From an uncultured Fibrobacteraceae bacterium (lineage in GTDB: Bacteria > Krumholzibacteriota > Krumholzibacteriia > LZORAL124-64-63): a stretch of 64,000 nucleotides of DNA. The translations under genes were made by a program, and so were the position numbers. This document shows, one piece after another, positions 1 to 64,000 of this stretch. The notes below the pieces were generated by a model that made no database searches, was not told the DNA's origin, and saw only the letters and a list, made by a program, of their open reading frames with translations. Within the stretch, counting starts at the first letter, position 1, and every line of letters begins with the position of its first letter. The stretch is taken from positions 6,983 through 70,982 of the forward strand of contig CAYWTR010000015.1 of NCBI GenBank assembly GCA_964461255.1. Reading direction: 5' to 3'.

Positions 1-76
1 TCATCCTCTCCATGCCCGCCCTCCGTGGTCTCACACCGCCCAGCGTGCCGACTTCCCAATGGCCGCCGCCCCGCCC

Positions 77-1519
77 TTAGATAACGGCATTGAAAACGTC
101 CTCCGCCAACCGTTCGCGCGGTGATTTGCCGCCAGGGATCACAAGCGCTTTCAGCAGAAGATCGTGCAAACCCATCACCCTGCAGGGAAGCTTGTAGAAC
201 TCAACCAGCTCTTTGAGTTGTTTCTTGCAGTTCGCGCAAGGCGCGATAACGATCTCGGCGCCAGTGCGCTGGATCTGCTCTGCCTTGACCTTGCCCCCGA
301 CCTGCATTCTGAAGTCATGGATTTCATCCACGGACACCAGGCCGCCGCCGCCGCCGCAGCAATAGTTGCGCTCGCCGCCTGGCTCCATATCAACGAAATC
401 GCGGACGAATGCGCGCAGGATCTCGCGCGGTTGCTCGACAATCCAGCCCGAGCGCGCAATGTTGCAGGGATCATGATACGTCACCCGCTGGGAGACAATC
501 GTGGGATCAAGTTGGATCTTGCCTCGCTGCAGGCAATCCAGCGTGTATTCCATGAAATTGATGACGGGATAGGCACGGCGCCCGCCGAATACCGGCACAA
601 ATTGGTGGGCGGCGCGCGAGGCATGACCGCACTCGCCGATTAGGACACCGCGTCCACGCAGACGTGCGACCTCGTCCAATAGTTGCTGAACGATACGCTC
701 AAGGTGCCAATCGCTATAGAATAGCCCATAGTTGATCCCATCATAGTTGCAGGTGCCGATGGTCCAACGTTCCCAGTCCCCCGCCGCATATAGCACGGCG
801 GCGTTGCCCATCAGGGTATCGGGCTCCATCAGGTAATCGCTCACGGCGCAGAAGAAGACATAATCGCGATCCTCGCGATCGACGGGGAAATCCAGCTCGA
901 CTCCAAGCTGCTCCGTCATTTCCTCCGCCAGGAAAGAAAGAGTGTTCAACATCGCCTTCTTGGGGATCTTAGACGTGTTGTGCGTCTCTCCCTCGAGCTG
1001 TTCTCGCACGCTGACCTGCAGGGCTTTGGGCACGATGCCGATGAGACTCAACACGTAACGGCCCAGCCGTGTCATGAGACCGTGGTCAACGCCCAGGGGG
1101 CATTCCAGTGTGCAGCGCCGGCAAGCCGTACAGCGATATAGCACGTCCGCCAGCTCATCCACCAGCTCCTCGGTCAGCTCGAAGCCGCGGCTGAACCGCG
1201 ATGCAAGCCAACCGCCAAGCGTGAAATAGCGTCGATAGATCTCGAGGAGTATGTTTGAGCGATAGCAGGGAATGTCGCGCGGTGACCCGGTTGTCATGTA
1301 GATCGGGCACGTCACGGCGCAGCGGTTACATTTGGCGCTGGTGTTACTATAGGAATCAAGCAAGGCACGGTAATCGGTGAATTCCAGCACGACGGCAAAC
1401 GCTTCCAGAAACCGCTCAACGCGCGGTCTTAGGGGTGCATTCTCCACGTAGTATGGAAACGAGCGACCGATATCAGGAGCGGCGTGCTGAACGGTCGATT
1501 CCATCGTCTTTGCTTCCAT
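77..1519 (-). CDS. Fe-S oxidoreductase, HdrD/GlpC-like (two 4Fe-4S ferredoxin motifs plus CCG-type Cys-rich domains)
   Basis: Two CxxCxxCxxxCP motifs (CNRCAVTCP, CTACRRCTLECP). C-terminal Cys-rich CCG-like segments (HDPCN, NYCCGGGGG, PCANC). Start re-assigned to MEAKTMESTV at 1519, since the longer ORF to 1612 only adds a non-conserved leader. Confidence 0.65.
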   Translation of the reverse strand: MEAKTMESTVQHAAPDIGRSFPYYVENAPLRPRVERFLEAFAVVLEFTDYRALLDSYSNTSAKCNRCAVTCPIYMTTGSPRDIPCYRSNILLEIYRRYFTLGGWLASRFSRGFELTEELVDELADVLYRCTACRRCTLECPLGVDHGLMTRLGRYVLSLIGIVPKALQVSVREQLEGETHNTSKIPKKAMLNTLSFLAEEMTEQLGVELDFPVDREDRDYVFFCAVSDYLMEPDTLMGNAAVLYAAGDWERWTIGTCNYDGINYGLFYSDWHLERIVQQLLDEVARLRGRGVLIGECGHASRAAHQFVPVFGGRRAYPVINFMEYTLDCLQRGKIQLDPTIVSQRVTYHDPCNIARSGWIVEQPREILRAFVRDFVDMEPGGERNYCCGGGGGLVSVDEIHDFRMQVGGKVKAEQIQRTGAEIVIAPCANCKKQLKELVEFYKLPCRVMGLHDLLLKALVIPGGKSPRERLAEDVFNAVI

Positions 1520-1793
1520 GATGTCGACACACCTCCGGGGCCGTTTGCAAGACAAGACGACAATGGCAAGGAGCGTACCCGCCGCCAAGGCAGGGCGAGC
1601 GCGCAGCCCCAACGGCCTCGAAACTGGGTGGCGTAACCGCGGGCTGAATGGCGCATGAGTCGCCAGGTTCGCCGTCTAATCACGGTCGCGGCAAGGAAGA
1701 GGCGCTGTGCCTGGAGAGCCCCGGCGCGGCGCAGGAGATCTTCCGTCAGCAGTCGGGCGCAACGGTTTGAGCGTTGCGTCGGTTGCATCGTCG

Positions 1794-1823
1794 TGTCGCA
1801 TGCGACATCGACTGCGACATCGC
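1794..1823. promoter_or_regulatory. Candidate enhancer/UAS: 14-bp perfect palindrome TGTCGCATGCGACA followed by direct repeats TGCGACATCG(A/C)
   Basis: Perfect palindrome read directly, about 200 bp upstream of the sigma-54 promoter at 2006. A TGT-N8-ACA architecture resembles bEBP upstream activator sites. Confidence 0.3.
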
Positions 1824-2003
1824 GCGACGTATCCGGCTTCTCCTACACCAGCCCTTTGGCGCAGCCGCGGCGGCCCGCCGGCGGCGTCAGGTGATGAAAC
1901 ACGCCCGCGATATCTCCGGCAACAGAGGAATAGTCGGCATCTGCCAGCGGTCTCGGATAAGCATCGAGCGGTGAAGGGGTGGCGGCAGCACGGAGAGGAT
2001 GCC

Positions 2004-2022
2004 CTTGGCACGCCCATTGCGA
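2004..2022 (+). promoter_or_regulatory. sigma-54 (RpoN) promoter, TGGCACG-N4-TTGC
   Basis: cccTTGGCACGcccaTTGCg is an exact match to the -24/-12 consensus with correct GG/GC spacing. It lies about 25 nt upstream of the 2047 start codon, which has a GAGGTG RBS, and a sigma-54 activator gene sits 1.7 kb downstream. Confidence 0.6.
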
Positions 2023-2046
2023 TGAAACGGGCAAAGCGAGGTGCAC

Positions 2047-3081
2047 ATGCGCTACGCGATCCCAGTTCTATCCCGCCGAGTATCGCCTCGCTGCACGATC
2101 GCCGAGACCGTCCTGGTTGTCGAGGCGCGCGCGGGCGAGGTTATCAACAGCCAGCGGCTGAATGCTCCGGGACGCACTTGGATGGAGCTGTTTTCGACCC
2201 TCGCAACCGAGCGCATCGATGTTCTCGTGTGCGGCGGCATATCGCGGGAGGCGAGACAGGCTCTCCGCGCGCGAAACATCACGGTGGTCGACAACGTGGC
2301 GGCCACAATCGACAGCGTGATAGGCGCGATTGCGACGGGAGAACTAAGGCCCGGCTACGGCTTTGATAGCGATGGGCGCGACGGCGGGGATCCGGACATC
2401 GTGCCTGCCGGCGTGTCCTTCCATCGCGATGCTGGCGCTCGTGATCGGGGCGCCGCTGCCGGATCCCGACCTCCGGAGTCGGGAGCGCCGGACTGCCTTG
2501 CCTGCGCCGACAGGGTGTGCCTGCTCGGAGATCCATGCCCATCGTTCGCACGCCGTGGTGGTGCCGGTCCCCATGGCAACACCCGCCGCATCCTGGAAGC
2601 GACCCACGATATCGCCTGCGAGGATGAGCGCGTCTTGTGCCGGCTGTCCGAGCTGATCTACTTCGGCCTGGAAATGGGATACCGCCGCATCGGCGTCGCT
2701 TTTTGCTGGGACCTTCTGGAGGCGACCCGGATTCTGGTTGGGGTCATGCGGCGCTTCTTCGATGTCGTGCCCATTGGCTGCAAGATCAACCGCCCCGCCG
2801 CCCCGGCCCCGGGCCGCAACTTTATGGGAACCGAATCGCCGCTGCCGTCGCGCTACATCCCCTGCAATCCTCGCGGGCAAGCGCTGGCGCTGGCGCGGGC
2901 TGGCAGCGAACTCAATGTCGCCGTCGGTCTGTGCATGGGAGCCGACTGTTTGTTCGCGCAGGCCAGTCGCGCGCCCGTAAGCACGCTGTTCGTCAAAGAT
3001 CGCTCCTTTGCAAAACAACCCCATCGGGGCATTGTACAGCGATCACTACTTAAAGGAAGCGCTGCGAGCGTCCGCGGCTGA
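2047..3081 (+). CDS. NifX/NifB-like Fe-Mo cluster-binding domain (DUF134) fused to a C-terminal Cys-rich domain (DUF1847-like)
   Basis: N-terminus (IAETVLVVEARAGEVIN...LVCGGISREARQALRARNITVV) matches the PF02579-type fold. The C-terminal half carries DCLACADRVCLLGDPC and further conserved Cys residues. The gene is driven by the sigma-54 promoter. ATG at 2047 is preferred over GTG at 2041. Confidence 0.55.
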   Translation: MRYAIPVLSRRVSPRCTIAETVLVVEARAGEVINSQRLNAPGRTWMELFSTLATERIDVLVCGGISREARQALRARNITVVDNVAATIDSVIGAIATGELRPGYGFDSDGRDGGDPDIVPAGVSFHRDAGARDRGAAAGSRPPESGAPDCLACADRVCLLGDPCPSFARRGGAGPHGNTRRILEATHDIACEDERVLCRLSELIYFGLEMGYRRIGVAFCWDLLEATRILVGVMRRFFDVVPIGCKINRPAAPAPGRNFMGTESPLPSRYIPCNPRGQALALARAGSELNVAVGLCMGADCLFAQASRAPVSTLFVKDRSFAKQPHRGIVQRSLLKGSAASVRG

Positions 3082-3150
3082 GCGCGCCTGGCGTCTGACC
3101 AACTGCTCAACGCTCGTGTCCGCGGCATCTTCGCCAAAGGAGGCATTGCC

Positions 3151-3682
3151 ATGACGGTCACTCGCATTAGCGCCGTGGGTTTTTGTGCACACTATTCACC
3201 CGCAGGCGATTTGGCCTTTGACTTCGCGTTGCGCCTTTCGCGCGATCATGGCTTTCAACTCAACGTGTTTCACTTTCTCGTTGATCCCTACGCGCGCACT
3301 GAGGCTCTGACCCGTTTCTACAGCGGCCGCGAATTGGCCGATCTGGCCTATGAGCGCGAACGAGAACTGCGCCTTTACTACGACGAACGCGCGGGAGACT
3401 ATCTTGAGATCGGCTTTCGGCTGTGCTACGACGATAGCTGGCGCGAGCTGCATCGCTGCCTGGCCGGTCCACGAGTTCCAGCTGCTGGTGCTCGCGAAAC
3501 CAGCTGCCGACAGTGTGTTTTGCCGCAAACCGATTGAGATCTTCGCCGATAGCTTCGTCTGCCCGGTGGTGCTGGTCGGGCCCGACGACGCCGGCCATTA
3601 CCGACTCAACAGCAGCGCCTCCTTGCTAGCCGATCAGTTGGATCTGCCGGCGGAACGGTGGCAGCGTATCGAAACCGCCTAG
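3151..3682 (+). pseudogene. Universal stress protein (UspA family) with an apparent +1 frameshift near 3465-3480
   Basis: Frame 1 (3151-3537) gives a Usp N-terminus (ISAVGFCAHYSPAGDLAFDFALRLSRDHGFQLNVFHF). Frame 2 (to 3682) gives the Usp C-terminus (HEFQLLVLAKPAADSVFCRKPIEIFADSFVCPVVLVGP). The junction lies at HRCLAGP / VHEFQ. This is either a genuine frameshift or an indel error. Confidence 0.45.
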
Positions 3683-3813
3683 CGCGCGGGAGGCAGCGAT
3701 TGGGCGCGACCATTTCAGAGCCCCTGAGGACAGATTGTCACGCTGCCGCTCGCGCTGGTTGCGCTATCCGCTCCCCAGCCTATTTTGGGGACAGGAAAGA
3801 GCGGATTGATGCC

Positions 3814-5118
3814 ATGCCCGAGAAGTTGAGTCAGATTATCTTCAACAGCATCAGCGATGGTGTGTTCACGGTCGACCGTGACTGCATCATCACCTCGTTC
3901 AACCACGCCGCGGAACGCATCACCGGCTTCAGCGCTGCCGAGGCTGTCGGCAAGCACTGCTTCGATGTGTTCCGCACCGACATCTGCCACAAGCAGTGTG
4001 CACTGAAGGACACGCTGCACACGGCCGCTCCCGTCGAGAACACGCGCGTCACGATTATAACCCGCGATGAACGCGAGGTGCCGATCCGTGTTACAACTAC
4101 GCTGCTGCGAGACGACAACGGCCAGGTTATCGGCGCGGTGGAATTCTTCCGAGACATTTCCGAACTCGAGCACCTGCGGGAAAGCCTCGATCGCAAGCGC
4201 GGTCTGGAAGACATTGTCAGTGTCAACCGGCAGATGCAGCAGCTTATCGCACTGCTGCCTGACATCGCCGAATCCGAATGCAACGTGCTGCTGGAAGGAC
4301 CCAGTGGCTGCGGCAAGGAGCTGGTGGCGCAGACCATCCACAATTTGAGCCCCAGACGCTATGGCCCCTACATAAGGATCAACTGCGCCGCACTGCCGGC
4401 ACCCCTGCTCGAATCCGAGCTTTTCGGCTACGAAAAGGGGGCCTTTACGGACGCCAAGCGCAACAAACCGGGCCAGTTCAGCCTTGCCAATGGCGGCACG
4501 CTGCTGCTCGACGAGATCGCCGAGATGGCTGTCTCTCTGCAGGTCAAGCTTCTGCGCGTTCTGAACAACGGCGAGTATCAGCCCTTGGGCTCGGCGAAAT
4601 CCATGCGCACCGATGCGCGCATCGTCGCGGCCACCAACGCCGATCTCCAGCAGGAGGTCAGCGCCGGCCGGTTCCGCGAGGATCTCTACTATCGCATCAA
4701 CGTCGTCAACCTCAAGATCCCGCCTCTTGACCAACGCCCCGAGGACATTCCGCTGCTGGTCAACCACTTTCTCGGCCTCTTCCGCGCGCCCCGCGCCAAG
4801 AACATCACTCAGGTATCAAGTGAGGCGATGGCGGCCCTGCGGCGGTACCGCTATCCAGGTAATATTCGGGAACTGGAAAACGCCATCGAGCATGCCTTCG
4901 TTATGTGCCATGGCGAGCGCATCGAGCTGGAGCATTTGCCGGCGCATCTTGTTTCCCTGGCCGAGACGGTGAACGGCATCACGGCTCATCCGCAATGCGA
5001 GCGCGATGTCATCCTGGAAGCGCTGCAAAGGCATAAAGGCAATCGCGCCGCCACAGCCGCGGAGCTGGGCATCCACCGCAGCACTCTTTGGCGCAAGATC
5101 AGGTCGCTGAAGGTCTGA
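3814..5118 (+). CDS. sigma-54-dependent transcriptional activator (PAS sensor, AAA+ sigma-54 interaction domain, Fis-type HTH)
   Basis: Walker A GPSGCGKE, sigma-54 activator box ESELFGYEKGAFTDA (GAFTDA variant of GAFTGA), GGTLLLDEI, C-terminal HTH AAELGIHRSTLWRKI. The N-terminal PAS carries a C-x8-C-x3-C cysteine motif. An RBS (aggaaagag) precedes the ATG at 3814. Confidence 0.85.
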   Translation: MPEKLSQIIFNSISDGVFTVDRDCIITSFNHAAERITGFSAAEAVGKHCFDVFRTDICHKQCALKDTLHTAAPVENTRVTIITRDEREVPIRVTTTLLRDDNGQVIGAVEFFRDISELEHLRESLDRKRGLEDIVSVNRQMQQLIALLPDIAESECNVLLEGPSGCGKELVAQTIHNLSPRRYGPYIRINCAALPAPLLESELFGYEKGAFTDAKRNKPGQFSLANGGTLLLDEIAEMAVSLQVKLLRVLNNGEYQPLGSAKSMRTDARIVAATNADLQQEVSAGRFREDLYYRINVVNLKIPPLDQRPEDIPLLVNHFLGLFRAPRAKNITQVSSEAMAALRRYRYPGNIRELENAIEHAFVMCHGERIELEHLPAHLVSLAETVNGITAHPQCERDVILEALQRHKGNRAATAAELGIHRSTLWRKIRSLKV

Positions 5119-5149
5119 GTGTTTCACGAGCCGTTGGCTGCCCCACGGA

Positions 5150-6523
5150 CTACTCCGCCAAGAGCGCGGCCACTTCCATGCCGCCACTCGCATCGCAGCC
5201 CAGATCGAGCGTCGGCGCGTCCGCCCCGCGCAGTGCGCGGCCGTCGGCGTGGTGCGTCACGCGCACCAGCGGGCGCTCGATGTCTGCGCCGGCGGCGATC
5301 ACCAGGGCCTGCTCGCCGGTAGACATGCGGACGCTGCTGCCCGGGGGATACAGGCCCAGGGCGCGCACGAAGGCCGCCAGCAGATCGGGCGCGAAGGCGC
5401 CCTCGTCGGCGAGCATGATCTCGTACGCGCGGCGCGGAGCCAGCGCGCGCTTGTAGGGCCGGACGGCGGTGAGCGCCTCGTACACATCGCAGATGTGGAG
5501 CAGCGCCGTCAAGCGGCCGGGCGCGGCCCAGGTCGGACGGGCGGGATACCCGCCGCCGTCGTGCCGCCAGTGATGGCCCAGCGCGGCGGCGACGGCGGGC
5601 ATCCCGGCGGCGCGGTTCTGGAGCAAGAGGCGCGCGCCCAGCGCGGCGTGCTCCTCGATCGCGCGCCGCTGCTCGGCATTCAGCCCGTCCGGTTTGTACA
5701 GGATCTCCTCCGGGATGCACGCCTTGCCGACGTCGTGCAGCAGGCCGGCCTCGCCCAGATGGTGAAGCTGCGGCGGCGGCAGCCCCCAGCGATGGCCGAC
5801 CAGCACGGCGATCGTCGCCACGCGCACGGAGTGGCCGATCAGGTAGCTGTCGTGGTCGGGATAACGGACGAGCCGCATCAGGTCGAGACAGCCGCCGTCC
5901 TCGACCCGAGACAGCTTCTCGCTCAGCGACCTCACCGCCTCAACGTCCAGCTGGTCGCCGGCGGCGGCCTGTCCGTGGACGGCTTCGACGGTGTGGAACA
6001 ACGACTGGTACAGCTGGATCACGGCCTCCAGATGGCGGGCGCTGTCTTCGTCCTCCCGCGACGCCGCGCCGGAGGCGGCGCTCGGGCAGATGGAGTCGGC
6101 CTCAGCGCAAACCACCGCCAGCTCGATGAGGCGTACGCCGCGGGCCCGCAGCAGGCGGCGCGCTTCCTCTAGGTCGCTGGCCGGCTCGGCGAGCTCGGCC
6201 GACAGTGAGTACAGCTCGGACAGTTCCCGCGGCTCGGCGCCGTGGTGGAAGAGGAAACCGCCGCAACGCAGCTGTTCGGCGAGGGCCACGACCTTGCCGC
6301 CGGCGATCGTCGAACCGATCAGATAGTTCCCATCGTGAACCAGCTTACCGTCGACCACCCCCAGCAGGAAAGACTCCTTGCCCGCCTCGCGCAGCACGCC
6401 GTCCAGCTGGGCGGCGAAGCGTTCGCACAGCGCCGCGACCTTGGGATGATCGCGGAAGTACATCTTGCGCTGGCCGAGGCCGCTGCTCAGCAGGATCACC
6501 AGCTGGTCGTAGCGCGCGTTCAT
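5150..6523 (-). CDS. HD-GYP domain protein (putative c-di-GMP phosphodiesterase) with N-terminal sensory region
   Basis: HD motif (LLHDVGK) and HHWRHDGGGYP signature. The start overlaps the upstream ORF stop (ATGA). Confidence 0.8.
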   Translation of the reverse strand: MNARYDQLVILLSSGLGQRKMYFRDHPKVAALCERFAAQLDGVLREAGKESFLLGVVDGKLVHDGNYLIGSTIAGGKVVALAEQLRCGGFLFHHGAEPRELSELYSLSAELAEPASDLEEARRLLRARGVRLIELAVVCAEADSICPSAASGAASREDEDSARHLEAVIQLYQSLFHTVEAVHGQAAAGDQLDVEAVRSLSEKLSRVEDGGCLDLMRLVRYPDHDSYLIGHSVRVATIAVLVGHRWGLPPPQLHHLGEAGLLHDVGKACIPEEILYKPDGLNAEQRRAIEEHAALGARLLLQNRAAGMPAVAAALGHHWRHDGGGYPARPTWAAPGRLTALLHICDVYEALTAVRPYKRALAPRRAYEIMLADEGAFAPDLLAAFVRALGLYPPGSSVRMSTGEQALVIAAGADIERPLVRVTHHADGRALRGADAPTLDLGCDASGGMEVAALLAE

Positions 6524-8547
6524 GACGCGTCACCTCGCTGTCCGGCGCCTCCCTCGAGGGCGGGCGACGGGGCGGGGTGTTGCAGCCGAAGCAGCGCCTC
6601 GCCCGCCGCCAGCCGGCAGCGCGCCGGCCAGGCCGGCCAGACCAGCAGCCGCCGCCCGCTCTGGATTGCGCGCAGCACGTGGACGGCGGCGCCCCCGCCC
6701 AGCAGGCCCAGCGCCGCAATCGCGTCGGCCGCAGCCGCCTCGCCCCGGCGCGACGGCGGCAGCATGCTCAACGCCTCCGACAGCAACCGACCCCACAGCG
6801 CGCGCGTTTCGGCGGAGGGAGCCGCGGCGCCGGCATCTCCCAACACGCGGGCCAGCAACGGACGGTGGCGCGGCTGGTAATCGCCCAACAAGGCCAGCGT
6901 GCGTCCGGGCAGCCAGACCGGCGGCCGCTGGCGCAGGCCTTCCCAGAGCGCGGCGCCGATCGCCAACCCCTGCGCGGACCACAGCAGGAGCGCGCAGAGA
7001 GGCGCCAGGCCGGGAGGCGGCGCGTGCAGCCAGCGCAGGGAGAGCTTGCCTTCCCGCAGCGACGCCAGTCCCTCCAGCCGCGGCAGGGCGCGGCGCATGG
7101 CGTCTTCGTCTAGGGACGCGGCCGCCTGGTGCAGCGCCTCGCGCACCGCCGGCTCTTCGTGTTCGAGGCCCGCGAGGATCTCGTTGACGATGTGCGGCCA
7201 CAGCGCGGCCAGCGCCTCGCCCGCCAGGCCGCGGGCCGCGTCGCGCAACAGGCTGCCGGGCGCAGACGGGCTTCCGGCGCGCAGGGCCCCGCACACGGCG
7301 TCCAGCAGGGGGTCCAGCAGAGCGAGCGGAACGCGCGCGGCCAGATCGCCCAACGCGGTCGCCAGCAGCGCGTGCTCGGCCGGTTGCAGCGGGGGGGCGA
7401 CGTTTTCCCGCAACCTGTTCAAGACCTCGGCCGACAGCGCGGGCGGCGGCGCGGCGGTCGCGATCTGCAGCAGAACGGCGAGGGTTTCGCGGCGGTCGGC
7501 CGGCGCGGGCGCGCCGCTGTCCCCTTCCGCCGCCTCGTCCAACCGCCGGTTCAGCTCATCCACGGTCCACTCGCAGGCTTCTGCTTCGCGCGTGTGCTTG
7601 ATCGGCGGCGCGGCATGCCGGCTTCCCCGCGCCTGCCTGGCCGCCTGGCGGAAGGCGTCGAGCATCAACGCGACCATGTCGCCGTCGCCAGGCTGAACCA
7701 GAGCCAGCTGCGCCTGCGCCAAGGCCCCCGCCAGATCGGCCGCGGTCGCCGTCGCCGGCACGGTCTGCAGGAGCGCGTGGCGGAGAGCCTGGGCGGCGAG
7801 CGCGAAGACGTCGTCGAACGAGCGGACGCCGGCGGCTTGTCCCCCTTGCTGCTGGGCGGACCCCTGCTCCATCTGCCCGGCCAGCTTCGCCGTCAGCGTC
7901 TCAAGCAGCTGCTCGCAGGCCGCCCGTGCGCCAGCGTCGAGATCGTCCCGCTCGAGCGCGCCCAACGCCGCGTCGGCCGCCGCCCTGATCCTTGCGCCGA
8001 GGAAGGCGACATCGCCCCCGGCCAGCGCCAGCTTGAATTCCCGCCGTGTGGTCCTGATCGCCGGGCCCAGGTCGTCGAGCTGGATACGGTGAAATCCCTG
8101 GACGGTGTCCGCCTCGAGCTTGTGGCGTTGCATCGTGGTCACGAACCGATGCAGATCCTCGGGTGTGACGCCGGCGTCGAACTCCAGGCGGGCGACGCCG
8201 AGGCGATCGAGCAACTCGTGCAGGCGCACCGCGCCGCGTTGCGATGAATCGAGCCGTTGTCCGCCGATGACCAGGAAGCCGCGGCCGACGTCGATCCCGA
8301 GCGTCGTTCCACCGTCCAGGGCCTGCTGCAGCTCGCGCGTGAACGCGGCGGCGACCTCGGCGACCAGCGTATGCCCGGCGGGATAGTAGGTGGCGATGGT
8401 GAACAGGCGGTCGAGTGCGCCGAGGAGTCCGGCATGCTGCCGTGGTGGGCTGCGGGGTGGAACCGTGGCAACGTTCATGACGGCGCCCTGGCCTTCGCGG
8501 AGCACGGATCGGGCTCGCGTCCGGCGATCTTGATCGATCGTTTGCAA
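6520..8547 (-). CDS. Hypothetical Ala/Leu-rich protein, translationally coupled to the HD-GYP gene
   Basis: Long ORF on the same strand whose stop overlaps the HD-GYP start. No recognisable motif. Start is uncertain: TTG at 8547 or ATG (MNVATV) at about 8478. Confidence 0.45.
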   Translation of the reverse strand: MQTIDQDRRTRARSVLREGQGAVMNVATVPPRSPPRQHAGLLGALDRLFTIATYYPAGHTLVAEVAAAFTRELQQALDGGTTLGIDVGRGFLVIGGQRLDSSQRGAVRLHELLDRLGVARLEFDAGVTPEDLHRFVTTMQRHKLEADTVQGFHRIQLDDLGPAIRTTRREFKLALAGGDVAFLGARIRAAADAALGALERDDLDAGARAACEQLLETLTAKLAGQMEQGSAQQQGGQAAGVRSFDDVFALAAQALRHALLQTVPATATAADLAGALAQAQLALVQPGDGDMVALMLDAFRQAARQARGSRHAAPPIKHTREAEACEWTVDELNRRLDEAAEGDSGAPAPADRRETLAVLLQIATAAPPPALSAEVLNRLRENVAPPLQPAEHALLATALGDLAARVPLALLDPLLDAVCGALRAGSPSAPGSLLRDAARGLAGEALAALWPHIVNEILAGLEHEEPAVREALHQAAASLDEDAMRRALPRLEGLASLREGKLSLRWLHAPPPGLAPLCALLLWSAQGLAIGAALWEGLRQRPPVWLPGRTLALLGDYQPRHRPLLARVLGDAGAAAPSAETRALWGRLLSEALSMLPPSRRGEAAAADAIAALGLLGGGAAVHVLRAIQSGRRLLVWPAWPARCRLAAGEALLRLQHPAPSPALEGGAGQRGDAS

Positions 8548-8703
8548 TTCTGGTTGTCGGCGGTATTCCGGGCGGCCTTAGCCCGAATTGCGTCCGTCGG
8601 CCACAGGGCAATCGGGCAGAGGACGACTGCATCCTCGGACGCCATCTGCTATGATGGCTCGTGATCACGATTCTCGATACTCGACCTCAACCGGGGGGAT
8701 GCC

Positions 8704-9189
8704 ATGGCCGGCAGGAACATCGACCTGCGCGTGAAGGAATTGATGGCCCGCGACGTGGTCTGCGTGCACCCGGAGGATCCGCTGCGCGAGGCGCTCGCGC
8801 TGATGTTCGAGAACCGGGTCTCGGCCGTGCCGGTGGTCGACAAACGTGAACGGTGCAAGGGGATCCTGTCCACAACCGACCTGGTGGGCCTGCTGTTCGG
8901 CCGCCAGGCCGAGCCGGCCGGCGGCGAAGAACCGGCGGACCTGGCGGATTTCCCCGCCGATCTGGCCGAGGCCGGACGGCCCGGCTCCCGCCTGGGCGAT
9001 CGGCTGGTCGGCGAGGTCATGACGCGCAGCGTCATCACCGTCTCCCTGGAAGACACTGTCCTGGCCGCCGCCCGCGAGATGGCCCGCAACCGCGTCCATC
9101 GGCTGGTCGTCATCGATCCCCAGCAGCGGGTTATCGGCATCCTCTCGACCATGGACCTGATAGAAGCCTTCGCGGCGGAGACGCCCTAG
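8704..9189 (+). CDS. CBS domain pair protein
   Basis: Two CBS-like segments (VMARDVVCVHPEDPLREALALMFENRVSAVPVVD and VMTRSVITVSLEDTVLAAAREMARNRVHRLVVID). GGGGAT RBS-like sequence before the ATG. Confidence 0.8.
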   Translation: MAGRNIDLRVKELMARDVVCVHPEDPLREALALMFENRVSAVPVVDKRERCKGILSTTDLVGLLFGRQAEPAGGEEPADLADFPADLAEAGRPGSRLGDRLVGEVMTRSVITVSLEDTVLAAAREMARNRVHRLVVIDPQQRVIGILSTMDLIEAFAAETP

Positions 9190-9232
9190 CCCCGCCGCCG
9201 AACGGTCCGCCCGCAGCCGCAAGGAGGGCCTG

Positions 9233-11338
9233 GTGTCAAGCCGCCTGTTCCACCCGCGAAGGCCGCGCGCGCGCTACTTGGCTGCCGCGGCGGCGTTGCT
9301 CGCGCTGGCCGGCGCGCTGCCGGCGGCCGCGCAGCTCGAGCGCGACCGCCCCCAGCCCCCGGGAGCGCCCGAGCCTCCCACCGTCCACGCCCGCCTGGCT
9401 CGCGCCGGCGCCGCCGCCGATCATCCCGGCGCCGGCCACCTCATCGTGCTCGACCACGCCGTCAACCACGTCGAGCCCAGCGGCGTCACCTACATCGACC
9501 ATTACCAGCTGCTGAAGATCCTGACCCCGGCGGGGGCGGTGCAGCGCTCGGCGCTGGTGTGGCCCTACGATCCGCGCAGCAGCCACGTGGAGATCGCCGA
9601 GGTCAACCTGGTGCGAGACGGACGGCGGCTGCCGGTCGATCTGGCGGCGCTCAAGGATCTGCCGGCGCCGCAGGCCGCCATCTACTGGGCGGATCGCATC
9701 AAGACGCTGCAGCTGCCGCGGTTGCGGGCCGGCGACGGCGTCGAGATCGTGGCGATGCGCAAGGGCTACAACTACGCCCTGCTGCGCGACGGCGGGGACG
9801 AGGCGCCCCGCCTGGCGGGCGCCCGCGAGCGCATCCGCGGCGCCGGCGACGAGGACGACCGTTACATCCCCCCCATGGCCGGCGAGTACTTCGACATCGT
9901 GGTGATGCAGGCCGACGTGCCCATCGTCGAGAAGCGGTACGAGCTGGTGCTGCCGGCGGACAAGCGTCTGATCAGCCAGGTCTACAACGGCCCGCTCTAC
10001 GCGCGCACGGACTACGACGCGCAGGCCACGCGCTACAGCTGGTGGATCGAGAACGTCCCCGCGAGGCCGCGCGAGCCGCGCCAGCCGGGCGAGCAGGACA
10101 TCTGCCCCAAGGTGGTGATGACCACGGCTCCCAGCTGGGAGGCGAAGTCGCGCTGGTTCCTGGACGTCAACCGCAACCAGTTCGAGATCACCGGCGACAT
10201 CCGCGCGCACGTCGCGAGCGTGCTGGCGGAGGCCGGGCTGACCCAGCGCAGCGATCCCCTGCAGGTCGCCAAGGCGCTGAACCACTGGGTGGCGCAGAAC
10301 ATCCGTTACAGCGGCCAGACGATGGGCGAGGGCGAAGGCTTCACGCTGCATCCGTCGCACATGTTGTTCGAGTACCGCAGCGGCGTCTGCAAGGACATCG
10401 CCTCGATGAGCGTGACCCTGCTGCGCGCGGCGGGACTGGCCGCCTATCCCGCGATGACCATGGCCGGCAGCCGCATCGAGGACATCCCGGCCGACCAGTT
10501 CAACCATTGCGTGGTCGCCTGGGAGCAGGCGCCCGGCGAGTTCGTGATGCTCGACCCCACCTGGGTGCCTTTCACCAACGACATCTGGTCGAAGCTGGAG
10601 ACCGAGCAGCAGTACGTGATCGGTCACCCGCAGGGGATGGCGCTGCAGGAGATCCGCTACAGCCCGCCGGAGGAATCGCCGCTGGCGGTGCGGCACACGG
10701 CCGAGCTGCGGCCGGACGGAACGCTGTCCGGCAGGCTGCGCCTGGAGGGGCGGGGAGCCCTGGACGGACGTTTGCGCAGCCTGGTGGCGGGGCAGTCGCG
10801 GCGCGGTCTGACGCCGGCGCTGGCGGCCCTGCTGGCGCAGGCCAGCCCCCGCGCGGTCGTGCAGACGGTCGCGCACCGCGCGCCGGACGATTTCACGGGC
10901 GACATGTGGCTGGAGATCGCCTACGAGGCGCCCGGGCACGCCCTGGAGGTCGGCGACGGACTGGAGTTCAAGCCGATGGCGGCCGCGCTGCTGAAGGACC
11001 ATCCCTCGCTCTTCCGCGCCGGCGCGAGCGACTGGCCGGCCGAGCGCCGCACGGACCTGCTGCTGTACCACACCCAACGCCTGGAGCTTGTCGAGGAGAT
11101 CCGCCTGCCCGCCGGCTACCGGCTGGCCAGCGCGCCGCTGCCGGCCGGCGTCGACGAGACCTACGCCGCCTTCAGCGCCGAAGCGGAGCTGCGTGGTCGG
11201 ACGCTGCGCCTGCAGGCGCGCACCGATATCCGGCGCCGCCAGATCCCGCCGGACGGTTACGCCGGCTTCCGGAAGACGGTCGCCGCGCTCGACGATTTCG
11301 CCGCGACCGTCATCCGCGTGAGCAAGGGAGGTTCATGA
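9233..11338 (+). CDS. Secreted DUF3857-like plus transglutaminase-like cysteine protease domain protein
   Basis: Signal peptide, then transglutaminase core with Cys/His/Asp context (YRSGVCKDIASMSVTLLRAAGLAAYPAMT ... FNHCVVAWE ... VMLDPTW). Confidence 0.65.
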   Translation: MSSRLFHPRRPRARYLAAAAALLALAGALPAAAQLERDRPQPPGAPEPPTVHARLARAGAAADHPGAGHLIVLDHAVNHVEPSGVTYIDHYQLLKILTPAGAVQRSALVWPYDPRSSHVEIAEVNLVRDGRRLPVDLAALKDLPAPQAAIYWADRIKTLQLPRLRAGDGVEIVAMRKGYNYALLRDGGDEAPRLAGARERIRGAGDEDDRYIPPMAGEYFDIVVMQADVPIVEKRYELVLPADKRLISQVYNGPLYARTDYDAQATRYSWWIENVPARPREPRQPGEQDICPKVVMTTAPSWEAKSRWFLDVNRNQFEITGDIRAHVASVLAEAGLTQRSDPLQVAKALNHWVAQNIRYSGQTMGEGEGFTLHPSHMLFEYRSGVCKDIASMSVTLLRAAGLAAYPAMTMAGSRIEDIPADQFNHCVVAWEQAPGEFVMLDPTWVPFTNDIWSKLETEQQYVIGHPQGMALQEIRYSPPEESPLAVRHTAELRPDGTLSGRLRLEGRGALDGRLRSLVAGQSRRGLTPALAALLAQASPRAVVQTVAHRAPDDFTGDMWLEIAYEAPGHALEVGDGLEFKPMAAALLKDHPSLFRAGASDWPAERRTDLLLYHTQRLELVEEIRLPAGYRLASAPLPAGVDETYAAFSAEAELRGRTLRLQARTDIRRRQIPPDGYAGFRKTVAALDDFAATVIRVSKGGS

Positions 11339-13245
11339 TGGGCCGGCTGTCGCTGCCGCTGCTGGCGCTGGGTCTGCTGGCGCACGCGCCGGTCGCTCGC
11401 GCCGCGGCCGACTACCCCGCCGCCGATCCGCGCCCCCTGCTGGAGGAGGCGAGCGCCGCCTGGGACCTGTCGCAACAGGACGCCGTGCTGCTGCGCGAAG
11501 AAGCGCGCCACGTCCAGCTCGCGGACGGGCGGTGGCGCGAGGAGCGCCGCCGCGTGGTCTGGATCCGCACGCACTGGGCGCTGGGCGTTTTCGCCGATCT
11601 GCGGCTGCCTTGGGACAGCGCGCGGCAGACCTTCACGGTCGGCGCGCTGCGCGTCTGGCGCGACGGGCGCTGGATCGAGGGGCGGCCGACCGCCGTGGTC
11701 GAGACCACCCCCTTCGCCCTGCGCGACGCGCCCGATTACGCCTCCGTGCGCGAGACGATGCTGCTGCACGACGGCATCGAGCTGCCCTGCGTTTTGGAAT
11801 GCGCTTACGCGCTGGAGGACCTGGCGCCGCCGCGCGGCGGCCGTGAGGGGCTGTGGGCCTTCCGCCATGTCGTCCCCGCGCTGGAGAGCCGCCTGACCAT
11901 CGAGACGCCGGCCGGCGCGCCGTTGCGCGCGCTGCCGGCCGGCGGCGCCCCGGCGGCCAGGCCGGAGCCCGCCGGCGGCGAGCCGGGCCGCACGGTTCTG
12001 ACGTTCGCCATGCGCCGCACGGAGGCGGCGCCGCTGTTCGCGGCCGACCCGCCCGAAGCCGACCTGCCGCGCGTGGCCTGGTCCAGCTTCGCGGACTGGC
12101 CGGCGCTGGGCCAGGCCGTGGCCGCCGGCCTGGACGGCGGCGATGAACTGGACGCGGCGCTGGTCGACAGCCTGGAGGCGCTGCGCGTGGGCGGGCCGCC
12201 CATCGCGGAACTGGCCGGTCGCGTCGCCGCCTTCGTCGCCCGGGCGCACCGCCATGTCCACTATCCGGCGCGGGTGCTGCCGCCGGCCGCGCGGCCGGTG
12301 GCGCGCATCCACGACACCGCCTACGGCGGCGATCTCGACCTGGCGGCGCTGGCGGCGGCGCTGTTGCGGCGTGCCGGCTGCCGGGTATGGCCGGCCCTGG
12401 TGGGCCGGGGGCACGGTTCCATCGACGGCGAGCCGCCCTCGCTGGCGCTGCTGCGCGCACCAGGCCTTTGGCTGGAGGCCGACGGCCTGGCGGCCTACTG
12501 GGACGCCGCCACCGGACACCTGCACCACGGCGGCGGCTTCCTCAGCGGGCGGACCCTGTGGCGGATAGGGCTCGACGAGCGGCCGGCCGTCTGGCCGCCC
12601 GGCGGCGACGGCGGCGGCCGCCTCGACCTGAGCGTCCTGCTGCGTTGGGACGCCGCCGCGAAGCGCTGGACCGGCAGCGGCTACCTGGAGGCGGCGGGCG
12701 CGTGCAGCCCCTACGACCAGATGGCGGGCCCGGGCGGCGCGGCGCAGGCGGAGCTGGACCGCATGATCAGCGGCGTGCTGGCGGGCATGGCCACCCAGTC
12801 CTATGGCCCTCGTGCCTTCGCACCCACAGCTGTCGGCCTGCATTTCGATCTGCGCCCAGCAGCCGCCGCGCGCGACACTCTGGGCCGCCTGCCATTGGCG
12901 ATCGGCGCTCCCGCCGGCGGACCGCTGTCGCTCGTGCCCGGCGACTGGAAGCTGCATCTGCCCGCGCGCGAGGCTGCGGCACGGCTGCCCGGTCCGCTGG
13001 CCCAGACCATCAAGATCGACGTCGATCTGGGCGGGCTCGAGAGCGTCCGCCTGCCGGCGCCGGTCCAGATCAGCAACGCGGCGGGAAGCTTCCGGCTCGA
13101 GGCCGCGCGCGCGGGCGAGCGGCTCTCGATCACCCGCGCGCTGCGGCTGGACCGGGCGCGCTACGAGCCGGCGGACTGGCCGGCATTGCGCGCGCTGCTG
13201 CTGGCGGAAAGCGGCTCCGCCGGCCGCCTGGTCCTGCTGCGGTAG
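11335..13245 (+). CDS. Secreted DUF3858-like protein, partner of the transglutaminase-like gene
   Basis: Start ATGATGG overlaps the upstream stop (ATGA coupling). Signal peptide MMGRLSLPLLALGLLAHAPVARA. The pairing is typical of DUF3857/DUF3858 operons. Confidence 0.5.
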   Translation: MMGRLSLPLLALGLLAHAPVARAAADYPAADPRPLLEEASAAWDLSQQDAVLLREEARHVQLADGRWREERRRVVWIRTHWALGVFADLRLPWDSARQTFTVGALRVWRDGRWIEGRPTAVVETTPFALRDAPDYASVRETMLLHDGIELPCVLECAYALEDLAPPRGGREGLWAFRHVVPALESRLTIETPAGAPLRALPAGGAPAARPEPAGGEPGRTVLTFAMRRTEAAPLFAADPPEADLPRVAWSSFADWPALGQAVAAGLDGGDELDAALVDSLEALRVGGPPIAELAGRVAAFVARAHRHVHYPARVLPPAARPVARIHDTAYGGDLDLAALAAALLRRAGCRVWPALVGRGHGSIDGEPPSLALLRAPGLWLEADGLAAYWDAATGHLHHGGGFLSGRTLWRIGLDERPAVWPPGGDGGGRLDLSVLLRWDAAAKRWTGSGYLEAAGACSPYDQMAGPGGAAQAELDRMISGVLAGMATQSYGPRAFAPTAVGLHFDLRPAAAARDTLGRLPLAIGAPAGGPLSLVPGDWKLHLPAREAAARLPGPLAQTIKIDVDLGGLESVRLPAPVQISNAAGSFRLEAARAGERLSITRALRLDRARYEPADWPALRALLLAESGSAGRLVLLR

Positions 13246-13263
13246 GCGGACCGCCGTGCCGCG

Positions 13264-13602
13264 CTAGTGGTCGCAGACGTTCTCGCCCTGGCGCAGCGTG
13301 CCCGCCAGGTAATCGGCCACAAGCCGCTCGGGCGCTTCGGCCGGGGCGCCCACCATGACCTCGATGCCCTGCGCCGCGAAGAGCTCGCGCGCTCGCTGCC
13401 CCATCCCGCCGGCGATGATCACGCTCGCCCCCTGCTGCGCCAGCCAGGGCGGCAACAGACCAGGCTGATGCGGCGGGGCGGGAATGTCCTCGCGCGCGAG
13501 CACGCGCTGCGCGGCGGGATCGACATCGAGCAGGGCGAAGCTGGCGCAGTGGCCGAAATGCAAGGCCAGCTTGCCGTCGGCGAGCGGGATGGCGATGCGC
13601 AT
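13264..13602 (-). CDS. NifX/NifB-like Fe-Mo cluster-binding family protein (DUF134)
   Basis: MRIAIPLADGKLALHFGHCASFALLD ... VIIAGGMGQRARELFAAQGIEVMVG. RBS caaggagaacggacagATG. Confidence 0.75.
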   Translation of the reverse strand: MRIAIPLADGKLALHFGHCASFALLDVDPAAQRVLAREDIPAPPHQPGLLPPWLAQQGASVIIAGGMGQRARELFAAQGIEVMVGAPAEAPERLVADYLAGTLRQGENVCDH

Positions 13603-13659
13603 CTGTCCGTTCTCCTTGATTGATGTGATCCTGCGGCCGCCGCGGCGGCCGGACGCGGG

Positions 13660-14559
13660 TCACGCCGCCGCCGCGCCGTCCACCAGGGACAACACGCGAC
13701 GCCAGACCCGGCGAATGTCCTCCGCGGAGGGGGTCTCGATCTCGACGACGGCGCGCGCCGCCAGTTGCGCGCGGGTCACACCCGCGTCGTAACGGATTCG
13801 CCCGACCGGCACCGCGCCCGCCGCCAGCGCCCGCGCCTCGATGCGCTCACTCAAGGCGGGCGAAAGATCCCACTTGTTGACGCAGACCGCCGCGGGCAGC
13901 CCGAAATGGCGCGCCAGCGACAGCACGCGCGCCAGGTCGTGATCGCCGGCAACCGTCGGCTCGGTCACGACCACCACCAGCGAGGCGCCCGTGACCGAGG
14001 CGATGACCGGGCAGCCGATTCCCGGCGGCCCGTCCACGAGCACGAGCCCGCGCTGCTGCGCCTCCGCCAACCGCCGCGCCTCCCGCCGCACAGTCGACAC
14101 CAGTTTGCCCGAGTTCTCGGCGGCGATCCCAAGGCGCGCGTGCACCATGGGACCGCTGCGCGTGTCGGAGACCATCCATTCCCCGCAAAGGCGCTCGGGG
14201 AAATCGATGGCCTGCGCCGGGCAGAGCCGCACGCAGAGACCACAGCCCTCGCAGGCGATGGGATCGACGGCGAAGATGGGCGCGCCCTGCTCGCCGGCCG
14301 CGACGCGCATGGCGTCGAATCGGCAGTGCGCCAGGCAGTCGCCACAGCCGGTGCAATCAGCCGGTCGGATGATCGCCTCGCGGCCGCTGTGGAAAGGCCG
14401 GCGCGCGCGCAGGTGCGGCTCCAGCACCAGATGCAGGTCGGCCGCGTCGACGTCGCAGTCGGCGACGACCGCATCCCCGCTGAGAATGGCGAACGAAGCG
14501 GTCAGGCTGGTCTTGCCCGTGCCGCCCTTGCCGCTGATGACCACGATCTCGCGCATCAC
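13660..14559 (-). CDS. MinD/ParA-superfamily P-loop ATPase with inserted 2x[4Fe-4S] ferredoxin domain (COG1149-type)
   Basis: Walker A GKGGTGKTS. Two Cys clusters, CTGCGDCLAHC and CEGCGLCVRLCP, inserted into the ATPase fold. Confidence 0.8.
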   Translation of the reverse strand: MMREIVVISGKGGTGKTSLTASFAILSGDAVVADCDVDAADLHLVLEPHLRARRPFHSGREAIIRPADCTGCGDCLAHCRFDAMRVAAGEQGAPIFAVDPIACEGCGLCVRLCPAQAIDFPERLCGEWMVSDTRSGPMVHARLGIAAENSGKLVSTVRREARRLAEAQQRGLVLVDGPPGIGCPVIASVTGASLVVVVTEPTVAGDHDLARVLSLARHFGLPAAVCVNKWDLSPALSERIEARALAAGAVPVGRIRYDAGVTRAQLAARAVVEIETPSAEDIRRVWRRVLSLVDGAAAA

Positions 14560-15395
14560 GCCTCCCGCGGCGTCATGACAAGCTCGCCCAGGCGCGCAAA
14601 CAGCGGCCGGTAGGCCGGCAGCGCGTCGATCAGCAACGCTCCCTCCGCGTACGCCTCGGCGATGCGCCGGTCATCGGGAATCTCGAGCAGGATCGGTATC
14701 CCCTGCTGCGCGCACCATTCCTGGACACGCCGGTCGCCGGCGCCGGCCCGGTTGATCACCACGCCGTGCGGCAGTTCCAGCTCGCGCGCCAGCGCCGCCG
14801 CCAGGGTCAGGTCGTGCAAGCCGAAGGGCGTCGGCTCGGTCACCAGCAGCAAGTAGTCCGCGCCGCGCACCGCCGCGATCACCGGGCACGATGTCCCCGG
14901 CGGCGCGTCGATCAACGCCGGCAGATCATCTCGCCCTCGCTGTCTCACAGCTCTGATCAGCGGCGGAGCCGCGGGCACCCCGACGTCGAGCCTTCCCTGG
15001 ATCAGCGTGATCGGTCCCGCCGTCAGGGTCTCCACGACACCGATGCGCCGGCCCGTTTCGCTGATGGCGCGTTGAGGACAGACCAGGGCGCAGCCGCCGC
15101 AGCCGTGGCAGAGCTCGGCGAAGACAAGCGGCTCCGTCCCGAACGAGACGATGGCGTGGTACTGGCAGAAGCGGCTGCACTCGCCGCAGCCGTCGCAGCG
15201 AGCCGCATCGACCACCGGGACGGGCAGCGTCACCTCGACGCTGTCGCGGCATGTTCCCGCCAGGAACAGGTGCGCGTTGGGCGCCTCGACATCGCAATCC
15301 AGCAGCTGCACCGGTTCTCCCAGAGCCTTGGCCAGGTTCACCGCGACCGTGGTCTTGCCGGTGCCGCCCTTGCCCGAAGCCACGGCGACGATCAT
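14556..15395 (-). CDS. MinD/ParA-superfamily P-loop ATPase with inserted 2x[4Fe-4S] ferredoxin domain (second copy)
   Basis: Walker A GKGGTGKTT. Cys clusters CDGCGECSRFC and CHGCGGCALVCP. Start at MIVAVASGKGG (15395) overlaps the upstream stop (ATGA). The stop overlaps the downstream paralog start. Confidence 0.8.
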   Translation of the reverse strand: MIVAVASGKGGTGKTTVAVNLAKALGEPVQLLDCDVEAPNAHLFLAGTCRDSVEVTLPVPVVDAARCDGCGECSRFCQYHAIVSFGTEPLVFAELCHGCGGCALVCPQRAISETGRRIGVVETLTAGPITLIQGRLDVGVPAAPPLIRAVRQRGRDDLPALIDAPPGTSCPVIAAVRGADYLLLVTEPTPFGLHDLTLAAALARELELPHGVVINRAGAGDRRVQEWCAQQGIPILLEIPDDRRIAEAYAEGALLIDALPAYRPLFARLGELVMTPREA

Positions 15396-15754
15396 GCCCA
15401 GTGGCCTTCCACGTCCGCGTCGCTCGCCGGCGCCAGCTCCCCGGCGCGGAAGCGCTCCACGGCCGCCGCCACGGTCGGCGCTTCCGTGTTGTGGATGGAG
15501 ATGCCAGCGGCCTGCAGCACCCGAAACGCCTTCGGCCCGCAATGCCCCGTCACCAGCGCCCTTGCCCCGCTGCGCGCGATGGTCTCGGCCGCCTGCACCC
15601 CCGCGCCTGAGGCGGCCGCCAGGTTCTGCGCGTTGTCGATCACCTGGAATTCATCGGCGTCCAGATCGTAGACGATGAAGCATGCCGCCCGGCCGAAACG
15701 GGGATCCAGCGGCGCGTCCAGCGCCCCGGCCGTCGCTGTCAGCGCGATCTTCAC
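15392..15754 (-). CDS. NifX/NifB-like Fe-Mo cluster-binding family protein (DUF134)
   Basis: VKIALTATAGALDAPLDPRFGRAACFIVYD ... LVTGHCGPKAFRVLQAAGISI ... ERFRAGEL. GTG start preceded by GGAAGGAG with 6-nt spacing. Confidence 0.75.
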   Translation of the reverse strand: MKIALTATAGALDAPLDPRFGRAACFIVYDLDADEFQVIDNAQNLAAASGAGVQAAETIARSGARALVTGHCGPKAFRVLQAAGISIHNTEAPTVAAAVERFRAGELAPASDADVEGHWA

Positions 15755-15851
15755 TCTGCGCTCCTTCCGTAGCGCCGGCGCCGGGCGGCGGTCTCGCCGC
15801 ATCGCCCCCGACGCGGACCGCCCGCCGCGGCGCCGGCCTGCCCAGACGTAC

Positions 15852-16217
15852 TCACGCGCCCGTGTTGTCCGACGCGAGCTCCTGCAGCCGTTTCTCGACC
15901 GCCGCCAGTTGCGCTTTCAGGTCTCCGGCCAGCTGGCGCAGACCCTGCAGCTCCCGGCCGGCATCAAGCGGCGCCCACGGCGCGGGCGCGAAGCCCGCCC
16001 CCGTGGGCAGCCAGCCCGGCTGCCCGGTCGCCCAGGCCCGGTTGCGCCAACCGCGCCCCGCGCCGAAGCCCGGACCGTCGCCCCAGGCGCCGCGCGCGAA
16101 GCGGCGGCCCGGCCAGCCGCTCGCGTACCCGGGCCAGGCGCCGCCGCCGCAGTACCCGGCGCCGCGCCCTGTCATCGGTCCCTGACCCCAGGGTCCCGTC
16201 CTGTCTCCTCCCGGCAT
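15852..16217 (-). CDS. DUF5320-like small protein: Gly/Trp/Pro-rich N-terminal repeats plus C-terminal coiled coil
   Basis: MPGGDRTGPWGQGPMTGRGAGYCGGGAWPGY ... then LQGLRQLAGDLKAQLAAVEKRLQELA. AAGGAGG RBS, 7 nt before the ATG at 16217. Confidence 0.55.
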   Translation of the reverse strand: MPGGDRTGPWGQGPMTGRGAGYCGGGAWPGYASGWPGRRFARGAWGDGPGFGAGRGWRNRAWATGQPGWLPTGAGFAPAPWAPLDAGRELQGLRQLAGDLKAQLAAVEKRLQELASDNTGA

Positions 16218-16262
16218 GGTCATGCCTCCTTTCACATCGCGCCTCTCCACCGCCGCGCAGCA

Positions 16263-16913
16263 TCAGCCATCCCGGCGCATGGCGATCCCGCACTGCGGGC
16301 AGCGCTGCTGCGCGCAGGGGACGCCCCGCGCATGCGGCTCCCGGCGCCCGCACTGCGGGCAGACACAGCTGCCGCCGGGACCGCCCGCCTGCGGCCCTCC
16401 CATGCGACCGCGGCCGCCGCCTCCCGCGCCGCCGCCACGTCCTCCTCCGGCACCGCCGCCTCTTGCGCCGCCGCCACGTCCTCCGCCGGCACCGCCGCCG
16501 CCACCGCCGCCGCCGCCGCCACCACGTCCCATGCCTCTCATCGCCCTGTTCCTTCCCAGGCCGCGCCCGCGTCCGGCGCCGCAGCATCCCGGCATCGCGA
16601 AGCGCTCGCCTTCCAGGCGCGCTTCCAGCCACGCCCGCACGATCTCCTCCATCTCCCCGGCCACGAACGGAATCACCTTGATGCCGTAAGACTCGATCAG
16701 CTCCTGCAGGGGCCGCGAGATCGCGCCGCACACCAGCACCTGCGCGCCGCGCTCGGCCAGCCTGAGGGCCCTGGCGGCCGGCGGTTCGAGCGGCAGCATC
16801 TCGTCCGCCGTGCCGACGATGCGCCCCCCCTCCGCTTCCACCACCCGCATCCGTCGCGCGACGTCGAAGACCGGCGCCAACCTGTCGTTCCAGATCGCGA
16901 AAGCCGCCTTCAT
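16263..16913 (-). CDS. DUF134-like domain fused to a Gly/Arg-rich low-complexity region and a C-terminal CxxC...CxxC zinc ribbon
   Basis: N-terminal about 105 aa NifX-like (AFAIWNDRLAPVFDVARRMRVVEAEG...QVLVCGAISRPLQELIESYGIKVIP). Then GGGRGGGA x4. Then CVCPQCGRREPHARGVPCAQQRCPQCG. Confidence 0.65.
   Translation of the reverse strand: MKAAFAIWNDRLAPVFDVARRMRVVEAEGGRIVGTADEMLPLEPPAARALRLAERGAQVLVCGAISRPLQELIESYGIKVIPFVAGEMEEIVRAWLEARLEGERFAMPGCCGAGRGRGLGRNRAMRGMGRGGGGGGGGGGGAGGGRGGGARGGGAGGGRGGGAGGGGRGRMGGPQAGGPGGSCVCPQCGRREPHARGVPCAQQRCPQCGIAMRRDG
16373..16586. repeat. Imperfect about 39-bp tandem repeats (GC-only codons) encoding the GGGRGGGA low-complexity tract
   Basis: ccgccgccacgtcctcc(t/g)ccggcaccgccgcc... 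is repeated 2.5 times within the coding sequence. Confidence 0.6.
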
Positions 16914-16960
16914 GCGGGCGCTCCTCTCTGCGGGCTGGGGGAAAGATCCAGCATGGATCG

Positions 16961-16999
16961 CGCCGCCGGCACCGCGGTTCGTTCATTGACACAACGTGT
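16961..16999. promoter_or_regulatory. AT-rich island with consensus TTGACA and TATAAT hexamers and an ACAC-N3-GTGT inverted repeat. It lies upstream of the minus-strand NifX-like/ATPase cluster, just downstream of the sigma-54 activator gene
   Basis: ttgacacaacgtgtttatttataattgattatgatgaca sits in an otherwise about 70% GC context. The hexamer spacing is only 13 nt, so this may be a DNA-bending or binding site rather than a promoter. Confidence 0.3.
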
Positions 17000-17098
17000 T
17001 TATTTATAATTGATTATGATGACAGCCGGCGCAGGCCGGCCGGATTTACAGTCGCGTTATTGCTACGATATGTGTTCCAAAGGGTCGCGGATATGAGA

Positions 17099-18484
<1,386 letters not shown>

Positions 18485-18510
18485 GGCGCGGCCGTCGCGG
18501 CCGCCTCCTC

Positions 18511-19506
18511 CTAGAACTGCTTGGGCGCCTCGGGCTTGTTGGCCACGATCTTCTCGATCTCCTCCAGCACGGGCGCGGTCAACCGCGGCAGCACGCGCAG
18601 GGCGTCCAGGTTCTCGCGCAGCTGCTCTAGCCGCGACGCGCCCAGGATGACGGTGCTGACGCGCGGGTTGACCAGGCACCAGGCGATGGCCAGCTGCGCC
18701 AGCGTGCAGCCCAGCTCGGCCGCCACCGGTTCCAGCGCGGCGGCGGTGCGGATCCGCGCGCGGCCCTTGTCCGACAGCACATGCTCGCGCAGCCATTCGT
18801 AGCCGGGCAGGGTCAGGCGCGAACCGGCGGGGACACCGTCCTTGTACTTGCCCGTGAGAATTCCGGCGGCCAGCGGCGACCAGGTTGTCAACCCCAGGCC
18901 GGCCCCCTCGCAAAGCGGCAGGTATTCCCGCTCGACCCGCTCGCGATGCAGCAGGTGATACTGCGGCTGTTCCATCGCCGGCGGCGTCAGGCCGTACTGC
19001 CGCGCTGCGCCATGGGCCTCCTGGATCTGCTGCGCGCTCCACTCCGACGTCCCCCAGTACAGCACCTTGCCCTGCCGCACCAGCTCGTCCATCGCCCGCA
19101 CCGTCTCCTCGATCGGCGTGCTCAGGTCGGGGCGATGGCAGAAGTACAGATCGAGATAATCCAGCTGCAGCCGCCTCAGCGCGGCGTCGCATGCCTCGCG
19201 CACGTGCTTGCGGTGCAGGCCGCGCTGCGTGGGCCGCTGGCCGCCCCAGTACACCTTGCTGGACACGCAGTAGGTGTCCCGGCCCCACCCCAGCCGCGCG
19301 AGCGCGCGGCCCATGATCAGCTCGCTCTGGCCGTCGGCGTAGACCTCGGCGTTGTCGAAGAAATTGACGCCGGCGTCGTAGGCCGTCTTCATGCAGGCGG
19401 CCGCGCCCTCGTCGTCCAGCTGCGCGTGGAAGGTGACCCACGAGCCGAACGACAGGGCGCCCAGCTTCAGGCCGCTGCGCCCCAGGTTGCGGTAGGGCAT
19501 CTCCAT
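18511..19506 (-). CDS. Aldo/keto reductase, Kv-beta-subunit-like family
   Basis: MEMPYRNLGRSGLKLGALSFGSWVTF ... typical AKR N-terminus and (alpha/beta)8 motifs. The 27-nt gap to the downstream regulator suggests co-transcription. Confidence 0.8.
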   Translation of the reverse strand: MEMPYRNLGRSGLKLGALSFGSWVTFHAQLDDEGAAACMKTAYDAGVNFFDNAEVYADGQSELIMGRALARLGWGRDTYCVSSKVYWGGQRPTQRGLHRKHVREACDAALRRLQLDYLDLYFCHRPDLSTPIEETVRAMDELVRQGKVLYWGTSEWSAQQIQEAHGAARQYGLTPPAMEQPQYHLLHRERVEREYLPLCEGAGLGLTTWSPLAAGILTGKYKDGVPAGSRLTLPGYEWLREHVLSDKGRARIRTAAALEPVAAELGCTLAQLAIAWCLVNPRVSTVILGASRLEQLRENLDALRVLPRLTAPVLEEIEKIVANKPEAPKQF

Positions 19507-19520
19507 GCCGGCGGCTCCGT

Positions 19521-22500
19521 TCATTTCACGAGCGTCATGCGCCGCTGGCGCAGCTCGTCGCCCGCCTGCAGCCGGTACAGATAGATCCCGCTGGCCACCC
19601 GGGCGCCGCCGTCGTCGCGGCCGTCCCACTGCGCGGAGTGCGCGCCGGCTGCCTGGGGACCGTCGAGCAACGTGCGCACCAGGCGTCCGCGCAGATCGTA
19701 GACGCGCAGGCTCACGGGCCCGTCGCGCGGCACCGTGTAGGCGATCGTGGTCGCCGGGTTGAAGGGGTTGGGGGCGTTCTGCGCCAGCGACAGCGCGCGC
19801 GCCGGCGGTCCGTCCGCGACGTCGGTCGGGCTGCCCACCTGGATCTCCAGGTTGTCGATGGCCCAACCCCAGCCGTTGACGGCGGCGTCGGCGTACAACC
19901 GGAAGCGCAGCAGGATCGTCTCGCGCCAGGCGAAAACATCGTGCAGGTCGAACTCATGCCGGCGCAGCAGCGAGCTGCTGCCGGGCGTGCCGCTGTTGAA
20001 GGCGCTCTCCCAGGCGGGATCGCGGCGGCTGTCGTAGCCGTCCGCCAGCGGCAGCCACGTCACGCCGTCGCGGCTGCCCTCGACGATCACGTAGTCCCAG
20101 AAGGCGTTGTCGCCGAAGACGGTGCCGGGGTCGCCCGGCTCGACCAGCACGACCTCGTCGAAGGCCACGAAGGCGTTGGCCTGCGCCACCTGGATCGGCA
20201 CGGTGAGCATGCAGATCAGGGTGGCGTTGTTGGGGTAGTTGTGCGTGGAGTGGATGGCCCCGCCAGTGAAACCGGGGTAGCCGCCGACGGTGAAGCCGTT
20301 GCCCACGAAATCGCCGCCGCCCTGTTCAAAGCTGTTGGCGTAGGCGAACACCGGCGCCTGGAACGGGTAGACGGCGATCGCGCGCGTGACCGAATCATAG
20401 GTCAGCCCGCCGCGGTGCGCCCGTGCGAACACGCTGCGCGTGCCGGCGCTGGCCACCGGCGCCTGCACCAGGGCGGGATCCTGGAAGCCGTTGGCCGGGA
20501 GCGTGGCCAGCGGCGCGCCGTCGACGTACACCACGGTCGAGTCGTACTCCGAGCGCAGGTTCAGCTCGATGCTGAGCATCCCGTCGGGTCCCTGGTAGAG
20601 ACGGTCGATCAGCGGCTTGAACGTCTTGCCCGCCACCAGCGAGGGGCGCTTGACGCTCCAGATCCCCTGGCCGTGGGTGCCCAGCACGACCTCGTCCTCG
20701 ACCTCGGTCATCGCCCAGATCGACACGCGGGGCAGCCCGTTGGCGGCCAGCGACCAGGTGGCGCCGCCGTCGAGCGACTCGACCAGGCCGATCTCGGTGC
20801 CGGCCCAGAGCTGGTCGGGGTTGTCCGAGAAGACCTGCAGGTCGTAGACCGCCACGTCGGGGAAGCCGTTGGTGCTCGCGCCGCCGCCCGCGAAGCCGGT
20901 CAGATCGGTCCAGGTCTGGCCCAGGTCCTTGGTGCGCAGGATCTTGGGCCGCTGGGCGAAGCTGAACAGCACGTAAGCGGTCTGCGGCTCGGTCGGATGC
21001 GTCGCCAGGCCCGAGATGCCGCCCATCGTCACGTCGGTGTAGTTGGGCACGGCCGTGAAGCCCAGGCCGCCGTTGGTCGAGACGTGGATGCGGGCGCTGC
21101 CGTCCATGCGCGAGCCGGCCCAGACGACGTTGGGGTCGGCGCGCGAGATCTTGATGTCGAGGAAGCTGCTGATCGACCCCCAGGTGGCCTGCGGAATGGC
21201 GGTCAACGACCAGCTGCCGCCGAAGTCCGTCGACCGCCACACGCCGCTGCGGCCCACGGCGAACAGCAGGTTCGGAGATGCGTTGGTCTTGGCGATCTTG
21301 GTGATGAAGGGCGCGTTGGCGGAGCCGGTGTCGGTCAGGCCGCTGGTCGCGCTGACCCAGGTCGCGCCGCCGTCGAGCGACCGCCGCAGGCCGTTGTACT
21401 GGAAGCCGCCGATCATGCGCAGCGGGTCGTCGAAGTGCCACGAGGTCTCGTAGCCGTCGCCGCCGATGGCGAAGGTCCACGGGGTCAGACGATCGGGCGC
21501 GATCGGCGAGAACCAGGTGCCGTTGTCCTGCATGCCGCCGAAGTAGGCGCTGGCGCCGGGCCGCTTGTCCACGCCGTAGAACTGGGTGGTGGTCATGCCA
21601 TCGATCGGCGCGCTCCAGTTGGCGGCCATGCCGCCCGAAAGCCCCACGCCTCCATCGTTGGTGTTGAGCAGCCGCCACGCGCCGCCGCCATCCTGCAGGA
21701 CGACCAGGCCGTGATGGTCAACGTGCACCGGCCCGGTGCTCAGCCGCGCCGTGACTCGGCTGGTGCCGCTGAGCGTGATCTGCCACAGGTAGATGCCGCC
21801 CACGTACACGATGTTCACATCCGTGGGATGGCAGACGATGGTGTTGTCGTACCATCCCTGCGCGCCCAGCCAGTTGGGCTCGGTCCCGGATTCGAAGGTC
21901 TCGGACCAGCTGGCGCCGCCGTTGGTCGAGATCCACAGCTCCGAATGGCTGGCGCCCTCGGCCGACGCGTACAGGCGGTTGGAGTTGACCGGCGAAACCG
22001 CCAGCTCGAACCGCCCCGTGAAATCGGTGATGCCGTTGTTGATCCAGCTCCAGCTGTCGCCCGCGTTGGTCGACTTCAGGATGCCCGCCTCGTCGACGGT
22101 GGCGTAGAGCACGTTGAAATTGGTGGGATCGGCCACCAGCTGCTGCAGCTTCTTGACCCGCCCGAAGGTGCCGATGTCGGTGACCGCCAGCACCTCGGTC
22201 CAGTTCAGGCCGCCGTCGATCGACTTGAAGATGCTCGAGCGCGGCAGCACCGACTCCTTGTACCGCCCCACGGTGGTGGCGGCCAGGACGATGTCCTCGT
22301 CGGCGGGGTCGACCAGCAGGCGCGCCACGTTGTTGAAGGCAGGGTTGTCGATCGTCGCCGGCAGGTGCGTCCAGGTCTGTCCGCGGTCGGTGGTCTTGAG
22401 GATGCCGTTGCCGTTGATGGTGTCGATGTTGTAGAAGCTCTCGCCGGTGCCGGCGTAGATCACATCCGGGTTGCTCGCCGCCATGGCCAGCGACTGGACC

Positions 22501-23048
22501 GACAGCACCGGGAAATCGGGGGTCAGCTCGACCCAGGTGGCGCCGGCGTCGGCGGTCTTCCACACGCCGCCGCCTGCGGTCCCGATGTACCAGGTGCCGT
22601 TGGTCGGATCGCCGGGGTCGACCACGATGGCGCGCGCGCGGCCCGCCACGTTGCCCGGACCGCGCTTCTCCCACGCCAGCGCCGTCGCCGGCGCCTTGGC
22701 CAGCCGCCGCGCCTCCGCCAGCTCGCGCACGCGGTAGCCGGCCTCGTATTCGGCCTCGCGCCGGTCGGCGGGGATGCGCATCTCGTTCAGGATGCGGGCG
22801 AACTGGTCGGGTTCTTCGAACGCGGGCCGGCCGGAGCGCCAGCGCTCCAGGCGGGCCAGGCGCCTTTCGGCCTTGAACCGTTCCGAGGAGCCGGGCTGGG
22901 CATGATCGCGCACGCGCTCCAACCGAGCCATTTCCCCGGCGACGGGATCGGCCGGGGTTTTAAGACCAGGGCCGAGCTGCACGGCCAGCAGAACACCCAA
23001 TACCAGGCCGGCGGCGGCCAGCCATCCGAATCTGAACTTGTTTCGCAT
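19521..23048 (-). CDS. Secreted BNR/Asp-box repeat beta-propeller protein (sortilin/VPS10- or GH74-like) with T9SS-type C-terminal sorting domain
   Basis: Signal peptide MRNKFRFGWLAAAGLVLGVLLA. Multiple SxDxGxTW repeats (TADAGATWVEL, SIDGGLNWTEV, STNAGDSWSWI, STNGGASWSET, SLDGGATW). C-terminus has NPFNPATTIAY...GIYLYRL...RRMTLVK. Confidence 0.7.
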   Translation of the reverse strand: MRNKFRFGWLAAAGLVLGVLLAVQLGPGLKTPADPVAGEMARLERVRDHAQPGSSERFKAERRLARLERWRSGRPAFEEPDQFARILNEMRIPADRREAEYEAGYRVRELAEARRLAKAPATALAWEKRGPGNVAGRARAIVVDPGDPTNGTWYIGTAGGGVWKTADAGATWVELTPDFPVLSVQSLAMAASNPDVIYAGTGESFYNIDTINGNGILKTTDRGQTWTHLPATIDNPAFNNVARLLVDPADEDIVLAATTVGRYKESVLPRSSIFKSIDGGLNWTEVLAVTDIGTFGRVKKLQQLVADPTNFNVLYATVDEAGILKSTNAGDSWSWINNGITDFTGRFELAVSPVNSNRLYASAEGASHSELWISTNGGASWSETFESGTEPNWLGAQGWYDNTIVCHPTDVNIVYVGGIYLWQITLSGTSRVTARLSTGPVHVDHHGLVVLQDGGGAWRLLNTNDGGVGLSGGMAANWSAPIDGMTTTQFYGVDKRPGASAYFGGMQDNGTWFSPIAPDRLTPWTFAIGGDGYETSWHFDDPLRMIGGFQYNGLRRSLDGGATWVSATSGLTDTGSANAPFITKIAKTNASPNLLFAVGRSGVWRSTDFGGSWSLTAIPQATWGSISSFLDIKISRADPNVVWAGSRMDGSARIHVSTNGGLGFTAVPNYTDVTMGGISGLATHPTEPQTAYVLFSFAQRPKILRTKDLGQTWTDLTGFAGGGASTNGFPDVAVYDLQVFSDNPDQLWAGTEIGLVESLDGGATWSLAANGLPRVSIWAMTEVEDEVVLGTHGQGIWSVKRPSLVAGKTFKPLIDRLYQGPDGMLSIELNLRSEYDSTVVYVDGAPLATLPANGFQDPALVQAPVASAGTRSVFARAHRGGLTYDSVTRAIAVYPFQAPVFAYANSFEQGGGDFVGNGFTVGGYPGFTGGAIHSTHNYPNNATLICMLTVPIQVAQANAFVAFDEVVLVEPGDPGTVFGDNAFWDYVIVEGSRDGVTWLPLADGYDSRRDPAWESAFNSGTPGSSSLLRRHEFDLHDVFAWRETILLRFRLYADAAVNGWGWAIDNLEIQVGSPTDVADGPPARALSLAQNAPNPFNPATTIAYTVPRDGPVSLRVYDLRGRLVRTLLDGPQAAGAHSAQWDGRDDGGARVASGIYLYRLQAGDELRQRRMTLVK

Positions 23049-23502
23049 GGAGCATCCCCAAGGTTGGCGGCGGAACGGGGTAGAGTTGGGCCCGGCGATG
23101 GTCTTGACGGCCACCGCCGGCGGCTCCAACGCACGGGCCTCACATCATTATAAATGAGCGCGGGCATGGCCGGCAACAGGCCGTGCTCAACAATTCTGCC
23201 ATAATATCAAATGCGGGCGGCCGCGAGCCCAGCGCGCCGGCTATGAGGATCTCGATGGACCGGAGCCGAAGCGGCGCCAGCCTGTTTGCTATCTGGTTCC
23301 TGCACGCTCGCTCGCGCATTGTCCCCGCCCGCCTGCTCCCAACACGTGCCTGCACAGGGCATCGCTCTGCCACACATGGCTCTGCCGCGTCTTGACACCG
23401 CCTCCCAACTGGGCGATGCTTTGATCGGTTTCCGCACAAAGAAAGCGCCCGGCAGGCATCGTGACGCCGTCCTGCCCGGAACACCTGTCGAAGGAGGCGG
23501 AC

Positions 23503-24888
23503 GTGATCCCTCCCAGGAATTCGTTTCAGGTCCTGATGGCGCTTCTTCTGACCGCGCTCGCCCTGCTCGGCTCGGGCTGCAGCGGTCGGGATCCCGCCGG
23601 CCTGGACATGGCGCGCGCGCCGATCGATCCGGTGGTCTTCGACGACGCCTACGGGCCTGACGTCTATTTCCAGGCCTTTGCGGGCACGGATCCCTATGCG
23701 GTGAGCTTCGATTCGGTCTTCGCGCGCGGCGGCGCGAAGTCGCTCAAGATCGCGGTTCCCCCGGAGGGTTCGAACCTGGGCGGCTATGCCGGCGGGGTGC
23801 TGACGTCGGTGGGCTGCCGCGACATCGCCGATTTCAACGCGCTCACGTTCTACGCGCGCTCCAGCATCCCGTCCGCGCTGGACGTCGTCGGCTTCGGCAA
23901 CGACAACACGGGCCGCTCGCTGCACGAGGCCGGCCGCGGGCAAGTGCCCTTGACGACCGCCTGGTCGTTCGTCGTCGTGCCCATCCCCTCGCCTGCGAAG
24001 CTGATTTGCGAGCGCGGGCTGTTCACCTTCGCCGAAGGCCGCGAAACCGGCCGTCCCGAGGGCCACCATGTGTGGATCGACGACATCCGCTACGCCAGGA
24101 TCGAGAGCATCACCAACCCGCGCCCCGTCATGCCGACCGTGCGCAAGCAGTACTTCATCGGCGCGAGCGTCAACCTGTCGGGCACGGCCACGACGTTCAA
24201 CGTTTCCGGTGCCGATGTCGTGGTCAATCACGACCCGGGCTACTTCGACTTCCGCTCCTCTGACCCGTCGGTCGCCATCGTGCAGAGGGGGGCGGTCAGG
24301 GTCGTCGGCGCGGGCGAGGCGGTGATCTCGGCCACGCTGGATGGGATCGACGTCGCCGGCGCGGCGACCGTGAGCGGATTCACCCCGCCGTCCGCGCCCG
24401 CTCCGCGGCCCACCGTGGCCGCCGCCGATGCCATCTCGCTGTTCAGCGACGTCTACCGCGACGTCACGGTCGACAGCTTCAATCCCCGCTGGCAGTACTC
24501 GACGACCGAGGACGCCCGCTACTGGGTCGACGGCGATGAAACCATCATGTACTCGTTCCTCAACTTCGTGGGCATCGACTTCCGCGCCCACACCCTCGAC
24601 GTCAGGGAGATGACGCACTTCCATCTGGATGTCTTCGCCCCCGTGGGGACCAATTTCCGGGTCAAGCTCGTGGCCTTCAACACCGTCAACGGCTACATCA
24701 CCGCGCAATCGGAGCTGACCTTCGACGCGGCCACCACGCCCGCCTTCGCGGCGGGCGCCTGGTCGTCCCTGGAGATCCCCATGGCGGATTTTCAGTTCAC
24801 CGTCCCTCTGGACCACGTCGGCCAGGTCGTGCTCAGCACCAGCGACGCCCAGCTCGTGCTGGTGGACAACCTGTACTGGCACCGGTAG
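23503..24888 (+). CDS. Lipoprotein with Big_2-like Ig domain; first gene of the beta-glucan locus
   Basis: GTG start with AAGGAGG RBS. Lipobox LLGSGCSG. Big_2-like segment (VAIVQRGAVRVVGAGEAVISATLDGID). Confidence 0.5.
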   Translation: MIPPRNSFQVLMALLLTALALLGSGCSGRDPAGLDMARAPIDPVVFDDAYGPDVYFQAFAGTDPYAVSFDSVFARGGAKSLKIAVPPEGSNLGGYAGGVLTSVGCRDIADFNALTFYARSSIPSALDVVGFGNDNTGRSLHEAGRGQVPLTTAWSFVVVPIPSPAKLICERGLFTFAEGRETGRPEGHHVWIDDIRYARIESITNPRPVMPTVRKQYFIGASVNLSGTATTFNVSGADVVVNHDPGYFDFRSSDPSVAIVQRGAVRVVGAGEAVISATLDGIDVAGAATVSGFTPPSAPAPRPTVAAADAISLFSDVYRDVTVDSFNPRWQYSTTEDARYWVDGDETIMYSFLNFVGIDFRAHTLDVREMTHFHLDVFAPVGTNFRVKLVAFNTVNGYITAQSELTFDAATTPAFAAGAWSSLEIPMADFQFTVPLDHVGQVVLSTSDAQLVLVDNLYWHR

Positions 24889-24934
24889 GATGCCGCATTC
24901 GGCGCAGCGCCGTCATCGCGAGGGAACGGATGGG

Positions 24935-26206
24935 ATGAACAACGGCAACCTGCATTGGAAAGGGCTGCGGCGCACCGATCCGGACCGCCCCCGGCCCCTG
25001 GCGGACGCGGTCCTGCGCCTGATCTGGCAGCAGAGACAGATCTCCCGCGCCGACATCGCGCGGCTGGCCGGCCTGTCGCGCTCCACCGTGTCCGAGATCG
25101 TCAGCGAGATCCTTCCGCTGGGCGTCGTCGTCGAGGTCGGCGAGGGCCCGTCCCAGGGCGGCCGCCGCCCCATCGTGCTCGAGTTCCGGGACGACGCCTG
25201 CGTCGTCCTCGGCGTCGAGATGGGCGCCACGCACGTGGTGGTCGTCATGACCGACCTGCGCGGCCGCGTCCTCGCCTGGGAATCCCGGGATCATCCGGTC
25301 CGCGTCGATCCCCACGGCACGCGCCGGCTCGTGGAGGAGATCTGCCGCCGGTGCCTGGCCTCGCCGGAGGCGCAGGGCCGCCCTCTGGTCGGCATGGGCG
25401 TCGCCGTGCCCAGCCCGTTGCACCCCTCCCAGCCCGACCGGCTGTCCGAGATCGTGCTGCCCGCGTGGCAAGGGCGGCTCGGTTTCGGGGAGCTGTCCGA
25501 GCGGCTGGGCGCGCCCTTGATGGTCGACAATGACGCCAATCTGGGGGCCCTGGCCGAGCAGTGGTGGGGCGCGGGGCGTGGCGTCGACGACCTCGCCTAC
25601 ATCAAGGTCGCCACCGGCATCGGCTCCGGACACGTGATCGGGGGCGAGATCTACCGTGGCGCCACCGGCACCGCCGGGGAAATCGGGCACATCTCGATCG
25701 ATCCCCAGGGCAGGCGGTGCATCTGCGGCTTGCAGGGGTGCCTGGTCACGCTGGTGGGCGCGCAGGCGCTCGTCGAGCGCGCCCGCGAGCTCGGCTCCGA
25801 GTTCCCGAGCAGTCCCCTGGCCGGCCGGGAGAACACGATACGCGATCTCGAGGACGCGGCCCTGGCCGGCGACCCTCTGGCGCTGCGGGTGGCCAAGGAG
25901 GCGGCGGAACACCTGGGGCGGGCCGTCGCCGGCCTGATGAACCTGATGAACCCCAGACTGGTGATCGTGGGCGGCGACCTCGGCCGGCTCGGCGACATCC
26001 TGATCGAACCTCTGCGCGAGACCGTCCGCAACCGCACGCTGGTCAGCTCTCTCGCGGCCGCGCAGATCCAGACCAGCGAGCTGGGACCGCTGGCGGTGGC
26101 CATCGGCGCCGCCACCCTGGTGCTGAAGGCGGCGCTCGAGGACTCCAGCCTGTTCCCCCTCGTCGCCTGCGAGGGCCGCGGCGCCCGGCCCAGCCCCGTC
26201 GCATGA
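24935..26206 (+). CDS. ROK-family transcriptional regulator (NagC/XylR-like)
   Basis: N-terminal HTH (ISRADIARLAGLSRSTVSEIVSEIL). ROK sugar-kinase-like fold with DNDANLGALAE and Cys motif CICGLQGCL. Confidence 0.8.
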   Translation: MNNGNLHWKGLRRTDPDRPRPLADAVLRLIWQQRQISRADIARLAGLSRSTVSEIVSEILPLGVVVEVGEGPSQGGRRPIVLEFRDDACVVLGVEMGATHVVVVMTDLRGRVLAWESRDHPVRVDPHGTRRLVEEICRRCLASPEAQGRPLVGMGVAVPSPLHPSQPDRLSEIVLPAWQGRLGFGELSERLGAPLMVDNDANLGALAEQWWGAGRGVDDLAYIKVATGIGSGHVIGGEIYRGATGTAGEIGHISIDPQGRRCICGLQGCLVTLVGAQALVERARELGSEFPSSPLAGRENTIRDLEDAALAGDPLALRVAKEAAEHLGRAVAGLMNLMNPRLVIVGGDLGRLGDILIEPLRETVRNRTLVSSLAAAQIQTSELGPLAVAIGAATLVLKAALEDSSLFPLVACEGRGARPSPVA

Positions 26207-27012
26207 GGCTGGTGCGCGCCGGGATCGCTGTTCTCCTGCTCTGCGTCGGGATGGCGGGCTGCGGCGAGGACGGGCAGCCGGGGGCTTACGGCTTGACCTG
26301 GCAGGATGATTTCGAGGGGCCGGCGGGCCACCCGCCCGATCCCGCGAAGTGGCGGTTCGATATCGGCACGGACTGGGGCAACGGCCAGCTGGAGTACGAC
26401 ACCGATCGTCCCCAGAACGTGAGCCTGGACGGCGCCGGCTGCCTCGCCATCACGGCGCGCGCCGAGGACTTCGGGGGGCGGTCCTACACGTCGGGCCGCA
26501 TCAAGACCGAGGGACTGTTCGCGCAGACCCGGGGACGCTTCGAGGCTCGCATCAAGCTGCCGACCGGGCGAGGTCTCTGGCCCGCCTTCTGGCTGCTCGG
26601 CGCCGACTTCGGCGCCGTCGGCTGGCCCGAGTGCGGCGAGATCGACATCATGGAGTACCGCGGGCAGGATCCCCGGACCATCCACGGCAGCCTGCACGGG
26701 CCGGGGTACTCCGGCGGCGCGGCCATCACCGGCCAGCACACCCTGGCGCAGGGCGGCTTCAACCTCGGCTTCCACACCTTCGCCGTGGAGTGGACCGAGG
26801 CCGCCATCACCTGGTTCGTCGACGGCTACGTTTACCAGACGGTGCGCCCGGCCGACCTGCCGGCCGGCGCGCGGTGGGTCTTCGATCGCCCGTTCTTCAT
26901 CCTGCTCAACCTGGCCGTGGGGGGACGGTGGGTCGGACCACCCGATCAGACCACGGCCCTTCCGCAGACCATGCTCGTCGACTGGGTCCGCGTTTACGGC
27001 GAGCTGCCTTGA
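26203..27012 (+). CDS. Glycoside hydrolase family 16 (laminarinase/beta-1,3-glucanase type), lipoprotein
   Basis: Catalytic motif GEIDIMEY (ExDxxE). Lipobox LLLCVGMAGCG. The start overlaps the ROK stop (ATGA). Confidence 0.8.
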   Translation: MRLVRAGIAVLLLCVGMAGCGEDGQPGAYGLTWQDDFEGPAGHPPDPAKWRFDIGTDWGNGQLEYDTDRPQNVSLDGAGCLAITARAEDFGGRSYTSGRIKTEGLFAQTRGRFEARIKLPTGRGLWPAFWLLGADFGAVGWPECGEIDIMEYRGQDPRTIHGSLHGPGYSGGAAITGQHTLAQGGFNLGFHTFAVEWTEAAITWFVDGYVYQTVRPADLPAGARWVFDRPFFILLNLAVGGRWVGPPDQTTALPQTMLVDWVRVYGELP

Positions 27013-27064
27013 GCGCGGACCCGACCGCAGGAGCCGGGTCCTCGCGCGCGGCGGCCCAGCGTCG

Positions 27065-30000
27065 TCAGATGGCCAGGTGCAGGTAGGTCCTGATCTCCCA
27101 TTCCCGCCCCTCGGGCAGACCCTCCGGATACAGCTCACCTTCGGCGGGCGCGGGCACGCCAGGCGGCCGGTACCGATTGGAGTGCCTGTCCAGTGTGCGG
27201 TAGGCGAAGCGGACGCCGACGCGCGTCTGCGGTAGGTCGAACCAGCGGGGCCTGCCCAAGGTGTAGGACACGTCGGCCATGGCCTGCAAGGGGTACGTCA
27301 GATTGAAATCGCGATGGTAATCGTAGGGGCCGTAGTCGTTGAACTTCAGGAAACCGGCCACGGCCACCGCGGGCCAGACGATGCGGCTGTCCCAGCCGAA
27401 ACGGCGGACCAGGCGCGTGTCGGCGCCGTTGGGCTCGGCCGTGCCCAGATAGAGGTGGCTGATCATGCGCGCTCGGTCGGTCAGCCGGTTGACCACGCGC
27501 CACTTCATCTCCCACAGGTCGCGAGCCGGGGTGCCGCCCGGGAAGGGGTACACCTGCCCTTCCGCGGAGATGAAAAGGCCCGCGTCGGCGGTGGTCTTGT
27601 GGCGCATGAACTTGAGGTCCGCGCTGAAGGCCAGACGGGCGTCCTCGCGGACGTCGCTGTCCCAGGCCCACATCCACGTGGCTGGCGTCGGATCATAGGT
27701 CACCATGATCTCGGCCGCTGTGGTCTCGCGATTGCCGCGCACCGCGAACGGATCGTCCAGGATGTTGCGCGGCCGGCCGGCCGTGCCCTCCAGCAGCTCG
27801 GGGCGGGGCATGGGCCCGACGATCGGTTTCTGCCACAGGACATTGGGTCCGACCTGCCAGTTGCCCAGCGTGACGGCCACGCCGCTCAGGGCGTTGACCT
27901 GGTTGCCCGATCCGCTGTCCTTCAGCTCCCAGCCGGTGAAGGTGGGAATGGCGGTCGGGCCGGCCTCGGCCACAAGGCCCATGTAGGCGCCCTGTCCGTA
28001 CCAGTTCCACCGCCCCGCTTGCCAGGTCAGCTTGCCCCGGAAGCCGAACGTGTCCTCGTCCTTGATCACATCCTGGCGGACGTCGGCGGGCGACAGCGGG
28101 ATCTCGGCCTTGAGGCGGTCTTCGTCTACCAGTTGGAAAGTCTCGCCGACGCGCGGACGTCCCGACCACAGCACGCCCCCCTCGAACCCGAACGGCCCCA
28201 GCGGCGCCTGCATCTGCAGCGACGCCTTGCGGGTCGACCGCACCGGGATCGCCACGGAACTGCTGAACCGGGTCTGCTGGGCGAAATCCTCCTGGAACAT
28301 GCCCGTCCAGTCGATGCCGCGCCAGGACCGGCTGTACTTGAGGAAGAGCGCGGGATTGGCCCCCCACCAGAGCTGGGGGCCTATGGCGACCTTCAGGCCG
28401 TGCAAGGCCTTCTTGCCGGCCATCTCGAAGCCCACCGGCGCCTCGCCGTTGTAGATGTCGACGTTCTCGCCGTAGTAGGCGTCGCGATAGAGCCCGAAGA
28501 AATCCCCCTCGTACTGCCAGTGCAGGTGGCCGGCGCGGTAGAACCCCTCGAGGTTGAACCAGTGGTCGTTCCAGGAAATCGACGACTGGTACACCTTCAC
28601 CCGCTCCAGCGACTCGATCTCGATGGGGTCGCCGTCGCTCCCCTCGGCCAGGCGCGGGCGGCCCCGGTTCTCGTAGAAGATCTCGTCCAGCGGATTGCGG
28701 GGCACGTGGCCCAGCACGTTCACGGAAAGCCGCGCGATGACGGCTTCGCTGGGCTTGGCCTCGAAATCGGCGTAGAACGACTGTCCGTGATCGAATCCTC
28801 GGTACGAGGGGAAGCCGGCCTGCGGCGTCTCCGCGGGCGGCGTGCTGATGTTCTTGCCGCCCGTGCTGTAGGTCTCGTACTCGAGCCGCAGCCCGGCCAA
28901 CCGCACCTTGCTCAGCGTTTCCGTCCTCAGACTGGCGGCGTCGCCGCGGGCCGCGAGCACGCCGCTCATCGGCGTGATGCGGTCGAAGTGCGCGCGGATA
29001 GCGTCGATGCCGGTGCCCGCGCCGTAAGGATCCAGGAGGAACGCCTCGCGCAGGGCGTAGTAGGCGGCGCGAGGGTAGACATGATAGAGGCCGCGGGAAT
29101 CGGAGAATCCCTTGGCGGTGATGCCCCACCACTCCTCGTTCATGTTGTTCTGGCCCTCGACGTAGTCCTCGGGATAGCCGGCGTTGGGCCACGAGGCGTT
29201 GGTGTCGTGGATGTCGAGGCGGCTCTCCTGTCCGAACTTCCACCACCCGTCGCTCCACTGGAAGATCAGGCCGCCGATCGCGTTGCCCACCCGGCCCTTG
29301 CCGGCCGATTGCTCGTAGATCTCGCGCCACTGGCCGATCAGGTAGCGCGCCTGCGTCGCCTGGTCCTCCTGCATGGTCCGGGCGTTGAACGCGTCCGCGC
29401 CGAACTCGGTGAACATCACGGGCACGCCGAGCTTGTCGTGCACGACCTGGAACAGGTCGCGCGCCGAGATGCCGCGGTAGACGTTCGTTCCGAACACATC
29501 CAGACCCGCGCACTCCTCGGCGATCAGATCGATGTACTGCACGTCGCCGTTGGCGATGGCCACCGGCCGGCGGGAATCGCGCTGTTTGATCTCGGCGATG
29601 ATCTCGCCGAAGAGCGAATAGAGGAATCGCGCCCGCGCCGCGTCGCGCTCGCCCTCGGGCAGCGCCTCGATCTCGAACGACTTCCAGGACAGGCCGTAGT
29701 TGTTCTCGTTGCCCAGCAGCCACATCAACACGCCCGGCGTGTCCCGGTAGCGCTCGACCACCTCCACCAGTTCGGCCCTGAGCAACCGCCGCACGCGGGG
29801 ATCGCTGTAGTCGGTCAGGGGGTGCCAGATCCCATCGATCGTCAGCCCGTAGCGGCCCACGAAGTGGTTGATCACCGAGTGGATGCCATAGCGGCGGTAG
29901 ATGTACTCCACCCAGCGCGGCGGCACGTCCGCGCCCTGGCGGATCGTGTTGACGCCCAGGGTCCTGAGCAGCGACATGTCCCGGTCGAGAGCATCCTTGA

Positions 30001-30259
30001 CGACGTCGTCCGGTTGCGCCCACAGGCTGTAGGTGTAGTTCTGCCCGATCGGCATGTAGTCCCAGTTCATGCCCAGGACCATGAAATCGCGGCCGTCCAC
30101 TTGCAGGCGCGACCCGCTCGCATCGGTCACCACCTCGATTCTCTGCCGCTCGCCTCCCTCCTGGGCCCGGGCCCCGATCGGCAGCGAGACCAGGAGCAGG
30201 ACCCACGCGAGGGTGGCCCAACCACCGTGCCGACGGCTGACATCACGCTTCGTGCACAC
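27065..30259 (-). CDS. Secreted clan GH-A (GH2-like TIM barrel) glycoside hydrolase fused to a large Trp-rich C-terminal beta-domain
   Basis: VLMWLLGNENNYG (acid/base NE) and VMFTEFGAD (nucleophile) resemble GH2 beta-glucuronidase motifs. GTG start at 30259 has an AAGGAG RBS and is followed by a signal peptide. Confidence 0.55.
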   Translation of the reverse strand: MCTKRDVSRRHGGWATLAWVLLLVSLPIGARAQEGGERQRIEVVTDASGSRLQVDGRDFMVLGMNWDYMPIGQNYTYSLWAQPDDVVKDALDRDMSLLRTLGVNTIRQGADVPPRWVEYIYRRYGIHSVINHFVGRYGLTIDGIWHPLTDYSDPRVRRLLRAELVEVVERYRDTPGVLMWLLGNENNYGLSWKSFEIEALPEGERDAARARFLYSLFGEIIAEIKQRDSRRPVAIANGDVQYIDLIAEECAGLDVFGTNVYRGISARDLFQVVHDKLGVPVMFTEFGADAFNARTMQEDQATQARYLIGQWREIYEQSAGKGRVGNAIGGLIFQWSDGWWKFGQESRLDIHDTNASWPNAGYPEDYVEGQNNMNEEWWGITAKGFSDSRGLYHVYPRAAYYALREAFLLDPYGAGTGIDAIRAHFDRITPMSGVLAARGDAASLRTETLSKVRLAGLRLEYETYSTGGKNISTPPAETPQAGFPSYRGFDHGQSFYADFEAKPSEAVIARLSVNVLGHVPRNPLDEIFYENRGRPRLAEGSDGDPIEIESLERVKVYQSSISWNDHWFNLEGFYRAGHLHWQYEGDFFGLYRDAYYGENVDIYNGEAPVGFEMAGKKALHGLKVAIGPQLWWGANPALFLKYSRSWRGIDWTGMFQEDFAQQTRFSSSVAIPVRSTRKASLQMQAPLGPFGFEGGVLWSGRPRVGETFQLVDEDRLKAEIPLSPADVRQDVIKDEDTFGFRGKLTWQAGRWNWYGQGAYMGLVAEAGPTAIPTFTGWELKDSGSGNQVNALSGVAVTLGNWQVGPNVLWQKPIVGPMPRPELLEGTAGRPRNILDDPFAVRGNRETTAAEIMVTYDPTPATWMWAWDSDVREDARLAFSADLKFMRHKTTADAGLFISAEGQVYPFPGGTPARDLWEMKWRVVNRLTDRARMISHLYLGTAEPNGADTRLVRRFGWDSRIVWPAVAVAGFLKFNDYGPYDYHRDFNLTYPLQAMADVSYTLGRPRWFDLPQTRVGVRFAYRTLDRHSNRYRPPGVPAPAEGELYPEGLPEGREWEIRTYLHLAI

Positions 30260-31646
30260 GGGATTCTCCTTGGCTGATCGGAATGGAGCCGTCCGCGACG
30301 GCGTTGGCGAGCGCGACTCCGCGATACCAGGACGCGCTGTCCCGGGCAAGGCGTTTCTGGCTCCGGGGGTCGACCGCGAAGAGGCCGAACTTCATGCCGA
30401 AGCCGAAGCCCCATTCGAAATTGTCCATCAGCGTCCAGACAAAGTAGCCCGCCAGGGGAACTCCTTGCTCGATGGCGCGGTGCGCGGCCAGCAAGTGTTC
30501 GCGCAGGTAGGACACGCGCCGCCGATCGGCGCTGCGGCCCGACGCGTCGACCGGGTCGTCGTAGGCGGCGCCGTTCTCCGTGACGTAGACCTTGCGCGGG
30601 CCGTAATCGCGCTGGATCCGCAGGAGGCTCTCGCACAGCCCGTCCGGGTACACCTCCCAATCCATGTCCGTGATCCGCGCCGAGTCCGCCGGCGGCACGG
30701 ACAGCGGCCGCCCGTCCGGCCCCTCGCGCATCACCGCGCGGCTGTAATAGTTGACTCCCAGGAAATCCAGGGGCCTGGAGATGGCGGCCAGATCGCCGTC
30801 ACGCACGAAGGGCAGCTCGGGCCCAACGAGGTGGCCCAGGGCGACCCGGTCGGCGATCGCGTCCGCGGGATAGACGCCCCGGAAGATCGGATCGAGATAC
30901 CAGCGATTGAACGAGCCGTCGAACCAGCGGGCGGCGTCCCGGTCCGCCTCGCTGTCGCTGGCCGGATGCGCCGGGCAATGGATCAGCACGAGGCCGACCT
31001 CTGCCCCTGGCGATGTGTCGCGCAAGACGGCGGCCGCCCCCGCGTGCGACAGCAGGAGATGGTGGCCGACGCGGAGGGCCTCGGCGGGGTCGGTGTGCCC
31101 GGGCGCGTGGCGCCCTTCCTCGTGGCCGAGGGTCGCGACGCACCAGGGTTCGTTGTGGGTCACCCAGCGGCGGATCCGATCGCCGAGCCGCCGCCCGACA
31201 ACCGCCGCGTAGTCCGCAAAGGCTTCGACCGTGTCGCGCTGTGCCCACCCCCCGCGATCCTGCAGAGCCTGCGGGAGATCCCAGTGATAGAGCGTGGGGA
31301 ATGGTTCGATGCCCGCCTGGAGCAGGCCGTCAACCAGGGCGTCGTAGAAGTCGAGGCCGGCGGGGTTCGCCCTGCCGCGCCCCTCGGGCAGGATCCGCGG
31401 CCAGGCGATCGAGAAGCGGTACCCTCCCAGGCCAAGTCCCTCGATGAGCGCGACGTCCTCGCGCCAGCGATGATAGTGGTCGCAAGCGATCTCGGGGGTC
31501 GACCCGTCGGCGACATGCCCGCGACCCGCTGCGAAGGAGTCCCAGATCGATGCCCCCCGGCCTCCCGCCCGGCAGCCGCCCTCGATCTGCTGGGCCGAGG
31601 TGGCCACACCCCAGACGAAACCCTCAGGGAATTCCCGGCGGGGCAT
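30243..31646 (-). CDS. Glycoside hydrolase family 1 beta-glucosidase
   Basis: THNEPW (acid/base) and YVTENG (nucleophile). N-terminus FPEGFVWGVATSAQQIEG. Confidence 0.85.
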   Translation of the reverse strand: MPRREFPEGFVWGVATSAQQIEGGCRAGGRGASIWDSFAAGRGHVADGSTPEIACDHYHRWREDVALIEGLGLGGYRFSIAWPRILPEGRGRANPAGLDFYDALVDGLLQAGIEPFPTLYHWDLPQALQDRGGWAQRDTVEAFADYAAVVGRRLGDRIRRWVTHNEPWCVATLGHEEGRHAPGHTDPAEALRVGHHLLLSHAGAAAVLRDTSPGAEVGLVLIHCPAHPASDSEADRDAARWFDGSFNRWYLDPIFRGVYPADAIADRVALGHLVGPELPFVRDGDLAAISRPLDFLGVNYYSRAVMREGPDGRPLSVPPADSARITDMDWEVYPDGLCESLLRIQRDYGPRKVYVTENGAAYDDPVDASGRSADRRRVSYLREHLLAAHRAIEQGVPLAGYFVWTLMDNFEWGFGFGMKFGLFAVDPRSQKRLARDSASWYRGVALANAVADGSIPISQGESRVHEA

Positions 31647-31735
31647 TTCCAGCGCCTCCCCTGGAACGGTGGTCTGCGCAACCGCCGACCGGCGGCGGAG
31701 AACCGGGAACATCGCTCGCGGCCAGAAAAAAGTCT

Positions 31736-31764
31736 TTGTTCGGACTCCGAACATAGTGTATGAT
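31736..31764 (+). promoter_or_regulatory. sigma-70-type promoter (TTGTTC-N17-TATGAT) overlapped by the perfect palindrome GTTCGGACTCCGAAC (31738-31752)
   Basis: Hexamers and 17-nt spacer read directly. The 7-1-7 palindrome covers the -35/spacer, the classic repressor-operator position. The promoter drives the 31882 gene. Confidence 0.45.
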
Positions 31765-31881
31765 ACTGGTGGCTCTGTCAAGACACGATTCACGGGCATC
31801 GCACAGAGAAGATGCGACGCCGCAAGCCGGTGCAGGGAGTTCCGATGGCAGGGTGACGGCCTGCCAAGAGAGGTGGTTGAG

Positions 31882-32856
31882 ATGCAAACCAAGGCCGCTG
31901 CTGTTCTGGCGGTTGTCGTGCTGATCGGCATGACGCCAGCGATGGGTTCGGCCCTCGCGCCCTACAGCCAGGATTTCGAGGGGCTGGCTCTGCCGTCGCC
32001 CGGCGGACTGCTCGGCGACGGCTGGCTTGTGTACGGCAACGTCTTCAGCCCGGGCGGGACGTACCTGTACGGATACGGTCCTTTCCCGGCGCCCAACGAC
32101 GGCGCCGCGTTCTGCGCCATCGCCGCCGACGAGGGAGGGGCAGAACAGGGCGCTCACCAGCTGTCCGTCTACAGCGATTACAACAACGGCGATCACGCCG
32201 CCGGCAATCTGATCGAGGCCAACGTCTTCCAGGAGCAGACGATCCTGCCCGCAGATGTCGGCAACGTCTGGATCTTCGAGTTCCAGGCCAAGCTCGGCAA
32301 CCTGGTCGCCCCCTCGACCGCCGCGGCCTTCATCAAGACGCTCGATCCCGGCGCCGGTTACGCCATGACCAATTTCATCACCGCGGACATGACGGCCATT
32401 CCCACGACCTGGTCGGGCTACTCCTTGTCGATCACGATCGATTCGAGCCTGGCGGGTCAGATCCTGCAGTTCGGATTCATGAACACGGCGACGCTCTACG
32501 TATCGTCAGGCGTCTTCTACGACAACGTGAACTTCCGCCTGAGCACGGCGACCGACGTGCCCGGGGGCGACGCCGCGCGCGGCGCGATGCTGCGCCAGAA
32601 CTATCCGAACCCGTTCAACCCGTCGACACGGATCGACTTCGCGTTGGAGAGCGCGGGGCCCGTCGAGCTGTCCGTCTTCGACGCCGGCGGCCGCAGGGTC
32701 GCCACTCTGCTGCAGCGCAACCTCGCGGCCGGCGAGCACCATGCTGTCTGGAACGGGCGGACGGACGGCGGCCGGCCCGCACCCGCGGGCCAGTACTACT
32801 ACCTCCTGGAGACGGCGACGACGCGCATCTCCCGGGGCATGGTGCTGGTGAAGTAG
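31882..32856 (+). CDS. Secreted protein of unknown function with T9SS-type C-terminal sorting domain (paralog of 38219-38926)
   Basis: Signal peptide MQTKAAAVLAVVVLIGMTPAMGSALA. Core LAPYSQDFEGLALPSPGGLLGDGWLVYGNVF... C-terminus NYPNPFNPSTRIDFAL...GQYYYLL...SRGMVLVK. Confidence 0.6.
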   Translation: MQTKAAAVLAVVVLIGMTPAMGSALAPYSQDFEGLALPSPGGLLGDGWLVYGNVFSPGGTYLYGYGPFPAPNDGAAFCAIAADEGGAEQGAHQLSVYSDYNNGDHAAGNLIEANVFQEQTILPADVGNVWIFEFQAKLGNLVAPSTAAAFIKTLDPGAGYAMTNFITADMTAIPTTWSGYSLSITIDSSLAGQILQFGFMNTATLYVSSGVFYDNVNFRLSTATDVPGGDAARGAMLRQNYPNPFNPSTRIDFALESAGPVELSVFDAGGRRVATLLQRNLAAGEHHAVWNGRTDGGRPAPAGQYYYLLETATTRISRGMVLVK

Positions 32857-32958
32857 CCGGCGCCGACACGGGGGGCCGACGGCCTCGGCCCCCCCCATCG
32901 TCCACGCCGAGAAGCGAGACGTTCATGAGACCCCGCACTCCACTCCGGACGGCAACAG

Positions 32959-35900
32959 ATGGAGGGTAGGCCGGCACCATCGCCGCTGCCGGCGCCGCTC
33001 GGCGCCGCGCCCGCATCCCCGGCGGGCGGTCTCGTCGACTTCGAGGGGGAGCCTTACTACCGGATTTCTGCCTATCAGCGGCTGGCTCCCTTCCTGGTGT
33101 GCCTGGCAAGCGACACCGATCTCTGGATGTTCGTCTCCTCCCGGGGCGGGCTCACGGCCGGCAGGGTCGACCCCGATGGCAGCCTCTTCCCCTACGAGAC
33201 CGTCGATCGGCTGCACGATGCCCACCACCACACCGGACCGGTGAGCGTGATCCGATTCGAGCGCGGCGCGAGCGCGCCCGCGACGTGGGAACCATTCTCC
33301 GAGACGGCGGCGCAGCATCCCGCCAGCGAACGGAACCTCCTCAAGAACGTCGCCGGCAATCGCCTCGTGTTCGAGGAGACCCGCCACGACCTCAAGCTCT
33401 GCTTCCGGTACTCCTGGGCCGCCTGCGACGCGTTCGGGTGGGTGCGGACAGCGGTTCTGGAGAATCGCGGCCCCTGTCCCGTCCACATCTCCCTGCTGGA
33501 CGGCCTGCGGAACGTGCTGCCCCATGGCGCGCCGCTCGCCCTGTACCAGCAGGCGTCCAACCTGGTCGACGCCTACAAGAAGGCGGAGGCGGATCCGGAG
33601 ACCGGGCTGGGCATATTCTCGCTGACGGCCGGGATCACCGACCGGGCGGAGGCGCTGGAGTGCCTCACCGCCAACGTCGCCTGGTGCTGCGGCCTTGAGC
33701 GGTTCCGGGTGCACCTGTCGCTCGCCTGCCTGGCCGACTTCCGGCAAGGGCGGATCGTCGCGGGCCAGCACGCCCTCAATGGGGCCAGGGGGAATTACCT
33801 GGTGAGCTCGCGGCTGGACCTGGACCCCGGCGAGAGCGCGCGCTGGCATCTGGTCTGCGACGCGGGCAGGGACCACGTCCAGATCGCCGCCCTGCGCCGG
33901 CGATTGATCGCGCAGGAGGACCTGCCCGCGCGGATCGACGCCGGCCTGCGGCAGGCCGCCGAGAATCTCCGGCGCTGCGTCGGCAGCGCCGATGGCATTC
34001 AGCTCTCGGGCCGTCCCGAGACCTGGAGCCATCATTTCGCGAACGTCCTCTTCAACAACATGCGCGGCGGCATCTTCTGGCGGAACCACGAGGTTCCGGT
34101 GGGCGACTTCGCCGATTTCCTCCGCACGCGCAACGCCGCCGTTGCCGCGCGGCAGGAGCGGCTGCTCGGCGAGCTGCCCGCCGTGATCGCGTCGCCCCGG
34201 CTGCGCGCCATCGCCTCCGGCAGCGGCGACGCCGACTTCGCGCGGCTGGCCCACGAATACCTCCCGCTTTACTTCGGCCGCCGTCACGGCGATCCCAGCC
34301 GGCCCTGGAACCGCTTCGCGATCCGCGTGCGCGCTCGCGACGGCGCACAGAAGCTGCACTACGAGGGCAACTGGCGGGACATCTTCCAGAACTGGGAGGC
34401 CCTCTGCGCCTCGTACCCTTGCTTTCTGCCCAACGTCGTCGCCAAGTTCGTCAACGCCTCGACGGTGGACGGCTTCAACCCGTACCACATCTCCCGCGAC
34501 GGCATCGCCTGGGAGACCGTCTCGCCGGACGACCCCTGGAGCAACATCGGGTACTGGGGCGACCACCAGATCATCTACCTGCTGAAGCTGCTCGAGGCGT
34601 TGGATCGCTACGACCCGGCGGCGCTGGACCGGATGCTCGCCGCGGAGATCTTCTGCTACGCCGACGTGCCGTACCGGATCCGACCGTACGCGGCGATCCT
34701 GCAGAACCCGCGAGCCACCATCGAGTACGACGCCGCGCGCGCCGCGCGCGTCGCCAGGCGGGTCGCGCAGCTGGGCGCCGACGGCAAGCTCCTCGGCGGC
34801 GCGGACGGAACGATCCACCACGTCAATCTGCTGGAAAAGCTGCTCGTGCCGGCCCTGTCCAAACTGTCGAACCTGATCCCCGGCGCCGGCATCTGGATGA
34901 ACACCCAGCGGCCGGAGTGGAACGACGCGAACAACGCGCTCGGCGGGGGCGGCGTGTCGGTGGTCACGCTCTGCTACTTGCGCCGCTACCTGGCCTTCCT
35001 CGCCGTCCGGCTGCAGGCCGCCGGCGATGCGTCGCTGCCCCTGTCCAGCGAGGTGGCCGACTGGTTCGCCGGGGTCGAGGCGGCGCTGGAGCGCGAGCGG
35101 GGAGCGTTGCGCGCCGGCGTCTACGACCCGCGCGACCGCAAGAGGCTGATGGATCTGCTGGGCGGCGCTTTCGATGCGTACCGGGAAGCGGTGTACGCGC
35201 GCGGCTTCTCGGGGCGGAAGCTCCTGCCGGTCGCGCGGGTGGTGCGACTGTGCCGCACGGGGCTGGCGCACCTGGACCACGCGATCGGCGCCAACCAGCG
35301 CGACGATGGCCTCTACCATGGCTACAACCTGCTGGAGATATCCGCGGACGGCAGCCGGGCCGGCCTGGGTCGCCTGCCGCTGATGCTCGAGGGGCAGGTG
35401 GCCGCCCTCAGCTCGGGAGCGCTCACGGCCGAGCAGTCGCTGGCTGTCCTGGAGCGTCTCTTCGCCAGCGCGCTCTACCGGCCCGATCAACGCTCCTTCT
35501 TGCTCTACCCCGAGCGGTCGCTGCCGGGCTTCCTGGCCAAGAACGTCGTGCCGGACGAGCCCGCCGCCGCTATCCCCCTGCTGCGAGACATGTTGGCGGC
35601 GGGGGATTCGACCGTGCTGGCGCGTGACATCGACGGCGTGATCCGCTTCGCCGGGCATCTGCGAAACGCCCGCGATCTCGCGGTCCTGCTGGAAGACCTC
35701 GAGCGGCGATCAGAATGGTCGGCCGCCGTCGCGCGGGACCGCGGCGCCGTGCTCGATCTGTTCGAGCAAGTCTTCCGCCACAGGTCCTACACCGGGCGCT
35801 CCGGCGTGATGCACGCCTACGAAGGCCTCGGTTGTATCTACTGGCACATGGTCGCGAAGCTGCTGCTCGCGGCTCAGGAGGCCGCGCTGCGCGCCGAGCG

Positions 35901-36450
35901 GGAGGGCGCGCCCGCCTCGGTCCGCGACGGCCTGAAGGCCGTCTACTTCCGGATCCGCGCCGGTCTGGGCCACGAAAAGACGGTGGCCGAGTACGGCGCC
36001 TTCCCCACCGACCCCCACTCGCACACGCCGCCCGGAGGCGGGGCGCAGCAGCCGGGCATGACCGGGCAGGTGAAGGAAGAGATTCTCACCCGCCTGGGCG
36101 AGCTCGGGGTCTGCGTCGAGAGCGGAACGCTGCGGCTGAGGCCCTGCCTCTTGCGTGAGGACGAGCTGCTCGAGCGGCCCGCCGAGTTCCGGTATTACGA
36201 TGTCGGTGGCCACGCGCGGGCGCTCGCTCTGCCCAGCGGCAGCCTGGCCTTCACCTTCTGCCAGGTGCCGGTGGTCTACGCGCGCGCCGCCGCAGCGGCA
36301 AGCATGAAGATCGTCCGTGCCGACGGGAGCGAAGAGGAACGCCCCGGCGACACGCTCGACGCCCGCTGGAGCGCGGAGCTGTTCGCGCGCAGCGGGGCGA
36401 TCGATCGCATCGAGGTCAAGGTCTCGCCGCACGGCATCGACCCCGTCTAG
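32959..36450 (+). CDS. Large cytoplasmic GH94-like glycoside phosphorylase candidate, possibly a beta-glucan phosphorylase of GH94/GH149/GH161 type
   Basis: 1163 aa with no signal peptide. RPEWNDANNALGG resembles the GH94 general-acid GDWND motif. NWRDIFQNWEAL is typical of (alpha/alpha)6-barrel phosphorylases. Size fits GH149/GH161. Confidence 0.45.
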   Translation: MEGRPAPSPLPAPLGAAPASPAGGLVDFEGEPYYRISAYQRLAPFLVCLASDTDLWMFVSSRGGLTAGRVDPDGSLFPYETVDRLHDAHHHTGPVSVIRFERGASAPATWEPFSETAAQHPASERNLLKNVAGNRLVFEETRHDLKLCFRYSWAACDAFGWVRTAVLENRGPCPVHISLLDGLRNVLPHGAPLALYQQASNLVDAYKKAEADPETGLGIFSLTAGITDRAEALECLTANVAWCCGLERFRVHLSLACLADFRQGRIVAGQHALNGARGNYLVSSRLDLDPGESARWHLVCDAGRDHVQIAALRRRLIAQEDLPARIDAGLRQAAENLRRCVGSADGIQLSGRPETWSHHFANVLFNNMRGGIFWRNHEVPVGDFADFLRTRNAAVAARQERLLGELPAVIASPRLRAIASGSGDADFARLAHEYLPLYFGRRHGDPSRPWNRFAIRVRARDGAQKLHYEGNWRDIFQNWEALCASYPCFLPNVVAKFVNASTVDGFNPYHISRDGIAWETVSPDDPWSNIGYWGDHQIIYLLKLLEALDRYDPAALDRMLAAEIFCYADVPYRIRPYAAILQNPRATIEYDAARAARVARRVAQLGADGKLLGGADGTIHHVNLLEKLLVPALSKLSNLIPGAGIWMNTQRPEWNDANNALGGGGVSVVTLCYLRRYLAFLAVRLQAAGDASLPLSSEVADWFAGVEAALERERGALRAGVYDPRDRKRLMDLLGGAFDAYREAVYARGFSGRKLLPVARVVRLCRTGLAHLDHAIGANQRDDGLYHGYNLLEISADGSRAGLGRLPLMLEGQVAALSSGALTAEQSLAVLERLFASALYRPDQRSFLLYPERSLPGFLAKNVVPDEPAAAIPLLRDMLAAGDSTVLARDIDGVIRFAGHLRNARDLAVLLEDLERRSEWSAAVARDRGAVLDLFEQVFRHRSYTGRSGVMHAYEGLGCIYWHMVAKLLLAAQEAALRAEREGAPASVRDGLKAVYFRIRAGLGHEKTVAEYGAFPTDPHSHTPPGGGAQQPGMTGQVKEEILTRLGELGVCVESGTLRLRPCLLREDELLERPAEFRYYDVGGHARALALPSGSLAFTFCQVPVVYARAAAAASMKIVRADGSEEERPGDTLDARWSAELFARSGAIDRIEVKVSPHGIDPV

Positions 36451-36500
36451 CCGGCGAGCGCCCCTGGTTCGAAACACCGCCAGTCGCACAGGAGTCGATC

Positions 36501-38111
36501 ATGAAGCCGATATCCCTCCCGCCGGCGGCCGCTCTCGCCCTGGCCTTCCTCGCTCTGAGCAGCGCAGAGGCCCCGGGGCAATGCATCCTCGCCAATCCCA
36601 GCTTCGAAATCGTCGGTTCGGGAGGAACCGTTTTCGGCGGCTGGTCTCAGTTCGGAGCCATCGGCGCGGTCACGACGGCCGTCCACGGGGCCAGAGCGGC
36701 GCGCGTCAGCGGTCCGAACCAGGGCGGTTGGGATGTCTCGGGTTACTGGCAGCCGCTGGACTGCGTCCCTGGGGAGCGGTGGGCGGTCACGGGCCACGTG
36801 CGCCATCCCGGGAGCAAGCCTCTGACAGGCCAGTGCATCGCCCTGGTCAACCTCGAGTGGCGCGATGCCGGCGGCAACTTGATCAGCTACGATTCCCACA
36901 CCGTCGCCGACGCCTCCACGCCGACGGACACGTACCTGGATTTCTCGTTCGTGAGCGCCGCGGCGCCCGCGGGGACCGTCAAGACGCGGCTCCTGCTCGG
37001 CGTCCTGCAGAGCCCGGCCGATCCGTCGCCTGATGTGCACTTCGACCAGATCACATGCCACAGCACGACGCCGCCGACCATCGACGACATACAGTGGATG
37101 GATTTCCCCGGGGGCACCACTCTCGTCTTCGGCGGCAGGACCTGGCGCGTCAAGGGCCCCGGCTACTACGGTCCCGGCGGCAACCTGTTCAGCAACGCCG
37201 CCAGCAGCGTCTGGGTCGACGCGAGCGCCCGGTTGCACCTGACGCTCAAGAGGATCGGCGGTTCGTGGTACAGCACCGAGGTGGTCGTCGAGCAGCCGCT
37301 GGGCTACGGAGACTACATCGTGACCACCGTCGGCCGACTGGACCAGCTCGATCCCCAGGCGGTGCTGGGCCTGTTCCTGTGGCAGTATGGCGATTGCTGG
37401 GACGAAGGCTACCTGTGGTGGAACGCCTTCAACGAGGTCGATATCGAATACAGCCGCTGGGGCAACCCTGCCGCGGACATCGGGCAGTTCGTCGCCCAGC
37501 CCTATGATTACCCGGGCAACATCCGGCGCTTCGCCGCCACCTTCGGGGACGACGAATTGACCAGCCACGCCATGCGTTGGCTGCCCGATCGCGTCGAGTA
37601 CCGCGTCTGGCGCGGCGGGCCCGGCGACGAATCGCCGGCGACCACGGTCAGCGCCTGGACCTACGCCGGCCCGCACATCCCACGCCCCGAGCAGCCCCGA
37701 CTGCACCTGAACCTGTGGAAGCTCGGCGGCACGCCGGCCGCGGACCAGGAAGTGATCTTCCAGAACTTCACCTTCGTTCCGGAGGGTCTGACCGCCGTGG
37801 CGGCGCAGCAGAGCCCCGCCTCTCCCGCGACCCCGGCCGGCCGTCTGCACCCGGCGGCGCCGAATCCGTTCAATCCCTCGACCACGGCCCGCTTCGATCT
37901 GATCCGCGGCGGCCGCTTTCGGCTTGCGGTCTACGACTTGGGGGGAGGCATCGTGCGGACTCTCGCCAGCGGCGACCTGCCCGCCGGCAGCCATTCGGCC
38001 AGGTGGGACGGGCGGGACGACCATGGCCGCCCTCTGCCCTCGGGAGTGTACATCCTGCGGTTGCAAGGCAGCGATTTCAGCGACAGCCGGCCGGTCGTGC
38101 TGACGAAGTGA
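36501..38111 (+). CDS. Secreted CBM4/9-like plus GH16-like (concanavalin-type) beta-glucanase with T9SS-type C-terminal sorting domain
   Basis: Signal peptide. N-terminal ANPSFE...GWSQ CBM-like module. NEVDIEYSRWG (ExDxE). C-terminus NPFNPSTTARFDL...GVYILRL...RPVVLTK. Confidence 0.55.
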   Translation: MKPISLPPAAALALAFLALSSAEAPGQCILANPSFEIVGSGGTVFGGWSQFGAIGAVTTAVHGARAARVSGPNQGGWDVSGYWQPLDCVPGERWAVTGHVRHPGSKPLTGQCIALVNLEWRDAGGNLISYDSHTVADASTPTDTYLDFSFVSAAAPAGTVKTRLLLGVLQSPADPSPDVHFDQITCHSTTPPTIDDIQWMDFPGGTTLVFGGRTWRVKGPGYYGPGGNLFSNAASSVWVDASARLHLTLKRIGGSWYSTEVVVEQPLGYGDYIVTTVGRLDQLDPQAVLGLFLWQYGDCWDEGYLWWNAFNEVDIEYSRWGNPAADIGQFVAQPYDYPGNIRRFAATFGDDELTSHAMRWLPDRVEYRVWRGGPGDESPATTVSAWTYAGPHIPRPEQPRLHLNLWKLGGTPAADQEVIFQNFTFVPEGLTAVAAQQSPASPATPAGRLHPAAPNPFNPSTTARFDLIRGGRFRLAVYDLGGGIVRTLASGDLPAGSHSARWDGRDDHGRPLPSGVYILRLQGSDFSDSRPVVLTK

Positions 38112-38218
38112 GCCGACGGCCGGTCGCCCCAGGCGCGCCGGCCGCCGCGTGCACGAGCCGATATAGGGAAGGGCCGCCTCCCTGACGGAAGACGGCCCTT
38201 GATTTGGGTCACTCCATA

Positions 38219-38926
38219 TCAGCGGAACAGCGACTTCACGCCGCCCCAGGAGCTTTCCTCGCTCGGCACCGGTGTGCCGGTGTAGAACTGCACGTCGTCG
38301 TAGAAGACGCCCGACGGCTCGTACAGCCGCGCGTGGCTGACGAATCCGAATTGCAGGATCTGGCCCACGAGGCCAGCGTCGATCGTGATCGTCAACGTGT
38401 GCGCCGACCAGGTCGTGGGGATGGTCGTCATGTCGGCGGTGATGTAGTTGGTCATGGCGTAGCCGGCGCCGGGATCCAGGGTCTTGATGAAGGCCGCGGC
38501 GGTCGTGCTCCCGGCCAGGTTGCCGAGCTTGGCCTGGAAGCTGTAGGTCCAGGTCTCGCCGACATCTTCAGCGGTGACGATTTGCTCCTGGAAGACGTTG
38601 GACTCGATGATGCCGTCGGCGTGGTTGCCGTTGTTGTAATCGCTGTAGACGGACAGGCATTGCCCGCCGATGCCTTCGCCGGCGACGATCGCGCAGAACG
38701 CGGCGCCATCGTTGGGGGCCGGGAACGGGCCGTAGCCGTACCACCAACCCCAGTCGTACCCGAAGACGTTGCCGTACACCAGCCAGCCGTCGCCGAGCAA
38801 CCCGCCCGGCGATGGCAGAGGCAGGCTCTCGAAGTCCTGCCCATAGGGCGCCAGCGCCTGGCTCGCCGCGGGCAGCAGGCAGACCAGCATGGCGGCCCCG
38901 AGGATGGAAGCGGTTCGTGCACGCAT
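38219..38926 (-). CDS. Secreted paralog of the 31882 protein, ending in the short SWGGVKSLFR tail instead of a T9SS domain
   Basis: Signal peptide MRARTASILGAAMLVCLLPAASQALA. The core is about 65% identical to 31882-32856. C-terminus ...TGTPVPSEESSWGGVKSLFR. Confidence 0.6.
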   Translation of the reverse strand: MRARTASILGAAMLVCLLPAASQALAPYGQDFESLPLPSPGGLLGDGWLVYGNVFGYDWGWWYGYGPFPAPNDGAAFCAIVAGEGIGGQCLSVYSDYNNGNHADGIIESNVFQEQIVTAEDVGETWTYSFQAKLGNLAGSTTAAAFIKTLDPGAGYAMTNYITADMTTIPTTWSAHTLTITIDAGLVGQILQFGFVSHARLYEPSGVFYDDVQFYTGTPVPSEESSWGGVKSLFR

Positions 38927-39039
38927 CTCTCGACCTTTCTGCGAGGGGTTCCCGCTTGCTCTCGGAACGCCCGAAACGATCGCGGTCCGGTTGGCAAGTC
39001 GCTCCAAAGTTGATTCTCTGTCGTATATCATAGACTATG

Positions 39040-39099
39040 TTCGGTCACCGAATCAAGTCAAAAATGCCGCTTGACCGGATTCGGATCCGGAGATACTTT
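39040..39099. promoter_or_regulatory. Divergent control region with nested inverted repeats: TTCGGTCACCGAA (39040-39052) and CCGAATCAAGTCAA/TTGACCGGATTCGG (39048-39084), overlapping a TTGACC-N17-TACTTT promoter
   Basis: Palindromes read directly. They share the TTCGG-N3-CCGAA half-site arrangement with the operator at 31738-31752. Confidence 0.4.
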
Positions 39100-39174
39100 G
39101 TTCGGGTTTCGTACAAAGAAATTCTCCTCAGCGGGCGATCCTCCGAACCTGGAGGCGGCAAACGAGATGGCACG

Positions 39175-40665
39175 GTGAGCGCCGCCGCGCAGTCCATCAC
39201 GGCCCCCGAGGACCGCATCAAGCTGACCCACAAGCTCGCCTACGGGGCGGGAGCGTTCGTCAACAATCTGCTGGCCGCCGCCAGCGGCGGCATGATGATC
39301 GTCCTGAACCTCGGGCTGGGACTCAACCCGGCTACCGTGGGCCTGCTCGGCGCGCTGCCGCGTTTGACCGACGCGATCACCGACCCCCTCATGGGTTTCA
39401 TTTCCGACCAGACCCGCAGCAAGTGGGGACGACGGCGACCGTACATCTTCGGCGGCGCCATCGCCGCGGGGTTGATCTTCGCGCTGCTGTGGCAGCTCCC
39501 CCGCGGCCAGAGCGAGACCTTCTATTTCGTCTACTTCCTCGTCGGCTCGATTCTCTTCTATGCGGGCTACACGGTCTTCGCCACGCCGTGGGTGGCGCTG
39601 GGCTACGAGCTGACGCCCGACTACAACGAGCGCACGCGCTTGATGGGCGCCCAGAACTTCATCGGTCAGCTTGCCTATGTCGCCTCTCCCTGGTTCCTCT
39701 GGATCATGACCTACGAGGGGTTCTTCCCCGATCAGGTGGCGGGGGCGGCGGCACTGGCGATCGTCGTCGCGCTGGTGGCCGCCGGTCTGGGGATCGTGCC
39801 GGCGATCTTCCTGCGCGAACGCATGCAAAACATCGCCGCGGCCGGAGTGGCGGCCGCCAAGCAGCGCGCGACGACGAGGGACAGTGGTGGCCTTGCCCGC
39901 AACATCAAGGCATTCAGCCGGGGCTTCGGCGTCACGCTCTCCTCCGGCCCCTTCCTCAAGCTCTGTCTGGCGACTTTCCTCGTTTTCAATGGCTTCATGC
40001 TCATATCATCGTTCCAGTACTATGTGATCATCTACTACGTGTGCGGCGGCGTGCAGGTCACCGGCGCCAAGTACGCTGGATACGCGGGGACGGTGGGAGG
40101 CCTCAGCACCTTCGCCGTCGTCGCGTTCGTCGCCTGGCTCGCCACGCGGATCGGCAAGCGTCGCGCCTTCTTCTTCTCCACCGGGGTGTCCATCGTCGGC
40201 TACGCGCTCAAGTGGATCTGCTACAACCCGTCCTACCCGTTGCTGTCCGTCCTGCCGGCGCCTCTGCTGGCTTTCAGCCTGGGCGGTCTGTTCACGCTCA
40301 TGCCGTCAATGGTCGCCGACGTCGTGGACACGGACGAACTCAAGACCCACCAGCGCCGCGAGGGGATGTTCGGGTCGATCTTCTGGTTCATGGTGAAGCT
40401 CGGTATGTCCGCCGCCCTGGCCGGCGGCGGCTATCTGCTCAACGCGACCGGCTTCGACGTGGCGCTGGGAGGGGAGCAGTCCGGCCGGACGATCATGCTG
40501 ATGCGGCTCTGCGACGCGGGCATTCCCATCCTGACCTCGATCATCGCCATCTGGGCGGTGGCGACCTTCCCCATCACCGAAAAGAGAGCCAATGAGGTCC
40601 GCAGGGAGCTGGAGCGCCGCCGGGGCAGGCCAGAGGCCGCGCTGGCATCACCAGCCGAGCCCTAG
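39175..40665 (+). CDS. MFS transporter, glycoside-pentoside-hexuronide (GPH):cation symporter family
   Basis: GPH signature DQTRSKWGRRRPYIFGG and 12 predicted TM segments. Start is uncertain: GTG at 39175 was chosen, while the ORF opens at 39037 inside the regulatory palindromes. Confidence 0.7.
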   Translation: MSAAAQSITAPEDRIKLTHKLAYGAGAFVNNLLAAASGGMMIVLNLGLGLNPATVGLLGALPRLTDAITDPLMGFISDQTRSKWGRRRPYIFGGAIAAGLIFALLWQLPRGQSETFYFVYFLVGSILFYAGYTVFATPWVALGYELTPDYNERTRLMGAQNFIGQLAYVASPWFLWIMTYEGFFPDQVAGAAALAIVVALVAAGLGIVPAIFLRERMQNIAAAGVAAAKQRATTRDSGGLARNIKAFSRGFGVTLSSGPFLKLCLATFLVFNGFMLISSFQYYVIIYYVCGGVQVTGAKYAGYAGTVGGLSTFAVVAFVAWLATRIGKRRAFFFSTGVSIVGYALKWICYNPSYPLLSVLPAPLLAFSLGGLFTLMPSMVADVVDTDELKTHQRREGMFGSIFWFMVKLGMSAALAGGGYLLNATGFDVALGGEQSGRTIMLMRLCDAGIPILTSIIAIWAVATFPITEKRANEVRRELERRRGRPEAALASPAEP

Positions 40666-40699
40666 AGCGGTCGGGACCCAGCGCCGCAGCGTCCCGGCG

Positions 40700-41746
40700 A
40701 TGCCGCGCCTCCGGCGCGTCGCGCCGGCGGCCGCCCTGCTCGCCCTCACCTGCCTGGCGGCGGGCTGCGCGGGCGGGCGAGACAGCCCCTCTTCCTCCCC
40801 GGAGGCCGCCATGGTCATCCGCCCTTTCCACGCCGGCAGCGCGGAACGCTGGCTCGGCAACGCCATCTGTTACGGCCCCCACCGCGACGGCCAGCACCCG
40901 GGCGGCCCCGCCCCCTCCGCCGCGCAGGTGCGCGAGGATCTGCGCTTGATGTCGCCCCGCTGGAGCCTGCTGCGCCTCTACGGATCGGCCGAGGTCGCCC
41001 CGACCGTCCTGTCGGTGATCCGTGCGGACAGCCTGGACATGAAGGTGATGCTCGGGGCGTGGATCGCCGTCGAGGAGGAACGCGACGATCGCGGCGCCGT
41101 CGTGGCGAGACATCCCGAAGAGGCCACCGCCAATCGGCGGGAGGTCGACGCCGCGATTCTTCTGGCGAACGACTATGCCGACATCGTGGTCGCCGTCTGC
41201 GTGGGCAACGAAACCCAGGTCTCCTGGTCGCCCCATCGCAGCCCGCTCGCTGTCCTGATCGGGCATCTGCGGCGCGTGCGGGCGGGCGTGTCGGTGCCGG
41301 TCACATCGGCCGACGACTTCCAGTACTGGCTCCTACCCGAAAGCCGAGCGCTGGCCCGCGAGGTCGACTTCATCACGCTCCACGCCCATCCCATGTGGAA
41401 CGGCCGGCAACTGGCGGAGGCACTGCCCTGGCTGCAGGACCAGGTCGCCGCCGTGCAGGCCGTCCACCCCGGGGCGACCATGGTGCTCGGCGAAACGGGC
41501 TGGGCGACCTCCGTCTCCGCGGCGGGCGAGCAGGCGGCGCTGATCAAGGGACGCCCGGGAGAGGCGGAGCAGGAGATCTACTATCGCGCCGTCGTCTCCT
41601 GGATCGAGGCGGTGCGGCTGACCTGCTTCTTCTTCGAAGCCTTCGACGAGAACTGGAAGGGCGGCCCGGATCCGGCGGAGGTCGAGAAGCACTGGGGCCT
41701 GTTTCGCGCCGATCGCTCGCCGAAGCTCGCTCTGTTGCCGCGTTAG
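40700..41746 (+). CDS. Glycoside hydrolase family 17-like beta-1,3-glucanase/transglycosylase, lipoprotein
   Basis: Lipobox LTCLAAGCAG. Catalytic motifs VGNE (proton donor) and GETGWAT (nucleophile), characteristic of GH17. Confidence 0.65.
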   Translation: MPRLRRVAPAAALLALTCLAAGCAGGRDSPSSSPEAAMVIRPFHAGSAERWLGNAICYGPHRDGQHPGGPAPSAAQVREDLRLMSPRWSLLRLYGSAEVAPTVLSVIRADSLDMKVMLGAWIAVEEERDDRGAVVARHPEEATANRREVDAAILLANDYADIVVAVCVGNETQVSWSPHRSPLAVLIGHLRRVRAGVSVPVTSADDFQYWLLPESRALAREVDFITLHAHPMWNGRQLAEALPWLQDQVAAVQAVHPGATMVLGETGWATSVSAAGEQAALIKGRPGEAEQEIYYRAVVSWIEAVRLTCFFFEAFDENWKGGPDPAEVEKHWGLFRADRSPKLALLPR

Positions 41747-41781
41747 CCGCGCGGGAGGTGGAGCGACCTTCCCCCCGCGCC

Positions 41782-44487
41782 CTACCCCGGCATCGCCCTC
41801 TCGCACCGCACGAGCCCGCCGCCGGGGTCGATGTCGATCATGAACCCGCGCCGCCGGAAGACCGCGATCATGCGCTCGTTGTCGGTCGTGGTCTCGGCCA
41901 CGACCCGGCGCAATCCCCACCCAGCGGCGATCTCCAGGCAGGCGTCGGTGAGCGCGCCGCCCAGGCCGCGGCCCTGCCAGGCGTCGGTGACCAGCACCGC
42001 GTACTCGACCGTCTCGTGCCCCGGGTCGGCGACCAGGCGCCCGACGCCTACCAGCCGCGGGCCGTCAGGCAGGGGCGACTCCGCCACCATCGCCAGCTCG
42101 CGGTCGTAGTCGATGAAGCAGTAGCGCGACGCCACCGAGTGCTCGTTCCAGACGAAGAAATGGCGGAAGCGCGAGTAGAGGGTCTCGCGCGAGCAGCTGC
42201 CCAGCATCTCCAGCCACAACGGCTCGTCCTCGGGGCGGATGGGGCGCAGCCGCAGCAGCGCACCGTCGGGCAACACCGCCTCGCGCGCCAATTCCTCGGG
42301 GTACGGCCGCAGCGCCAGGTGCGGGTAGGGGGGCGCGGGCGGACCGCCGTGAGCGGGCGGCAGCAGCTGGCGATCCACCGCCACGCGGGCGTCGAGCGCC
42401 AGCACGCCGGACGGGGTCGCCAGCAGCGGATTGATGTCCAGCTCGCGAATCGCGGGCAGGTCGGCCACAAGGTAGGACAAACGCATCAGGGCCTCGAGCA
42501 GGCGGTCCAGGTCGACCGGCGGGCGACCCCGATGGCCGCGCAGCAGCGGCCAGGAACGCAGCGATTCCAGCATCCGTCGCGCCAGCCGTTCGTTCAGCGG
42601 GGGCAGGCCGAGCGCTCGATCGCGCAGCACCTCGGCGGCCGTGCCGCCCAGACCCGCCATGATGATCGCGCCGAAGGTGGGATCGCGCTTGGCGCCCAGG
42701 ATCAGCTCGACGCCGTCGCGCGTGTCGGCCTGCGCCTGCACCGTCACGCCCAGCAGCCGGGCCTGCGGCCGCAGGCGCGCCGCCTCGGCGGTCAGGCGCG
42801 CGAAGGCGCCGTGCACCGACGCGGCGTCGCGCAGGTCGAGCGCCACGCCGCCCACGTCGCTCTTGTGGGAGATGTCGGGCGAGTGGATCTTCAGCACCAC
42901 CGGATACCCGATCGCCGCCGCCGCATCCGCCGCCGCGTCGGCCGTGGGGGCCGCGACCGGCCTTGCGACCGGGATGCCGTAGGCAGCCAGCAGCTCCTTG
43001 GCCGCCGCCTCGTCCAGCATGTCGCCGGCGGCCGGCAGCACGGCCGCGAAACGGCGCCGCAGCTCGGCGCGGTCGGCGGTGAACGCGACCGGGATGTCGC
43101 GGGGGGTCTCGTACAGGATCTCCAGGTTGCGGCCATAGTCCACCAGGGTCATGAAGGCCCTGACGGCCTGCTCGGGGGTGCCGTAGACCGCGACGCCCGC
43201 CTCGGCCAGCAGGCGCGCCCCCTCGCGCACGCTGGCCCCGCCCACCCAGGCCGCCAGCACCGGTTTGCGCGACGACGACGCCAGCTCGCCGATCGCCTTG
43301 GCCGTGCCGGTGGGGTTGGTCATCGCCTGGGGCGTCAGGATCACCAGCGCCGCGTCCACGGCCGGATCGGCCAGCACGATCTCGGCGGCCCGGGCGAAGC
43401 GTTTCGCGCGGGCGTCGCCCAGCACATCGACCGGGTTGCCGCGCGACCACATCGGGGGCAGCTGCTCGTCCAGACGCGCCACAGTCGCCGGCGCCAGCTC
43501 GGCCAGCTCGCCGCCGCAGGCGATCAGCGCGTCGACCGCCATCACGCCGGGCCCGCCGGCGTTGGTGACGATGCCCAGCCGGCGGCCGGCGGGCAGGCGG
43601 TGGCGGCCGACCAGCTCGGCCACGTCGAAGATCTCACCGATCTCGTGGACGCGCACGATGCCGGCGCGCGAGAAGGCCGCGTCGTGCACGGCGTCCTCGG
43701 CCGCCAGCGCTCCCGTGTGCGAGGCGGCTGCCCGCGCCGACTCCGCGAAGCGCCCCGCCTTGTAGGCGACGATCGGCTTGCGGCGGGCGAAGGCGCGCGT
43801 GGCGGTCATGAACTTGCGCGCGTCGCCGATCGATTCGACGTACATCAGGATCGACTCGGTCCGCTCGTCCTCGCCGAAGTAGTCGACCAGATCGCCGAAA
43901 TCGACGTCGAGCATGTTGCCGACCGACACGAAGTACGAGAAGCCGATGTTGCGGGCCAGCGCCCAATCGAGCACCGAGCTGCAGAGCGCGCCCGACTGCG
44001 AGATGAACGCCACGCCGCCCGGTCTGGGCATGCCGGCCGCGAAGCTGGCGTTCAGGCCGCGTCCGGGGGCGATCACCCCCAGGCAATTGGGGCCGAGGAT
44101 CCGCATGCCGTCGAAGCGCCGTTGCTCCTGGCGCAGGCGCGCCTCGAGGGCGCGCCCCTCGTCGCCGGCCTCGCCGAAGCCGGCCGAGATGATGACCAGA
44201 CCCAGGATCCCCGCCTCGCCGCAGCCGCGCACCCACTCCGGGCCCTGCGCCGCCGGCGCGCAGATCACCGCCAGGTCGGGCGTGCGCGGGAGCTCGCGCA
44301 GATCGCCATAGCAGGGGATCCCCATCACCGCCTCGAAGTCGCGGTTGACGGGATAGACGACGCCGGCGAAGCCTCCCCCCACCAGATTGCGCAGCACGGT
44401 GCCGCCGACGCTGTTGGGATTGGCGCTCACCCCGCACAGGGCTATGCGCTGCGGCTTGAAGATGCGGTCGAGGCTGAGGATGGCCAT
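41782..44487 (-). CDS. Pat-like bifunctional protein: NDP-forming acyl-CoA synthetase domains fused to C-terminal GNAT acetyltransferase
   Basis: CoA-binding/succinyl-CoA-synthetase-like and ATP-grasp segments, plus a C-terminal GNAT (VLVTDAWQGRGLGGAL). The architecture matches protein lysine acetyltransferase Pat and ADP-forming acetyl-CoA synthetase. Confidence 0.7.
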   Translation of the reverse strand: MAILSLDRIFKPQRIALCGVSANPNSVGGTVLRNLVGGGFAGVVYPVNRDFEAVMGIPCYGDLRELPRTPDLAVICAPAAQGPEWVRGCGEAGILGLVIISAGFGEAGDEGRALEARLRQEQRRFDGMRILGPNCLGVIAPGRGLNASFAAGMPRPGGVAFISQSGALCSSVLDWALARNIGFSYFVSVGNMLDVDFGDLVDYFGEDERTESILMYVESIGDARKFMTATRAFARRKPIVAYKAGRFAESARAAASHTGALAAEDAVHDAAFSRAGIVRVHEIGEIFDVAELVGRHRLPAGRRLGIVTNAGGPGVMAVDALIACGGELAELAPATVARLDEQLPPMWSRGNPVDVLGDARAKRFARAAEIVLADPAVDAALVILTPQAMTNPTGTAKAIGELASSSRKPVLAAWVGGASVREGARLLAEAGVAVYGTPEQAVRAFMTLVDYGRNLEILYETPRDIPVAFTADRAELRRRFAAVLPAAGDMLDEAAAKELLAAYGIPVARPVAAPTADAAADAAAAIGYPVVLKIHSPDISHKSDVGGVALDLRDAASVHGAFARLTAEAARLRPQARLLGVTVQAQADTRDGVELILGAKRDPTFGAIIMAGLGGTAAEVLRDRALGLPPLNERLARRMLESLRSWPLLRGHRGRPPVDLDRLLEALMRLSYLVADLPAIRELDINPLLATPSGVLALDARVAVDRQLLPPAHGGPPAPPYPHLALRPYPEELAREAVLPDGALLRLRPIRPEDEPLWLEMLGSCSRETLYSRFRHFFVWNEHSVASRYCFIDYDRELAMVAESPLPDGPRLVGVGRLVADPGHETVEYAVLVTDAWQGRGLGGALTDACLEIAAGWGLRRVVAETTTDNERMIAVFRRRGFMIDIDPGGGLVRCERAMPG

Positions 44488-44670
44488 CGGCGGCTCCGGC
44501 TCCGGGACAGGAAGAGGCGGCGTGGCTCGCCAAAGATGCACGCCCCGCCGCCTTCGCGCCAACCCGGCGGATCCGCGGCCGGCCGGCGCTTGACGCGGAC
44601 CGGGGTTGAGCCGATAAAGAACCGAAGGGCGCCGCGCGCGTCGGCCCCGCTCGTTACGGAAAGGAGTATC

Positions 44671-45834
44671 GTGAAGTGCCTCGGTTGTTGGCCCGGCGTC
44701 CTGCGAAACGCCGCGCCGCGCCCGCGCCGCGCCATGACCCGGGCCGCGCCGGCGTTCCTGATTCTGGTCCTGGCGTCAGGCGCGACCGCCGCCCGGCTCG
44801 GCGACGCCGGCATCGACCCGGGCTCGCTGGAGCGCTTCGCCCGGCTGGCGCTCGATTGCGTGGAACGCGAGTACCCCAGCAAGATCGCCCACGTCATGCA
44901 GAGCGACGCCGACGTGGCGCCGCCGCGCGAGCTCACGCCCGTCTTCTACGGTTGCTTCGACTGGCATTCCGCCGTGCACGGCCACTGGCTGCTGGCCCGC
45001 CTGGCGCGGCTGCATCCCGGCGCGCCGCTGGCGGCTGAGGCGCGCGCCGCGTTGGCACGCAGCCTCGCGCCCGACCGCATCGCGCGCGAACTCGCTTATC
45101 TGCGGGGCGAGGGACGGACCACGTTCGAGAGGCCCTACGGGCTGGCCTGGCTGCTGCAGCTGGCCGCCGAGCTGCGCGAATGGGATGACCCGCAGGCGCG
45201 GCGCTGGGCCGGCGCCCTGGCGCCGTTGGAGCGCGAGGCCGCGGCGCGCTTCGCATCGTGGCTGCCGCGGCTGCGCTACCCGATCCGCGGCGGCGAGCAC
45301 GATCAGACCGCGTTCGCGCTGGGACTGGTTCTGGACTGGGCGCGCACGGCGGGGGACGACACGCTGGCGGCGCTGGTCGCGCGCAAGGCGCTGGCCTTCC
45401 ACGCCGGCGACCGCGGCGCGAATCTGGCCTTCGAACCCTCAGGCCAGGATTTCCTTTCCCCCATCCTGGGCGAAGCCGACCTGATGCGGCGGGTGCTGCC
45501 GCCCGGCGAGTTCGCGGTCTGGCTGCGCGCGTTCCTGCCCGCCCTGCCGGAAGGGGAGGACGCCTCGTGGCTGCCAGTCGCCGAGGTGACCGACCGCGCC
45601 GACGGCAAACTGGCGCATCTGGACGGCCTGAACCTGAGCCGGGCCTGGATGCTCGACGGCATCGCGGCCGGCCTGCCGCCAGGCGACGCGCGCCTGCCCG
45701 CGCTGCGCGCCGCCGCCGCCGCCCACCGCCGGGCCGGTCTGCAAGCCGTGACCGGCGAGCACTATGAAGGGGGACACTGGCTGGGCAGCTTCGCCGTCTA
45801 CCTGACGACCGGCCGCGGGCTGCCCTCGCCATAA
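44671..45834 (+). CDS. DUF2891-like protein (conserved GCFDWHSAVHGHW motif), probably secreted
   Basis: GTG start 4 nt after GGAAAGGAG, in frame with MTRAAPAF. Hydrophobic N-terminus. This is the only credible part of a 1591-aa antisense ORF. Confidence 0.45.
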   Translation: MKCLGCWPGVLRNAAPRPRRAMTRAAPAFLILVLASGATAARLGDAGIDPGSLERFARLALDCVEREYPSKIAHVMQSDADVAPPRELTPVFYGCFDWHSAVHGHWLLARLARLHPGAPLAAEARAALARSLAPDRIARELAYLRGEGRTTFERPYGLAWLLQLAAELREWDDPQARRWAGALAPLEREAAARFASWLPRLRYPIRGGEHDQTAFALGLVLDWARTAGDDTLAALVARKALAFHAGDRGANLAFEPSGQDFLSPILGEADLMRRVLPPGEFAVWLRAFLPALPEGEDASWLPVAEVTDRADGKLAHLDGLNLSRAWMLDGIAAGLPPGDARLPALRAAAAAHRRAGLQAVTGEHYEGGHWLGSFAVYLTTGRGLPSP

Positions 45835-45863
45835 GGACCGGAGCCGGAACGCGGGCGCGCCCC

Positions 45864-49054
<3,191 letters not shown>

Positions 49055-49058
<4 letters not shown>

Positions 49059-50209
49059 CGCGAGTCGCCGCCCGCCGGCTCGCCGCCTGCCGCCGTCCCT
49101 TCCGGCGGCCCGCCGCCGGCAGGCCCGCCGTCGGTGACGCGCACGAGCGCGCCCGGCCGCAGGTTCAGGTGGCCGGACCTGACCACCCGCGCGCCCGCGT
49201 CGAGGCCGCCGGTGATCTCTATCCAACCCTCGGCCGTCATGCCGGTCGCTACGGCTCGCCGGCTGACGGTATCGGCGTCGACCACGTAGACGAACGGGCC
49301 GGCGTCGCCGACGCCGACGGCCGACACCGGGACGGCCAGAGCGCCGCGGCGGCTGTCCAGCGTGAATTCGACGCGAGCCAGGAAACCGGGGCGCGGCTCG
49401 ACGCCCGCCGGCGCGGGATCCAGAGCCACCTCCACCGGCACCAGGCGGCTGGTGGGGTCGGCGCTGGGGAAGATCCGCCGTATCCGCCCCGTCAGCCTGG
49501 CGTCGGGATAGGCGTCGAGCCGGACGCCCACCTGCCGCCCGGACCCGAGCTGCACCACGTCGAGCTCCGAAACCTGCACGCGCACGACCAGCAGGGCGTC
49601 CTCGGCGATCTCGAACAGGGGAGCGTTGACCGCGACCGCCGCGCCCCGCTCGGCCCGTTTGGCCGTGACCACCCCCGACGCGGGGGCCGTGATGCGGCTG
49701 AACGCCACGCGCGTGCGCCACAGCTCCGCGTCGGCCCGGGCGATCCCGAAGGCGCTGCGCAGCAGATCGAGCTCAGATTCCGAAACCAGATCCTCGGCTT
49801 GCAGCCGCTCGGCGCGCTGGAACGCGGCCGCAGCGTTGGCGAGCGCCGCCTCGGCGCGCGCCAGCTGGGCCAGGGCCTCGCGCGCGTCCAGCTCGGCCAG
49901 GAGCTGGCCGGCGCGCACCCTGCTGCCCTCCTCGACCAGCACGCTCTCCAGCGTGCCCGCCAGCTGGGCGCTGACCGGCACGGCGCGGATCGGCTCGAGC
50001 GGGCCGGTCACCGTCACCGTCCGGACCAGATCGCGCGGCCGCGCCGCCACGGCGGCGACGGGGACCGCCTGACCCGCGCGGCCGCGCGAGCCTGCGCCTG
50101 CGCCGGCGCCGGCCGCCGCGCCGCCGTCCCGCGAGCAGCCGGCGGCAAGAGCGATCGCCAGCAGCCATCCTGTCCAACCAGCGTGCGCCAGCGCGCGCCT
50201 CATCCGCAT
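49055..50209 (-). CDS. RND efflux membrane fusion protein (periplasmic adaptor), lipoprotein
   Basis: Lipobox LAIALAAGCS. Coiled-coil hairpin and beta-barrel segments typical of the HlyD/AcrA family. Confidence 0.75.
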
Positions 50210-50353
50210 CGATCTTCTCCCGCTCGCGGCCGCGGGCCCCTCCCGGCAGCATGATCTGTATGATAGCGCCGCGGCGCCCGAAGGCGAAAAGCAAAACAGA
50301 GAAAAGGCCGCCTCCCCTCAGGGGAGGCGGCCGGGAGAGTGGTCAAGCCACGG

Positions 50354-51352
50354 TTAGCGGTACATGGACTTGGTGCTGCCCCAGCTGTTGACCTCGGTCG
50401 GCACCGGCGCGTTGACGATCATGTGGTAGGTGCCGCAGACGTCAAGGCCGTAGGCGTCGACGATCAGGTACAGCGTGACCGGCCCCTCGCCCTCGTTGGT
50501 CCAGGAGACGGTCTCGGTGGCACCGCCGCAGCAATTATCCGAGCCGTCCACGCAGGTGCCCGGAATGTCCGCGCAGTCGGTCACCAGGTAGAGCGACATG
50601 TCGACCGTGCCGCTCTGCGAGGCGGAGAAGGTCTCGCCCGGCCCGATCGTGATCTTGTAGACCACGTCCTTGCCCGCCGCCGGGTAGCCGGTGCAGCTCG
50701 GCGTGCCCGGCGTGTAGGTGTTGTTGGCTTCGCAGGTGTTGACATCCCACTCGACCAGCCCTTGCTCCTGCAGATCGATGGCGCCGTCGCAGGTGTCGTT
50801 GACCGGCGGCGGCGGGGGCGGTTCGCCCTCGGTGATCGTCAGGTTGAAGGACGGGATGCACGTGGGCGAGGGCCAGGTGTCCACCATGATGTAGTAGCTG
50901 CCCGGCTCGAGCGTCAGGCCCAGGATCTCGCGCGGCAGTCCGGACGATCCGGTGCGGATGGCGATGCAGCTCGCATCCAGCGGACACGCATCGTCGATGG
51001 CGATGCCGGTCCACGTCGTGCCCAGCGGGTCCATGACGATGTCGACGATCGTCGTCGTGGTGATGTCCAGCCGGTAGATGATGTCCTCGCCGCCGTCATA
51101 GTAGCCGAGGCAGGTGTCGAAGTAGTTGTTGCCCCGCCCGCAGGTCGTCTGGCCCAGGTCGCTGAACGGCAGGCTGCTGATGACGATCGGGCTCGTGCAG
51201 TCGTCCCCTTCCGCCCGCGAGCCTTCGGCGGCCGGCGGCACGATGACCGTCGGGCCATGCTTGGCATCAGGCTTTTCGGCGTAGGCGGCCGCGGCCAGCC
51301 CCAGGACGAGCAGCGGAAGCAGCGGGGTGACGAGCATTCTGGCTGTCTTCAT
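50354..51352 (-). CDS. Secreted tandem PPC-like (pre-peptidase C-terminal-type) domain protein ending in SWGSTKSMYR
   Basis: Signal peptide MKTARMLVTPLLPLLVLGLAAAAYA. Two repeats with the DxxYxxxI ... GxYYIxVD pattern. Confidence 0.5.
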   Translation of the reverse strand: MKTARMLVTPLLPLLVLGLAAAAYAEKPDAKHGPTVIVPPAAEGSRAEGDDCTSPIVISSLPFSDLGQTTCGRGNNYFDTCLGYYDGGEDIIYRLDITTTTIVDIVMDPLGTTWTGIAIDDACPLDASCIAIRTGSSGLPREILGLTLEPGSYYIMVDTWPSPTCIPSFNLTITEGEPPPPPPVNDTCDGAIDLQEQGLVEWDVNTCEANNTYTPGTPSCTGYPAAGKDVVYKITIGPGETFSASQSGTVDMSLYLVTDCADIPGTCVDGSDNCCGGATETVSWTNEGEGPVTLYLIVDAYGLDVCGTYHMIVNAPVPTEVNSWGSTKSMYR

Positions 51353-51690
51353 GGTGCGTTCCCTTCTCTGCGGTGATGGTGCGATGCTGCCCTGCGAATC
51401 GCCCGCCAGGCGATCCCGGCAAGCCAGCGCGGTAGCGATGCTCACTATGGCTGGGTCCGACCTCCTTACTCCACGCATTGTCATCGTGGAGACAAGAACA
51501 ACGAAGGCGCGCAACGACGGCCGCGGCCGCGCTGTCGCACGTATCCAGGCGGGGAACTCAATCATAGCACATGCCGCTGCGAGATTCGCCCCCAAAGCGC
51601 ACGGCCGGTCCGATATCCCATGGACCCGCTAGGGGCGTTGCCGCGACCGGCCGTCCCCTTCCTCTTCCGGCAGCCGGTGGCCGCGGCAAG

Positions 51691-51728
51691 GCACGGCCCC
51701 CTCTGCGCCGTGGCAGAGGGGGCCGTTG
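51691..51728 (-). terminator. Strong GC hairpin (14-bp perfect stem ACGGCCCCCTCTGC/GCAGAGGGGGCCGT, 6-nt loop) just downstream of the 51756 gene end
   Basis: Inverted repeat read directly. There is no U-tract, which is common in high-GC genomes. Confidence 0.4.
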
Positions 51729-51755
51729 CGCTCGTCGAGCTGTCCGATTCCGCTC

Positions 51756-52727
51756 CTACCGGAACGTGCTCTTGACCTGGCCCCAGCTCGAAGGCGTCCC
51801 CGAAACCGGCGCGTCGATGGTGACCAGGGAGGTCCCGCAGCCGCCGGCCGCGTAGCCGTCGATGACCAGGTAGTACACGCCGTCCGCCTCCGCCACGTAG
51901 GTGAACGTCTCGGGGTCGTCCCCGCCCGCCACGCACGAGTTCATGTCGGAGCAGTCGGTCAGCAGATAGATCGCCGCGTCGTAGTTCTCGCCCGTCAGCG
52001 TCACGGCGATGGTCTGCCCGGCGTTGAGGTAGATGCTCCAGACCGCGTCATCGCCGTTGGCCTGGCTGTAGCCGGTGCAGCCGTTGGTCGGGCTGTAGTT
52101 GTTACCACCGCCGCAGGTGTTGACCTGGAATTCCTGCAGGCTCTGATCCTGCAGATCGATCGCGGTCGCGCAGGTGGGATTCGGGTAGGGCACTCCCGCG
52201 GTGATGGTCAGGTTGAAGGCCGGAATGCAGGCGGGCGCCGGCCAGGTGTCGACCATGATGTAGTAGCTGCCCGGAGCGAGCTCCAGGCCCAGGATCTGCC
52301 GCGGCGCGGAGGACGAACCCGTGCGCACGGCGAGGCAGCCGGAGAGCGCCAGCGGGCATTCATCGTCGATCGCGAGGCCGGTCCAGGTCGTGCCCAGCGG
52401 ATCCATGACGATGTCGACGGCCGTCGGCGCGGCGATGTCCAGGCGATAGATGATGTCCTCGCCGCCGTCATAGGAGCCCAGGCAGGTATCGAAGTAATTG
52501 TTGCCCCGCCCGCAGGTGGTCTGGCCCAGATCGCTGAAAGGCAAGCTGTTGATGATGATCGGATTCGTGCAATCGTCCCCGACTGCCCGCGAACCCTCCT
52601 CGGCCGGCGTGACGATGACCGTCGGGCCGTGGTCGGCTTCGGGCTTCTCGGCGGCGTACGCGGCCGCGGCCAGTCCCAAGACGAGCAACGGAAGCAGCGG
52701 CACGATGGATATTCTGGCTGTCCTCAT
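51756..52727 (-). CDS. Secreted tandem PPC-like domain protein ending in SWGQVKSTFR (tandem paralog of 50354-51352)
   Basis: Signal peptide MRTARISIVPLLPLLVLGLAAAAYA. About 75% identity to the downstream paralog in the first domain. The duplication includes the 5-prime leader. Confidence 0.5.
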   Translation of the reverse strand: MRTARISIVPLLPLLVLGLAAAAYAAEKPEADHGPTVIVTPAEEGSRAVGDDCTNPIIINSLPFSDLGQTTCGRGNNYFDTCLGSYDGGEDIIYRLDIAAPTAVDIVMDPLGTTWTGLAIDDECPLALSGCLAVRTGSSSAPRQILGLELAPGSYYIMVDTWPAPACIPAFNLTITAGVPYPNPTCATAIDLQDQSLQEFQVNTCGGGNNYSPTNGCTGYSQANGDDAVWSIYLNAGQTIAVTLTGENYDAAIYLLTDCSDMNSCVAGGDDPETFTYVAEADGVYYLVIDGYAAGGCGTSLVTIDAPVSGTPSSWGQVKSTFR

Positions 52728-53004
52728 GGCGTTGTCCCCTTTTCTGCGATGATGTCATGCCGGGCGCCCGGCGCGCAGCGCCGGACTCTCGCTTCAACGC
52801 AATGCACTGGCACGCAATACCAATACTGCCTGGTCTCGGGCGACCTCCTTCCGTGCGGTACGTCCGCGCTGCACGAACAAAGAACACGCTGGGCGGCGAC
52901 CCCCTCGGTTCGCCGCCGCGTTCGCTTCAGACGGTGATGGGGAAGATTGTACCACACCGGCGGCGAAAAGTCGCGCCTGAACGCAGGCGTCGGCATCCGG
53001 CCGG

Positions 53005-55911
53005 TCAATGGTCCCGCACGGCCGCGACCTGACTGCTGGTGGGGCGTCCGGCCGCGATAAACCCGCACCAATTGGCAGGATGCGCGTCCCTGCCGGCCGC
53101 GCGGCGCGCGACGAGGCTGGCCAGGGAAGCCCTCCTGGCGGCGGACGCGGTGTCCAGGCCTTCCTCCAGCAGCGTTCTGTAGAAGGCCGTCATCCACGCC
53201 AGCGCGCAGTCGTCCGGGACCGGCCACAGGCTCATGACGACCGCTGCCGCCCCCGCGATCTGGAAGGAGCGTCGCAACCCCAGGACCCCTTCTCCACCGG
53301 TCGCCACCCCCAGGCCGCTCTCGCACGCCGACAACACCACCAGGTCCACCCCGGTCAGATCCAGCGACACCACCTCCTCGGCCGTCAGAAGCCCGTCGTC
53401 CGGAGTCCCGTCTGTCGCGGCGGGTGCCGCATAGGCCGGCAGGCCACGATTGGCTCCCGCCAGCGCCAGCCCGCACATCGCCAGCGGGTTGTCCGGGACC
53501 GGCGCTTCGCGGGCGGAGAGCAGGGCGGTCTCCAGCCCGGCGGCGGCGGCGCAAGCCTCATCCCAGAAGAAGCCGTGCGTCGCCAGATGCAGAACGGTCT
53601 TGTCCGGCGCCGCCCCCGCGAACGCGGTCTCGGTGGCCTCGGATCCCAGGAGCAGGGTCGCCGTCCCGCGTGCGCCCGGAACCGTGGACCACATGCGGGC
53701 GATGACCGACGCCTCCTGTCCGCTTCCCGGCAACGGCGAGAAGGGTGAGCCGATCACGCCGTCGCAGGGGCCTCGCCGTCTGTCCTCCCGCGCAGAATCG
53801 GGAACCGGTCCATCGGCAAGCGGCTGGGCGTCGTAATCCGGCTCTCCCAGGACGAGCAGGCCGCCGGCGCCAGGCCTGCCGTCGCCGGGGCGGCCGCCAT
53901 CGCCGCGGCGGGCCGCGCCGTCTCCCGCCATCAGTTCTCGCTCCCCTGTCAAGTAGGTCAGCGGCGGCGCCGTTTCGATCAGATAGCGCATCGGCGATCC
54001 GCGGGCCGGCAGCGCCTCGAAGCCGACCAGGCCCAGGGCACCATCGGGCACCACGAAGACATGGCGCGCGCCCTCCAGACCTGCGGCCAGCGGATCCCAG
54101 ATCCTCGCCCGCAGCGCCTCGCCCGCCCGGCGGCTTCTCGACTCCCGACGCGCGGACTCGCCCAGCCGAGCGGGAGGTCGATAGAGCTCGCGGCGCCAGT
54201 TCGCGACCAGCGTGTCGATCTGCGCGGCCGCGCCCAGGACGAGCAGCGTCATATCCTTCCCGGCGTGTCGACCCAGGAGAAACGCGGCATAGGCCGGCTC
54301 GGACCCGCCATCCTCGCCTTGCCGCCAGAACCGCACATAGGACAGCAGCGCTGCACCGGCGGGCAGCGCCTCCGCCGGCCGCGCGGGGGGCGGCGCGCTC
54401 TCGCCCTCCTCCACCCGCTCGGCCAGCGACCTTTCCAGCGCGTCGCGCTTGCGGCGCAGCGAGACCAGCCTCGCCTGGTAGTCCTCCAGCGACCGGGCGC
54501 CCGACCCGCCGAGGATCGATTCCGCCAGCTCCTTCCGGCAGGCGGCCAGGCGATTGATCAGCTCGCCCTCGCGCCCTAGCCCGCGCACGCGCCGCTGGCG
54601 CGCGGCCATCTCTTCCAGCACGATCGCGCGAGAGATGCGCAGCGCGTCCCAGGCAGCGGCGGCGTCCCGGGGGCGGCCGGTTGCGGCCGCGATGGTCAAG
54701 GCCACGTCCAGGCCCGCCGGGCGCACGGCGCCATAGCGCAGCGCCTCGCGCTGGGACAGTCCGCGCGCCATCGCGCGCAGGTGGCGGCAGCCGATCTGCT
54801 CGACCCGCAGGGCGGTCGCCAACGCGCCGGCGCTGTCGCCCGCCGCCAGTTGGGCGCGCGCCTGGGCGTGCAGGGCCGCGGCCAGCTCCGGATGCCCCGG
54901 CCCGTGCACCCATTCCCGCAATCGAACGGCCTGGAGGCAATGCGCGACCGCAGCCCGCGCGTCGCCCCGCCGCAGCGCCGTCTCGGCCAAGGTCAGCAGC
55001 GGAATGGCCAGTTCCCAGTGCTGCTCGCCCTGAGCCGCCCGCCAGGTCGACAGCGAGGCCTGCCCGGCGGCTTCCGCGTCCTCCGTGCGACCAAGCTCCA
55101 GCAGGCAGCGCGCCACGCTGCTGTGCGACGCTGCGACCTCACGGTGAATCTCGCCCAGCGCCGCCCGACGCTTGTCGCGCGCCGCCTCCAGCAGCGGCAG
55201 CGCCCCGCGCGCGTCTCCGCGCGCCAGCGCGAGGTTGGCCAGGTTGTCCAGCGTGGCGATCGTCTCCGGATGCTTCGCCCCGAGCTGACGCTCGCGGATG
55301 GACAAGGCTCTGGCGTACGAGAGGCGCGCCTCTTCGAAATCACCCAGCTCGTGCAGCAACATGCCGATCTTGTTGGCGGTCTTGCCGACCTCGTGATGCC
55401 CGGCGCCCAGCGCCCGTTCCTGCAGCGCGAGCTTGCGCGCGAAGAGCCGCCGCGCGGCGGTCAGATCCCCGCGGTCCTGCAGCACCGAGGCCAGCTCATC
55501 CAGGGCACGCCCGGTGTCCAGGTGGTCGCCCCCCAGCTCGCGTTCGATGATGGCCAACGACCGCAGCGCCAGCGCCTCCGTTTCCGGTTCGGCCGAGCGT
55601 CCCCGGAGCCGCAGAACCGCGATCATGTGCATCTGCGCAGAGGCGGCGGCGAGCGATCCCTCCCCCTGCTCGCGCTGGGCGCGGGCCAGAACCTCCCAGC
55701 CGGCGGCCTCCGCCTCCTCCAGACGTCCCTGGACCTGCAGCGAGAGCATCCGCTCCAGGCCCGGCAGCAGCGGCAGAGAGGTCGGAACGGGTGCGATGTC
55801 GGCCGCGCGCGTTGCGGCCGCGGCCAGGACGATGAGCAGCGCGGCCGGCAGCAGGATCGCCGCGCCCGGCCTTCGGCATGCCACTGGCGCGGCCCGATCG
55901 CGTCTTGGCAT
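53005..55911 (-). CDS. Exported TPR-repeat plus CHAT-domain protein (caspase-like His/Cys dyad)
   Basis: N-terminal signal/TM (MPRRDRAAPVACRRPGAAILLPAALLIVLAAAATRA). More than 8 TPR units. C-terminal CHAT domain with LHLATHGFF and LVVLSACESG. Confidence 0.7.
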   Translation of the reverse strand: MPRRDRAAPVACRRPGAAILLPAALLIVLAAAATRAADIAPVPTSLPLLPGLERMLSLQVQGRLEEAEAAGWEVLARAQREQGEGSLAAASAQMHMIAVLRLRGRSAEPETEALALRSLAIIERELGGDHLDTGRALDELASVLQDRGDLTAARRLFARKLALQERALGAGHHEVGKTANKIGMLLHELGDFEEARLSYARALSIRERQLGAKHPETIATLDNLANLALARGDARGALPLLEAARDKRRAALGEIHREVAASHSSVARCLLELGRTEDAEAAGQASLSTWRAAQGEQHWELAIPLLTLAETALRRGDARAAVAHCLQAVRLREWVHGPGHPELAAALHAQARAQLAAGDSAGALATALRVEQIGCRHLRAMARGLSQREALRYGAVRPAGLDVALTIAAATGRPRDAAAAWDALRISRAIVLEEMAARQRRVRGLGREGELINRLAACRKELAESILGGSGARSLEDYQARLVSLRRKRDALERSLAERVEEGESAPPPARPAEALPAGAALLSYVRFWRQGEDGGSEPAYAAFLLGRHAGKDMTLLVLGAAAQIDTLVANWRRELYRPPARLGESARRESRSRRAGEALRARIWDPLAAGLEGARHVFVVPDGALGLVGFEALPARGSPMRYLIETAPPLTYLTGERELMAGDGAARRGDGGRPGDGRPGAGGLLVLGEPDYDAQPLADGPVPDSAREDRRRGPCDGVIGSPFSPLPGSGQEASVIARMWSTVPGARGTATLLLGSEATETAFAGAAPDKTVLHLATHGFFWDEACAAAAGLETALLSAREAPVPDNPLAMCGLALAGANRGLPAYAAPAATDGTPDDGLLTAEEVVSLDLTGVDLVVLSACESGLGVATGGEGVLGLRRSFQIAGAAAVVMSLWPVPDDCALAWMTAFYRTLLEEGLDTASAARRASLASLVARRAAGRDAHPANWCGFIAAGRPTSSQVAAVRDH

Positions 55912-56180
55912 CACAGATTGTGATACCAAGGTGAGAACCGCCCGCGACCTGCCTGCATCCCCGGCGGTCACGCCCGCGCCAACGCCGCGGCCGGCGACAA
56001 CCAGGGGCAGCGGCAAGCCAGCAGGGATATCGCGCCATGGCCGCAGCGAGAGGGGCCGCGCGGCCGCGCGCGCGCGCCGGCGAGGCCGCTCGCGCGGGCG
56101 CCGACGGCGCCGTCCGCCCCCGCGACCAGATGGCCGCGGGGGCGGCGACAACCGGCCGGCCTCGCGCCCGCCGGGAGATG

Positions 56181-58148
56181 TCAACGGACCAGCATGATCT
56201 TCTTGGCGTCCAGCTTGCCGTCCGCTTCGAGCTGAGCCAAATAGGCGCCCGAGGCGACGGGGCGGCCGGTCTGATCCAGGCCGTTCCAGTCGACCGCGTG
56301 CTCGCCTGCCGTGAACGCGCCTTCCGCCAGCGTCGCGATCAGCCGCCCGGAAAGGTCGCGCACGACCAGCTGCGCATCTTGCGGGCGGGCCACCGTGAAC
56401 ACGATCCGCGTCTGCGGGTTGAAAGGATTCGGGTGCGCTCCCACCACGCGCGTCAGCAGCGCGGGAGCCGGCACCTCGGCCGTCTGGCTGCTCAGCAGGG
56501 TCCAATCCCCGCCGGCGGCCTGCAGATAGAGCGCGTAGGTGACGGTGGCGCCCGGTTCGGCCTGCGCATCCACCGCCTGGAAGCTGCCCGCGCCGACCTG
56601 CTGGTAAGGCACTTCCCAGCTCGCATCGCCTTGGCTGGCCAACAGCCGGAACACCGGCGCGGCCGCTTCGTCGCCCACGCGCCACGTGATGACGACGCCG
56701 TTCGCGTTGGGCGCTAGGTGGAAGACCGCCAGGTAGTTCGACACCGCGGTGGGGACGATCAGGACGAAGGCCCCCTCGACGACCACGCGCTGCGGATCCT
56801 CGAGTTCGGCCAGATCGCCGTCGCTCAGACCCGCCTGCTCCCGCGCCGCGAGGCTCGCCGGCGGCGCCTGCGGCTCGCGCACGAACGCCGCTCCCGAGGG
56901 GATGTCGACGTTGGCCGTGAAGTAGACGCGCGTGTAGGCGTCGCCGCCGCGATCGCCCAGGGCCAGCGACGCGATGCCGGTGATGTCGGTGATGACGGCG
57001 CCGGCGTCCGGCACCAGGTCGCCGTCGATGTCGACCTCCTGCCCGACCTTGAGCAGGGGCTGGTCGTTGACGAAGAGCGTCTTGGCGGTGCCCGTCGCGG
57101 TCACGACCGGCCAGACGTAGGCGATGTCGCCGTCGGCGTTCATGTAGGCCATGGTGATCCCGCCGGTGACGACGGCGCCGCCGATGTCCATCCCCTCGCG
57201 GTACAGGATCACACCGTCCTTGCAGATGAACTCGTCGATGGCCGTGGACGCGCTGGTGTCGCCGGTGAACATGTAGCTGCCCGATTCCGTGATGCCGGTG
57301 TAGTCGAAGTTCTGCCAGTTCTCGCCCGGCAGGCCGCCGATGGCCTCAGGCACCGGCCGGCCCTCGCCGACGATCGAACCTCCGGCGAAGATGCCCGCTC
57401 CGTCGATCACGATGTAGTTGTTCAGCGAGCTTGTTTCGGTGGTCTCGACCTTGCCTATGTAGTGCGTCCCCAGCGGTGAGAATCGATAGTCGAAGGCGAT
57501 GGTATTGGCGGTCGAAAGCGGCGCCGGGATGTTCGGCAGCGTCATGCCCCCGATCAGCAGCGGCGTGGCGCTGTAACCGTAGAACAGGCCGCGGTTGGAG
57601 GTCGAGCCGGTCTGCGTCGTGCGCACGCCGCCGACGAAGTACGGAATGCCGTCCGCGGTGATGCCGGGCCGGCTGCCGAACGACCACCACAGGCCCGGCG
57701 CGTGCGGATAGACCTCCTGCTCGTTCATGATGGAGACGTCGTTGACCCAGACGCCGTCGAGGCTGGTGGCGCCGCTGTCAAGGTTGGTGGAGAGAGGGCT
57801 GTACGCGGTCAGACCGGCGTCGCTGAAGCCGTAGAACGACTCCCAGGAAGCCTGCGCGTACGACCCGTACGTTCCCTCGGTCCAGAGCACGGCGCCCGGC
57901 CCGCCCGTGGGGCTGCCCCACGAGCGGCTCAGCGTGACGATGCCATCCGAGGTGTCGACCCGGAACGCGTAGCCGCCGGCATGGTTGGCGGCGCCGCCGT
58001 GGATGGAGCTGACGTTGTGGCCGGGCGGCGCGCCGGGCAGCTGATCGCCGTCCTTGAACATCAAGGTCGCGATCTGCCCCTGGCACGGCACGGATGAGGC
58101 GGCGACCAGCAAGGCCGCCGCGGCGAAGAGCATGAACCTCCCGCGCAT
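56181..58148 (-). CDS. Secreted protein of unknown function with T9SS-type C-terminal sorting domain
   Basis: Signal peptide MRGRFMLFAAAALLVAASSVPCQGQ with an AAGGGGG RBS. C-terminus HPNPFNPQTRIVFTV...GAYLAQL...KKIMLVR. Confidence 0.55.
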   Translation of the reverse strand: MRGRFMLFAAAALLVAASSVPCQGQIATLMFKDGDQLPGAPPGHNVSSIHGGAANHAGGYAFRVDTSDGIVTLSRSWGSPTGGPGAVLWTEGTYGSYAQASWESFYGFSDAGLTAYSPLSTNLDSGATSLDGVWVNDVSIMNEQEVYPHAPGLWWSFGSRPGITADGIPYFVGGVRTTQTGSTSNRGLFYGYSATPLLIGGMTLPNIPAPLSTANTIAFDYRFSPLGTHYIGKVETTETSSLNNYIVIDGAGIFAGGSIVGEGRPVPEAIGGLPGENWQNFDYTGITESGSYMFTGDTSASTAIDEFICKDGVILYREGMDIGGAVVTGGITMAYMNADGDIAYVWPVVTATGTAKTLFVNDQPLLKVGQEVDIDGDLVPDAGAVITDITGIASLALGDRGGDAYTRVYFTANVDIPSGAAFVREPQAPPASLAAREQAGLSDGDLAELEDPQRVVVEGAFVLIVPTAVSNYLAVFHLAPNANGVVITWRVGDEAAAPVFRLLASQGDASWEVPYQQVGAGSFQAVDAQAEPGATVTYALYLQAAGGDWTLLSSQTAEVPAPALLTRVVGAHPNPFNPQTRIVFTVARPQDAQLVVRDLSGRLIATLAEGAFTAGEHAVDWNGLDQTGRPVASGAYLAQLEADGKLDAKKIMLVR

Positions 58149-58330
58149 CACGATCCCCCTTTGGTTGTGGCGTGGCGATGTGGTGGGACGTCCAGCCCCG
58201 CAGCAGACGGTGAGCGCCGCCAAGGGCCGGATCCCGGGCATTATAGCACCTCCGTCGGCGGGATTGTAGAGGGATGGCCTGGGGACGGAGGGATCCTGCG
58301 GTGCCGGGGCAGCCCAGGCGTCGGCGCAGC

Positions 58331-59776
58331 TTATCCCCCGCCGAACACCCATGCGGCGAGCAGCATGACCGCCGCGTTGATCAGCAGCAGCATCAATAGG
58401 TTGAGCCACACTCCCGCCGTCGCCATTTGCGGTATCGTCAGGCGGCCGGCGCCGAAGACGATGGCGTTGGGCGGGGTTGCCACCGGCATCATGAAGGCGC
58501 AGCTGGCGGCCAGGGCGACGGGCACGGCCAGCAACACCGGGTCGACGCCCATCGCGACGGCGACGGCCCCCATGATGGGCAGGAAGACGGCCGCGGTGGC
58601 CGTGTTGCTGGTCAGCTCGGTGAGCAGCAGCACCACGGCCGTGGCCGCGGCGGTGGCGCCCAGCAAGGGCAACGCGCTCAGCGCCGTCAATGAGCCCGCG
58701 ATCCAGTCGGCCAGCCCCGAGGCGCTGATGGCCTGCGCCAGCGACAGGCCGCCGCCGAACAGAATCAGCACCGACCACGGCACTTCTTCGGCCTCCGCCC
58801 AGCGCAGCGCCGGCCGCAGGCCGCCGCGCTCGATTGGAATCAGAAACATCAGCAGGGCGCCGGCGATGGCGATGCCTGCGTCGCTCAACCCCGGCAGCGC
58901 CCGCTCCAGCAGCGGCCGCGCGATCCAGCACGCCGCGGTCAAGCCCGTGATGGCGCCGACGGTCCACTCCGCCCGCGAGGCGGGTCCCAGCGCCGCCGCC
59001 GCCCCCTGCAGCGCCTCGCGGCCGCCGGCGATCTCGCCTTCCGGCAGGGGATGCAGCCGGCGCACCAGAATCAGCCACGCCAGCGGCAGCGCGGCCGCGA
59101 CCAACGGCACGCCGACCAGCATCCATTGCGCGAAGCCGATCTCGCGTCCGTAGGTCTCGGACATGAAACCGGCCAGCAGGGCGTTGGGCGGGGTGCCGAT
59201 CAGCGTGCCCAGGCCGCCGATGTTCGCCGCGTACGCCAGGCCAAGCAACAACGCCGGCGCCAGGCGCCGGGCGATCTGCGGCTCCTGTCTTTCCGTCAGC
59301 TCGATGACCGACAGGGCCAGCGGATACATCATCACGACCGTGGCCGTGTTGCTCACCCACATGCTGATCAACGCCGTGGCGACCATCACCCCGCCGACGA
59401 TGCTGGCCGGCCGCGCCCCCACCAGCTTCAGAACAGCGAGCGCCGCCCGCCGGTGCAGTCCGCACGCGGCCAGCGCCCGGGCGATGAGGAATCCGCCCAG
59501 GAACAGGAAGATGATGGGGTTCGCGTACGGCGCCGCGCTGGCCGCGATCGGCTGGACGCCCAGCAGGGGGAAGAGCACCAGCGGCAGCAACGCCGTCGCC
59601 GGGATGGGGATGGCCTCGGTGACCCACCAGACAGCCATCAGCGCGCCTACGGCCGCCGCGCGCGCGGCGGCGGGCGCCATGCCTTGCGCCGGCGGCAGCA
59701 GCAGCAATGCGCAGAACAGCACCGGCCCGAGCGCCAGCCCGACGCGCCTGCGCATACCTGAGCCGCCGCTGGCCAT
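58331..59776 (-). CDS. DASS/SLC13-family divalent anion:Na+ symporter (citrate/sulfate/dicarboxylate type)
   Basis: SNTAT signature (LTSNTATAAVFLPI) and its symmetric counterpart (VSNTATVVMMYP). Multi-TM protein. Start is MASGGSG (59776) or MRRRV (59755). Confidence 0.75.
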   Translation of the reverse strand: MASGGSGMRRRVGLALGPVLFCALLLLPPAQGMAPAAARAAAVGALMAVWWVTEAIPIPATALLPLVLFPLLGVQPIAASAAPYANPIIFLFLGGFLIARALAACGLHRRAALAVLKLVGARPASIVGGVMVATALISMWVSNTATVVMMYPLALSVIELTERQEPQIARRLAPALLLGLAYAANIGGLGTLIGTPPNALLAGFMSETYGREIGFAQWMLVGVPLVAAALPLAWLILVRRLHPLPEGEIAGGREALQGAAAALGPASRAEWTVGAITGLTAACWIARPLLERALPGLSDAGIAIAGALLMFLIPIERGGLRPALRWAEAEEVPWSVLILFGGGLSLAQAISASGLADWIAGSLTALSALPLLGATAAATAVVLLLTELTSNTATAAVFLPIMGAVAVAMGVDPVLLAVPVALAASCAFMMPVATPPNAIVFGAGRLTIPQMATAGVWLNLLMLLLINAAVMLLAAWVFGGG

Positions 59777-59976
59777 GAACCGTGAAACCTCCGCGGCGCG
59801 ACGGTCGATTGTCCTGGCCCCGATCAGCTCCAGCCGATCATCGACGGCGCATCGGCGCGGCCGCCAGATTGCCATTGACGCGCCCGCCTGCCGATGGCCT
59901 GCTGGCGGCGGGGACGCAGACCCAGATCCCCCCTCCCCTATTGGGCCCGGGACATCGTGTACGAGAGGAGAGCGCA

Positions 59977-60669
59977 ATGTCGACAACGAAAAAGGCCGTG
60001 GCGGAATTCATCGGCACGTTCTGGCTTGTGCTCGGCGGTTGCGGAACGGCGGTGCTGGCCGGCGATCACGTCGGCTGGCTCGGCGTTTCCCTGGCCTTCG
60101 GCCTGACCGTGGTGACGATGGCCTACGCCATCGGCCACATCTCGGGCTGCCATCTGAATCCCGCGGTCTCGATCGGCCTGGTCGCCGGTGGTCGCATGCC
60201 GGCAAAGGATCTGCCCGCCTACATCATCGCGCAGGTTCTGGGAGGGATTGCGGCCGCACTGGTGCTCATGATCATGCTGCAGGGCGCGGAGCTGTGGGAC
60301 GCCGCGCGGCAGGCGGGATTCGCCGCCAACGGCTACGCGGAGCACTCGCCGAAGGGATTCGGGCTGGGAGCGGCCTTGCTGGCCGAGCTGGTGCTGACCT
60401 TCATCTTCCTGATCGTGATCCACGGGGCCACGGACCAGCGCGCCCCCGCCGGCTTGGCCGGCCTGGCGATCGGTCTGACCCTGGCCCTGATCCACCTGAT
60501 CTCGATCCCGGTCACGAACACCTCGGTCAACCCCGCGCGCTCGACCAGCCAGGCGCTGTTCGTGGGCGGGTGGGCGATGTCGCAGCTGTGGTTGTTCTGG
60601 ATCGCCCCGATCGCCGGCGCCGTTCTCGGCGGCTTGGTGTACAAGGCGCTGGGCAGGAAGCCTGCCTAG
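59977..60669 (+). CDS. aqpZ: Aquaporin Z (MIP family water channel)
   Basis: Two NPA boxes (HLNPAVS, SVNPARS). Ar/R context typical of AqpZ. GAGGAG RBS before the ATG. Confidence 0.9.
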
Positions 60670-60792
60670 GTTGCGCGGTCAAACAAGCAGCCGCCGCAAC
60701 GTCGCCCGGCCGGCGATCGCTGCGGCGGCTTCCTCATCTCAGGCCGCCGATTTCGGCGGTGTTGCGTCTCGCGACCCTCGCGCGAGGTCCGC

Positions 60793-62082
60793 TCAGTCTA
60801 GCTTGTTCAGCTCGGTGCGGCGGTTCTGCGCGCGCCCCGCGTCGGTATCGTTGGGCGCGATCGGCTTGTCGGGGCCGTAGCCTTTGGCAATGAGCTGCCC
60901 CGCGGGCACGCCCTTGCCCACCAGGAAGTCGCGCACAGCGTCGGCGCGCTCCTGCGACAGCTTGAGGTTCATAGCGCGCCGACCGGTGCTGTCGGTGTGG
61001 CCCGCCACCTCGATCTTGAGTTCCGGATACGCCAGCAGGCTGACGGCCACCCGGTCGAGCACCTCGCGCGACTCCTCCGTCAATTCCGCCTTGCCCACCG
61101 CGAAGTTGACCCCTTCGAGAATCAGGGTCGTCTTCTCCTCCTCGAAGAGCTGCGGGCAGCCCTGCTTGTCGACCTTGGTGCCCGCCGGCGTGCCGGGGCA
61201 CTTGTCCAGGTGGTCGGGCACACCGTCGCCGTCGCTGTCGAGCGGGCAACCGTGCGCATCGACCTTCACGCCCGCCGGCGTGCCGGGGCACTTGTCCAGG
61301 TGGTCGGGCACGCCGTCGCCGTCGCTGTCGAGCGGGCAACCGTGCGCATCGACCTTCACGCCCGCCGGCGTGCCGGGGCACTTGTCCAGGTGGTCGGGCA
61401 CGCCGTCGCCGTCGCTGTCGAGCGGGCAGCCGCGCGCGTCGACGCTCACGCCCGCGGGCGTGTCGGGGCACTCGTCCAGATGGTCGAACACGCCGTCGCC
61501 GTCGCTGTCGAAGTAGCGCGGTCCCGCTCCCAGCATGTAGCTGATTCCAAACTGGACGCCGTAGTCCAGGTGGTTGTCCTTCTCCACGAAGTCGGTGTCC
61601 GCGTACCAGTCGACCGTGCCTTCGAGACGGAACGAGATCTTCTCGTTGGGCCGGTAGCGCAAGCCCAGCAGCGCGCCCGCGCCGTCGCCCGAAGCGTCGG
61701 CGTCGCCGCCGTACTGGGTGTGCGTGTAGCCGGCGCCCAGGAGCAGCCGCGTCTGCTCACCGTAAGGCAGACTGAAGAGCAAGCGGGCATGGATCGGCAG
61801 GACGTTGACCTTCTGCTCGCTGCCGTTGACGGGACGCCCGTCCGTGCGCGTCAGCGAGATGTCTCCCTCCAGGGATACATTGCGCGTGAAGAAATACCCC
61901 ACGCGCGCGCCCGCTCCGGCCCAGTCGTCCAGCCCCAGCGGAGGATCGAAGACCGAGATGCGACCGAACGCGCCAATCTCCAGGACACCGCTATCCTGGG
62001 CCGAAACGGGGAACGACGTCATGGCCACCGCTGCCGCCATGACCACACAGCTGCGCCAGGACCACATCTTGAGCCTGCTCAT
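60793..62082 (-). CDS. OmpA-family outer membrane protein with four thrombospondin type-3 (TSP3) calcium-binding repeats
   Basis: N-terminal beta-rich domain. DSDGDGVPDHLDKCPGTPAG x3 plus a variant. C-terminal OmpA domain (EVAGHTDSTGRRAMNLKLSQERADAV). Confidence 0.8.
   Translation of the reverse strand: MSRLKMWSWRSCVVMAAAVAMTSFPVSAQDSGVLEIGAFGRISVFDPPLGLDDWAGAGARVGYFFTRNVSLEGDISLTRTDGRPVNGSEQKVNVLPIHARLLFSLPYGEQTRLLLGAGYTHTQYGGDADASGDGAGALLGLRYRPNEKISFRLEGTVDWYADTDFVEKDNHLDYGVQFGISYMLGAGPRYFDSDGDGVFDHLDECPDTPAGVSVDARGCPLDSDGDGVPDHLDKCPGTPAGVKVDAHGCPLDSDGDGVPDHLDKCPGTPAGVKVDAHGCPLDSDGDGVPDHLDKCPGTPAGTKVDKQGCPQLFEEEKTTLILEGVNFAVGKAELTEESREVLDRVAVSLLAYPELKIEVAGHTDSTGRRAMNLKLSQERADAVRDFLVGKGVPAGQLIAKGYGPDKPIAPNDTDAGRAQNRRTELNKLD
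61171..61530. repeat. 90-bp tandem DNA repeat, 3 near-identical units plus 1 degenerate, encoding the TSP3 repeats
   Basis: cttgtccaggtggtcgggcac recurs with an exact 90-nt period (61201, 61291, 61381). Units differ by a single nucleotide. Confidence 0.7.
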
Positions 62083-62192
62083 GGCCGACCTCCCTTTGCT
62101 CCCACCCGCGAGGGGTGACGTGCGCCGCGCCCGGGACGGCGGTTCGCCAATGGCGCGCGACTTGCGCCGTCCGCTCCGCGCTCCTAGCCGGT

Positions 62193-62221
62193 ATCATAGG
62201 AATCTTGAATACGTTTTCCAA
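62193..62221 (-). promoter_or_regulatory. sigma-70-type promoter TTGGAA-N17-TATGAT for the OmpA/TSP3 gene
   Basis: Read on the minus strand inside the only AT-rich stretch of the intergenic region. It leaves a 5-prime UTR of about 100 nt. Confidence 0.4.
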
Positions 62222-62281
62222 TTAATTTTTGAGCGCGAAGGATGAGGGCGCTGGACCTCGGCGCGAAGGCCATGAACGGCA

Positions 62282-62315
62282 AGAGGCCCCCGCGATCCGC
62301 GCCGCGGGGGCCTCT
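62282..62315 (-). terminator. Intrinsic-terminator-like hairpin (13-bp perfect stem AGAGGCCCCCGCG/CGCGGGGGCCTCT, 8-nt loop) after the 62357 gene end
   Basis: Inverted repeat read directly. On the minus strand it is followed by a moderately U-rich CUUGCCGUU. Confidence 0.45.
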
Positions 62316-62356
62316 TGTACGATGGATCCGGTTGTCGGGCCTTGACCCGGCCGCCG

Positions 62357-64000
62357 CTATTTCACGAGCATCATCTTGCGGGTCAGCGATCGTCCTTCGG
62401 TTTCGAGGCGGTACAGGTACATGCCCGACGGCATGCGCTCGCCGGTGTCGCTGGCGCCGTCCCAGACCACGCTGTGCCGGCCGGGCGCGTACGACTGGTC
62501 GGTCAGCGTGCGGACCTTGCGGCCGGCCAGGTCGTACACCGCGATCGCCACCGGGCCCTCGCGCTCGACCGTGAACAGGATCGTGGTCGACGGGTTGAAC
62601 GGGTTGGGCCGGTTCTGGCCCAGGTCCAGCGGCATGGGCGGCTGGTTCTCGGCCACCGGCGTCGTGTAGTACATCATCTGCGCCGCGTCCGTGTTGGCCT
62701 GCAGATCGGCCAGGTTCTCGCCCATCACCAGCGCGAACACGAACTTGACCTCCTGCCCCGGCGCGATGTCGAACCCGCCGGCCGAGGTCAGCGCCGACCA
62801 GTCGTCCGCCGAGGGCGTCGTGGCCAGCGACATCAGGTTGCGAAGGTGCCGCGCCTTGATGCCGTCGTCGATGGACGCCTCCGGGTAGACATAGGTCGGG
62901 TTGCTGATCAGCGTCAGGTTCTTGTGCGTGTGCGGGTAGAGCAGGGCGATGCCGGCGTAGGGTCCGCTGGTCGTCTCGTACATGTAGGTCAGGTGCCGCG
63001 CCGGATCGGTGGCGCCCCAGTTGGCACCGGCGTTGCCGATGTCCCAGTCGACGAAGACGCCGCCGTGGTAGTCGGTCACGGTGGTGACGCCGTCGTTGCG
63101 CACCGTGTAGCTGAGGATGATGAAGTCGTCGTAGCCCGGATCGGCCCAGGCGTAGCTGTGCTGGGTCACGACGATGTTCCTGGGCGAGGCGTGGCCGCTG
63201 TCGTTGAAGATGGCCAGGAACTCCTGGTCGGCCGCGCCCGGCGTCAGCACCTGCACCCGTCCGTTGGGCGAGGTGACGGTCTGCCATTCGTAGGTCTCTA
63301 CGGTCGTGCCGGCGCCCAGACCGCTGTAGTCGCGGTTGCAGATGTAGGCCTGGCCGTTGCCTCCCCAGAAGGAGCCGACGAACAGCACGCTGCCCTCGTC
63401 CCGCCAGCCGAAGCCCGTGCCGGCCGCCTGCGTGTCGTCCATGTAGCCGATGCTGCCCTGGTCGGTGACCGTCCCCTGCACCTCGCCCACCGCGTGCTGG
63501 CGATGGTCGGGCAGGCCGACGGCCAGCTTGCGGTCGAAGGTGACCTGGTAGCCGGTGTCTGCCGTCACCGTCAGCAACATGGTGAAAACGTAGCCCTGCG
63601 GCGCGCCGGGCGCGATCTGCAGCGTGAAGACGTTGCCGGCGTTGCTGCCCGTGCCCCCGCCCAAGGGGATATCCGGGAAGGTGCCGGCGGCGTCGATCAC
63701 GGACACGTGCGGGTTGGCGGCGACCGCCAGACCTCCCACCACGTTGACCGCGTCGAGCACCAGGCTGTTGTTGGTCAGCTCGAAGATGATGTCGACGGTC
63801 TCGCCGGGATCGAGCACCCCGTCGCTGTTGGTGTCGTTGGCGATCAGACCGGTGGGCACGAGGTGCGGCCGCTGCGCCGCCGGCGTGGCGTTGATCGCCG
63901 CCAGCGCGTCCAGCTGCCCCGAACCGAAGGTGTTGTCCTTGCCGGGCGTGCCGAGCGGCACGGCGGTCTGCTCCAGGATCGAGTCGATCCCGGCCGGCGA
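62357..64000 (-). CDS. C-terminal part of a large secreted protein (possibly subtilase-like; catalytic region outside the window) with T9SS-type C-terminal sorting domain
   Basis: The ORF is open to the window edge. FGSGQLDALAAI resembles the end of an S8 domain. C-terminus NRPNPFNPSTTILFTV...GMYLYRL...RKMMLVK. Confidence 0.45.
   Translation of the reverse strand, partial: SPAGIDSILEQTAVPLGTPGKDNTFGSGQLDALAAINATPAAQRPHLVPTGLIANDTNSDGVLDPGETVDIIFELTNNSLVLDAVNVVGGLAVAANPHVSVIDAAGTFPDIPLGGGTGSNAGNVFTLQIAPGAPQGYVFTMLLTVTADTGYQVTFDRKLAVGLPDHRQHAVGEVQGTVTDQGSIGYMDDTQAAGTGFGWRDEGSVLFVGSFWGGNGQAYICNRDYSGLGAGTTVETYEWQTVTSPNGRVQVLTPGAADQEFLAIFNDSGHASPRNIVVTQHSYAWADPGYDDFIILSYTVRNDGVTTVTDYHGGVFVDWDIGNAGANWGATDPARHLTYMYETTSGPYAGIALLYPHTHKNLTLISNPTYVYPEASIDDGIKARHLRNLMSLATTPSADDWSALTSAGGFDIAPGQEVKFVFALVMGENLADLQANTDAAQMMYYTTPVAENQPPMPLDLGQNRPNPFNPSTTILFTVEREGPVAIAVYDLAGRKVRTLTDQSYAPGRHSVVWDGASDTGERMPSGMYLYRLETEGRSLTRKMMLVK

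What the first reader, a model, noticed from the sequence alone, without database searches (positions are those of the whole stretch)
31882..38926. Natural tail-swap: paralogous secreted cores carrying either the T9SS domain or the SWG tail
The 31882 and 38219 proteins share an about 230-aa core (APY(S/G)QDFE(G/S)L(A/P)LPSPGGLLGDGWLVYGNVF ... AAFIKTLDPGAGYAMTN(F/Y)ITADMT(A/T)IPTTWS). They differ in C-terminal tag, the 80-aa T9SS domain versus the 11-aa SWG tail. This supports the tail being a modular, alternative export or anchoring signal. Both genes sit next to the same palindromic operator type.
Basis: seen in the sequence. Interest (0 to 1): 0.5.

Follow-up and report, generated by a model that had tools for sequence, protein, structure and literature searches.

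The report
Short C-terminal tag swaps with secretion domain
Two secreted sugar-binding-type proteins in one beta-glucan utilisation locus share a core but end in different C-terminal tags, and the short tag is an undescribed, widespread, strictly C-terminal motif that behaves like a protein-sorting or anchoring signal in uncultured bacterial phyla.

Summary
Genes 31882-32856(+) and 38219-38926(-) encode signal-peptide proteins whose cores are 64% identical (E 2e-105). One ends in an 82-aa FlgD-Ig/T9SS-like domain. The other ends in ...PVPSEESSWGGVKSLFR.

This is an old, conserved paralog pair, not a recent local swap. At least 23 Krumholzibacteriota, Eisenbacteria and Latescibacterota MAG loci carry one gene of each type, 3.6-7 kb apart. 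They flank a GH149 beta-1,3-glucan phosphorylase. Both usually lie behind the same promoter-embedded palindrome, TTCGG-N3-CCGAA.

The core is a CBM-like jelly roll. Elsewhere it carries PEP-CTERM tails, dockerin-like repeats or nothing.

The tail, [ST]-W-[GS]-x-V-K-[SA]-L-[FY]-R, is modular:
- It always lies 0-2 residues from the stop codon (178 of 178 ORFs).
- It never occurs together with the Ig-like domain (0 of 131).
- It is found on at least 41 sequence clusters of signal-peptide proteins.
- It alternates with the Ig-like domain in at least two other families.
- No Pfam, NCBIfam or PDB entry matches it, and I found no paper on it.

A localisation function is inferred, not shown. The machinery is unknown, and the "T9SS" label falls just below the curated cut-offs.

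The parts
31882..32856 (+). Gene A: signal peptide (about residues 1-24), CBM-like core (about residues 25-218, nt 31954-32535), linker, and an 82-88-aa Ig-like C-terminal domain (about nt 32590-32853)
   Evidence: Model of the C-terminal domain: pLDDT 88, six-strand sandwich.
38219..38926 (-). Gene B: signal peptide, the same CBM-like core (residues about 25-214), then the tail module
   Evidence: AF2 pLDDT 89, beta-sandwich over residues 26-216. Foldseek matches CBM16/4/22/30.
38222..38272 (-). SWG tail module of B (PVPSEESSWGGVKSLFR, residues 219-235). The stop codon is 38219-38221.
   Evidence: Tail logo. Predicted short helix at residues 227-234, pLDDT about 67.
31739..31764 (+). Palindrome TTCGGACTCCGAA followed by CATAGTGTATGAT (-10-like), upstream of A and in the region between A and the divergent GH1 gene
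39027..39056 (-). Promoter-like TTGATT-18-TATGAT that encloses the palindrome TTCGGTGACCGAA, upstream of B. A weaker second site lies at 39099-39115 towards the MFS gene.
32959..36450 (+). GH149 beta-1,3-oligosaccharide phosphorylase, between the two paralogs
   Evidence: phmmer against PDB 6hq6: 1046 bits, E 0.
36501..38111 (+). Secreted 536-aa protein with the same Ig-like C-terminal domain. It contains an EVDIE motif, which I recall as GH16-like; this was not tested.
   Evidence: PF13860, 38 bits.
30243..31640 (-). GH1 beta-glucosidase, divergent from A
   Evidence: PF00232, 503 bits.
39037..40665 (+). MFS_2 sugar transporter, divergent from B
   Evidence: PF13347, 207 bits.
40592..41746 (+). 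GH17-like glucanase
   Evidence: PF00332, 33.7 bits.
50354..51352 (-). Unrelated secreted protein that ends in ...PVPTEVNSWGSTKSMYR (second tail-bearing gene of the window)
51756..52727 (-). PPC-domain secreted protein that ends in ...PVSGTPSSWGQVKSTFR (third tail-bearing gene)
   Evidence: PF04151, 40 bits.

Best explanation
A and B are ancient paralogs. Each is a Sec-exported, CBM-like beta-sandwich protein, probably a beta-1,3-glucan binder. Both belong to a conserved laminarin-type utilisation locus: GH1, GH149 phosphorylase, a GH16-like protein, GH17 and an MFS transporter. Both are transcribed from promoters with the same repressor-type palindrome between the -35 and -10 elements.

The two proteins differ in a C-terminal localisation module. 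A carries an Ig-like FlgD_ig/T9SS-type domain. B carries an approximately 17-aa tail, (P)V-x-T-E-x-x-[ST]-W-[GS]-x-V-K-[SA]-L-[FY]-R-COOH.

The tail is a lineage-specific, portable C-terminal tag of Eisenbacteria, Krumholzibacteriota and Latescibacterota. After Sec export it most likely forms a short amphipathic helix on a flexible Pro/Thr linker. A dedicated envelope protein would recognise that helix and retain or route the passenger to a place different from that of cargo with the Ig-like domain. Long-term retention of one paralog of each kind implies that the two tags specify different fates.

Shown: homology, modularity, strict terminal position, mutual exclusivity, conservation and co-regulation architecture. 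Inferred: glucan binding, the localisation function, helix formation and receptor recognition.
For: Homology and family size
- The cores are 64% identical.
- 1690 homologs were found. Nearly all are 235-240 aa with the tail, and a few are 310-324 aa with PF13860.

Conserved pairing
- At least 23 MAG loci hold one gene of each type on opposite strands.
- Same-locus identity of 0.60-0.66 is below the best same-type identity between genomes in 21 of 23 loci.
- The two types have their own sequence signatures, and the window pair shows no recent gene conversion.
- In L025, gene conversion has homogenised the core (54-nt identical runs) and stops exactly at the core/tag junction.

The same slot holds other modules
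- PEP-CTERM in Planctomycetes homologs, dockerin-like repeats, and tandem copies of the core.

Generality of the tail
- The motif occurs 51 times at a C-terminus and 5 times elsewhere in 1.66 M residues.
- 178 tail ORFs all end 0-2 aa from the stop codon, and none of them also has the Ig-like domain (131 ORFs carry that domain).
- In the metagenome scan, all 127 matches were followed by a real stop codon. The 88 full-length ORFs fall into 41 clusters, and all have a signal-peptide-like N-terminus.
- Beta-helix proteins and one other family also alternate between the tail and the Ig-like domain.
- A tail-bearing NHL propeller resembles the PEP-CTERM protein ScyF.

Conservation and context
- Tail residues K (98%), L (91%), V (87%) and W (84%) are more conserved than the core, whose mean column identity is 53%.
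- The core has a CBM-like fold.
- GH149 lies between the two genes.
- The operator is present upstream of 37 of 39 tail-type and 25 of 28 domain-type genes.
Against: - No receptor, peptidase or transporter was identified. A neighbourhood search found only a SurA/PpiC-like gene near some tail arrays.
- The tail helix is predicted with only moderate confidence (pLDDT about 67).
- There is no localisation, proteomic or binding data.
- The samples of loci were selected through the core family or through the tail itself, so frequencies are biased.
- The taxonomic range rests on record titles.
- The T9SS identity of the Ig-like domain is below the curated thresholds.
Confidence: 0.6

Rival explanations
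1. The tail is an in-plane amphipathic membrane anchor that binds lipid directly, as the MinD membrane-targeting sequence or the C-terminal helix of PBP5 do. It would hold the protein on a periplasmic membrane face without any receptor.
For: Predicted helix at residues 227-234. W, V, L and F/Y are spaced i, i+3, i+6, i+7, with K and R alongside. The resemblance to the MinD sequence GFLKRLF is from memory.
Against: Lipid-binding helices usually conserve a pattern, not a sequence. Here K is 98%, L 91% and W 84% conserved across at least 41 sequence clusters of passenger proteins and several phyla, which suggests protein recognition. Ten residues is very short for a monomeric anchor.
Confidence: 0.15
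2. The tail is a minimal signal for the same T9SS-like translocon that handles the Ig-like domain. It would then be a third type of CTD.
For: Both tags occur on Sec-signal proteins in the same genomes and alternate within families. Both end in hydrophobic residues followed by a basic residue.
Against: The tail profile shows no similarity to the segment before PNPF in the Ig-like domains beyond shuffled controls. The tail cannot form the Ig fold that the literature says T9SS needs (PMC11285876 abstract). Stable retention of both tag types on paralogs argues for different fates.
Confidence: 0.1
3. The nearly invariant Lys is a site of covalent attachment, for example to peptidoglycan by an L,D-transpeptidase as with the C-terminal Lys of Braun lipoprotein. 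The passenger would be tethered in the periplasm.
For: K is 98% conserved, the most conserved tail position. The C-terminal ..YR/..FR context recalls the ..YRK end of Lpp (from memory).
Against: The Lys is five residues from the end, not terminal. No adjacent transpeptidase was found. Lpp-type linkage uses the terminal residue.
Confidence: 0.07
4. The tail is a recognition tag for a periplasmic PDZ protease or a quality-control system (C-terminal degron or activator), not a localisation signal.
For: A strict requirement for a free C-terminus is typical of PDZ ligands.
Against: It would be odd for a degron to occupy the slot otherwise used by PEP-CTERM, dockerin-like repeats or the Ig-like domain. 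It would also be odd for it to be kept on abundant, conserved substrate-binding proteins of a catabolic locus.
Confidence: 0.05
5. The tail is only the structural end of the core domain, and the difference between A and B has no sorting meaning.
For: The tail is present in most family members.
Against: The same tail occurs on at least 41 sequence clusters of proteins. In the model it follows a 10-residue coil after the last strand. Gene conversion in L025 stops before it. Core homologs work with other C-terminal ends or none.
Confidence: 0.03

Closest known systems
T9SS type A C-terminal domain (TIGR04183 / PF18962) and the FlgD Ig-like domain (PF13860)
   Same: The tag of protein A is about 82 aa, Ig-like, strictly C-terminal and found on many Sec-signal proteins. 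Foldseek hits include FlgD, PorU, PorZ and a T9SS-bound NucA CTD.
   Different: Both T9SS sequence models score below their cut-offs, and only FlgD_ig passes. No T9SS machinery was examined. The SWG tail itself has none of these features.
PEP-CTERM/exosortase and other tripartite C-terminal sorting signals (LPXTG, GlyGly-CTERM)
   Same: They occupy the same slot directly after the same core domain in Planctomycetes homologs. They are short, strictly C-terminal and occur on many unrelated secreted proteins.
   Different: The SWG tail has no transmembrane helix and no basic cluster. It is 10-17 aa and predicted to be a helix. No NCBIfam sorting-signal model matches it.
'Choice-of-anchor' domains (an NCBIfam naming concept; recalled from memory)
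   Same: One passenger domain is found with several alternative C-terminal anchoring signals in different lineages.
   Different: The core matches no named choice-of-anchor model. There were no hits for A or B, and only a 12-bit chance-level hit for another passenger.
Beta-sandwich carbohydrate-binding modules (CBM16, CBM4, CBM22, CBM30)
   Same: Jelly-roll fold: Foldseek E 2e-6 to 1e-4, target-normalised TM up to about 0.64. The genes sit in a glycan-utilisation locus.
   Different: No sequence-level membership: no Pfam hit and no PDB profile hit. Ligand binding was not tested.
Dockerin-cohesin type docking modules
   Same: A small C-terminal module that attaches diverse secreted proteins to a common partner. 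Dockerin-like repeats occupy the same slot in some core homologs.
   Different: The tail has no Ca-binding repeats and is much shorter. No cohesin-like partner was identified.

Membership tests
T9SS type A CTD (TIGR04183 / PF18962), for the tag of A | Sequence model at or above the curated cut-off | tested here: not met
   TIGR04183: 20.7 bits against a cut-off of 23. PF18962: 14.4 bits against 27.
T9SS type A CTD, for the tag of A | Compact Ig-like beta-sandwich of about 70-90 aa | tested here: met
   AF2 pLDDT 88, six strands. Foldseek hits PorU, PorZ, a NucA CTD and FlgD at E 2e-4 to 3e-3. The fold is generic.
T9SS type A CTD, for the tag of A | Extreme C-terminal position on Sec-signal proteins of diverse function | tested here: met
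   119 of the 137 matched stretches, in 131 ORFs, end exactly at the ORF end. Five such proteins are in the window.
T9SS type A CTD, for the tag of A | T9SS translocon, PorV and PorU encoded in the same genome; CTD cleaved on secretion | not tested
   None of these genes is in the window, and whole genomes were not available.
FlgD_ig (PF13860), for the tag of A | Pfam model above the gathering score | tested here: met
   39.7 bits against a cut-off of 27.
PEP-CTERM / sortase-type tripartite signals, for the SWG tail | Signature motif, then a hydrophobic transmembrane helix, then a basic cluster | tested here: not met
   The tail has 10-11 aa after a P/T-rich linker and no hydrophobic stretch. 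No NCBIfam hit.
OMP beta-signal (C-terminal BAM recognition strand), for the SWG tail | Terminal aromatic residue with alternating hydrophobic residues in a beta-strand of a barrel | tested here: not met
   R is terminal in 71% of tails. The hydrophobic spacing is i, i+3, i+6, i+7. A helix is predicted. The passengers are soluble sandwiches, beta-helices and propellers.
Portable C-terminal sorting/anchoring tag (generic class), for the SWG tail | Strictly terminal, on many unrelated signal-peptide proteins, interchangeable with known tags, lineage-restricted | tested here: met
   Named sources are only Krumholzibacteriota, Eisenbacteria and Latescibacterota.
Portable C-terminal sorting/anchoring tag (generic class), for the SWG tail | A dedicated recognition or processing machinery, and a demonstrated effect on localisation | not testable with these tools
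   This needs whole-genome phylogenetic profiling and experiments. The neighbourhood analysis was uninformative.
CBM (beta-sandwich carbohydrate-binding module), for the core | Jelly-roll fold | tested here: met
   Foldseek matches to CBM16/4/22/30.
CBM (beta-sandwich carbohydrate-binding module), for the core | Sequence membership in a CAZy/Pfam CBM family; carbohydrate binding | tested here: not met
   No Pfam, NCBIfam or PDB sequence hit. Binding is not testable here.

The most novel reading that the evidence does not exclude
The [ST]WGxVKxL[FY]R-COOH tail is the signal of an undescribed envelope sorting or anchoring pathway, with its own receptor or enzyme. The pathway would be specific to Eisenbacteria, Krumholzibacteriota and Latescibacterota. 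It would run in parallel with the T9SS-like C-terminal-domain route and serve dozens of secreted proteins per genome.
Probability: 0.4. Interest if true: 0.8.

Novelty: new variant of a known kind. Interest (0 to 1): 0.65.

Why it matters
C-terminal sorting tags such as LPXTG, PEP-CTERM and the T9SS CTD have each led to the discovery of an envelope machine. They are also routinely used to predict surface proteomes.

This tail marks many secreted proteins in phyla known almost only from metagenomes. In the window, 3 of about 55 genes carry it. In a capped scan, at least 41 sequence clusters of tail-bearing proteins turned up. These proteins are currently annotated as 'hypothetical'.

Recognising the tag would have three uses:
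- It gives a one-line rule for finding the exported or anchored proteome of these organisms.
- It gives a precise handle (a tail HMM plus phylogenetic profiling) for finding the responsible machinery.
- The conserved pair of glucan-binding paralogs is a natural experiment in which only the tag differs.

Tried and rejected
1. Tail-only profile search of the 5.8-billion-protein set. With padded sequences it returned only 4 fragments, so one search was wasted.
2. The idea that the tail is a truncated first strand of the Ig-like domain. Tail HMM scores on the 25 aa before PNPF (maximum 4.3 bits) do not exceed shuffled controls (maximum 6.1 bits). Rejected.
3. A clean two-clade phylogeny. The NJ tree is star-like and only roughly separates the two types. 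I relied instead on nearest-neighbour and same-locus identity statistics and on type-specific signatures.
4. Recent gene conversion in the window pair. DNA identity is 75% and the longest identical run is 30 nt. Rejected for the window. It is present in L025.
5. Conserved neighbours as candidate machinery. Only an ABC exporter cluster and SurA/PpiC-like PPIases recur. This is not convincing.
6. Known models. There is no NCBIfam or Pfam hit on the tail, and no PDB chain matches the tail profile at E <= 10.
7. Literature. Searches on Krumholzibacteriota, Eisenbacteria or Latescibacteria combined with secretion, sorting or T9SS, on 'choice-of-anchor', and on literal tail peptides found nothing relevant.


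Full report
**1. Observation**

The ORF at 31882-32856(+), called A here, encodes 324 aa. The ORF at 38219-38926(-), called B, encodes 235 aa. Both show the GC3 bias of real genes in this 70% G+C window.

BLASTP of A against B gives 64% identity over 236 residues, E 2e-105. The match begins in the signal peptides and ends about ten residues after the last core strand (FYDNVNF in A, FYDDVQF in B). After that the two proteins are unrelated.
- A continues into an 82-aa block, NYPNPFNPSTRIDF...RGMVLVK.
- B stops after PVPSEESSWGGVKSLFR.

**2. The 80-aa domain of A**

The domain passes Pfam FlgD_ig (39.7 bits, cut-off 27). It falls just short of both T9SS sorting-domain models: TIGR04183 scores 20.7 against 23, and PF18962 scores 14.4 against 27.

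An AF2 model of the domain (pLDDT 88) is a six-strand Ig-like sandwich. Its Foldseek matches include FlgD, the C-terminal domains of PorU and PorZ, and a T9SS-bound NucA CTD. The E-values are only 2e-4 to 3e-3, among many generic Ig folds.

Four further proteins of the window end in the same domain. Across 1.73 Mb of related DNA, 119 of the 137 matched stretches, in 131 ORFs, end exactly at the ORF end. So the domain behaves like a T9SS-type CTD. Membership of that family was tested by sequence and not met, and the machinery was not examined.

**3. The core**

An AF2 model of B, built on 76 homologs, has pLDDT 89. It is a beta-sandwich over residues 26-216, followed by a 10-residue coil and a short helix at residues 227-234 with pLDDT about 67.

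Foldseek places the sandwich with CBM16, CBM4, CBM22 and CBM30 modules (E from 2e-6). No Pfam, NCBIfam or PDB sequence match exists.

The surrounding genes fit beta-1,3-glucan use:
- The gene between A and B is a GH149 beta-1,3-oligosaccharide phosphorylase (1046 bits to 6hq6).
- Nearby are a GH1 beta-glucosidase, an MFS_2 sugar transporter, a GH17-like enzyme and a secreted protein with an EVDIE motif and the same Ig-like domain.

The core is therefore probably a beta-1,3-glucan-binding module. This is an inference.

**4. An old, conserved pair rather than a local swap**

The family has 1690 members at E <= 1e-3. Named sources are Krumholzibacteriota, Eisenbacteria and Latescibacteria. Nearly all of the best 120 are 235-240 aa with the tail. 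A few are 310-324 aa with PF13860.

In 69 genome loci, at least 23 carry one tail-type and one domain-type gene 3.6-7 kb apart on opposite strands, as in the window. Identity between the two genes of one locus is typically 0.60-0.66. In 21 of 23 loci this is below the best identity to a gene of the same type in another genome.

In the window's own sublineage the two types carry distinct signatures: GYDWxWWYGYG in the tail type and PGGTYLYGYG in the domain type. The window pair is 75% identical in DNA, with no identical run longer than 30 nt. The duplication and the difference in tags therefore predate the divergence of these lineages.

In one MAG (L025) the cores have been homogenised. DNA identity is about 85%, with identical runs of up to 54 nt. 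Identity collapses exactly after FYDN, so both tags survive. That recombination boundary is direct evidence that the core and the tag are separate modules.

**5. The slot after the core holds known anchoring modules elsewhere**

- Planctomycetes homologs end in a PEP-CTERM signal: FYDNINF-xPEPSxLxLFGLALxxxRRR.
- A full HMMER scan of 1.84 billion representative proteins found 740 clusters.
- Among the best 149, the core is followed by PEP-CTERM-type tails, Ig-like domains, SWG tails, dockerin-like repeats or nothing. It also occurs in tandem copies and at the end of proteins of 1200-1900 aa.

This is the pattern that NCBI curators call 'choice-of-anchor' (recalled from memory). No named model of that kind matches A or B.

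**6. The tail is a general, portable, strictly terminal motif**

The window has three tail-bearing genes: B, and two tandem genes of another family at 50354-51352(-) and 51756-52727(-). The second of these has a PPC domain.

The logo from 156 distinct tails is G-P-V-[AP]-T-E-[ED]-x-[ST]-W-[GS]-x-V-K-[SA]-L-[FY]-R. W is 84% conserved, V 87%, K 98% and L 91%. That is more conserved than the core, whose mean column identity is 53%.

In 1.66 M residues of six-frame ORFs the motif occurs 51 times at the C-terminus and 5 times elsewhere. Two of those five lie two residues from the end.

A tail HMM separates real tails (21.5 bits or more) from everything else (17.8 bits or less). Over 1.73 Mb it finds 178 ORFs. 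All end 0-2 residues after the motif, and none also has the Ig-like domain.

I scanned metagenome contigs with a degenerate DNA pattern for W-G-x-V-K-x-L-[FY]-R followed by TRR.
- All 127 matches are followed by a true stop codon. None is followed by TGG, the fourth codon the pattern allows.
- 125 of the 127 lie outside the core family (one of the 126 that the script labelled 'other', in L141, is a core-family fragment by eye).
- The 88 full-length ORFs fall into 41 BLAST clusters. All have a signal-peptide-like N-terminus, and most are 180-330 aa.

Passenger domains include right-handed beta-helices, a lamin-tail domain, an NHL propeller related to the PEP-CTERM protein ScyF, and many folds with no Pfam match. 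The beta-helix family and one other family also alternate between the tail and the Ig-like domain. The only named source for the largest soil family is Candidatus Eisenbacteria.

**7. Is the tail already known?**

No Pfam or NCBIfam model covers the tail. No PDB chain matches the tail profile at E <= 10. Full-text searches for the phyla combined with secretion or sorting terms, and for literal tail peptides, returned nothing relevant. Absence from these resources is not proof of novelty, but I found no description of it.

**8. The operator**

Both genes lie downstream of TTCGG-N3-CCGAA followed by CATAGTnTATGAT. For B the scan finds TTGATT-18-TATGAT enclosing the palindrome.

The element is present upstream of 37 of 39 tail-type and 25 of 28 domain-type genes. 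The consensus sequences are TTTGGACTTGATTCGGTnACCGAACATAGTnTATAAT and AAAAAACCTTTGTTCGGACTCCGAACATAGTGTATGAT. A palindrome between the -35 and -10 elements is the classical position of a repressor site.

In the window both sites lie in divergent intergenic regions: GH1/A and B/MFS. A ROK-family regulator is encoded at 24719-26206. Any link between that regulator and the palindrome is untested.

**9. Mechanism**

Shown:
- The tail is a separate, conserved, strictly C-terminal module on Sec-exported proteins.
- It is interchangeable with known localisation modules.
- It is mutually exclusive with the Ig-like domain.
- It is retained alongside that domain on paralogs for a long time.

Inferred: it is a localisation tag that gives a fate different from the route taken by domain-bearing cargo. 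The very high sequence conservation across unrelated passengers points to recognition by a protein. A free C-terminus, a Pro/Thr linker and a predicted amphipathic helix fit a docking peptide or a sorting signal.

The rivals cannot be excluded without experiments or genome-wide profiling. They are a direct lipid anchor, a minimal T9SS signal, covalent tethering through the conserved Lys, and a PDZ or degron tag. The idea that the tail is a truncated first strand of the Ig-like domain was tested and rejected.

**10. Verdict**

It is unproven on function and on the T9SS label, and it is imprecise in calling this a swap in this genome.

The main value of the finding lies beyond its coordinates. 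The 'SWG tail' appears to be an undescribed, widespread C-terminal tag of Eisenbacteria, Krumholzibacteriota and Latescibacterota. It is a new variant within the known class of C-terminal sorting or anchoring signals.

Noticed in passing
window 31739-31764 and 39027-39056 (also 39099-39115); L001-L069, about 90-165 nt upstream of the tail-type genes: A whole promoter, not only the palindrome, is conserved across the phylum: a -35-like TTGATT/TTTGTT, then CGG-N3-CCGAACATAGT, then a -10 TATAAT/TATGAT. The central triplet differs by gene type: usually TTA (also TAA or TCA) in front of tail-type genes and AGT/ACT in front of domain-type genes.
   Followed up: partly
L025 9881-10717(+) and 14278-15426(-): Gene conversion between the two paralogs (about 85% DNA identity, identical runs of 54 nt) ends exactly at the core/tag junction.
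   Followed up: yes
window 50354-51352(-) and 51756-52727(-): Two tandem paralogous secreted proteins, one with a PPC pre-peptidase domain. Both carry the SWG tail. Their function is unknown.
   Followed up: partly
L072 1563-4815, L136 2067-2975, L137 1-2898, L062 1561-3267: SurA/PpiC-like periplasmic PPIase genes lie next to arrays of tail-bearing genes, both in soil Eisenbacteria-like contigs and in a Krumholzibacteria-like MAG. This may be plain synteny or a chaperone link.
   Followed up: partly
L070-L189 (for example L146, L151, L181, L137): A large soil paralog family of about 250 aa, Cys-rich, with ...WQGG...GCPxxTPTxxxTWGxVKSLYR. It occurs in tandem arrays of 2-3 genes per contig, has no Pfam match, and its only named source is Candidatus Eisenbacteria.
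   Followed up: partly
window 24719-26206(+): A ROK-family regulator with an N-terminal HTH lies near the glucan locus. It is a candidate binder of the TTCGG-N3-CCGAA operator; this was not tested.
   Followed up: no
window 27065-30349(-): A 1094-aa secreted protein with a weak GH2-type TIM-barrel match at its N-terminus and about 700 aa of unassigned C-terminal sequence, adjacent to the locus.
   Followed up: no
signal peptides of the family (for example B residues 10-24): A conserved Cys inside the hydrophobic region of the signal peptide (L-[IV]-C-L-x-P-A-A), upstream of an AxA-type cleavage site. It is not a canonical lipobox.
   Followed up: no
L009 5750-6241(-): The only clear tail-like motif that is not terminal: LTWGRIKTTF followed by 28 more residues. 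It may be a frameshift, a decayed tail or a read-through variant.
   Followed up: no
P0213-P0361: The CBM-like core also occurs as 2-3 tandem copies, at the C-terminus of proteins of 1200-1900 aa, and fused to dockerin-like repeats that end in GPSAxxxC.
   Followed up: partly

What the first reader, a model, noticed from the sequence alone, without database searches (positions are those of the whole stretch)
32959..36450. 1163-aa cytoplasmic GH94-like putative glycoside phosphorylase
Very large for GH94, fitting the GH149/GH161 beta-1,3-glucan phosphorylases. It shows only motif-level similarity (EWNDANN versus GDWND; NWRDIFQNWEAL). It may represent a divergent or new phosphorylase subfamily with biotechnological interest for oligosaccharide synthesis.
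Basis: inference. Interest (0 to 1): 0.55.

Follow-up and report, generated by a model that had tools for sequence, protein, structure and literature searches.

The report
Ordinary GH149 beta-1,3-glucan phosphorylase gene
The 1163-residue protein is a clear member of the known GH149 family of beta-1,3-glucan phosphorylases, sitting in a typical laminarin-type glucan utilisation gene cluster, so it is a routine annotation and not a new enzyme family.

Summary
The ORF is real: 32959..36450 (+), 1163 aa, with a coding-type codon-position GC pattern. The overlapping 911-aa antisense ORF is a high-GC shadow.

It is not a divergent or new phosphorylase subfamily.
- It scores 1436.8 bits against NCBIfam NF058639.1, the GH149 1,3-beta-D-glucan phosphorylase equivalog. 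The cutoff is 1150 and nearly the whole profile is covered.
- It aligns end to end (E=0, 43.7% identity) with Pro_7066, the crystallised and assayed GH149 enzyme (PDB 6HQ6).
- GH161 and a 'cellobiose phosphorylase' chain give only local matches (E about 1e-10).
- All published active-site residues are present: R473-D474, W654-N655-D656, E955 and H963. They are invariant in 78 aligned family members. Both GH149-specific inserts are present.
- There is no N-terminal hydrophobic segment, so the protein is probably cytoplasmic.

The neighbours form a beta-1,3-glucan utilisation cluster: a ROK regulator, a GH16 lipoprotein, a GH158-like protein, GH1, an MFS_2 transporter, GH17 and type IX secretion (T9SS)-tagged secreted proteins. 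The gene order is conserved in Krumholzibacteriota, Eisenbacteria and Fibrobacteraceae MAGs. It resembles the published 'Type II' GH149 cluster.

Side finding: the gene just downstream looks like an unannotated carbohydrate-binding module plus divergent GH16-like glucanase.

Interest in the finding itself is low.

The parts
32959..36450 (+). GH149 beta-1,3-glucan phosphorylase gene (1163 aa), with no signal peptide
   Evidence: ORF. NCBIfam NF058639.1 scores 1436.8 bits against cutoff 1150, covering residues 23-1155 and profile positions 7-1133 of 1134. PDB 6HQ6/6HQ8 E=0. 43.7% identity. Hydropathy.
34375..34380 (+). R473-D474: the RD motif that recognises the sugar 1-phosphate (Pro_7066 R470-D471)
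   Evidence: Mapping onto the 6HQ6 chain. Invariant in 78/78 sequences. Role taken from PMC6771811. Translation.
34918..34926 (+). W654-N655-D656: the catalytic-loop WND motif; D656 is the predicted general acid (Pro_7066 D653)
   Evidence: Role taken from PMC6771811.
35821..35847 (+). E955 (donor hydroxyl contact, Pro_7066 E951) and H963 (phosphate recognition, Pro_7066 H959)
   Evidence: Roles taken from PMC6771811.
34072..34254 (+). Residues 372-432: counterpart of the GH149-specific insert Dom 1 (Pro_7066 370-428)
   Evidence: Aligned with only 2 gap positions, 32% identity. Insert defined in PMC6771811.
35524..35784 (+). Residues 856-942: counterpart of the GH149-specific insert Dom 2 (Pro_7066 852-938)
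   Evidence: Aligned with 1 gap on each side, 33% identity.
24935..26206 (+). ROK-family protein with an N-terminal winged helix-turn-helix (NagC/Mlc-like): probable regulator of the cluster
   Evidence: Pfam ROK 8.7e-52 plus weaker helix-turn-helix (HTH) family hits. NCBIfam NagC and Mlc models hit below their cutoffs. Conserved in L005, L004 and L007.
26203..27012 (+). GH16 lipoprotein (probable endo-beta-1,3-glucanase, cell surface or periplasm)
   Evidence: Pfam GH16 4.5e-25. N-terminus ...LLLCVGMAGCGE. Present in 47 of 80 GH149 loci.
27065..30259 (-). 1064-aa secreted protein: N-terminal clan GH-A TIM barrel closest to GH158, plus about 700 aa of unknown function
   Evidence: Pfam Glyco_hydro_2_C 1.7e-5. 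Profile against PDB: 6PAL 2.6e-6 and 9ORO (named GH158) 1.7e-4; that 6PAL is the BuGH158 endo-beta-1,3-glucanase is from my own knowledge, the table lists it as 'Uncharacterized protein'. Present in 32 of 80 GH149 loci.
30243..31646 (-). GH1 beta-glucosidase, cytoplasmic
   Evidence: TIGR03356 scores 579.8 bits against cutoff 478.5. No signal peptide.
31882..32856 (+). 324-aa secreted protein: unknown 220-aa domain plus a T9SS C-terminal sorting domain
   Evidence: FlgD_ig and CHU_C hits. Conserved upstream of GH149 in L005, L004 and L012.
36501..38111 (+). 536-aa secreted protein: carbohydrate-binding module (CBM)-like domain, divergent GH16-like jelly roll (E312-x-D314-x-E316) and T9SS sorting domain
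   Evidence: Conserved next to GH149 in L004-L008.
38219..38890 (-). 223-aa paralogue (66% identity) of the N-terminal domain of the 324-aa protein
   Evidence: BLASTP 3e-102.
39064..40665 (+). MFS_2 (PF13347) sugar/oligosaccharide transporter, inner membrane
   Evidence: Pfam 3.8e-61. Present in 48 of 80 GH149 loci.
40811..41746 (+). GH17 protein without a signal peptide (cytoplasmic beta-1,3-glucanase or transglycosylase)
   Evidence: Pfam GH17 2.5e-8. Hydropathy. Present in 49 of 80 GH149 loci.
23503..24888 (+). 461-aa lipoprotein with a carbohydrate-binding-module-like domain and a Big_2 domain (surface glycan-binding-protein-like)
   Evidence: Invariant lipobox Cys26. Profile against PDB: 1WMX and 2C24 at 2.8e-4, plus Ig-like domains; that these two are CBM30 modules is from my own knowledge. 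Present in 27 of 80 GH149 loci.

Best explanation
The gene encodes a cytoplasmic GH149 (clan GH-Q) inverting glycoside phosphorylase. It removes glucose units from the non-reducing end of imported beta-1,3-gluco-oligosaccharides, using inorganic phosphate as the nucleophile. D656 acts as the general acid. The products are alpha-D-glucose 1-phosphate and a glucan one unit shorter. It is the energy-saving cytoplasmic step of a beta-1,3-glucan (laminarin-type) utilisation cluster. In the proposed pathway, secreted or lipid-anchored enzymes cut the polymer outside the cell: GH16, the GH158-like protein and the CBM-GH16-like T9SS cargo. The MFS_2 transporter imports the oligosaccharides. GH149, with GH17 and GH1, then reduces them to glucose 1-phosphate and glucose. 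The ROK/NagC-like protein probably regulates the cluster. What is shown: family membership, conserved active-site residues, the domain set and conserved gene neighbourhood. What is inferred: the activity itself, chain-length preference, direction in vivo, the localisation of each partner and the regulator's role.
For: NCBIfam GH149 equivalog scores 1436.8 bits against cutoff 1150, with nearly full profile coverage. Full-length alignment to the assayed and crystallised Pro_7066 (6HQ6/6HQ8): E=0, 1045.7 bits, 43.7% identity over 1126 positions. R473, D474, W654, N655, D656, E955 and H963 match the published active-site residues (PMC6771811) and are invariant in 78/78 sequences. All domains are aligned, including the GH149-only inserts Dom 1 and Dom 2 and the 36-residue loop next to the active site. 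There is no signal peptide. Neighbours are GH16, GH1, MFS_2, GH17 and a GH158-like protein. Across 80 GH149 loci from species-representative genomes, GH16 co-occurs in 47, GH17 in 49, MFS in 48 and the GH158-like protein in 32. Gene order is nearly identical in a Krumholzibacteriota MAG (L005). The GH16 + cytoplasmic GH17 + PF13347 transporter + GH149 combination is the published 'Type II' cluster (PMC5827456).
Against: No biochemical data exist for this protein or for any close relative. The nearest characterised enzyme is only 44% identical. The surface oligosaccharide-binding site of Pro_7066 is not conserved here: Y841->R845, E990->A994, Y993->F997, E994->R998. Those positions also vary across the family, so substrate targeting or chain-length behaviour may differ. 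No phosphoglucomutase was found in the cluster. No TonB-dependent or SusC-type outer-membrane importer was found among the ORFs of the window that I scanned, so the outer-membrane uptake step of the pathway is unassigned.
Confidence: 0.9

Rival explanations
1. It is a GH149-fold phosphorylase with a different substrate or chain-length preference from Pro_7066/EgP1. Examples are beta-1,6-branched laminari-oligosaccharides, long chains only, or a different acceptor. That would make it a functionally distinct clade within GH149.
For: It is only 43.7% identical to Pro_7066. The four surface-binding-site residues are replaced. It belongs to a clade of MAG proteins (Krumholzibacteriota, Eisenbacteria, Fibrobacteraceae; 50-71% identity) with no characterised member. 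EgP1 and Pro_7066, which are 45% identical, already differ in acceptor kinetics (PMC5827456).
Against: All donor-site, phosphate-site and catalytic residues are invariant. The score is above an equivalog-level cutoff. The context is the same GH16/GH17/MFS set as in other GH149 loci. [quoted passage not shown]
Confidence: 0.07
2. It works mainly in the synthetic direction in vivo, building an intracellular beta-1,3-glucan reserve from glucose 1-phosphate.
For: GH149 reactions are reversible, and Pro_7066 makes oligosaccharides up to DP 11 in vitro (PMC5827456).
Against: The gene sits among secreted glucanases, a transporter and beta-glucosidases, which is a catabolic layout. No glucan-storage genes were seen in the cluster.
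Confidence: 0.02
3. It belongs to GH161 or GH94, or is a hydrolase of the same (alpha/alpha)6 fold instead of a phosphorylase.
For: There are local matches to GH161 structures (9QQK, 1.1e-10) and to a chain named 'cellobiose phosphorylase' (9H8V, 3.6e-10) around the WND loop.
Against: Those matches score 43 and 41.5 bits over short stretches, against 1045.7 bits over the full length for GH149. No Pfam family, and so no GH94 model, matches at E<=1. The phosphate-recognition His and the RD motif are conserved.
Confidence: 0.01

Closest known systems
Pro_7066, bacterial GH149 beta-1,3-oligoglucan phosphorylase (PDB 6HQ6, 6HQ8; PMC5827456, PMC6771811)
   Same: Colinear over residues 24-1155 with only a few single-residue gaps. 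Same five-part domain layout, including inserts Dom 1 and Dom 2. Identical RD, WND, Glu and His active-site residues. No signal peptide.
   Different: 43.7% identity. The surface oligosaccharide-binding residues Y841, E990, Y993 and E994 are R, A, F and R here. Pro_7066 is Flavobacteria-like (76% to L032). This protein belongs to a Krumholzibacteriota/Eisenbacteria-type clade.
'Type II' GH149 gene clusters and Bacteroidota laminarin PULs (PMC5827456; Muricauda laminarin PUL, PMC13188888)
   Same: GH149 together with a secreted GH16, a cytoplasmic GH17 and a PF13347 MFS transporter. The large 'GH2-like' gene and the 461-aa lipoprotein gene are also adjacent to GH149 in Flavobacteria-type loci such as L023, L043 and L077.
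   Different: No TonB-dependent receptor or SusC/D pair was found among the scanned ORFs of the 64-kb window. Instead several secreted proteins carry T9SS C-terminal sorting domains. GH1 takes the place of GH3/GH30. The regulator is ROK/NagC-like, not a histidine-kinase/response-regulator pair, LuxR, LacI or AraC.
GH161 beta-1,3-glucan phosphorylases (PapP; PDB 9QQK) and GH94 phosphorylases
   Same: Same clan GH-Q, with a catalytic Asp in a W-x-D loop and a conserved phosphate-binding His (PMC6484121). Local alignment around residues 530-698.
   Different: Only about 20% overall similarity between the families (PMC6484121). Here the matches are 43 bits or less, against 1046 bits for GH149. GH161 cannot use glucose as acceptor or cleave the disaccharide, whereas the characterised GH149 enzymes can.

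Membership tests
GH149 | Full-length sequence similarity to the family, above a curated family threshold | tested here: met
   NF058639.1 (equivalog) scores 1436.8 bits against cutoff 1150, profile positions 7-1133 of 1134. 6HQ6 gives E=0 and 1045.7 bits.
GH149 | Catalytic-loop WND motif with the Asp general acid (Pro_7066 W651-N652-D653) | tested here: met
   W654-N655-D656. Invariant in 78/78 sequences.
GH149 | RD motif for sugar 1-phosphate recognition (R470-D471), Glu951 and the phosphate-recognition His959 | tested here: met
   R473-D474, E955 and H963. Invariant in 78/78 sequences.
GH149 | Domain layout: N-terminal beta-sandwich, helical linker, (alpha/alpha)6 domain with the two GH149-only inserts Dom 1 and Dom 2, and C-terminal jelly roll | tested here: met
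   Every segment of 6HQ6 is aligned with few gaps. Dom 1 corresponds to residues 372-432 and Dom 2 to 856-942. This was tested at sequence level only; no 3D model of this protein was made.
GH149 | Phosphate-dependent cleavage of beta-1,3-gluco-oligosaccharides to alpha-glucose 1-phosphate, active down to the disaccharide | not testable with these tools
   This needs enzyme assays. It is shown only for EgP1 and Pro_7066 (PMC5827456, PMC6484121).
GH149 | Typical (not defining) feature: co-location with beta-1,3-glucanases, beta-glucosidases and a sugar transporter | tested here: met
   GH16, GH17, GH1, MFS_2 and a GH158-like protein lie within 10 kb. Co-occurrence counts across 80 loci.
GH149 | Surface oligosaccharide-binding site of Pro_7066 (Y841, E990, Y993, E994). 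This is a feature of that enzyme's subgroup, not of the family. | tested here: not met
   The residues here are R845, A994, F997 and R998. The positions vary across the family, as the paper also reports.
GH161 | Full-length similarity to GH161 members | tested here: not met
   9QQK gives only three short stretches, 43.2 bits, E 1.1e-10.
GH94 | Match to GH94 family models or structures | tested here: not met
   No Pfam family at E<=1. The only other phosphorylase-named PDB match is the 'cellobiose phosphorylase' chain 9H8V (41.5 bits), over residues 530-698.

The most novel reading that the evidence does not exclude
The GH149 enzymes of the Krumholzibacteriota/Eisenbacteria/Fibrobacteraceae-type clade may differ functionally from the two characterised enzymes, because they lack the Pro_7066 surface binding site. 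They may belong to a distinct kind of beta-glucan utilisation locus that is T9SS-dependent and has no SusCD or TonB receptor. Its secreted arm would include protein families that current models do not recognise: a CBM plus divergent GH16-like enzyme with an ExDxE motif, a 220-aa domain of unknown fold present in two paralogous copies, and a GH158-like protein with a 700-aa extension.
Probability: 0.2. Interest if true: 0.35.

Novelty: new member of a known kind. Interest (0 to 1): 0.12.

Why it matters
For the finding itself it matters little. It is an uncharacterised orthologue of a family defined in 2018, with a crystal structure and a curated annotation model, so no open question is touched.

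There is some practical value. Most close relatives that carry a name are labelled 'hypothetical protein' in public records, so the family assignment improves annotation of candidate-phylum MAGs. It also indicates that these bacteria use beta-1,3-glucans such as laminarin through an ATP-saving phosphorolytic route.

As a biocatalyst it is one of several thousand available GH149 sequences (8000 homologues at the scoring limit). It has no feature that singles it out.

The unannotated secreted proteins around it are the more promising targets for enzyme discovery.

Tried and rejected
- Pfam on the protein gave nothing at E<=1. No Pfam model matched this protein, so a Pfam-only check would wrongly have suggested novelty.
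- GH161 and GH94 membership were considered and rejected.
- The 911-aa antisense ORF at 32923..35658 was rejected as a shadow ORF.
- The promoter and terminator scan of 23000..42000 was uninformative. Terminator-like sites were at shuffle level and promoter-like sites numbered only four, none upstream of the GH149 gene.
- Rfam and the tRNA scan of the whole window found nothing.
- The GTDB species-representative scan did not find the window's own genome. The best locus was 60-62% identical, so the source organism is only inferred as Krumholzibacteriota-like.
- Sequence and profile searches of the PDB for the 324-aa T9SS protein and its paralogue matched only the C-terminal FlgD-like sorting domain.
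- An AlphaFold model of that protein, built from a two-sequence alignment, was unusable (pLDDT 38.1) and was not fold-searched.
- The single-sequence PDB search for the 1064-aa protein found nothing. Only the profile search reached GH158.
- A literature search for Krumholzibacteria plus laminarin found no paper whose title or abstract concerns such a locus; the five hits were not opened.
Full report
**The observation**

The window is about 70% G+C throughout, so long ORFs occur by chance in several frames. At the stated place there is an ATG-to-stop ORF of 1163 codons, 32959..36450 on the + strand. A 911-codon ORF overlaps it on the opposite strand at 32923..35658.

The + frame has the codon-position G+C pattern of a real gene in a high-GC genome: 0.72/0.49/0.91 for positions 1/2/3. 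It also has thousands of full-length homologues. The antisense ORF is therefore a shadow.

GNWRDIFQNWEAL is at 34366..34404 and RPEWNDANNAL is at 34909..34941. The first 45 residues are Pro/Ala-rich with no hydrophobic core. Their maximum 10-residue hydropathy is 0.96, against 2.7-3.4 for the secreted neighbours. This fits a cytoplasmic protein.

**What it is**

Pfam returns nothing, even at E<=1. NCBIfam gives one hit, NF058639.1, '1,3-beta-D-glucan phosphorylase, GH149 family'. It is an equivalog-level model. The score is 1436.8 bits against a curated cutoff of 1150, covering residues 23-1155 and profile positions 7-1133 of 1134.

Against all PDB sequences the best match is 6HQ6/6HQ8, the bacterial GH149 beta-1,3-oligosaccharide phosphorylase Pro_7066. 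It gives E=0 and 1045.7 bits, colinear from residue 24 to 1155. Counting the printed alignment gives 492 identities in 1126 aligned positions, or 43.7%.

The next matches are GH161 structures (9QQK, E 1.1e-10, 43 bits) and a chain named 'cellobiose phosphorylase' (9H8V, 3.6e-10). Both are restricted to short stretches around the catalytic loop. The protein is therefore GH149, not GH161 or GH94.

**Active site and domains**

The Pro_7066 structure paper (PMC6771811) names these residues:
- the R470-D471 motif, which recognises the sugar 1-phosphate;
- E951, which contacts a ligand mimicking the donor hydroxyls;
- H959, predicted to recognise phosphate.

After correcting for the 19-residue tag offset of the PDB chain, these map to W654-N655-D656, R473-D474, E955 and H963 here. 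All are identical.

I aligned the query and Pro_7066 with 76 GH149 proteins extracted from species-representative genomes. All seven positions are invariant.

Every structural segment of Pro_7066 has an aligned counterpart with few gaps:

| Segment | Identity to Pro_7066 |
|---|---|
| N-terminal beta-sandwich | 39% |
| Helical linker | 16% |
| (alpha/alpha)6 catalytic domain | 48% |
| GH149-only insert Dom 1 (query 372-432) | 32% |
| GH149-only insert Dom 2 (query 856-942) | 33% |
| 36-residue loop next to the active site | 39%, no gaps |
| C-terminal jelly roll | 38% |

The one published feature that is not conserved is the remote surface oligosaccharide-binding site. Y841, E990, Y993 and E994 of Pro_7066 are R845, A994, F997 and R998 here. 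These positions vary across the family. The paper itself says that these residues are less conserved in the bacterial sequences that share lower identity with Pro_7066.

**How common it is**

The best 120 are 59-100% identical over 95-100% of the query.

The exact sequence is already in public data, in NCBI and in Logan assemblies. The nearest relatives that carry names come from Candidatus Krumholzibacteriota, Eisenbacteria and Gemmatimonas MAGs, and are labelled 'hypothetical protein'.

In species-representative genomes more than 600 loci matched. The closest are a Krumholzibacteriota MAG (L005, 60%) and Eisenbacteria MAGs (L006 at 60%, L008 at 54%). Flavobacteria, Saprospiraceae, Planctomycetota, Gammaproteobacteria and others are at 42-50%.

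The median identity of the query to the other 77 sequences is 44%. The two biochemically characterised GH149 enzymes are 45% identical to each other (PMC5827456). This protein therefore lies inside the normal spread of the family.

**Neighbourhood**

Using public gene calls for the identical contig and family searches, the cluster reads as follows.

| Coordinates | Strand | Product |
|---|---|---|
| 19521..23048 | - | BNR/Sortilin-repeat protein with T9SS tail |
| 23503..24888 | + | 461-aa lipoprotein |
| 24935..26206 | + | ROK protein with N-terminal helix-turn-helix (NagC/Mlc-like) |
| 26203..27012 | + | GH16 lipoprotein |
| 27065..30259 | - | 1064-aa secreted protein |
| 30243..31646 | - | GH1 beta-glucosidase (TIGR03356, above cutoff) |
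| 31882..32856 | + | 324-aa T9SS-tagged protein |
| 32959..36450 | + | GH149 |
| 36501..38111 | + | 536-aa T9SS-tagged protein |
| 38219..38890 | - | 223-aa protein |
| 39064..40665 | + | MFS_2 transporter |
| 40811..41746 | + | GH17 without signal peptide |

Beyond 41746 come unrelated genes: an ADP-forming acyl-CoA synthetase/GNAT fusion, DUF2891 and an AcrB-type efflux pump.

Hydropathy of the N-termini places GH149, GH1, GH17 and ROK in the cytoplasm. The others are secreted or lipid-anchored.

In the 80 fetched GH149 loci, tblastn finds a GH16 orthologue in 47, GH17 in 49, the MFS transporter in 48, the 1064-aa protein in 32 and the 461-aa lipoprotein in 27. The ROK, GH1 and T9SS-tagged genes recur mainly in the Krumholzibacteriota, Eisenbacteria and Fibrobacteraceae-type loci (L004-L008, L012; a few also in more distant loci such as L009, L016, L021 and L031). 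L005 has almost the same gene order as the window.

The combination of extracellular GH16, cytoplasmic GH17, PF13347 transporter and GH149 is what the GH149 founding paper calls a 'Type II' cluster (PMC5827456). Marine Muricauda laminarin loci also carry the 'GH2', GH16, GH149, GH17 and MFS genes (PMC13188888).

The differences here are a GH1 enzyme in place of GH3/GH30, a ROK-type regulator and T9SS-tagged secreted proteins. In addition, no TonB-dependent receptor or SusC/D pair was found among the ORFs of the 64-kb window that I scanned.

**Mechanism**

These steps are inferred from the family, not shown for this protein.

Secreted or surface enzymes cut beta-1,3-glucan into oligosaccharides, and the MFS_2 transporter carries them into the cytoplasm. 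There the GH149 enzyme attacks the non-reducing-end linkage with inorganic phosphate while D656 protonates the leaving oxygen. The products are alpha-glucose 1-phosphate (inversion of configuration) and a chain one unit shorter.

Characterised GH149 enzymes work down to the disaccharide (PMC6484121). GH1 and GH17 would deal with the remaining or branched fragments. Each phosphorolytic step saves the ATP that a kinase would otherwise spend.

Chain-length preference cannot be read from the sequence.

**Comparison, novelty and verdict**

Every sequence-testable defining feature of GH149 is met. The enzymatic activity cannot be tested here. GH161 and GH94 membership fail.

Its idea of a divergent or new subfamily is not supported. 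I rate this a new, uncharacterised member of a known kind, and its interest as low.

The remaining non-trivial possibility is that this MAG clade differs in substrate handling and belongs to a T9SS-based variant of the laminarin locus. That is a modest claim and is untested.

**Side results**

*The 536-aa protein immediately downstream (36501..38111).*
- It has no family hit apart from its C-terminal sorting domain.
- It belongs to a family of at least 753 proteins. The few that carry names are called 'FlgD immunoglobulin-like domain containing', 'T9SS type A sorting domain-containing' or 'hypothetical' protein.
- Forty-seven aligned members share an invariant E312-x-D314-x-E316 within NEIDIEYSRWG.
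- A profile-profile comparison with the GH16 alignment of this cluster aligns 184 columns, with that motif opposite the GH16 EIDIME motif. Support is weak (E=0.009, probability 4.5%).
- An AlphaFold model (mean pLDDT 81.9) was compared with the PDB. One group of hits is CBM22, CBM16 and CBM61 carbohydrate-binding modules. I assign these to the N-terminal beta-sandwich by domain size and the model's strand layout, because the output gives no query ranges. The other group is GH16 jelly rolls, which I assign to the central domain. These include beta-1,3-glucanases (8VA4, 4PQ9, 2HYK, 4BQ1 and the Rv0315 orthologues), with target TM-scores of 0.52-0.65 at 13-18% identity.
- It is thus probably a secreted, divergent GH16-like glucanase that current models miss.

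*The 1064-aa protein.* Its N-terminal TIM barrel matches GH158 structures best by profile: 6PAL at 2.6e-6 and 9ORO (named GH158) at 1.7e-4. That 6PAL is the BuGH158 endo-beta-1,3-glucanase is from my own knowledge; the table lists it as 'Uncharacterized protein'.

*The 461-aa lipoprotein.* It shows a carbohydrate-binding-module-like domain (1WMX and 2C24, which I know as CBM30 modules) and an Ig-like domain.

*The 324-aa and 223-aa proteins.* They are 66% identical paralogues. Their fold remains unknown.

Noticed in passing
window 36501..38111 (+): This 536-aa secreted protein lies 51 nt downstream of the GH149 gene. Public records label the few named relatives 'FlgD Ig-like domain', 'T9SS sorting domain' or 'hypothetical'. 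It has an invariant E312-x-D314-x-E316 motif. An AlphaFold model (pLDDT 81.9) has fold-search hits to carbohydrate-binding modules and to GH16 beta-1,3-glucanases, and the protein ends in a T9SS sorting domain. The family has at least 753 members and no Pfam or NCBIfam model for its catalytic part. It is probably a divergent GH16-like glucanase.
   Followed up: yes
window 27065..30259 (-): This 1064-aa secreted protein has an N-terminal TIM barrel closest, by profile, to GH158 structures (6PAL 2.6e-6, 9ORO 1.7e-4). About 700 highly conserved residues after it have no known domain. It is adjacent to GH149 in 32 of 80 loci, including Flavobacteria. A marine laminarin-locus paper lists a 'GH2' gene at the corresponding place.
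   Followed up: partly
window 31882..32856 (+) and 38219..38890 (-): Two paralogous genes flank the GH149/536-aa pair in opposite orientation. They are 66% identical over about 220 aa. One carries a T9SS sorting domain and the other does not. The shared domain has no match in Pfam, NCBIfam or PDB sequences. A shallow AlphaFold run failed (pLDDT 38). The called start of the 223-aa copy may be too far downstream, because it has almost no signal peptide.
   Followed up: partly
window 23503..24888 (+): This 461-aa lipoprotein has an invariant Cys26, a carbohydrate-binding-module-like domain (1WMX/2C24) and a Big_2-type Ig domain. It resembles a surface glycan-binding protein. Orthologues sit in 27 of 80 GH149 loci, usually between the 1064-aa gene and GH16.
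   Followed up: partly
window 19521..23048 (-): This 1175-aa secreted protein has Sortilin-Vps10/BNR repeats and a T9SS sorting domain. It has a below-cutoff match to the 'F510_1955 family glycosylhydrolase' model. It lies at the edge of the glucan cluster and is not found in the other GH149 loci.
   Followed up: no
window 32923..35658 (-): A 911-codon ORF runs antisense to the GH149 gene. It is a by-product of 70% G+C, and the + frame carries the coding GC3 signal. Similar shadow ORFs overlap most genes of the window.
   Followed up: yes
whole window, 1..64000: No TonB-dependent receptor or SusC/D gene was found among the ORFs scanned. At least five secreted proteins carry FlgD_ig or Por_Secre_tail sorting domains: 19521..23048, 31882..32856, 36501..38111, 62357..63961, plus a PPC-domain protein at 51756..52727. 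The route of oligosaccharides across the outer membrane is unassigned.
   Followed up: partly
window 53005..56685 (-); 3658..5118 (+) and 17099..19441 (-); 13660..15542 (-): Unrelated genes of possible interest: a 1226-aa TPR-CHAT protein, two PAS/sigma-54 activators, and two adjacent CbiA/ParA-type ATPases with 4Fe-4S ferredoxin inserts.
   Followed up: no
window 1..4000: G+C is 60-63% in the first 4 kb, against about 70% in the rest of the window. The genes there encode a CCG/4Fe-4S protein and a DUF1847/Nitro_FeMo-Co protein.
   Followed up: no

What the first reader, a model, noticed from the sequence alone, without database searches (positions are those of the whole stretch)
50354..52727. 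Recurrent extreme C-terminal motif SWGxVKSx[FY]R on three secreted proteins, distinct from the T9SS sorting domain
Three proteins end in this motif: ...SSWGGVKSLFR (38219-38926), ...NSWGSTKSMYR (50354-51352) and ...SSWGQVKSTFR (51756-52727). The proteins are otherwise unrelated apart from signal peptides. Five other secreted proteins in the same window instead end in the 80-aa TIGR04183-type domain. An 11-aa conserved tail at the very C-terminus looks like a sorting, processing or anchoring signal, for example for an exosortase or rhombosortase-like or T9SS-auxiliary peptidase. I cannot match it to any named signal.
Basis: seen in the sequence. Interest (0 to 1): 0.7.

Follow-up and report, generated by a model that had tools for sequence, protein, structure and literature searches.

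The report
Portable 17-residue C-terminal protein tag
Three exported proteins in this window end in the same short peptide, which also ends many unrelated exported proteins of uncultured Fibrobacteres-Chlorobi-Bacteroidetes (FCB)-group bacteria, stands in for the usual type IX secretion domain, matches no named signal, and probably tethers its carriers to the cell envelope.

Summary
Three minus-strand genes end in SWGxxKSx[FY]R-stop. These are the only matches in six frames (0.00 expected), and each stop is followed by a terminator hairpin. Two carriers are 62% identical paralogues, so the window holds two independent cases, not three.

The motif is the core of a ~17-residue module, P-V-x-[TV]-E-x-x-[ST]-W-G-x-[VIL]-K-[AS]-[LM]-[YF]-R-stop. 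It occurs in metagenome-assembled genomes (MAGs) labelled Eisenbacteria, Krumholzibacteria, Latescibacteria, Fibrobacteraceae and Cloacimonadota. There it ends Sec-exported proteins from at least 65 unrelated families.

A terminus-blind HMM search of 1.84 billion proteins placed 142 of 146 true hits at or within 5 residues of the C-terminus. No Pfam or NCBIfam model and no searchable paper matches it.

It is not a truncated type IX secretion (T9SS) domain. The window itself encodes a 64% identical paralogue of one carrier with a full T9SS domain instead of the tail.

AlphaFold2 shows a flexible linker and a short helix detached from the fold. Some lipoproteins carry 2-5 tandem or internal copies.

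Best reading: an envelope-docking or anchoring peptide, not a cleaved secretion signal. The partner and the mechanism are unknown.

The parts
38219..38926 (-). p1: 235-aa Sec-exported stand-alone carbohydrate-binding-module-like jelly-roll protein ending in the tail
   Evidence: ORF and signal peptide. AF2 pLDDT 87.9: beta-sandwich 28-216, linker 217-226, terminal helix 227-234. Fold matches CBM16/CBM22/CBM4. Family of 1690 hits, nearly all ending in the tail.
38222..38272 (-). 17-residue tail of p1: PVPSEESSWGGVKSLFR
38169..38200 (-). GC-rich hairpin (14-bp stem), terminator-like, about 18 nt after the p1 stop
50354..51352 (-). p2: 332-aa Sec-exported protein with tandem PPC/collagen-binding-like domains ending in the tail; paralogue of p3
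50357..50407 (-). 17-residue tail of p2: PVPTEVNSWGSTKSMYR
50306..50332 (-). Intrinsic-terminator-like hairpin (12 bp, 11 GC) plus T-run after the p2 stop
51756..52727 (-). p3: 323-aa Sec-exported protein, two beta-sandwich (PPC, PF04151; ColG collagen-binding-like) domains ending in the tail
   Evidence: AF2 pLDDT 85.5: last strand 299-305, linker 306-314, helix 315-322. Fold search. 63 of 120 homologues carry the tail.
51759..51809 (-). 17-residue tail of p3: PVSGTPSSWGQVKSTFR
51694..51725 (-). GC-rich hairpin (13-bp stem) about 30 nt after the p3 stop
31882..32856 (+). Paralogue of p1 (64% identity) with an ~85-aa T9SS-type C-terminal domain (FlgD_ig) where p1 has the tail. This is the within-genome module swap.

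Best explanation
The motif is the core of a ~17-residue portable C-terminal module: P-V-x-[TV]-E-x-x-[ST]-W-G-x-[VIL]-K-[AS]-[LM]-[YF]-R-stop. It consists of a flexible linker followed by a short, helix-prone peptide with a near-invariant Lys. It is appended to Sec-exported proteins of uncultured FCB-group bacteria, most of them small and apparently non-catalytic.

The most likely function is envelope docking (anchoring or retention). After Sec export and folding, the exposed tail binds a shared envelope component, or is cross-linked to it through its Lys. This tethers binding modules such as p1 (CBM-like) and p2/p3 (PPC/collagen-binding-like) to the cell. It would be an alternative to secretion and attachment through the T9SS C-terminal domain.

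Shown here: portability, restriction to the C-terminus, conservation, cargo diversity, signal peptides, interchange with T9SS domains, detachment from the folded body, and repeatability of the unit.

Inferred only: that it docks or anchors, the identity of the partner, the compartment (periplasmic face or cell surface), and whether attachment is covalent.
For: 1. It is real and C-terminal. The window has 3 hits against 0.00 expected. In 833 kb of related loci, 162 hits lie directly before a stop and 5 do not; 4 of those 5 are 2-5 residues from the stop. Shuffled translations give about 0.8 hits. An 18-position HMM with no information about protein ends, run against 1.84 billion representatives, gave 209 hits at E<=1e-3. 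Of 146 genuine motif hits among the top 150, 123 end on the last residue and 19 end within 5 residues.

2. It is portable. 144 carriers fall into 65 clusters with no mutual similarity once the tails are removed. 118 of 131 complete carriers have a Sec-type leader.

3. It is interchangeable with known anchoring modules. The p1 paralogue in this window carries a T9SS domain instead. P0154, P0162 and P0203 do the same. Other bodies occur with either ending. Distant p3 relatives end in dockerins or in a TM helix plus basic tail.

4. It is exposed. Two unrelated carriers are both modelled with a linker and a detached helix at pLDDT ~63-65 next to bodies above 90.

5. The unit is repeatable. Some lipoproteins carry 2-5 tandem copies. 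Some [domain-tail]x2-3 fusions keep conserved internal copies. Some proteins have a copy right after the signal peptide. This pattern is typical of avidity-driven binding motifs, not of cleaved signals.

6. The cargo is mostly non-catalytic. p1 and p3 are stand-alone binding modules, which need a tether to be useful.

7. The Lys is nearly invariant (2 Arg substitutions in the 120 p1-family sequences listed), while the terminal Arg varies in about 20% of the p1-family tails.
Against: - No partner, receptor or enzyme was identified. No non-cargo gene family recurs next to tail genes in the 120 loci or in the window.
- About 84% of genuine hits end exactly on the last residue. That hints that the free C-terminus matters, which would fit terminus-reading sorting or processing machinery equally well.
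- The tail helix is predicted at only modest confidence, and its hydrophobic moment is unremarkable (about 14% of shuffles reach it).
- Multi-copy tails are rare in the loci set, which was not selected for copy number (2 of 144), and are concentrated in one lipoprotein family.
- All carriers are from uncultured organisms, so there is no localisation, proteomic or genetic evidence.
Confidence: 0.45

Rival explanations
1. Cleavable sorting or secretion signal. A dedicated translocon or sortase-like peptidase recognises the free C-terminal tail, exports the cargo across or onto the outer membrane, and removes the tail, perhaps at the conserved P-V-x-T-E linker.
For: The position is overwhelmingly at the extreme C-terminus. 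The tail swaps with the T9SS C-terminal domain on paralogous bodies. The conserved Pro-Val/Glu linker could be a processing site. The cargo is diverse and carries signal peptides.
Against: There is no transmembrane segment, so membrane-embedded sortases of the exosortase, rhombosortase or sortase type are unlikely. Tandem, internal and N-proximal copies are retained under selection. No machinery is co-located. Variants with 1-5 extra residues after the Arg are tolerated.
Confidence: 0.25
2. Minimal type IX secretion signal. The tail imitates the last strand of the T9SS C-terminal domain (hydrophobic-hydrophobic-basic end) and uses the T9SS itself.
For: Loci with tail genes very often also encode T9SS-type cargo, and the window has five. 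T9SS domains in these genomes end in ...L-[VIL]-[KR], and the tail ends in ...[LM]-[YF]-R. That the last residues of the domain are essential for secretion in Porphyromonas is recalled from the literature and was not tested here.
Against: 148 tails give no hit to any T9SS-domain model even at E<=10. The tail is 11-17 aa, against a folded domain of ~80 aa. Paralogues with both endings coexist in one genome, which suggests different fates.
Confidence: 0.08
3. C-terminal processing or quality-control tag. A short propeptide or degron is read by a periplasmic PDZ-type C-terminal protease, in the manner of the extensions removed from pre-D1 or FtsI.
For: The length (11-17 aa) and terminal position resemble known Ctp/Prc-cleaved extensions (established knowledge, not tested here).
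Against: Known PDZ proteases favour non-polar C-termini, and this tail ends in Arg. One shared propeptide on 65 or more unrelated families, plus tandem and internal copies, is hard to explain this way.
Confidence: 0.07
4. Structural element of the carriers, such as a homo-oligomerisation helix or a strand that completes the fold.
For: AF2 predicts a short helix.
Against: The tail follows a low-confidence linker and does not pack on the body in two unrelated folds. The same sequence occurs on 65 unrelated bodies.
Confidence: 0.05
5. Artefact: a chance motif, or the start of T9SS domains truncated by premature stops.
For: None found.
Against: Chance expectation is 0.00. Terminator hairpins follow each stop, with only 108-145 nt to the next gene for p1 and p2. 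The tail is conserved across phyla. It has no similarity to the start of the T9SS domain.
Confidence: 0.01

Closest known systems
T9SS type A C-terminal sorting domain (TIGR04183 / PF18962; detected here as PF13860 FlgD_ig)
   Same: C-terminal module on Sec-exported proteins of FCB-group bacteria. It is attached to many unrelated cargo families. It occupies the same junction on paralogous bodies, including within this window. Both end in hydrophobic-hydrophobic-basic.
   Different: The T9SS domain is a folded ~80-aa Ig-like beta-sandwich, whereas the tail is an 11-17-aa linear peptide. There is no sequence or HMM similarity. The two never occur together in one protein in the data examined.
Tripartite C-terminal sorting signals (PEP-CTERM/exosortase, GlyGly-CTERM/rhombosortase, MYXO-CTERM, IPTL-CTERM, LPXTG/sortase)
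   Same: A short conserved signature at the C-terminus of diverse exported proteins, restricted to certain lineages and present in many copies per genome. Distant p3 relatives carry a 'PVPVSNWA + TM + basic' ending whose signature resembles the P-V-P-x-x-x-x-S-W-G of the tail.
   Different: The tail has no transmembrane helix and no basic cluster, so it cannot be held in the membrane for an intramembrane sortase. No NCBIfam CTERM model matches it.
Dockerin (PF00404) / cohesin docking
   Same: A small C-terminal module that tethers non-catalytic or catalytic cargo to a scaffold. It is built from a repeatable short unit. It replaces the tail in distant p3 homologues.
   Different: A dockerin is a ~60-70-aa Ca-binding duplicated F-hand. 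The tail is 17 aa with no Ca-binding residues. No cohesin-like partner is known.
Braun lipoprotein (Lpp) C-terminal ...K-Y-R-K tail
   Same: A short C-terminal peptide containing Lys, Tyr and Arg. Some tail carriers are lipoproteins with a lipid at the N-terminus and the tail at the C-terminus, which is the topology of an outer-membrane-to-peptidoglycan tether. The Lys is near-invariant. This comparison is from established knowledge and is analogy only.
   Different: In Lpp the terminal Lys is the attachment point, whereas here the Lys is at position -5. No evidence for covalent linkage was obtained.
Cell-wall-binding repeats (choline-binding repeats, GW modules)
   Same: Short units rich in Trp, Gly and Lys that occur singly or in tandem at the C-terminus and anchor exported proteins non-covalently, with avidity.
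   Different: Those are ~20-80-aa folded repeats of Gram-positive bacteria. There is no sequence relationship.

Membership tests
T9SS type A C-terminal domain (TIGR04183 / PF18962 / FlgD_ig-type) | Matches the family HMM | tested here: not met
   p1-p3 give no hit in Pfam or NCBIfam at E<=1. None of 148 tails hits any T9SS model at E<=10. The window's five true T9SS-type proteins do hit FlgD_ig/Por_Secre_tail.
T9SS type A C-terminal domain (TIGR04183 / PF18962 / FlgD_ig-type) | Folded Ig-like beta-sandwich of ~70-100 aa at the C-terminus | tested here: not met
   The tail is 11-17 aa. AF2 models it as a linker plus an 8-residue helix.
T9SS type A C-terminal domain (TIGR04183 / PF18962 / FlgD_ig-type) | Secretion depends on T9SS core components, and the domain is removed by PorU | not testable with these tools
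   This needs genetics or proteomics in organisms that are all uncultured.
Tripartite CTERM sorting signals (PEP-CTERM, GlyGly-CTERM, IPTL-CTERM, LPXTG and similar) | Signature motif followed by a hydrophobic transmembrane helix and a basic cluster | tested here: not met
   Only 9 residues follow the Trp, including a Lys, and the protein ends at Arg. There is no TM segment.
Tripartite CTERM sorting signals (PEP-CTERM, GlyGly-CTERM, IPTL-CTERM, LPXTG and similar) | Match to an NCBIfam CTERM model | tested here: not met
Tripartite CTERM sorting signals (PEP-CTERM, GlyGly-CTERM, IPTL-CTERM, LPXTG and similar) | Co-occurrence with a cognate sortase (exosortase, rhombosortase) | not tested
   Whole genomes could not be fetched. 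None is encoded in the window or in the 120 loci.
Outer-membrane protein beta-signal | Terminal aromatic residue closing a transmembrane beta-barrel | tested here: not met
   The tail ends in Arg in most carriers. The carriers are soluble beta-sandwich, jelly-roll or beta-helix proteins.
Dockerin (PF00404) | Duplicated Ca-binding F-hand of ~60-70 aa that matches PF00404 | tested here: not met
   No PF00404 hit on p1-p3 or on the tails. Dockerins are present instead of the tail in distant p3 homologues.

The most novel reading that the evidence does not exclude
The tail defines a previously unrecognised protein-targeting system of diderm bacteria. It would be a linear ~17-residue peptide, with no TM segment and no folded domain, read by a dedicated and still unknown envelope receptor or enzyme. 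One possibility is that this partner cross-links the invariant Lys to peptidoglycan or another polymer. The system would operate in parallel with the T9SS across several uncultured FCB phyla and decide whether a given binding module is retained on the cell or secreted.
Probability: 0.35. Interest if true: 0.85.

Novelty: new variant of a known kind. Interest (0 to 1): 0.72.

Why it matters
C-terminal sorting and anchoring signals are how bacteria decide where exported proteins end up. Each newly recognised signal has led to new machinery: sortase, exosortase, rhombosortase and the T9SS.

This tag is short and very strongly conserved. It is found in several candidate phyla that have no cultured members, and it sits on dozens of unrelated protein families. 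It also exchanges with the T9SS domain on paralogues within a single genome.

It gives a simple sequence handle for three tasks:
- annotating a large set of 'hypothetical' exported proteins;
- finding the partner by phylogenetic profiling;
- predicting which glycan- or protein-binding modules stay cell-associated in Eisenbacteria, Krumholzibacteriota, Latescibacterota and their relatives.

If the invariant Lys turns out to be a covalent attachment point, the tag would be a new envelope-tethering chemistry.

Tried and rejected
The 40-aa version gave only 9 candidates, all small fragments, and was uninformative.
- Neighbourhood clustering of 775 ORFs in the 120 loci looked for a conserved peptidase, sortase or receptor. 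Only generic kinases, ABC ATPases and T9SS cargo recur.
- The window context was examined. A TPR-CHAT protein lies upstream of p3 and an RND pump lies downstream. Neither recurs near tail genes elsewhere, so no link is claimed.
- The TM-type endings of distant p3 homologues were scanned against NCBIfam. No named CTERM family matched, so the suspected IPTL-CTERM link remains a recollection and not a result.
- The amphipathic-helix idea was tested. The hydrophobic moment is not distinguishable from shuffles, so it is not used as evidence.
- Literature searches for the motif, for literal tail peptides, for IPTL-CTERM, and for T9SS in these phyla found nothing relevant.
- The readings 'truncated T9SS domain' and 'chance motif' were considered and rejected.
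Full report
**1. Observation**

The three ORFs lie on the minus strand at the stated coordinates and end in SSWGGVKSLFR*, NSWGSTKSMYR* and SSWGQVKSTFR*. A six-frame scan of the 64-kb window (70% G+C) finds the motif, and two looser versions of it, only at these three places, always directly before a stop. The back-translated pattern gives 3 matches against 0.00 expected in 100 dinucleotide-preserving shuffles.

Public gene calls on independent assemblies delimit the same 323-aa and 332-aa proteins. Each stop is followed within about 20-30 nt by a strong GC-rich hairpin (38169-38200, 50306-50332 with a T-run, 51694-51725). For p1 and p2 only 108-145 nt separate the stop from the next gene, so an 80-aa domain cannot be hidden downstream.

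One correction is needed. p2 (50354-51352) and p3 (51756-52727) are paralogues, 62% identical over their full length. p1 (38219-38926) shares only the last 17 residues with them. The window therefore offers two independent cases, not three.

**2. What the unit is**

Homologues of p3 come from MAGs labelled Krumholzibacteria, Latescibacteria, Eisenbacteria and Zixibacteria. Of the 120 listed, 63 end in the tail and none carries it internally.

The p1 family is large (1690 hits) and about 60% identical across phyla. Of the 120 listed, 92 match the strict tail, and most of the rest are slight variants such as a missing terminal Arg, Met at position -6, or rarely Lys replaced by Arg.

The consensus is P-V-[APS]-[TV]-E-x-x-[ST]-W-G-x-[VIL]-K-[AS]-[LM]-[YF]-R-stop. 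Lys at -5 is nearly invariant. The terminal Arg varies in about 20% of the p1-family tails.

**3. Distribution and statistics**

All are uncultured MAGs. By submitter label they are about 27 Eisenbacteria, 14 Krumholzibacteriia/ota, 17 'uncultured Fibrobacteraceae', 4 Latescibacteria, 2 Cloacimonadota and 3 Gemmatimonadota. There are also isolated hits to Ignavibacteriota, Planctomycetota, Verrucomicrobia and Patescibacteria, which may be binning errors.

In these 833 kb a looser regex that does not require Pro-Val finds 162 hits directly before a stop and 5 elsewhere. Four of those five are the same tail with 2-5 extra residues. Shuffled translations give about 0.8 hits in total and none before a stop.

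118 of 131 complete carriers have a Sec-type hydrophobic leader. With the tails removed, 144 carriers fall into 65 clusters with no mutual similarity. Median length is 234 aa. Tandem arrays are common, for example four genes in L007 and six in L068.

Ten cluster representatives give almost no Pfam hits. The exceptions are PPC/P-domain and beta-helix.

An 18-position tail HMM was run against 1.84 billion representative proteins. It carries no information about protein ends. It gave 209 hits at E<=1e-3, which is only the top of the distribution for so short a profile. Of the best 150, four are unrelated repeat proteins. Of the other 146, 123 end exactly on the last residue, 19 end within 1-5 residues of it, and 4 are internal.

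**4. Not a T9SS domain, but interchangeable with one**

One of them (31882-32856, + strand) is a 64% identical paralogue of p1. Its alignment with p1 runs to the end of the body and into the linker. From there it continues into an ~85-aa T9SS-type domain, whereas p1 has SSWGGVKSLFR-stop.

P0154, P0162 and P0203 show the same swap in other genomes. Several other cargo bodies in the 120 loci occur with either ending. More distant relatives of the p3 body end in dockerins (PF00404), or in a transmembrane helix plus basic cluster preceded by 'PVPVSNWA'. Those TM-type endings match no named NCBIfam CTERM model.

The tail itself matches nothing. p1-p3 give no relevant Pfam or NCBIfam hit at E<=1. 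When 148 diverse 40-aa tail segments were scanned one by one at E<=10, no family was matched by more than two members, and that family was NHL repeats in the bodies. Five literature searches found no description of the motif.

**5. Structure and cargo**

AlphaFold2 models p3 (pLDDT 85.5) as two beta-sandwiches ending at residue 305. A linker follows (306-314), then a helix at 315-322 with pLDDT about 65.

p1 (pLDDT 87.9) is modelled as a jelly roll (28-216), a linker (217-226) and a helix at 227-234 with pLDDT about 63. The tail is therefore a flexibly tethered peptide and not part of either fold.

The p3 body resembles the tandem collagen-binding domains of ColG and CUB-type modules. The p1 body resembles CBM16, CBM22 and CBM4 carbohydrate-binding modules. 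p1 sits among GH1, GH2-like and GH17 enzymes, an MFS sugar transporter and a ROK regulator. Both are non-catalytic binding modules, which are useful to a cell only if they are tethered.

The helical hydrophobic moment of the tail is unremarkable, so amphipathicity is not used as an argument.

**6. A repeatable unit**

The highest-scoring HMM hits revealed a lipoprotein family (lipobox Cys, weak DUF4440/NTF2-like signal) with three unusual arrangements of the tail unit:
- 2-5 tandem copies at the C-terminus, separated by ~10-residue spacers (P0244, P0245, P0249, P0251, P0255);
- [domain-tail]x2-3 fusions in which the internal copies remain full motif matches (P0250, P0252, P0254, P0259, P0266, P0278, P0288, P0310);
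- a copy immediately after the signal peptide in addition to the terminal one (P0246, P0295, P0313).

Selection therefore maintains the motif without a free carboxyl end, and multiplies it. That is the behaviour of an avidity-driven binding or anchoring peptide, not of a cleaved secretion signal.

Such multi-copy proteins are rare among ordinary carriers (2 of 144).

**7. Mechanism**

The best-supported reading (confidence about 0.45) is an envelope-docking or anchoring tag. After Sec export, the exposed tail binds a shared envelope component, or is cross-linked to it through its near-invariant Lys. This tethers the cargo as an alternative to T9SS-dependent secretion and attachment.

The lipoproteins with an N-terminal lipid and a C-terminal Lys-containing tail recall the topology of Braun's lipoprotein. 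This is analogy from established knowledge and was not tested.

The rivals are:
- a cleaved sorting signal read by unknown machinery (0.25);
- a minimal T9SS signal that mimics the last strand of the T9SS domain (0.08);
- a processing or degradation tag (0.07);
- a structural element of the carriers (0.05);
- an artefact or truncated T9SS domain (0.01).

Against the favoured reading: no partner was found. No non-cargo family recurs near tail genes. The strong preference for the very last residue would suit a terminus-reading machine as well.

**8. Novelty and verdict**

The element belongs to the broad class of portable C-terminal targeting and anchoring modules. It lacks the defining features of each known member: the folded T9SS domain, the TM-plus-basic architecture of the CTERM signals, the dockerin F-hands and the OMP beta-signal. 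It is absent from Pfam, NCBIfam and the searchable literature.

I rate it a new variant of a known kind. I give roughly one chance in three that it marks a distinct, undescribed targeting system.

All evidence is comparative, and every carrier is from an uncultured organism. Phylogenetic profiling and C-terminal proteomics are the decisive next steps.

Noticed in passing
window 31882-32856 (+): A 324-aa paralogue of p1 (64% identity) carries a FlgD_ig/T9SS-type C-terminal domain in place of the tail. The same genome therefore makes both versions of one carbohydrate-binding-module-like protein, about 5 kb apart in a glycan-utilisation neighbourhood (GH1, GH2-like, GH17, MFS, ROK).
   Followed up: yes
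window 53005-56685 (-): A large TPR + CHAT (caspase-like) protein lies immediately upstream of p3 and p2 on the same strand. The arrangement is conserved in two other assemblies (L121, L122). It does not recur near tail genes in the 120 other loci, so no functional link is claimed.
   Followed up: partly
P0244, P0245, P0249, P0251, P0255; P0250, P0252, P0254, P0259, P0266, P0278, P0288, P0310; P0246, P0295, P0313 (hits): A lipoprotein family (weak DUF4440/NTF2-like signal) carries the tail unit in 2-5 tandem copies, or as conserved internal copies in [domain-tail]x2-3 fusions, or additionally right after the signal peptide. In P0250 the residue after the internal tail is a Cys, like the start of a mature lipoprotein. 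This suggests a fusion of tandem genes.
   Followed up: partly
P0075, P0077, P0078, P0086, P0087, P0089, P0115: Distant relatives of the p3 N-terminal domain end in '...PVPVSNWA' or '...IPLSNWA' followed by a transmembrane helix and a basic cluster. This signature resembles the tail's P-V-P-x-x-x-x-S-W-G and, from memory, the IPTL-CTERM signal. It hints that the tail may derive from a tripartite CTERM signal, or the reverse. No NCBIfam model matched.
   Followed up: partly
L007, L060, L068, L070, L082, L086, L092: Tail-bearing genes often form tandem arrays of 3-6 small paralogues, for example six in 8 kb of the closed MAG chromosome OZ244210.1.
   Followed up: partly
tails of the 120 loci: Half of the carriers (79 of 159) have a Cys within 9 residues upstream of the Pro-Val that opens the tail, often as CxC or CC. 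This may be a disulfide that closes the folded body just before the linker.
   Followed up: no
L017, L044, L092, L098: Single hits lie in MAGs labelled Kerfeldbacteria/Patescibacteria, Verrucomicrobia and Planctomycetota. Their neighbours are T9SS-type cargo typical of FCB bacteria (L044 for example), so mis-binned contigs seem more likely than true occurrence outside the FCB group.
   Followed up: no
P0182, P0195: Rare p1-family members replace the near-invariant Lys with Arg (SWSRVRSLFQ, SWSEVRSLFR). Others end at ...VKSLF or ...VKSLY without the terminal Arg. These are natural variants that could be used to test whether the Lys has a chemical role or only a binding role.
   Followed up: no
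window 38169-38200, 50306-50332, 51694-51725 (-): The three terminator-like hairpins after the tail genes resemble each other (GGCC-rich stems, GGCCGCCTCCCC...GGGGAGGCGGCC). Whether this is just the local terminator style or a repeated element was not examined.
   Followed up: no

What the first reader, a model, noticed from the sequence alone, without database searches (positions are those of the whole stretch)
53005..55924. Exported TPR-CHAT protein with a palindrome (ATCACAGATTGTGAT) overlapping its start codon
CHAT caspase-like proteases are usually cytoplasmic, in stand-alone or defence-associated contexts. This one has an N-terminal signal/TM segment followed by at least 8 TPRs, suggesting a periplasmic or surface protease-scaffold. 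The 6-3-6 palindrome at the translation start suggests tight regulation. It sits next to the duplicated PPC-domain proteins.
Basis: partly seen in the sequence, partly recalled or inferred. Interest (0 to 1): 0.5.

Follow-up and report, generated by a model that had tools for sequence, protein, structure and literature searches.

The report
Exported TPR-CHAT protease with start-codon hairpin
This is an intact caspase-like (TPR-CHAT) protease gene that carries an export signal, one ordinary member of a very large and almost unstudied family of mostly exported bacterial TPR-CHAT proteins; its only unusual feature is a strong AT-rich hairpin that buries its start codon.

Summary

Export is the family norm, not an exception: 73-82% of CHAT-bearing relatives have such an N-terminus, against 8% of TPR-only hits. 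The family is very large, with 7,225 clusters at E<=1e-30.

The palindrome is real and longer than reported. It is a 12-3-12 inverted repeat (55904-55930, RNA dG -17.4 kcal/mol) with the ATG inside its 3' arm. It is the only AT-rich stem among six 12-bp stems in the window. The gene also lacks the Shine-Dalgarno motif that most of the neighbouring genes examined have. Function and conservation of the hairpin could not be tested.

Linkage to the PPC paralogues is not conserved outside near-identical strains.

In about 7 Acidobacteriota loci, relatives follow an ECF sigma/anti-sigma pair, a "split DdvA" arrangement. This hints at envelope signalling but is absent here.

Verdict: new member of a known, poorly characterised kind; moderate-to-low interest.

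The parts
53005..55911 (-). TPR-CHAT protein coding sequence (968 aa plus stop)
   Evidence: ORF and translation. The identical 968-aa protein is called in public assemblies. GC3 frame signal. Pfam CHAT and TPR matches.
55804..55911 (-). Predicted Sec-type signal peptide (residues 1-36, putative cleavage TRA|AD)
   Evidence: n-h-c organisation read from the sequence. Hydrophobicity maximum 3.04 at residues 19-28. pLDDT below 50 for residues 1-45. The same feature is present in 73-82% of relatives. Cleavage itself is inferred, not shown.
54679..55767 (-). TPR superhelix (residues 49-411; 18 helices, about 9 pairs, 42-residue period)
   Evidence: Pfam TPR_12 (5 stretches) and TPR_10. AlphaFold secondary structure. 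Kinesin-light-chain-type TPR matches.
54130..54678 (-). Helical and beta linker region between TPR and CHAT (residues 412-594)
   Evidence: AlphaFold model: three long helices (414-500), then strands at 520-561. This region is co-conserved with CHAT in all of the top 150 representatives.
53047..54129 (-). CHAT caspase-like protease domain (residues 595-955)
53575..53577 (-). Catalytic His779 codon (HLATHG motif)
   Evidence: Invariant in 33 and in 63 aligned homologues. Coordinates verified.
53323..53325 (-). Catalytic Cys863 codon (LSAC motif)
   Evidence: Invariant in 33 and in 63 aligned homologues. Coordinates verified.
55904..55930 (-).
   Evidence: Folding gives dG -17.4 kcal/mol, z=-7.1 against shuffles. 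It is the only AT-rich stem (44% GC) among six stems of at least 12 bp in the window. It is identical in strains 99.6% and 95.9% identical to the window, which is uninformative.
55917..55928 (-). TGGTATCACAAT, a possible extended -10 promoter element inside the 5' arm of the hairpin
   Evidence: The pattern TGGTA-N0-4-CAAT occurs only twice in the window. The other copy is TGGTACAAT, upstream of PPC paralogue 1. The pattern was chosen post hoc. CACAAT ends 6 nt before the A of the ATG. Inference only.
55882..55884 (-). Alternative GTG start (residue 10), used by the gene caller in strain L083
   Evidence: A 959-aa product is called in L083 although the DNA there is identical. This start still retains the signal peptide.
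56114..56145 (-). GC-rich terminator-like hairpin after the upstream FlgD_ig/T9SS-tailed gene
   Evidence: 12-bp stem, 87% GC, beginning 36 nt after the stop codon, whose last base is 56181. It suggests that the CHAT gene has its own transcription start.

Best explanation
The gene encodes a Sec-exported TPR-CHAT cysteine protease of the separase / Csx29 / DdvA structural class. It is most likely periplasmic, either soluble or tethered to the inner membrane.

How it probably works:
- An N-terminal signal peptide takes the protein across the inner membrane. This is inferred from the sequence and from the family-wide pattern.
- The ~9-repeat TPR superhelix binds a protein ligand or substrate. By analogy with solved relatives, the His779-Cys863 caspase-like site stays in a resting state until ligand binding activates it.
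- The most likely role is regulated, substrate-specific proteolysis in the cell envelope. It may act as a site-1-type protease in transmembrane signalling, as proposed for DdvA and as the ECF sigma / anti-sigma / TPR-CHAT gene triads in Acidobacteriota suggest. This step is inference.

Expression appears to be controlled at initiation. The ATG has no Shine-Dalgarno sequence and lies inside a 12-bp hairpin. That hairpin either sequesters the start codon in a leadered mRNA, or acts as a DNA operator over the -10/+1 of a leaderless mRNA.

The adjacency to the PPC-domain paralogues is incidental.
For: Identity and fold:
- CHAT and TPR domains. The dyad is invariant.
- High-confidence model: pLDDT 86.7, pTM 0.90.

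Export:
- n-h-c N-terminus.
- 73-78 of 95 CHAT-bearing relatives have it, against 2 of 24 TPR-only hits and 3-9 of 95 internal control segments. Among full-length representatives, 93 of 127 have it.
- The I19N variant in strain L085 shortens the hydrophobic core to about 15 residues, which fits a signal peptide better than a membrane anchor.
- The organism is a diderm: OmpA, an RND pump and T9SS-tailed proteins are in the window. The CHAT protein has no C-terminal sorting domain.
- Precedent: DdvA has a periplasmic TPR-CHAT, proposed to act as its own site-1 protease (PMC11506125).

Link to sigma signalling:
- Seven Acidobacteriota loci have the order ECF sigma -> anti-sigma -> exported TPR-CHAT, with 8-212 nt gaps before the CHAT gene (under 65 nt in six of the seven).

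Start region:
- Hairpin.
- No SD at the CHAT start, whereas most of the neighbouring genes examined have GGAGG-like motifs.
- The starts of the PPC and FlgD_ig genes are unstructured (85th-99th percentile), whereas the CHAT start is at the 20th.

Selection:
- 35 synonymous against 37 non-synonymous codon differences from a 96%-identical strain, roughly dN/dS 0.35.
Against: - No dedicated signal-peptide predictor was available. Cleavage versus an uncleaved signal anchor is unresolved.
- No substrate, partner, ECF sigma or anti-sigma gene lies near the gene in this window.
- The sigma-linked relatives are only about 30% identical to this protein and make up about 10% of the loci sampled.
- The nearest non-strain homologue is only 38-40% identical, so neither the hairpin nor the gene order could be tested for conservation.
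- Judged by total folding energy against this 70%-GC genome, the start region is not extreme (z=-0.8).
- Start regions of 57 family members show no comparable hairpins, so it is not a family trait.
- The consensus scan found no sigma-70 promoter.
Confidence: 0.55

Rival explanations
1. The hydrophobic segment is an uncleaved signal anchor (N-in, C-out). The TPR-CHAT is then tethered to the inner membrane facing the periplasm, like DdvA without its cytoplasmic anti-sigma domain.
For: - The uncharged stretch is 17 residues long in the window strain and is modelled as a helix at residues 21-37.
- DdvA is membrane-tethered.
- The basic n-region obeys the positive-inside rule.
Against: - Strain L085 has Asn at position 19, leaving about 15 hydrophobic residues, which is short for a membrane helix.
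- A TRA|AD site follows the core here, and many relatives have classic AxA|Q/E sites.
Confidence: 0.2
2. The protein is secreted beyond the outer membrane or displayed on the cell surface as an extracellular protease, in the manner of gingipains.
For: - The organism makes heavy use of T9SS-type cargo tails: five genes in the window carry one.
Against: - The CHAT protein has no T9SS/FlgD_ig C-terminal domain, and its chain ends right after the CHAT domain.
- No other secretion signal or dedicated secretion gene lies adjacent.
Confidence: 0.08
3. The palindrome or hairpin at the start has no regulatory function. It is a chance inverted repeat, or a by-product of an AT-rich promoter/-10 region.
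For: - 6-3-6 palindromes are common: 68 in the window.
- About 1 stem of 12 bp per strand per 64 kb is expected by chance.
- Total MFE is unremarkable against the genome background.
- There is no second copy of the motif in the window and no Rfam match.
- It is not seen in 57 family members.
- Its conservation in strains is uninformative, because they are 96-99.6% identical overall.
Against: - It is the only AT-rich long stem in the window and lies exactly over the start codon.
- The single imperfect position is a G.U wobble at the G of the ATG.
- The gene lacks an SD, unlike most of the neighbouring genes examined.
- By my own rough estimate, the chance that one of about 2 chance stems covers any of about 50 gene starts is around 0.05.
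Confidence: 0.3
4. The gene is functionally coupled to the neighbouring PPC-domain paralogues, for example as its substrates or as a protease and pro-domain-like partner set.
For: - Same strand, adjacent, and all have signal peptides.
- The gene order is retained in three related strains.
Against: - Those strains are 96-99.6% identical to the window, so shared gene order is trivial.
- Among 80 related CHAT loci, only one has a weak PPC-like match, about 8 kb away.
- PPC homologues at 57-68% identity in three other lineages have no CHAT neighbour within 8 kb.
- GC-rich terminator-like hairpins follow each PPC gene. A weaker terminator-like hairpin and a -10-like TGGTACAAT, both read by eye, lie between the CHAT stop and PPC1.
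Confidence: 0.05

Closest known systems
DdvA of Myxococcus xanthus (transmembrane anti-sigma factor with a periplasmic TPR-CHAT; PDB 8ROT/8RW5; PMC11506125)
   Same: - The TPR-CHAT module is placed outside the cytoplasm, with a His-Cys dyad and a separase/craspase-type architecture.
   Different: - The window protein has only 16 residues before the hydrophobic segment: there is no zinc-binding anti-sigma domain.
- No ECF sigma gene lies nearby.
- The hydrophobic segment looks cleavable rather than a membrane helix.
- DdvA-like fusions are reported only in Myxococcota and one Comamonas species, whereas this free-standing family spans many phyla.
- Whether the three-helix active-site motif that DdvA lacks is present here was not tested.
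Csx29 / Craspase TPR-CHAT of type III-E CRISPR-Cas
   Same: - The order TPR then CHAT is the same.
- In both Csx29 systems and a subset of this family, the protease is encoded next to an ECF-type sigma factor. The sigma factors in the Acidobacteriota triads even give weak hits to the type III-E RpoE-like model.
   Different: - Csx29 is cytoplasmic and works bound to Cas7-11 and crRNA.
- Here there is a signal peptide, no CRISPR array or cas gene in 64 kb and no PADLOC hit.
- Sequence identity in the structural alignment is only about 12%.
Separase (eukaryotic C50 peptidase)
   Different: Separase is a eukaryotic, nuclear/cytoplasmic enzyme regulated by securin and Cdk1. Identity is 9-14%, and it has no export signal.
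Database family 'CHAT domain-containing protein / tetratricopeptide repeat protein' (uncharacterised; Acidobacteriota, Eisenbacteria, Latescibacterota, Myxococcota, cyanobacteria and others)
   Same: - Same full-length architecture: signal peptide, TPR_12 repeats, linker, CHAT.
- Identity is 30-40% over 85-94% of the length.
- There are 7,225 clusters at E<=1e-30 to the C-terminal half.
   Different: Nothing essential differs. This copy is somewhat shorter (968 aa against about 1050-1190 aa) and has the lineage-specific hairpin at its start.

Membership tests
CHAT domain (Pfam PF12770), caspase-like clan CD peptidases | Profile match above the curated threshold | tested here: met
   194 bits against a cut-off of 24; E=4.9e-57; residues 595-955 cover profile positions 2-288 of 289.
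CHAT domain (Pfam PF12770), caspase-like clan CD peptidases | Catalytic His (H-G) and Cys (S-A-C) dyad | tested here: met
   H779 and C863 are invariant in alignments A1 (33 sequences) and A2 (63 sequences).
CHAT domain (Pfam PF12770), caspase-like clan CD peptidases | Caspase/separase-type fold preceded by a helical repeat scaffold | tested here: met
   [not shown]
CHAT domain (Pfam PF12770), caspase-like clan CD peptidases | Peptidase activity | not testable with these tools
   Needs biochemistry.
Sec (SPase I) signal peptide / exported protein | Basic n-region, hydrophobic h-region of about 10-17 residues, small residues at -3/-1 | tested here: met
   Five Arg in residues 1-16; core AAILLPAALLIVLAAAA (KD 3.04); TRA|AD site. 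This rests on a heuristic only; no SignalP-type predictor was available.
Sec (SPase I) signal peptide / exported protein | Actual cleavage and periplasmic location | not testable with these tools
   Supported indirectly by the family-wide presence of the feature and by the DdvA precedent.
Lipoprotein / Tat substrate | Lipobox Cys at +1, or an S/T-R-R-x-F-L-K motif | tested here: not met
   By inspection, Cys12 precedes the h-region and has no lipobox. The RR at residues 13-14 is followed by P-G-A, and relatives lack a twin arginine.
DdvA-type transmembrane anti-sigma factor | N-terminal cytoplasmic (zinc) anti-sigma domain | tested here: not met
   Only 16 residues precede the hydrophobic segment, and Pfam finds no zf-HC2 or other N-terminal domain.
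DdvA-type transmembrane anti-sigma factor | Cognate ECF sigma gene adjacent | tested here: not met
   HMMs built from the sigma and anti-sigma proteins linked to relatives find nothing among the window's ORFs, and tblastn gives only E>=0.016.
DdvA-type transmembrane anti-sigma factor | TPR-CHAT module on the periplasmic side | tested here: inconclusive
   [not shown]
Type III-E Craspase protease Csx29 | Encoded next to Cas7-11/gRAMP, a CRISPR array and Csx30/Csx31/RpoE | tested here: not met
   No CRISPR-like repeats in 64 kb, no PADLOC hits, and unrelated neighbours.
T9SS cargo | C-terminal type A sorting domain (TIGR04183 / FlgD_ig-like) | tested here: not met
   None is found in the CHAT protein. 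It is present in the upstream neighbour (26 bits against a cut-off of 23) and in four other window genes.
Known cis-regulatory RNA (Rfam) | Match to a curated covariance model | tested here: not met
   No hit at gathering threshold in the window, and none at E<=1 in 55750-56250.

The most novel reading that the evidence does not exclude
Free-standing, Sec-exported TPR-CHAT proteases could form a very large, unrecognised class of ligand-gated periplasmic proteases. They would trigger envelope signalling by cleaving anti-sigma factors or other transmembrane sensors, in effect a 'split DdvA'. In this reading, TPR-CHAT plus anti-sigma plus ECF sigma is a recurring module found in three forms: cytoplasmic (Craspase), fused (DdvA) and operonic (the Acidobacteriota triads). 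The copy in this window would be an orphan member, kept silent by a start-codon-sequestering hairpin or operator until a specific cue arrives.
Probability: 0.2. Interest if true: 0.6.

Novelty: new member of a known kind. Interest (0 to 1): 0.33.

Why it matters
Caspase-like TPR-CHAT proteases have become prominent through separase, CRISPR Craspase and, in 2024, the periplasmic anti-sigma factor DdvA. That paper calls DdvA the only characterised case of a periplasmic TPR-CHAT, and reports DdvA-like fusions only in Myxococcota and one Comamonas species.

The results here show that stand-alone TPR-CHAT proteins with signal peptides are not rare. They number thousands of sequence clusters across many phyla, and most carry an export signal. 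A subset sits directly behind ECF sigma / anti-sigma pairs. If these are active periplasmic proteases, they would be a large and untouched group of envelope signalling or quality-control enzymes.

For this particular gene the practical value is modest. It is an orphan member with no informative partner. The start-codon hairpin combined with a missing Shine-Dalgarno sequence is a small, testable regulatory curiosity.

Tried and rejected
- Conserved linkage with the PPC proteins. From the CHAT side, tblastn of the neighbours against 82 loci found one weak case. From the PPC side, three contexts showed none. Rejected.
- Conservation or covariation of the hairpin. The only orthologues are strains 99.6% and 95.9% identical, and the hairpin is identical in all of them. 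The upstream intergenic region is 98.5% identical, against 90-92% for two other intergenic regions. However, SNP density is mosaic along the whole locus, so this is not usable as evidence.
- Hairpin as a family trait. Start regions of 57 relatives are mostly unstructured and often have SD motifs. Rejected.
- Regulon search. No second copy of the 15-mer exists in the window, even allowing up to 3 mismatches.
- Consensus promoter and terminator scan of 52600-56300: nothing found.
- Rfam: nothing found.
- Defence-system context. PADLOC gave no hit, and there is no CRISPR array.
- ECF sigma or anti-sigma genes in the window: none.
- Sequence-only PDB search. The full-length profile is swamped by TPR proteins, and the C-terminal half alone finds nothing. 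Only fold comparison links the protein to Csx29, separase and DdvA.
- Profile of the sigma-like neighbours against the PDB: no hit. NCBIfam did identify them as ECF-type, below the curated cut-offs.
- Literature. Searches for exported, periplasmic or secreted CHAT proteins returned essentially only the DdvA paper.
Full report
**What is at the coordinates**

The window is 69.8% GC. The feature is a minus-strand gene. The stop-to-stop frame runs from 53005 to 56685, but the coding signal in third-codon-position GC only begins near 55700-55900. The first ATG, at 55911-55909, gives a 968-aa product. The identical 968-aa protein is called in public assemblies (contigs).

**Domains, dyad and fold**

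- Pfam gives CHAT (PF12770) at residues 595-955, E=4.9e-57. It also gives TPR_12 in five stretches, plus TPR_10.
- His779 (HLATHG) and Cys863 (LSAC) are invariant in alignments of 33 and 63 homologues. Codon coordinates were verified.
- An AlphaFold model built on the 63-sequence alignment is confident: pLDDT 86.7, pTM 0.90.
  - Residues 1-45 are low confidence.
  - Residues 49-411 form 18 helices, about nine TPR pairs with a 42-residue period.
  - A helical/beta linker follows, then the CHAT domain.
- Foldseek against the PDB ranks Csx29, DdvA and human separase first, at E about 1e-13.

The protein is therefore a separase/craspase-type TPR-CHAT with an intact active site.

**Export signal**

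The N-terminus reads MPRRDRAAPVACRRPGAAILLPAALLIVLAAAATRA|ADIAP. It has a basic n-region, a hydrophobic core (Kyte-Doolittle 3.04 over 10 residues) and small residues at -3/-1. No dedicated signal-peptide predictor was available, so I tested the feature across the family instead.

- Among the hits of the first protein search, 73-78 of 95 CHAT-bearing relatives have a strongly hydrophobic window in their first 60 residues. Only 2 of 24 TPR-only hits (kinase and NB-ARC fusions) do, and only 3-9 of 95 internal control segments.
- Many relatives show classic AxA|Q/E cleavage sites.
- In an independent, more diverse sample (the best 150 representatives found with only the C-terminal 557 residues as query), 93 of 127 full-length proteins have the same feature.
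- All plausible starts keep the hydrophobic segment: ATG 55911; GTG 55884, which another gene caller used in strain L083; and in-frame GTG/TTG codons just upstream.
- The next Met is residue 54, inside the first confidently modelled TPR helix.
- Strain L085 carries I19N. This leaves about 15 hydrophobic residues, which fits a cleavable signal peptide better than a membrane anchor.

The organism is a diderm that uses T9SS-type C-terminal sorting domains. The upstream neighbour reaches the TIGR04183 threshold, and four other genes in the window have the same tail. The CHAT protein has no such tail. A periplasmic location is therefore more likely than surface display.

**The family**

- With the linker+CHAT half as query, 83,628 clusters (50% identity) match at E<=1e-3, 47,480 at E<=1e-10 and 7,225 at E<=1e-30. 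The best 150 all align over nearly the whole query.
- A genome scan hit its 600-match limit. Hits came from Eisenbacteria (best, 40% identity), Acidobacteriota, Latescibacterota, Myxococcota, cyanobacteria, Ignavibacteria, Planctomycetes and others.
- JGI annotates these proteins as [quoted passage not shown].

Export is the norm.

The literature, however, is thin. Searches returned essentially one relevant paper, on DdvA of Myxococcus xanthus. That paper describes a periplasmic TPR-CHAT fused to a cytoplasmic anti-sigma domain. It calls DdvA the only characterised example, proposes CHAT-mediated autoproteolysis as a site-1 cleavage, and finds DdvA-like fusions only in Myxococcota and one Comamonas species.

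**The palindrome**

The 15-mer is present at 55910-55924. A perfect 6-3-6 palindrome is not remarkable in itself: there are 68 in the window against about 41 in simulations, although AT-rich ones are rare at 0.33 expected.

The 15-mer turned out to be the core of a 12-3-12 inverted repeat, CTTGGTATCACA-ATC-TGTGATGCCAAG, at 55930-55904.

- As RNA it folds with dG -17.4 kcal/mol, z=-7.1 against shuffles of itself.
- The ATG lies inside the 3' arm.
- The single non-Watson-Crick position is a G.U wobble at the G of the ATG.
- Only six places in the window have stems of at least 12 bp with at most one G.U. The other five are at least 83% GC. Three of them sit just downstream of minus-strand stop codons: after the FlgD_ig gene, after PPC1 and after PPC2. 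They look like terminators.
- The CHAT start has no Shine-Dalgarno motif, whereas most of the neighbouring genes examined have GGAGG-like motifs.
- The start regions of the PPC and FlgD_ig genes are unstructured, whereas that of CHAT is not.

Caveats apply.

- Against the GC-rich genome background, the total folding energy of the start region is only at the 20th percentile.
- No second copy of the motif exists in the window, and Rfam has no match.
- Fifty-seven family members show no comparable start hairpins.
- The only orthologues are near-identical strains, so covariation cannot be assessed.

There are two mechanistic readings.

- An RNA hairpin that sequesters the start codon of a leadered transcript.
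- A DNA operator overlapping the promoter of a leaderless transcript. The 5' arm contains TGGTATCACAAT, whose CACAAT ends 6 nt before the A of the ATG. The only other TGGTA-N0-4-CAAT in the window is TGGTACAAT, upstream of PPC1. That pattern was chosen post hoc.

**Neighbourhood**

The order on the minus strand is:
1. SLC13-type transporter.
2. A 655/686-aa exported protein with a T9SS tail.
3. TPR-CHAT.
4. Two PPC-type paralogues (60% aa identity).
5. RND adaptor and pump.

Three related strains keep this order, but they are 95.9-99.65% identical to the window.

- Among 80 related CHAT loci, only L044 has a weak PPC-like match, about 8 kb away.
- PPC homologues are well conserved (up to 77% identity) in Krumholzibacteria, Latescibacteria, Eisenbacteria and Zixibacteria. 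They have no CHAT neighbour in the three contexts examined.

The adjacency is best regarded as incidental.

**A functional clue from relatives**

I clustered the flanking ORFs of 82 loci. Seven Acidobacteriota loci (L019, L025, L027, L030, L052, L056, L061) share the order: a ~200-aa protein, then a ~300-aa protein, then the TPR-CHAT gene.

- All are on the same strand, with 8-212 nt gaps before the CHAT gene (under 65 nt in six of the seven).
- All seven ~200-aa proteins match ECF sigma models: TIGR02989 (best E=7e-14) and TIGR02937. They also weakly match the type III-E CRISPR RpoE-like sigma model. All these scores are below the curated cut-offs.
- The ~300-aa proteins have an anti-sigma-like N-terminus (zf-HC2, borderline score), one membrane helix and a small C-terminal domain.
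- L028 and L075 have partial versions of the arrangement.
- The CHAT proteins in these triads also have hydrophobic N-termini.

This looks like DdvA split into separate genes. It echoes the Csx29-Csx30/31-RpoE logic of Craspase. No such genes are present in this window.

Five other loci have a clostripain-family (C11) peptidase gene immediately upstream of the TPR-CHAT gene.

**Verdict**

The protein is exported and probably periplasmic, but that is the family norm. The PPC association is not supported, and regulation by the palindrome is plausible but untested.
- The gene is a new member of a known, very large and experimentally almost untouched kind.
- The best mechanistic model is a ligand-gated periplasmic TPR-CHAT protease with unusual control at initiation. 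Substrate and signal are unknown.

Noticed in passing
L019:7649-12800, L025:7828-12700, L027:300-5400, L030:1275-6400, L052:7756-12400, L056:7808-12600, L061:7703-12600 (Acidobacteriota loci): Conserved three-gene arrangement: an ECF-type sigma factor, then a single-pass anti-sigma-like protein (zf-HC2-like N-terminus), then an exported TPR-CHAT. This resembles DdvA/DdvS split into separate genes. The sigma factors also weakly match the type III-E CRISPR RpoE-like model.
   Followed up: partly
L006, L010, L012, L013, L064 (gene immediately upstream of the TPR-CHAT gene): A clostripain-family (Peptidase_C11) gene sits directly upstream of the TPR-CHAT gene in five loci. L010 and L013 also have a Ser/Thr kinase nearby, and the L010 kinase scanned here carries DUF4384. 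That makes two clan CD proteases side by side.
   Followed up: partly
window 56114-56145, 51694-51725, 50306-50332, 62283-62314: Very GC-rich (83-88%) 12-bp hairpins without T-tracts. The first three lie shortly downstream of minus-strand stop codons and look like this organism's terminators. The consensus terminator scan, which covered only the first of them, did not detect it.
   Followed up: partly
window 51756-52727 and 50354-51352 (minus strand): The two PPC-type paralogues belong to a well-conserved ~320-aa exported family (up to 77% identity) in Krumholzibacteria, Latescibacteria, Eisenbacteria and Zixibacteria. Each appears to hold two Cys-rich beta domains, and both end in a similar C-terminal motif (SSWGQVKSTFR and NSWGSTKSMYR). 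Their function is unknown.
   Followed up: partly
window 61152-61511: Four tandem 90-nt repeats (82-100% identical) inside the OmpA-family gene 60793-62082. They encode thrombospondin type 3 (calcium-binding) repeats. Strain L085 aligns to the repeat copies in more than one register.
   Followed up: no
window 56181-58241 (minus strand): The upstream exported protein (655 or 686 aa, depending on the start) has a T9SS type A sorting tail, but no recognisable family for its ~560-residue N-terminal part. The ATG at 58241 is preceded by GGAGG and by a TACAAT -10-like hexamer at 58263-58268.
   Followed up: no
window 45601-61240 compared with L085: Divergence between strains is strongly mosaic, from 0 to 41 differences per 200 nt. 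Hot spots lie at 59801-60000, 59401-59600, 57401-57600 and in the CHAT-PPC1 intergenic region (52801-53000). Cold stretches lie at 57001-57200 and 60401-60600. This suggests recombination between strains.
   Followed up: partly
window residues 502-511 and 552-557 of the CHAT protein (about 54240-54407): Non-synonymous differences between strains cluster in two surface loops of the linker region (E502R, G503V, S505D, P508T, R511P; K552Q, D553E, T555A, L557V). The first cluster lies where the model's confidence dips. The TPR region is nearly invariant.
   Followed up: no
window 16408-16528: A GC-rich low-complexity region of overlapping direct repeats (period 9-18 nt) lies inside a coding region.
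   Followed up: no
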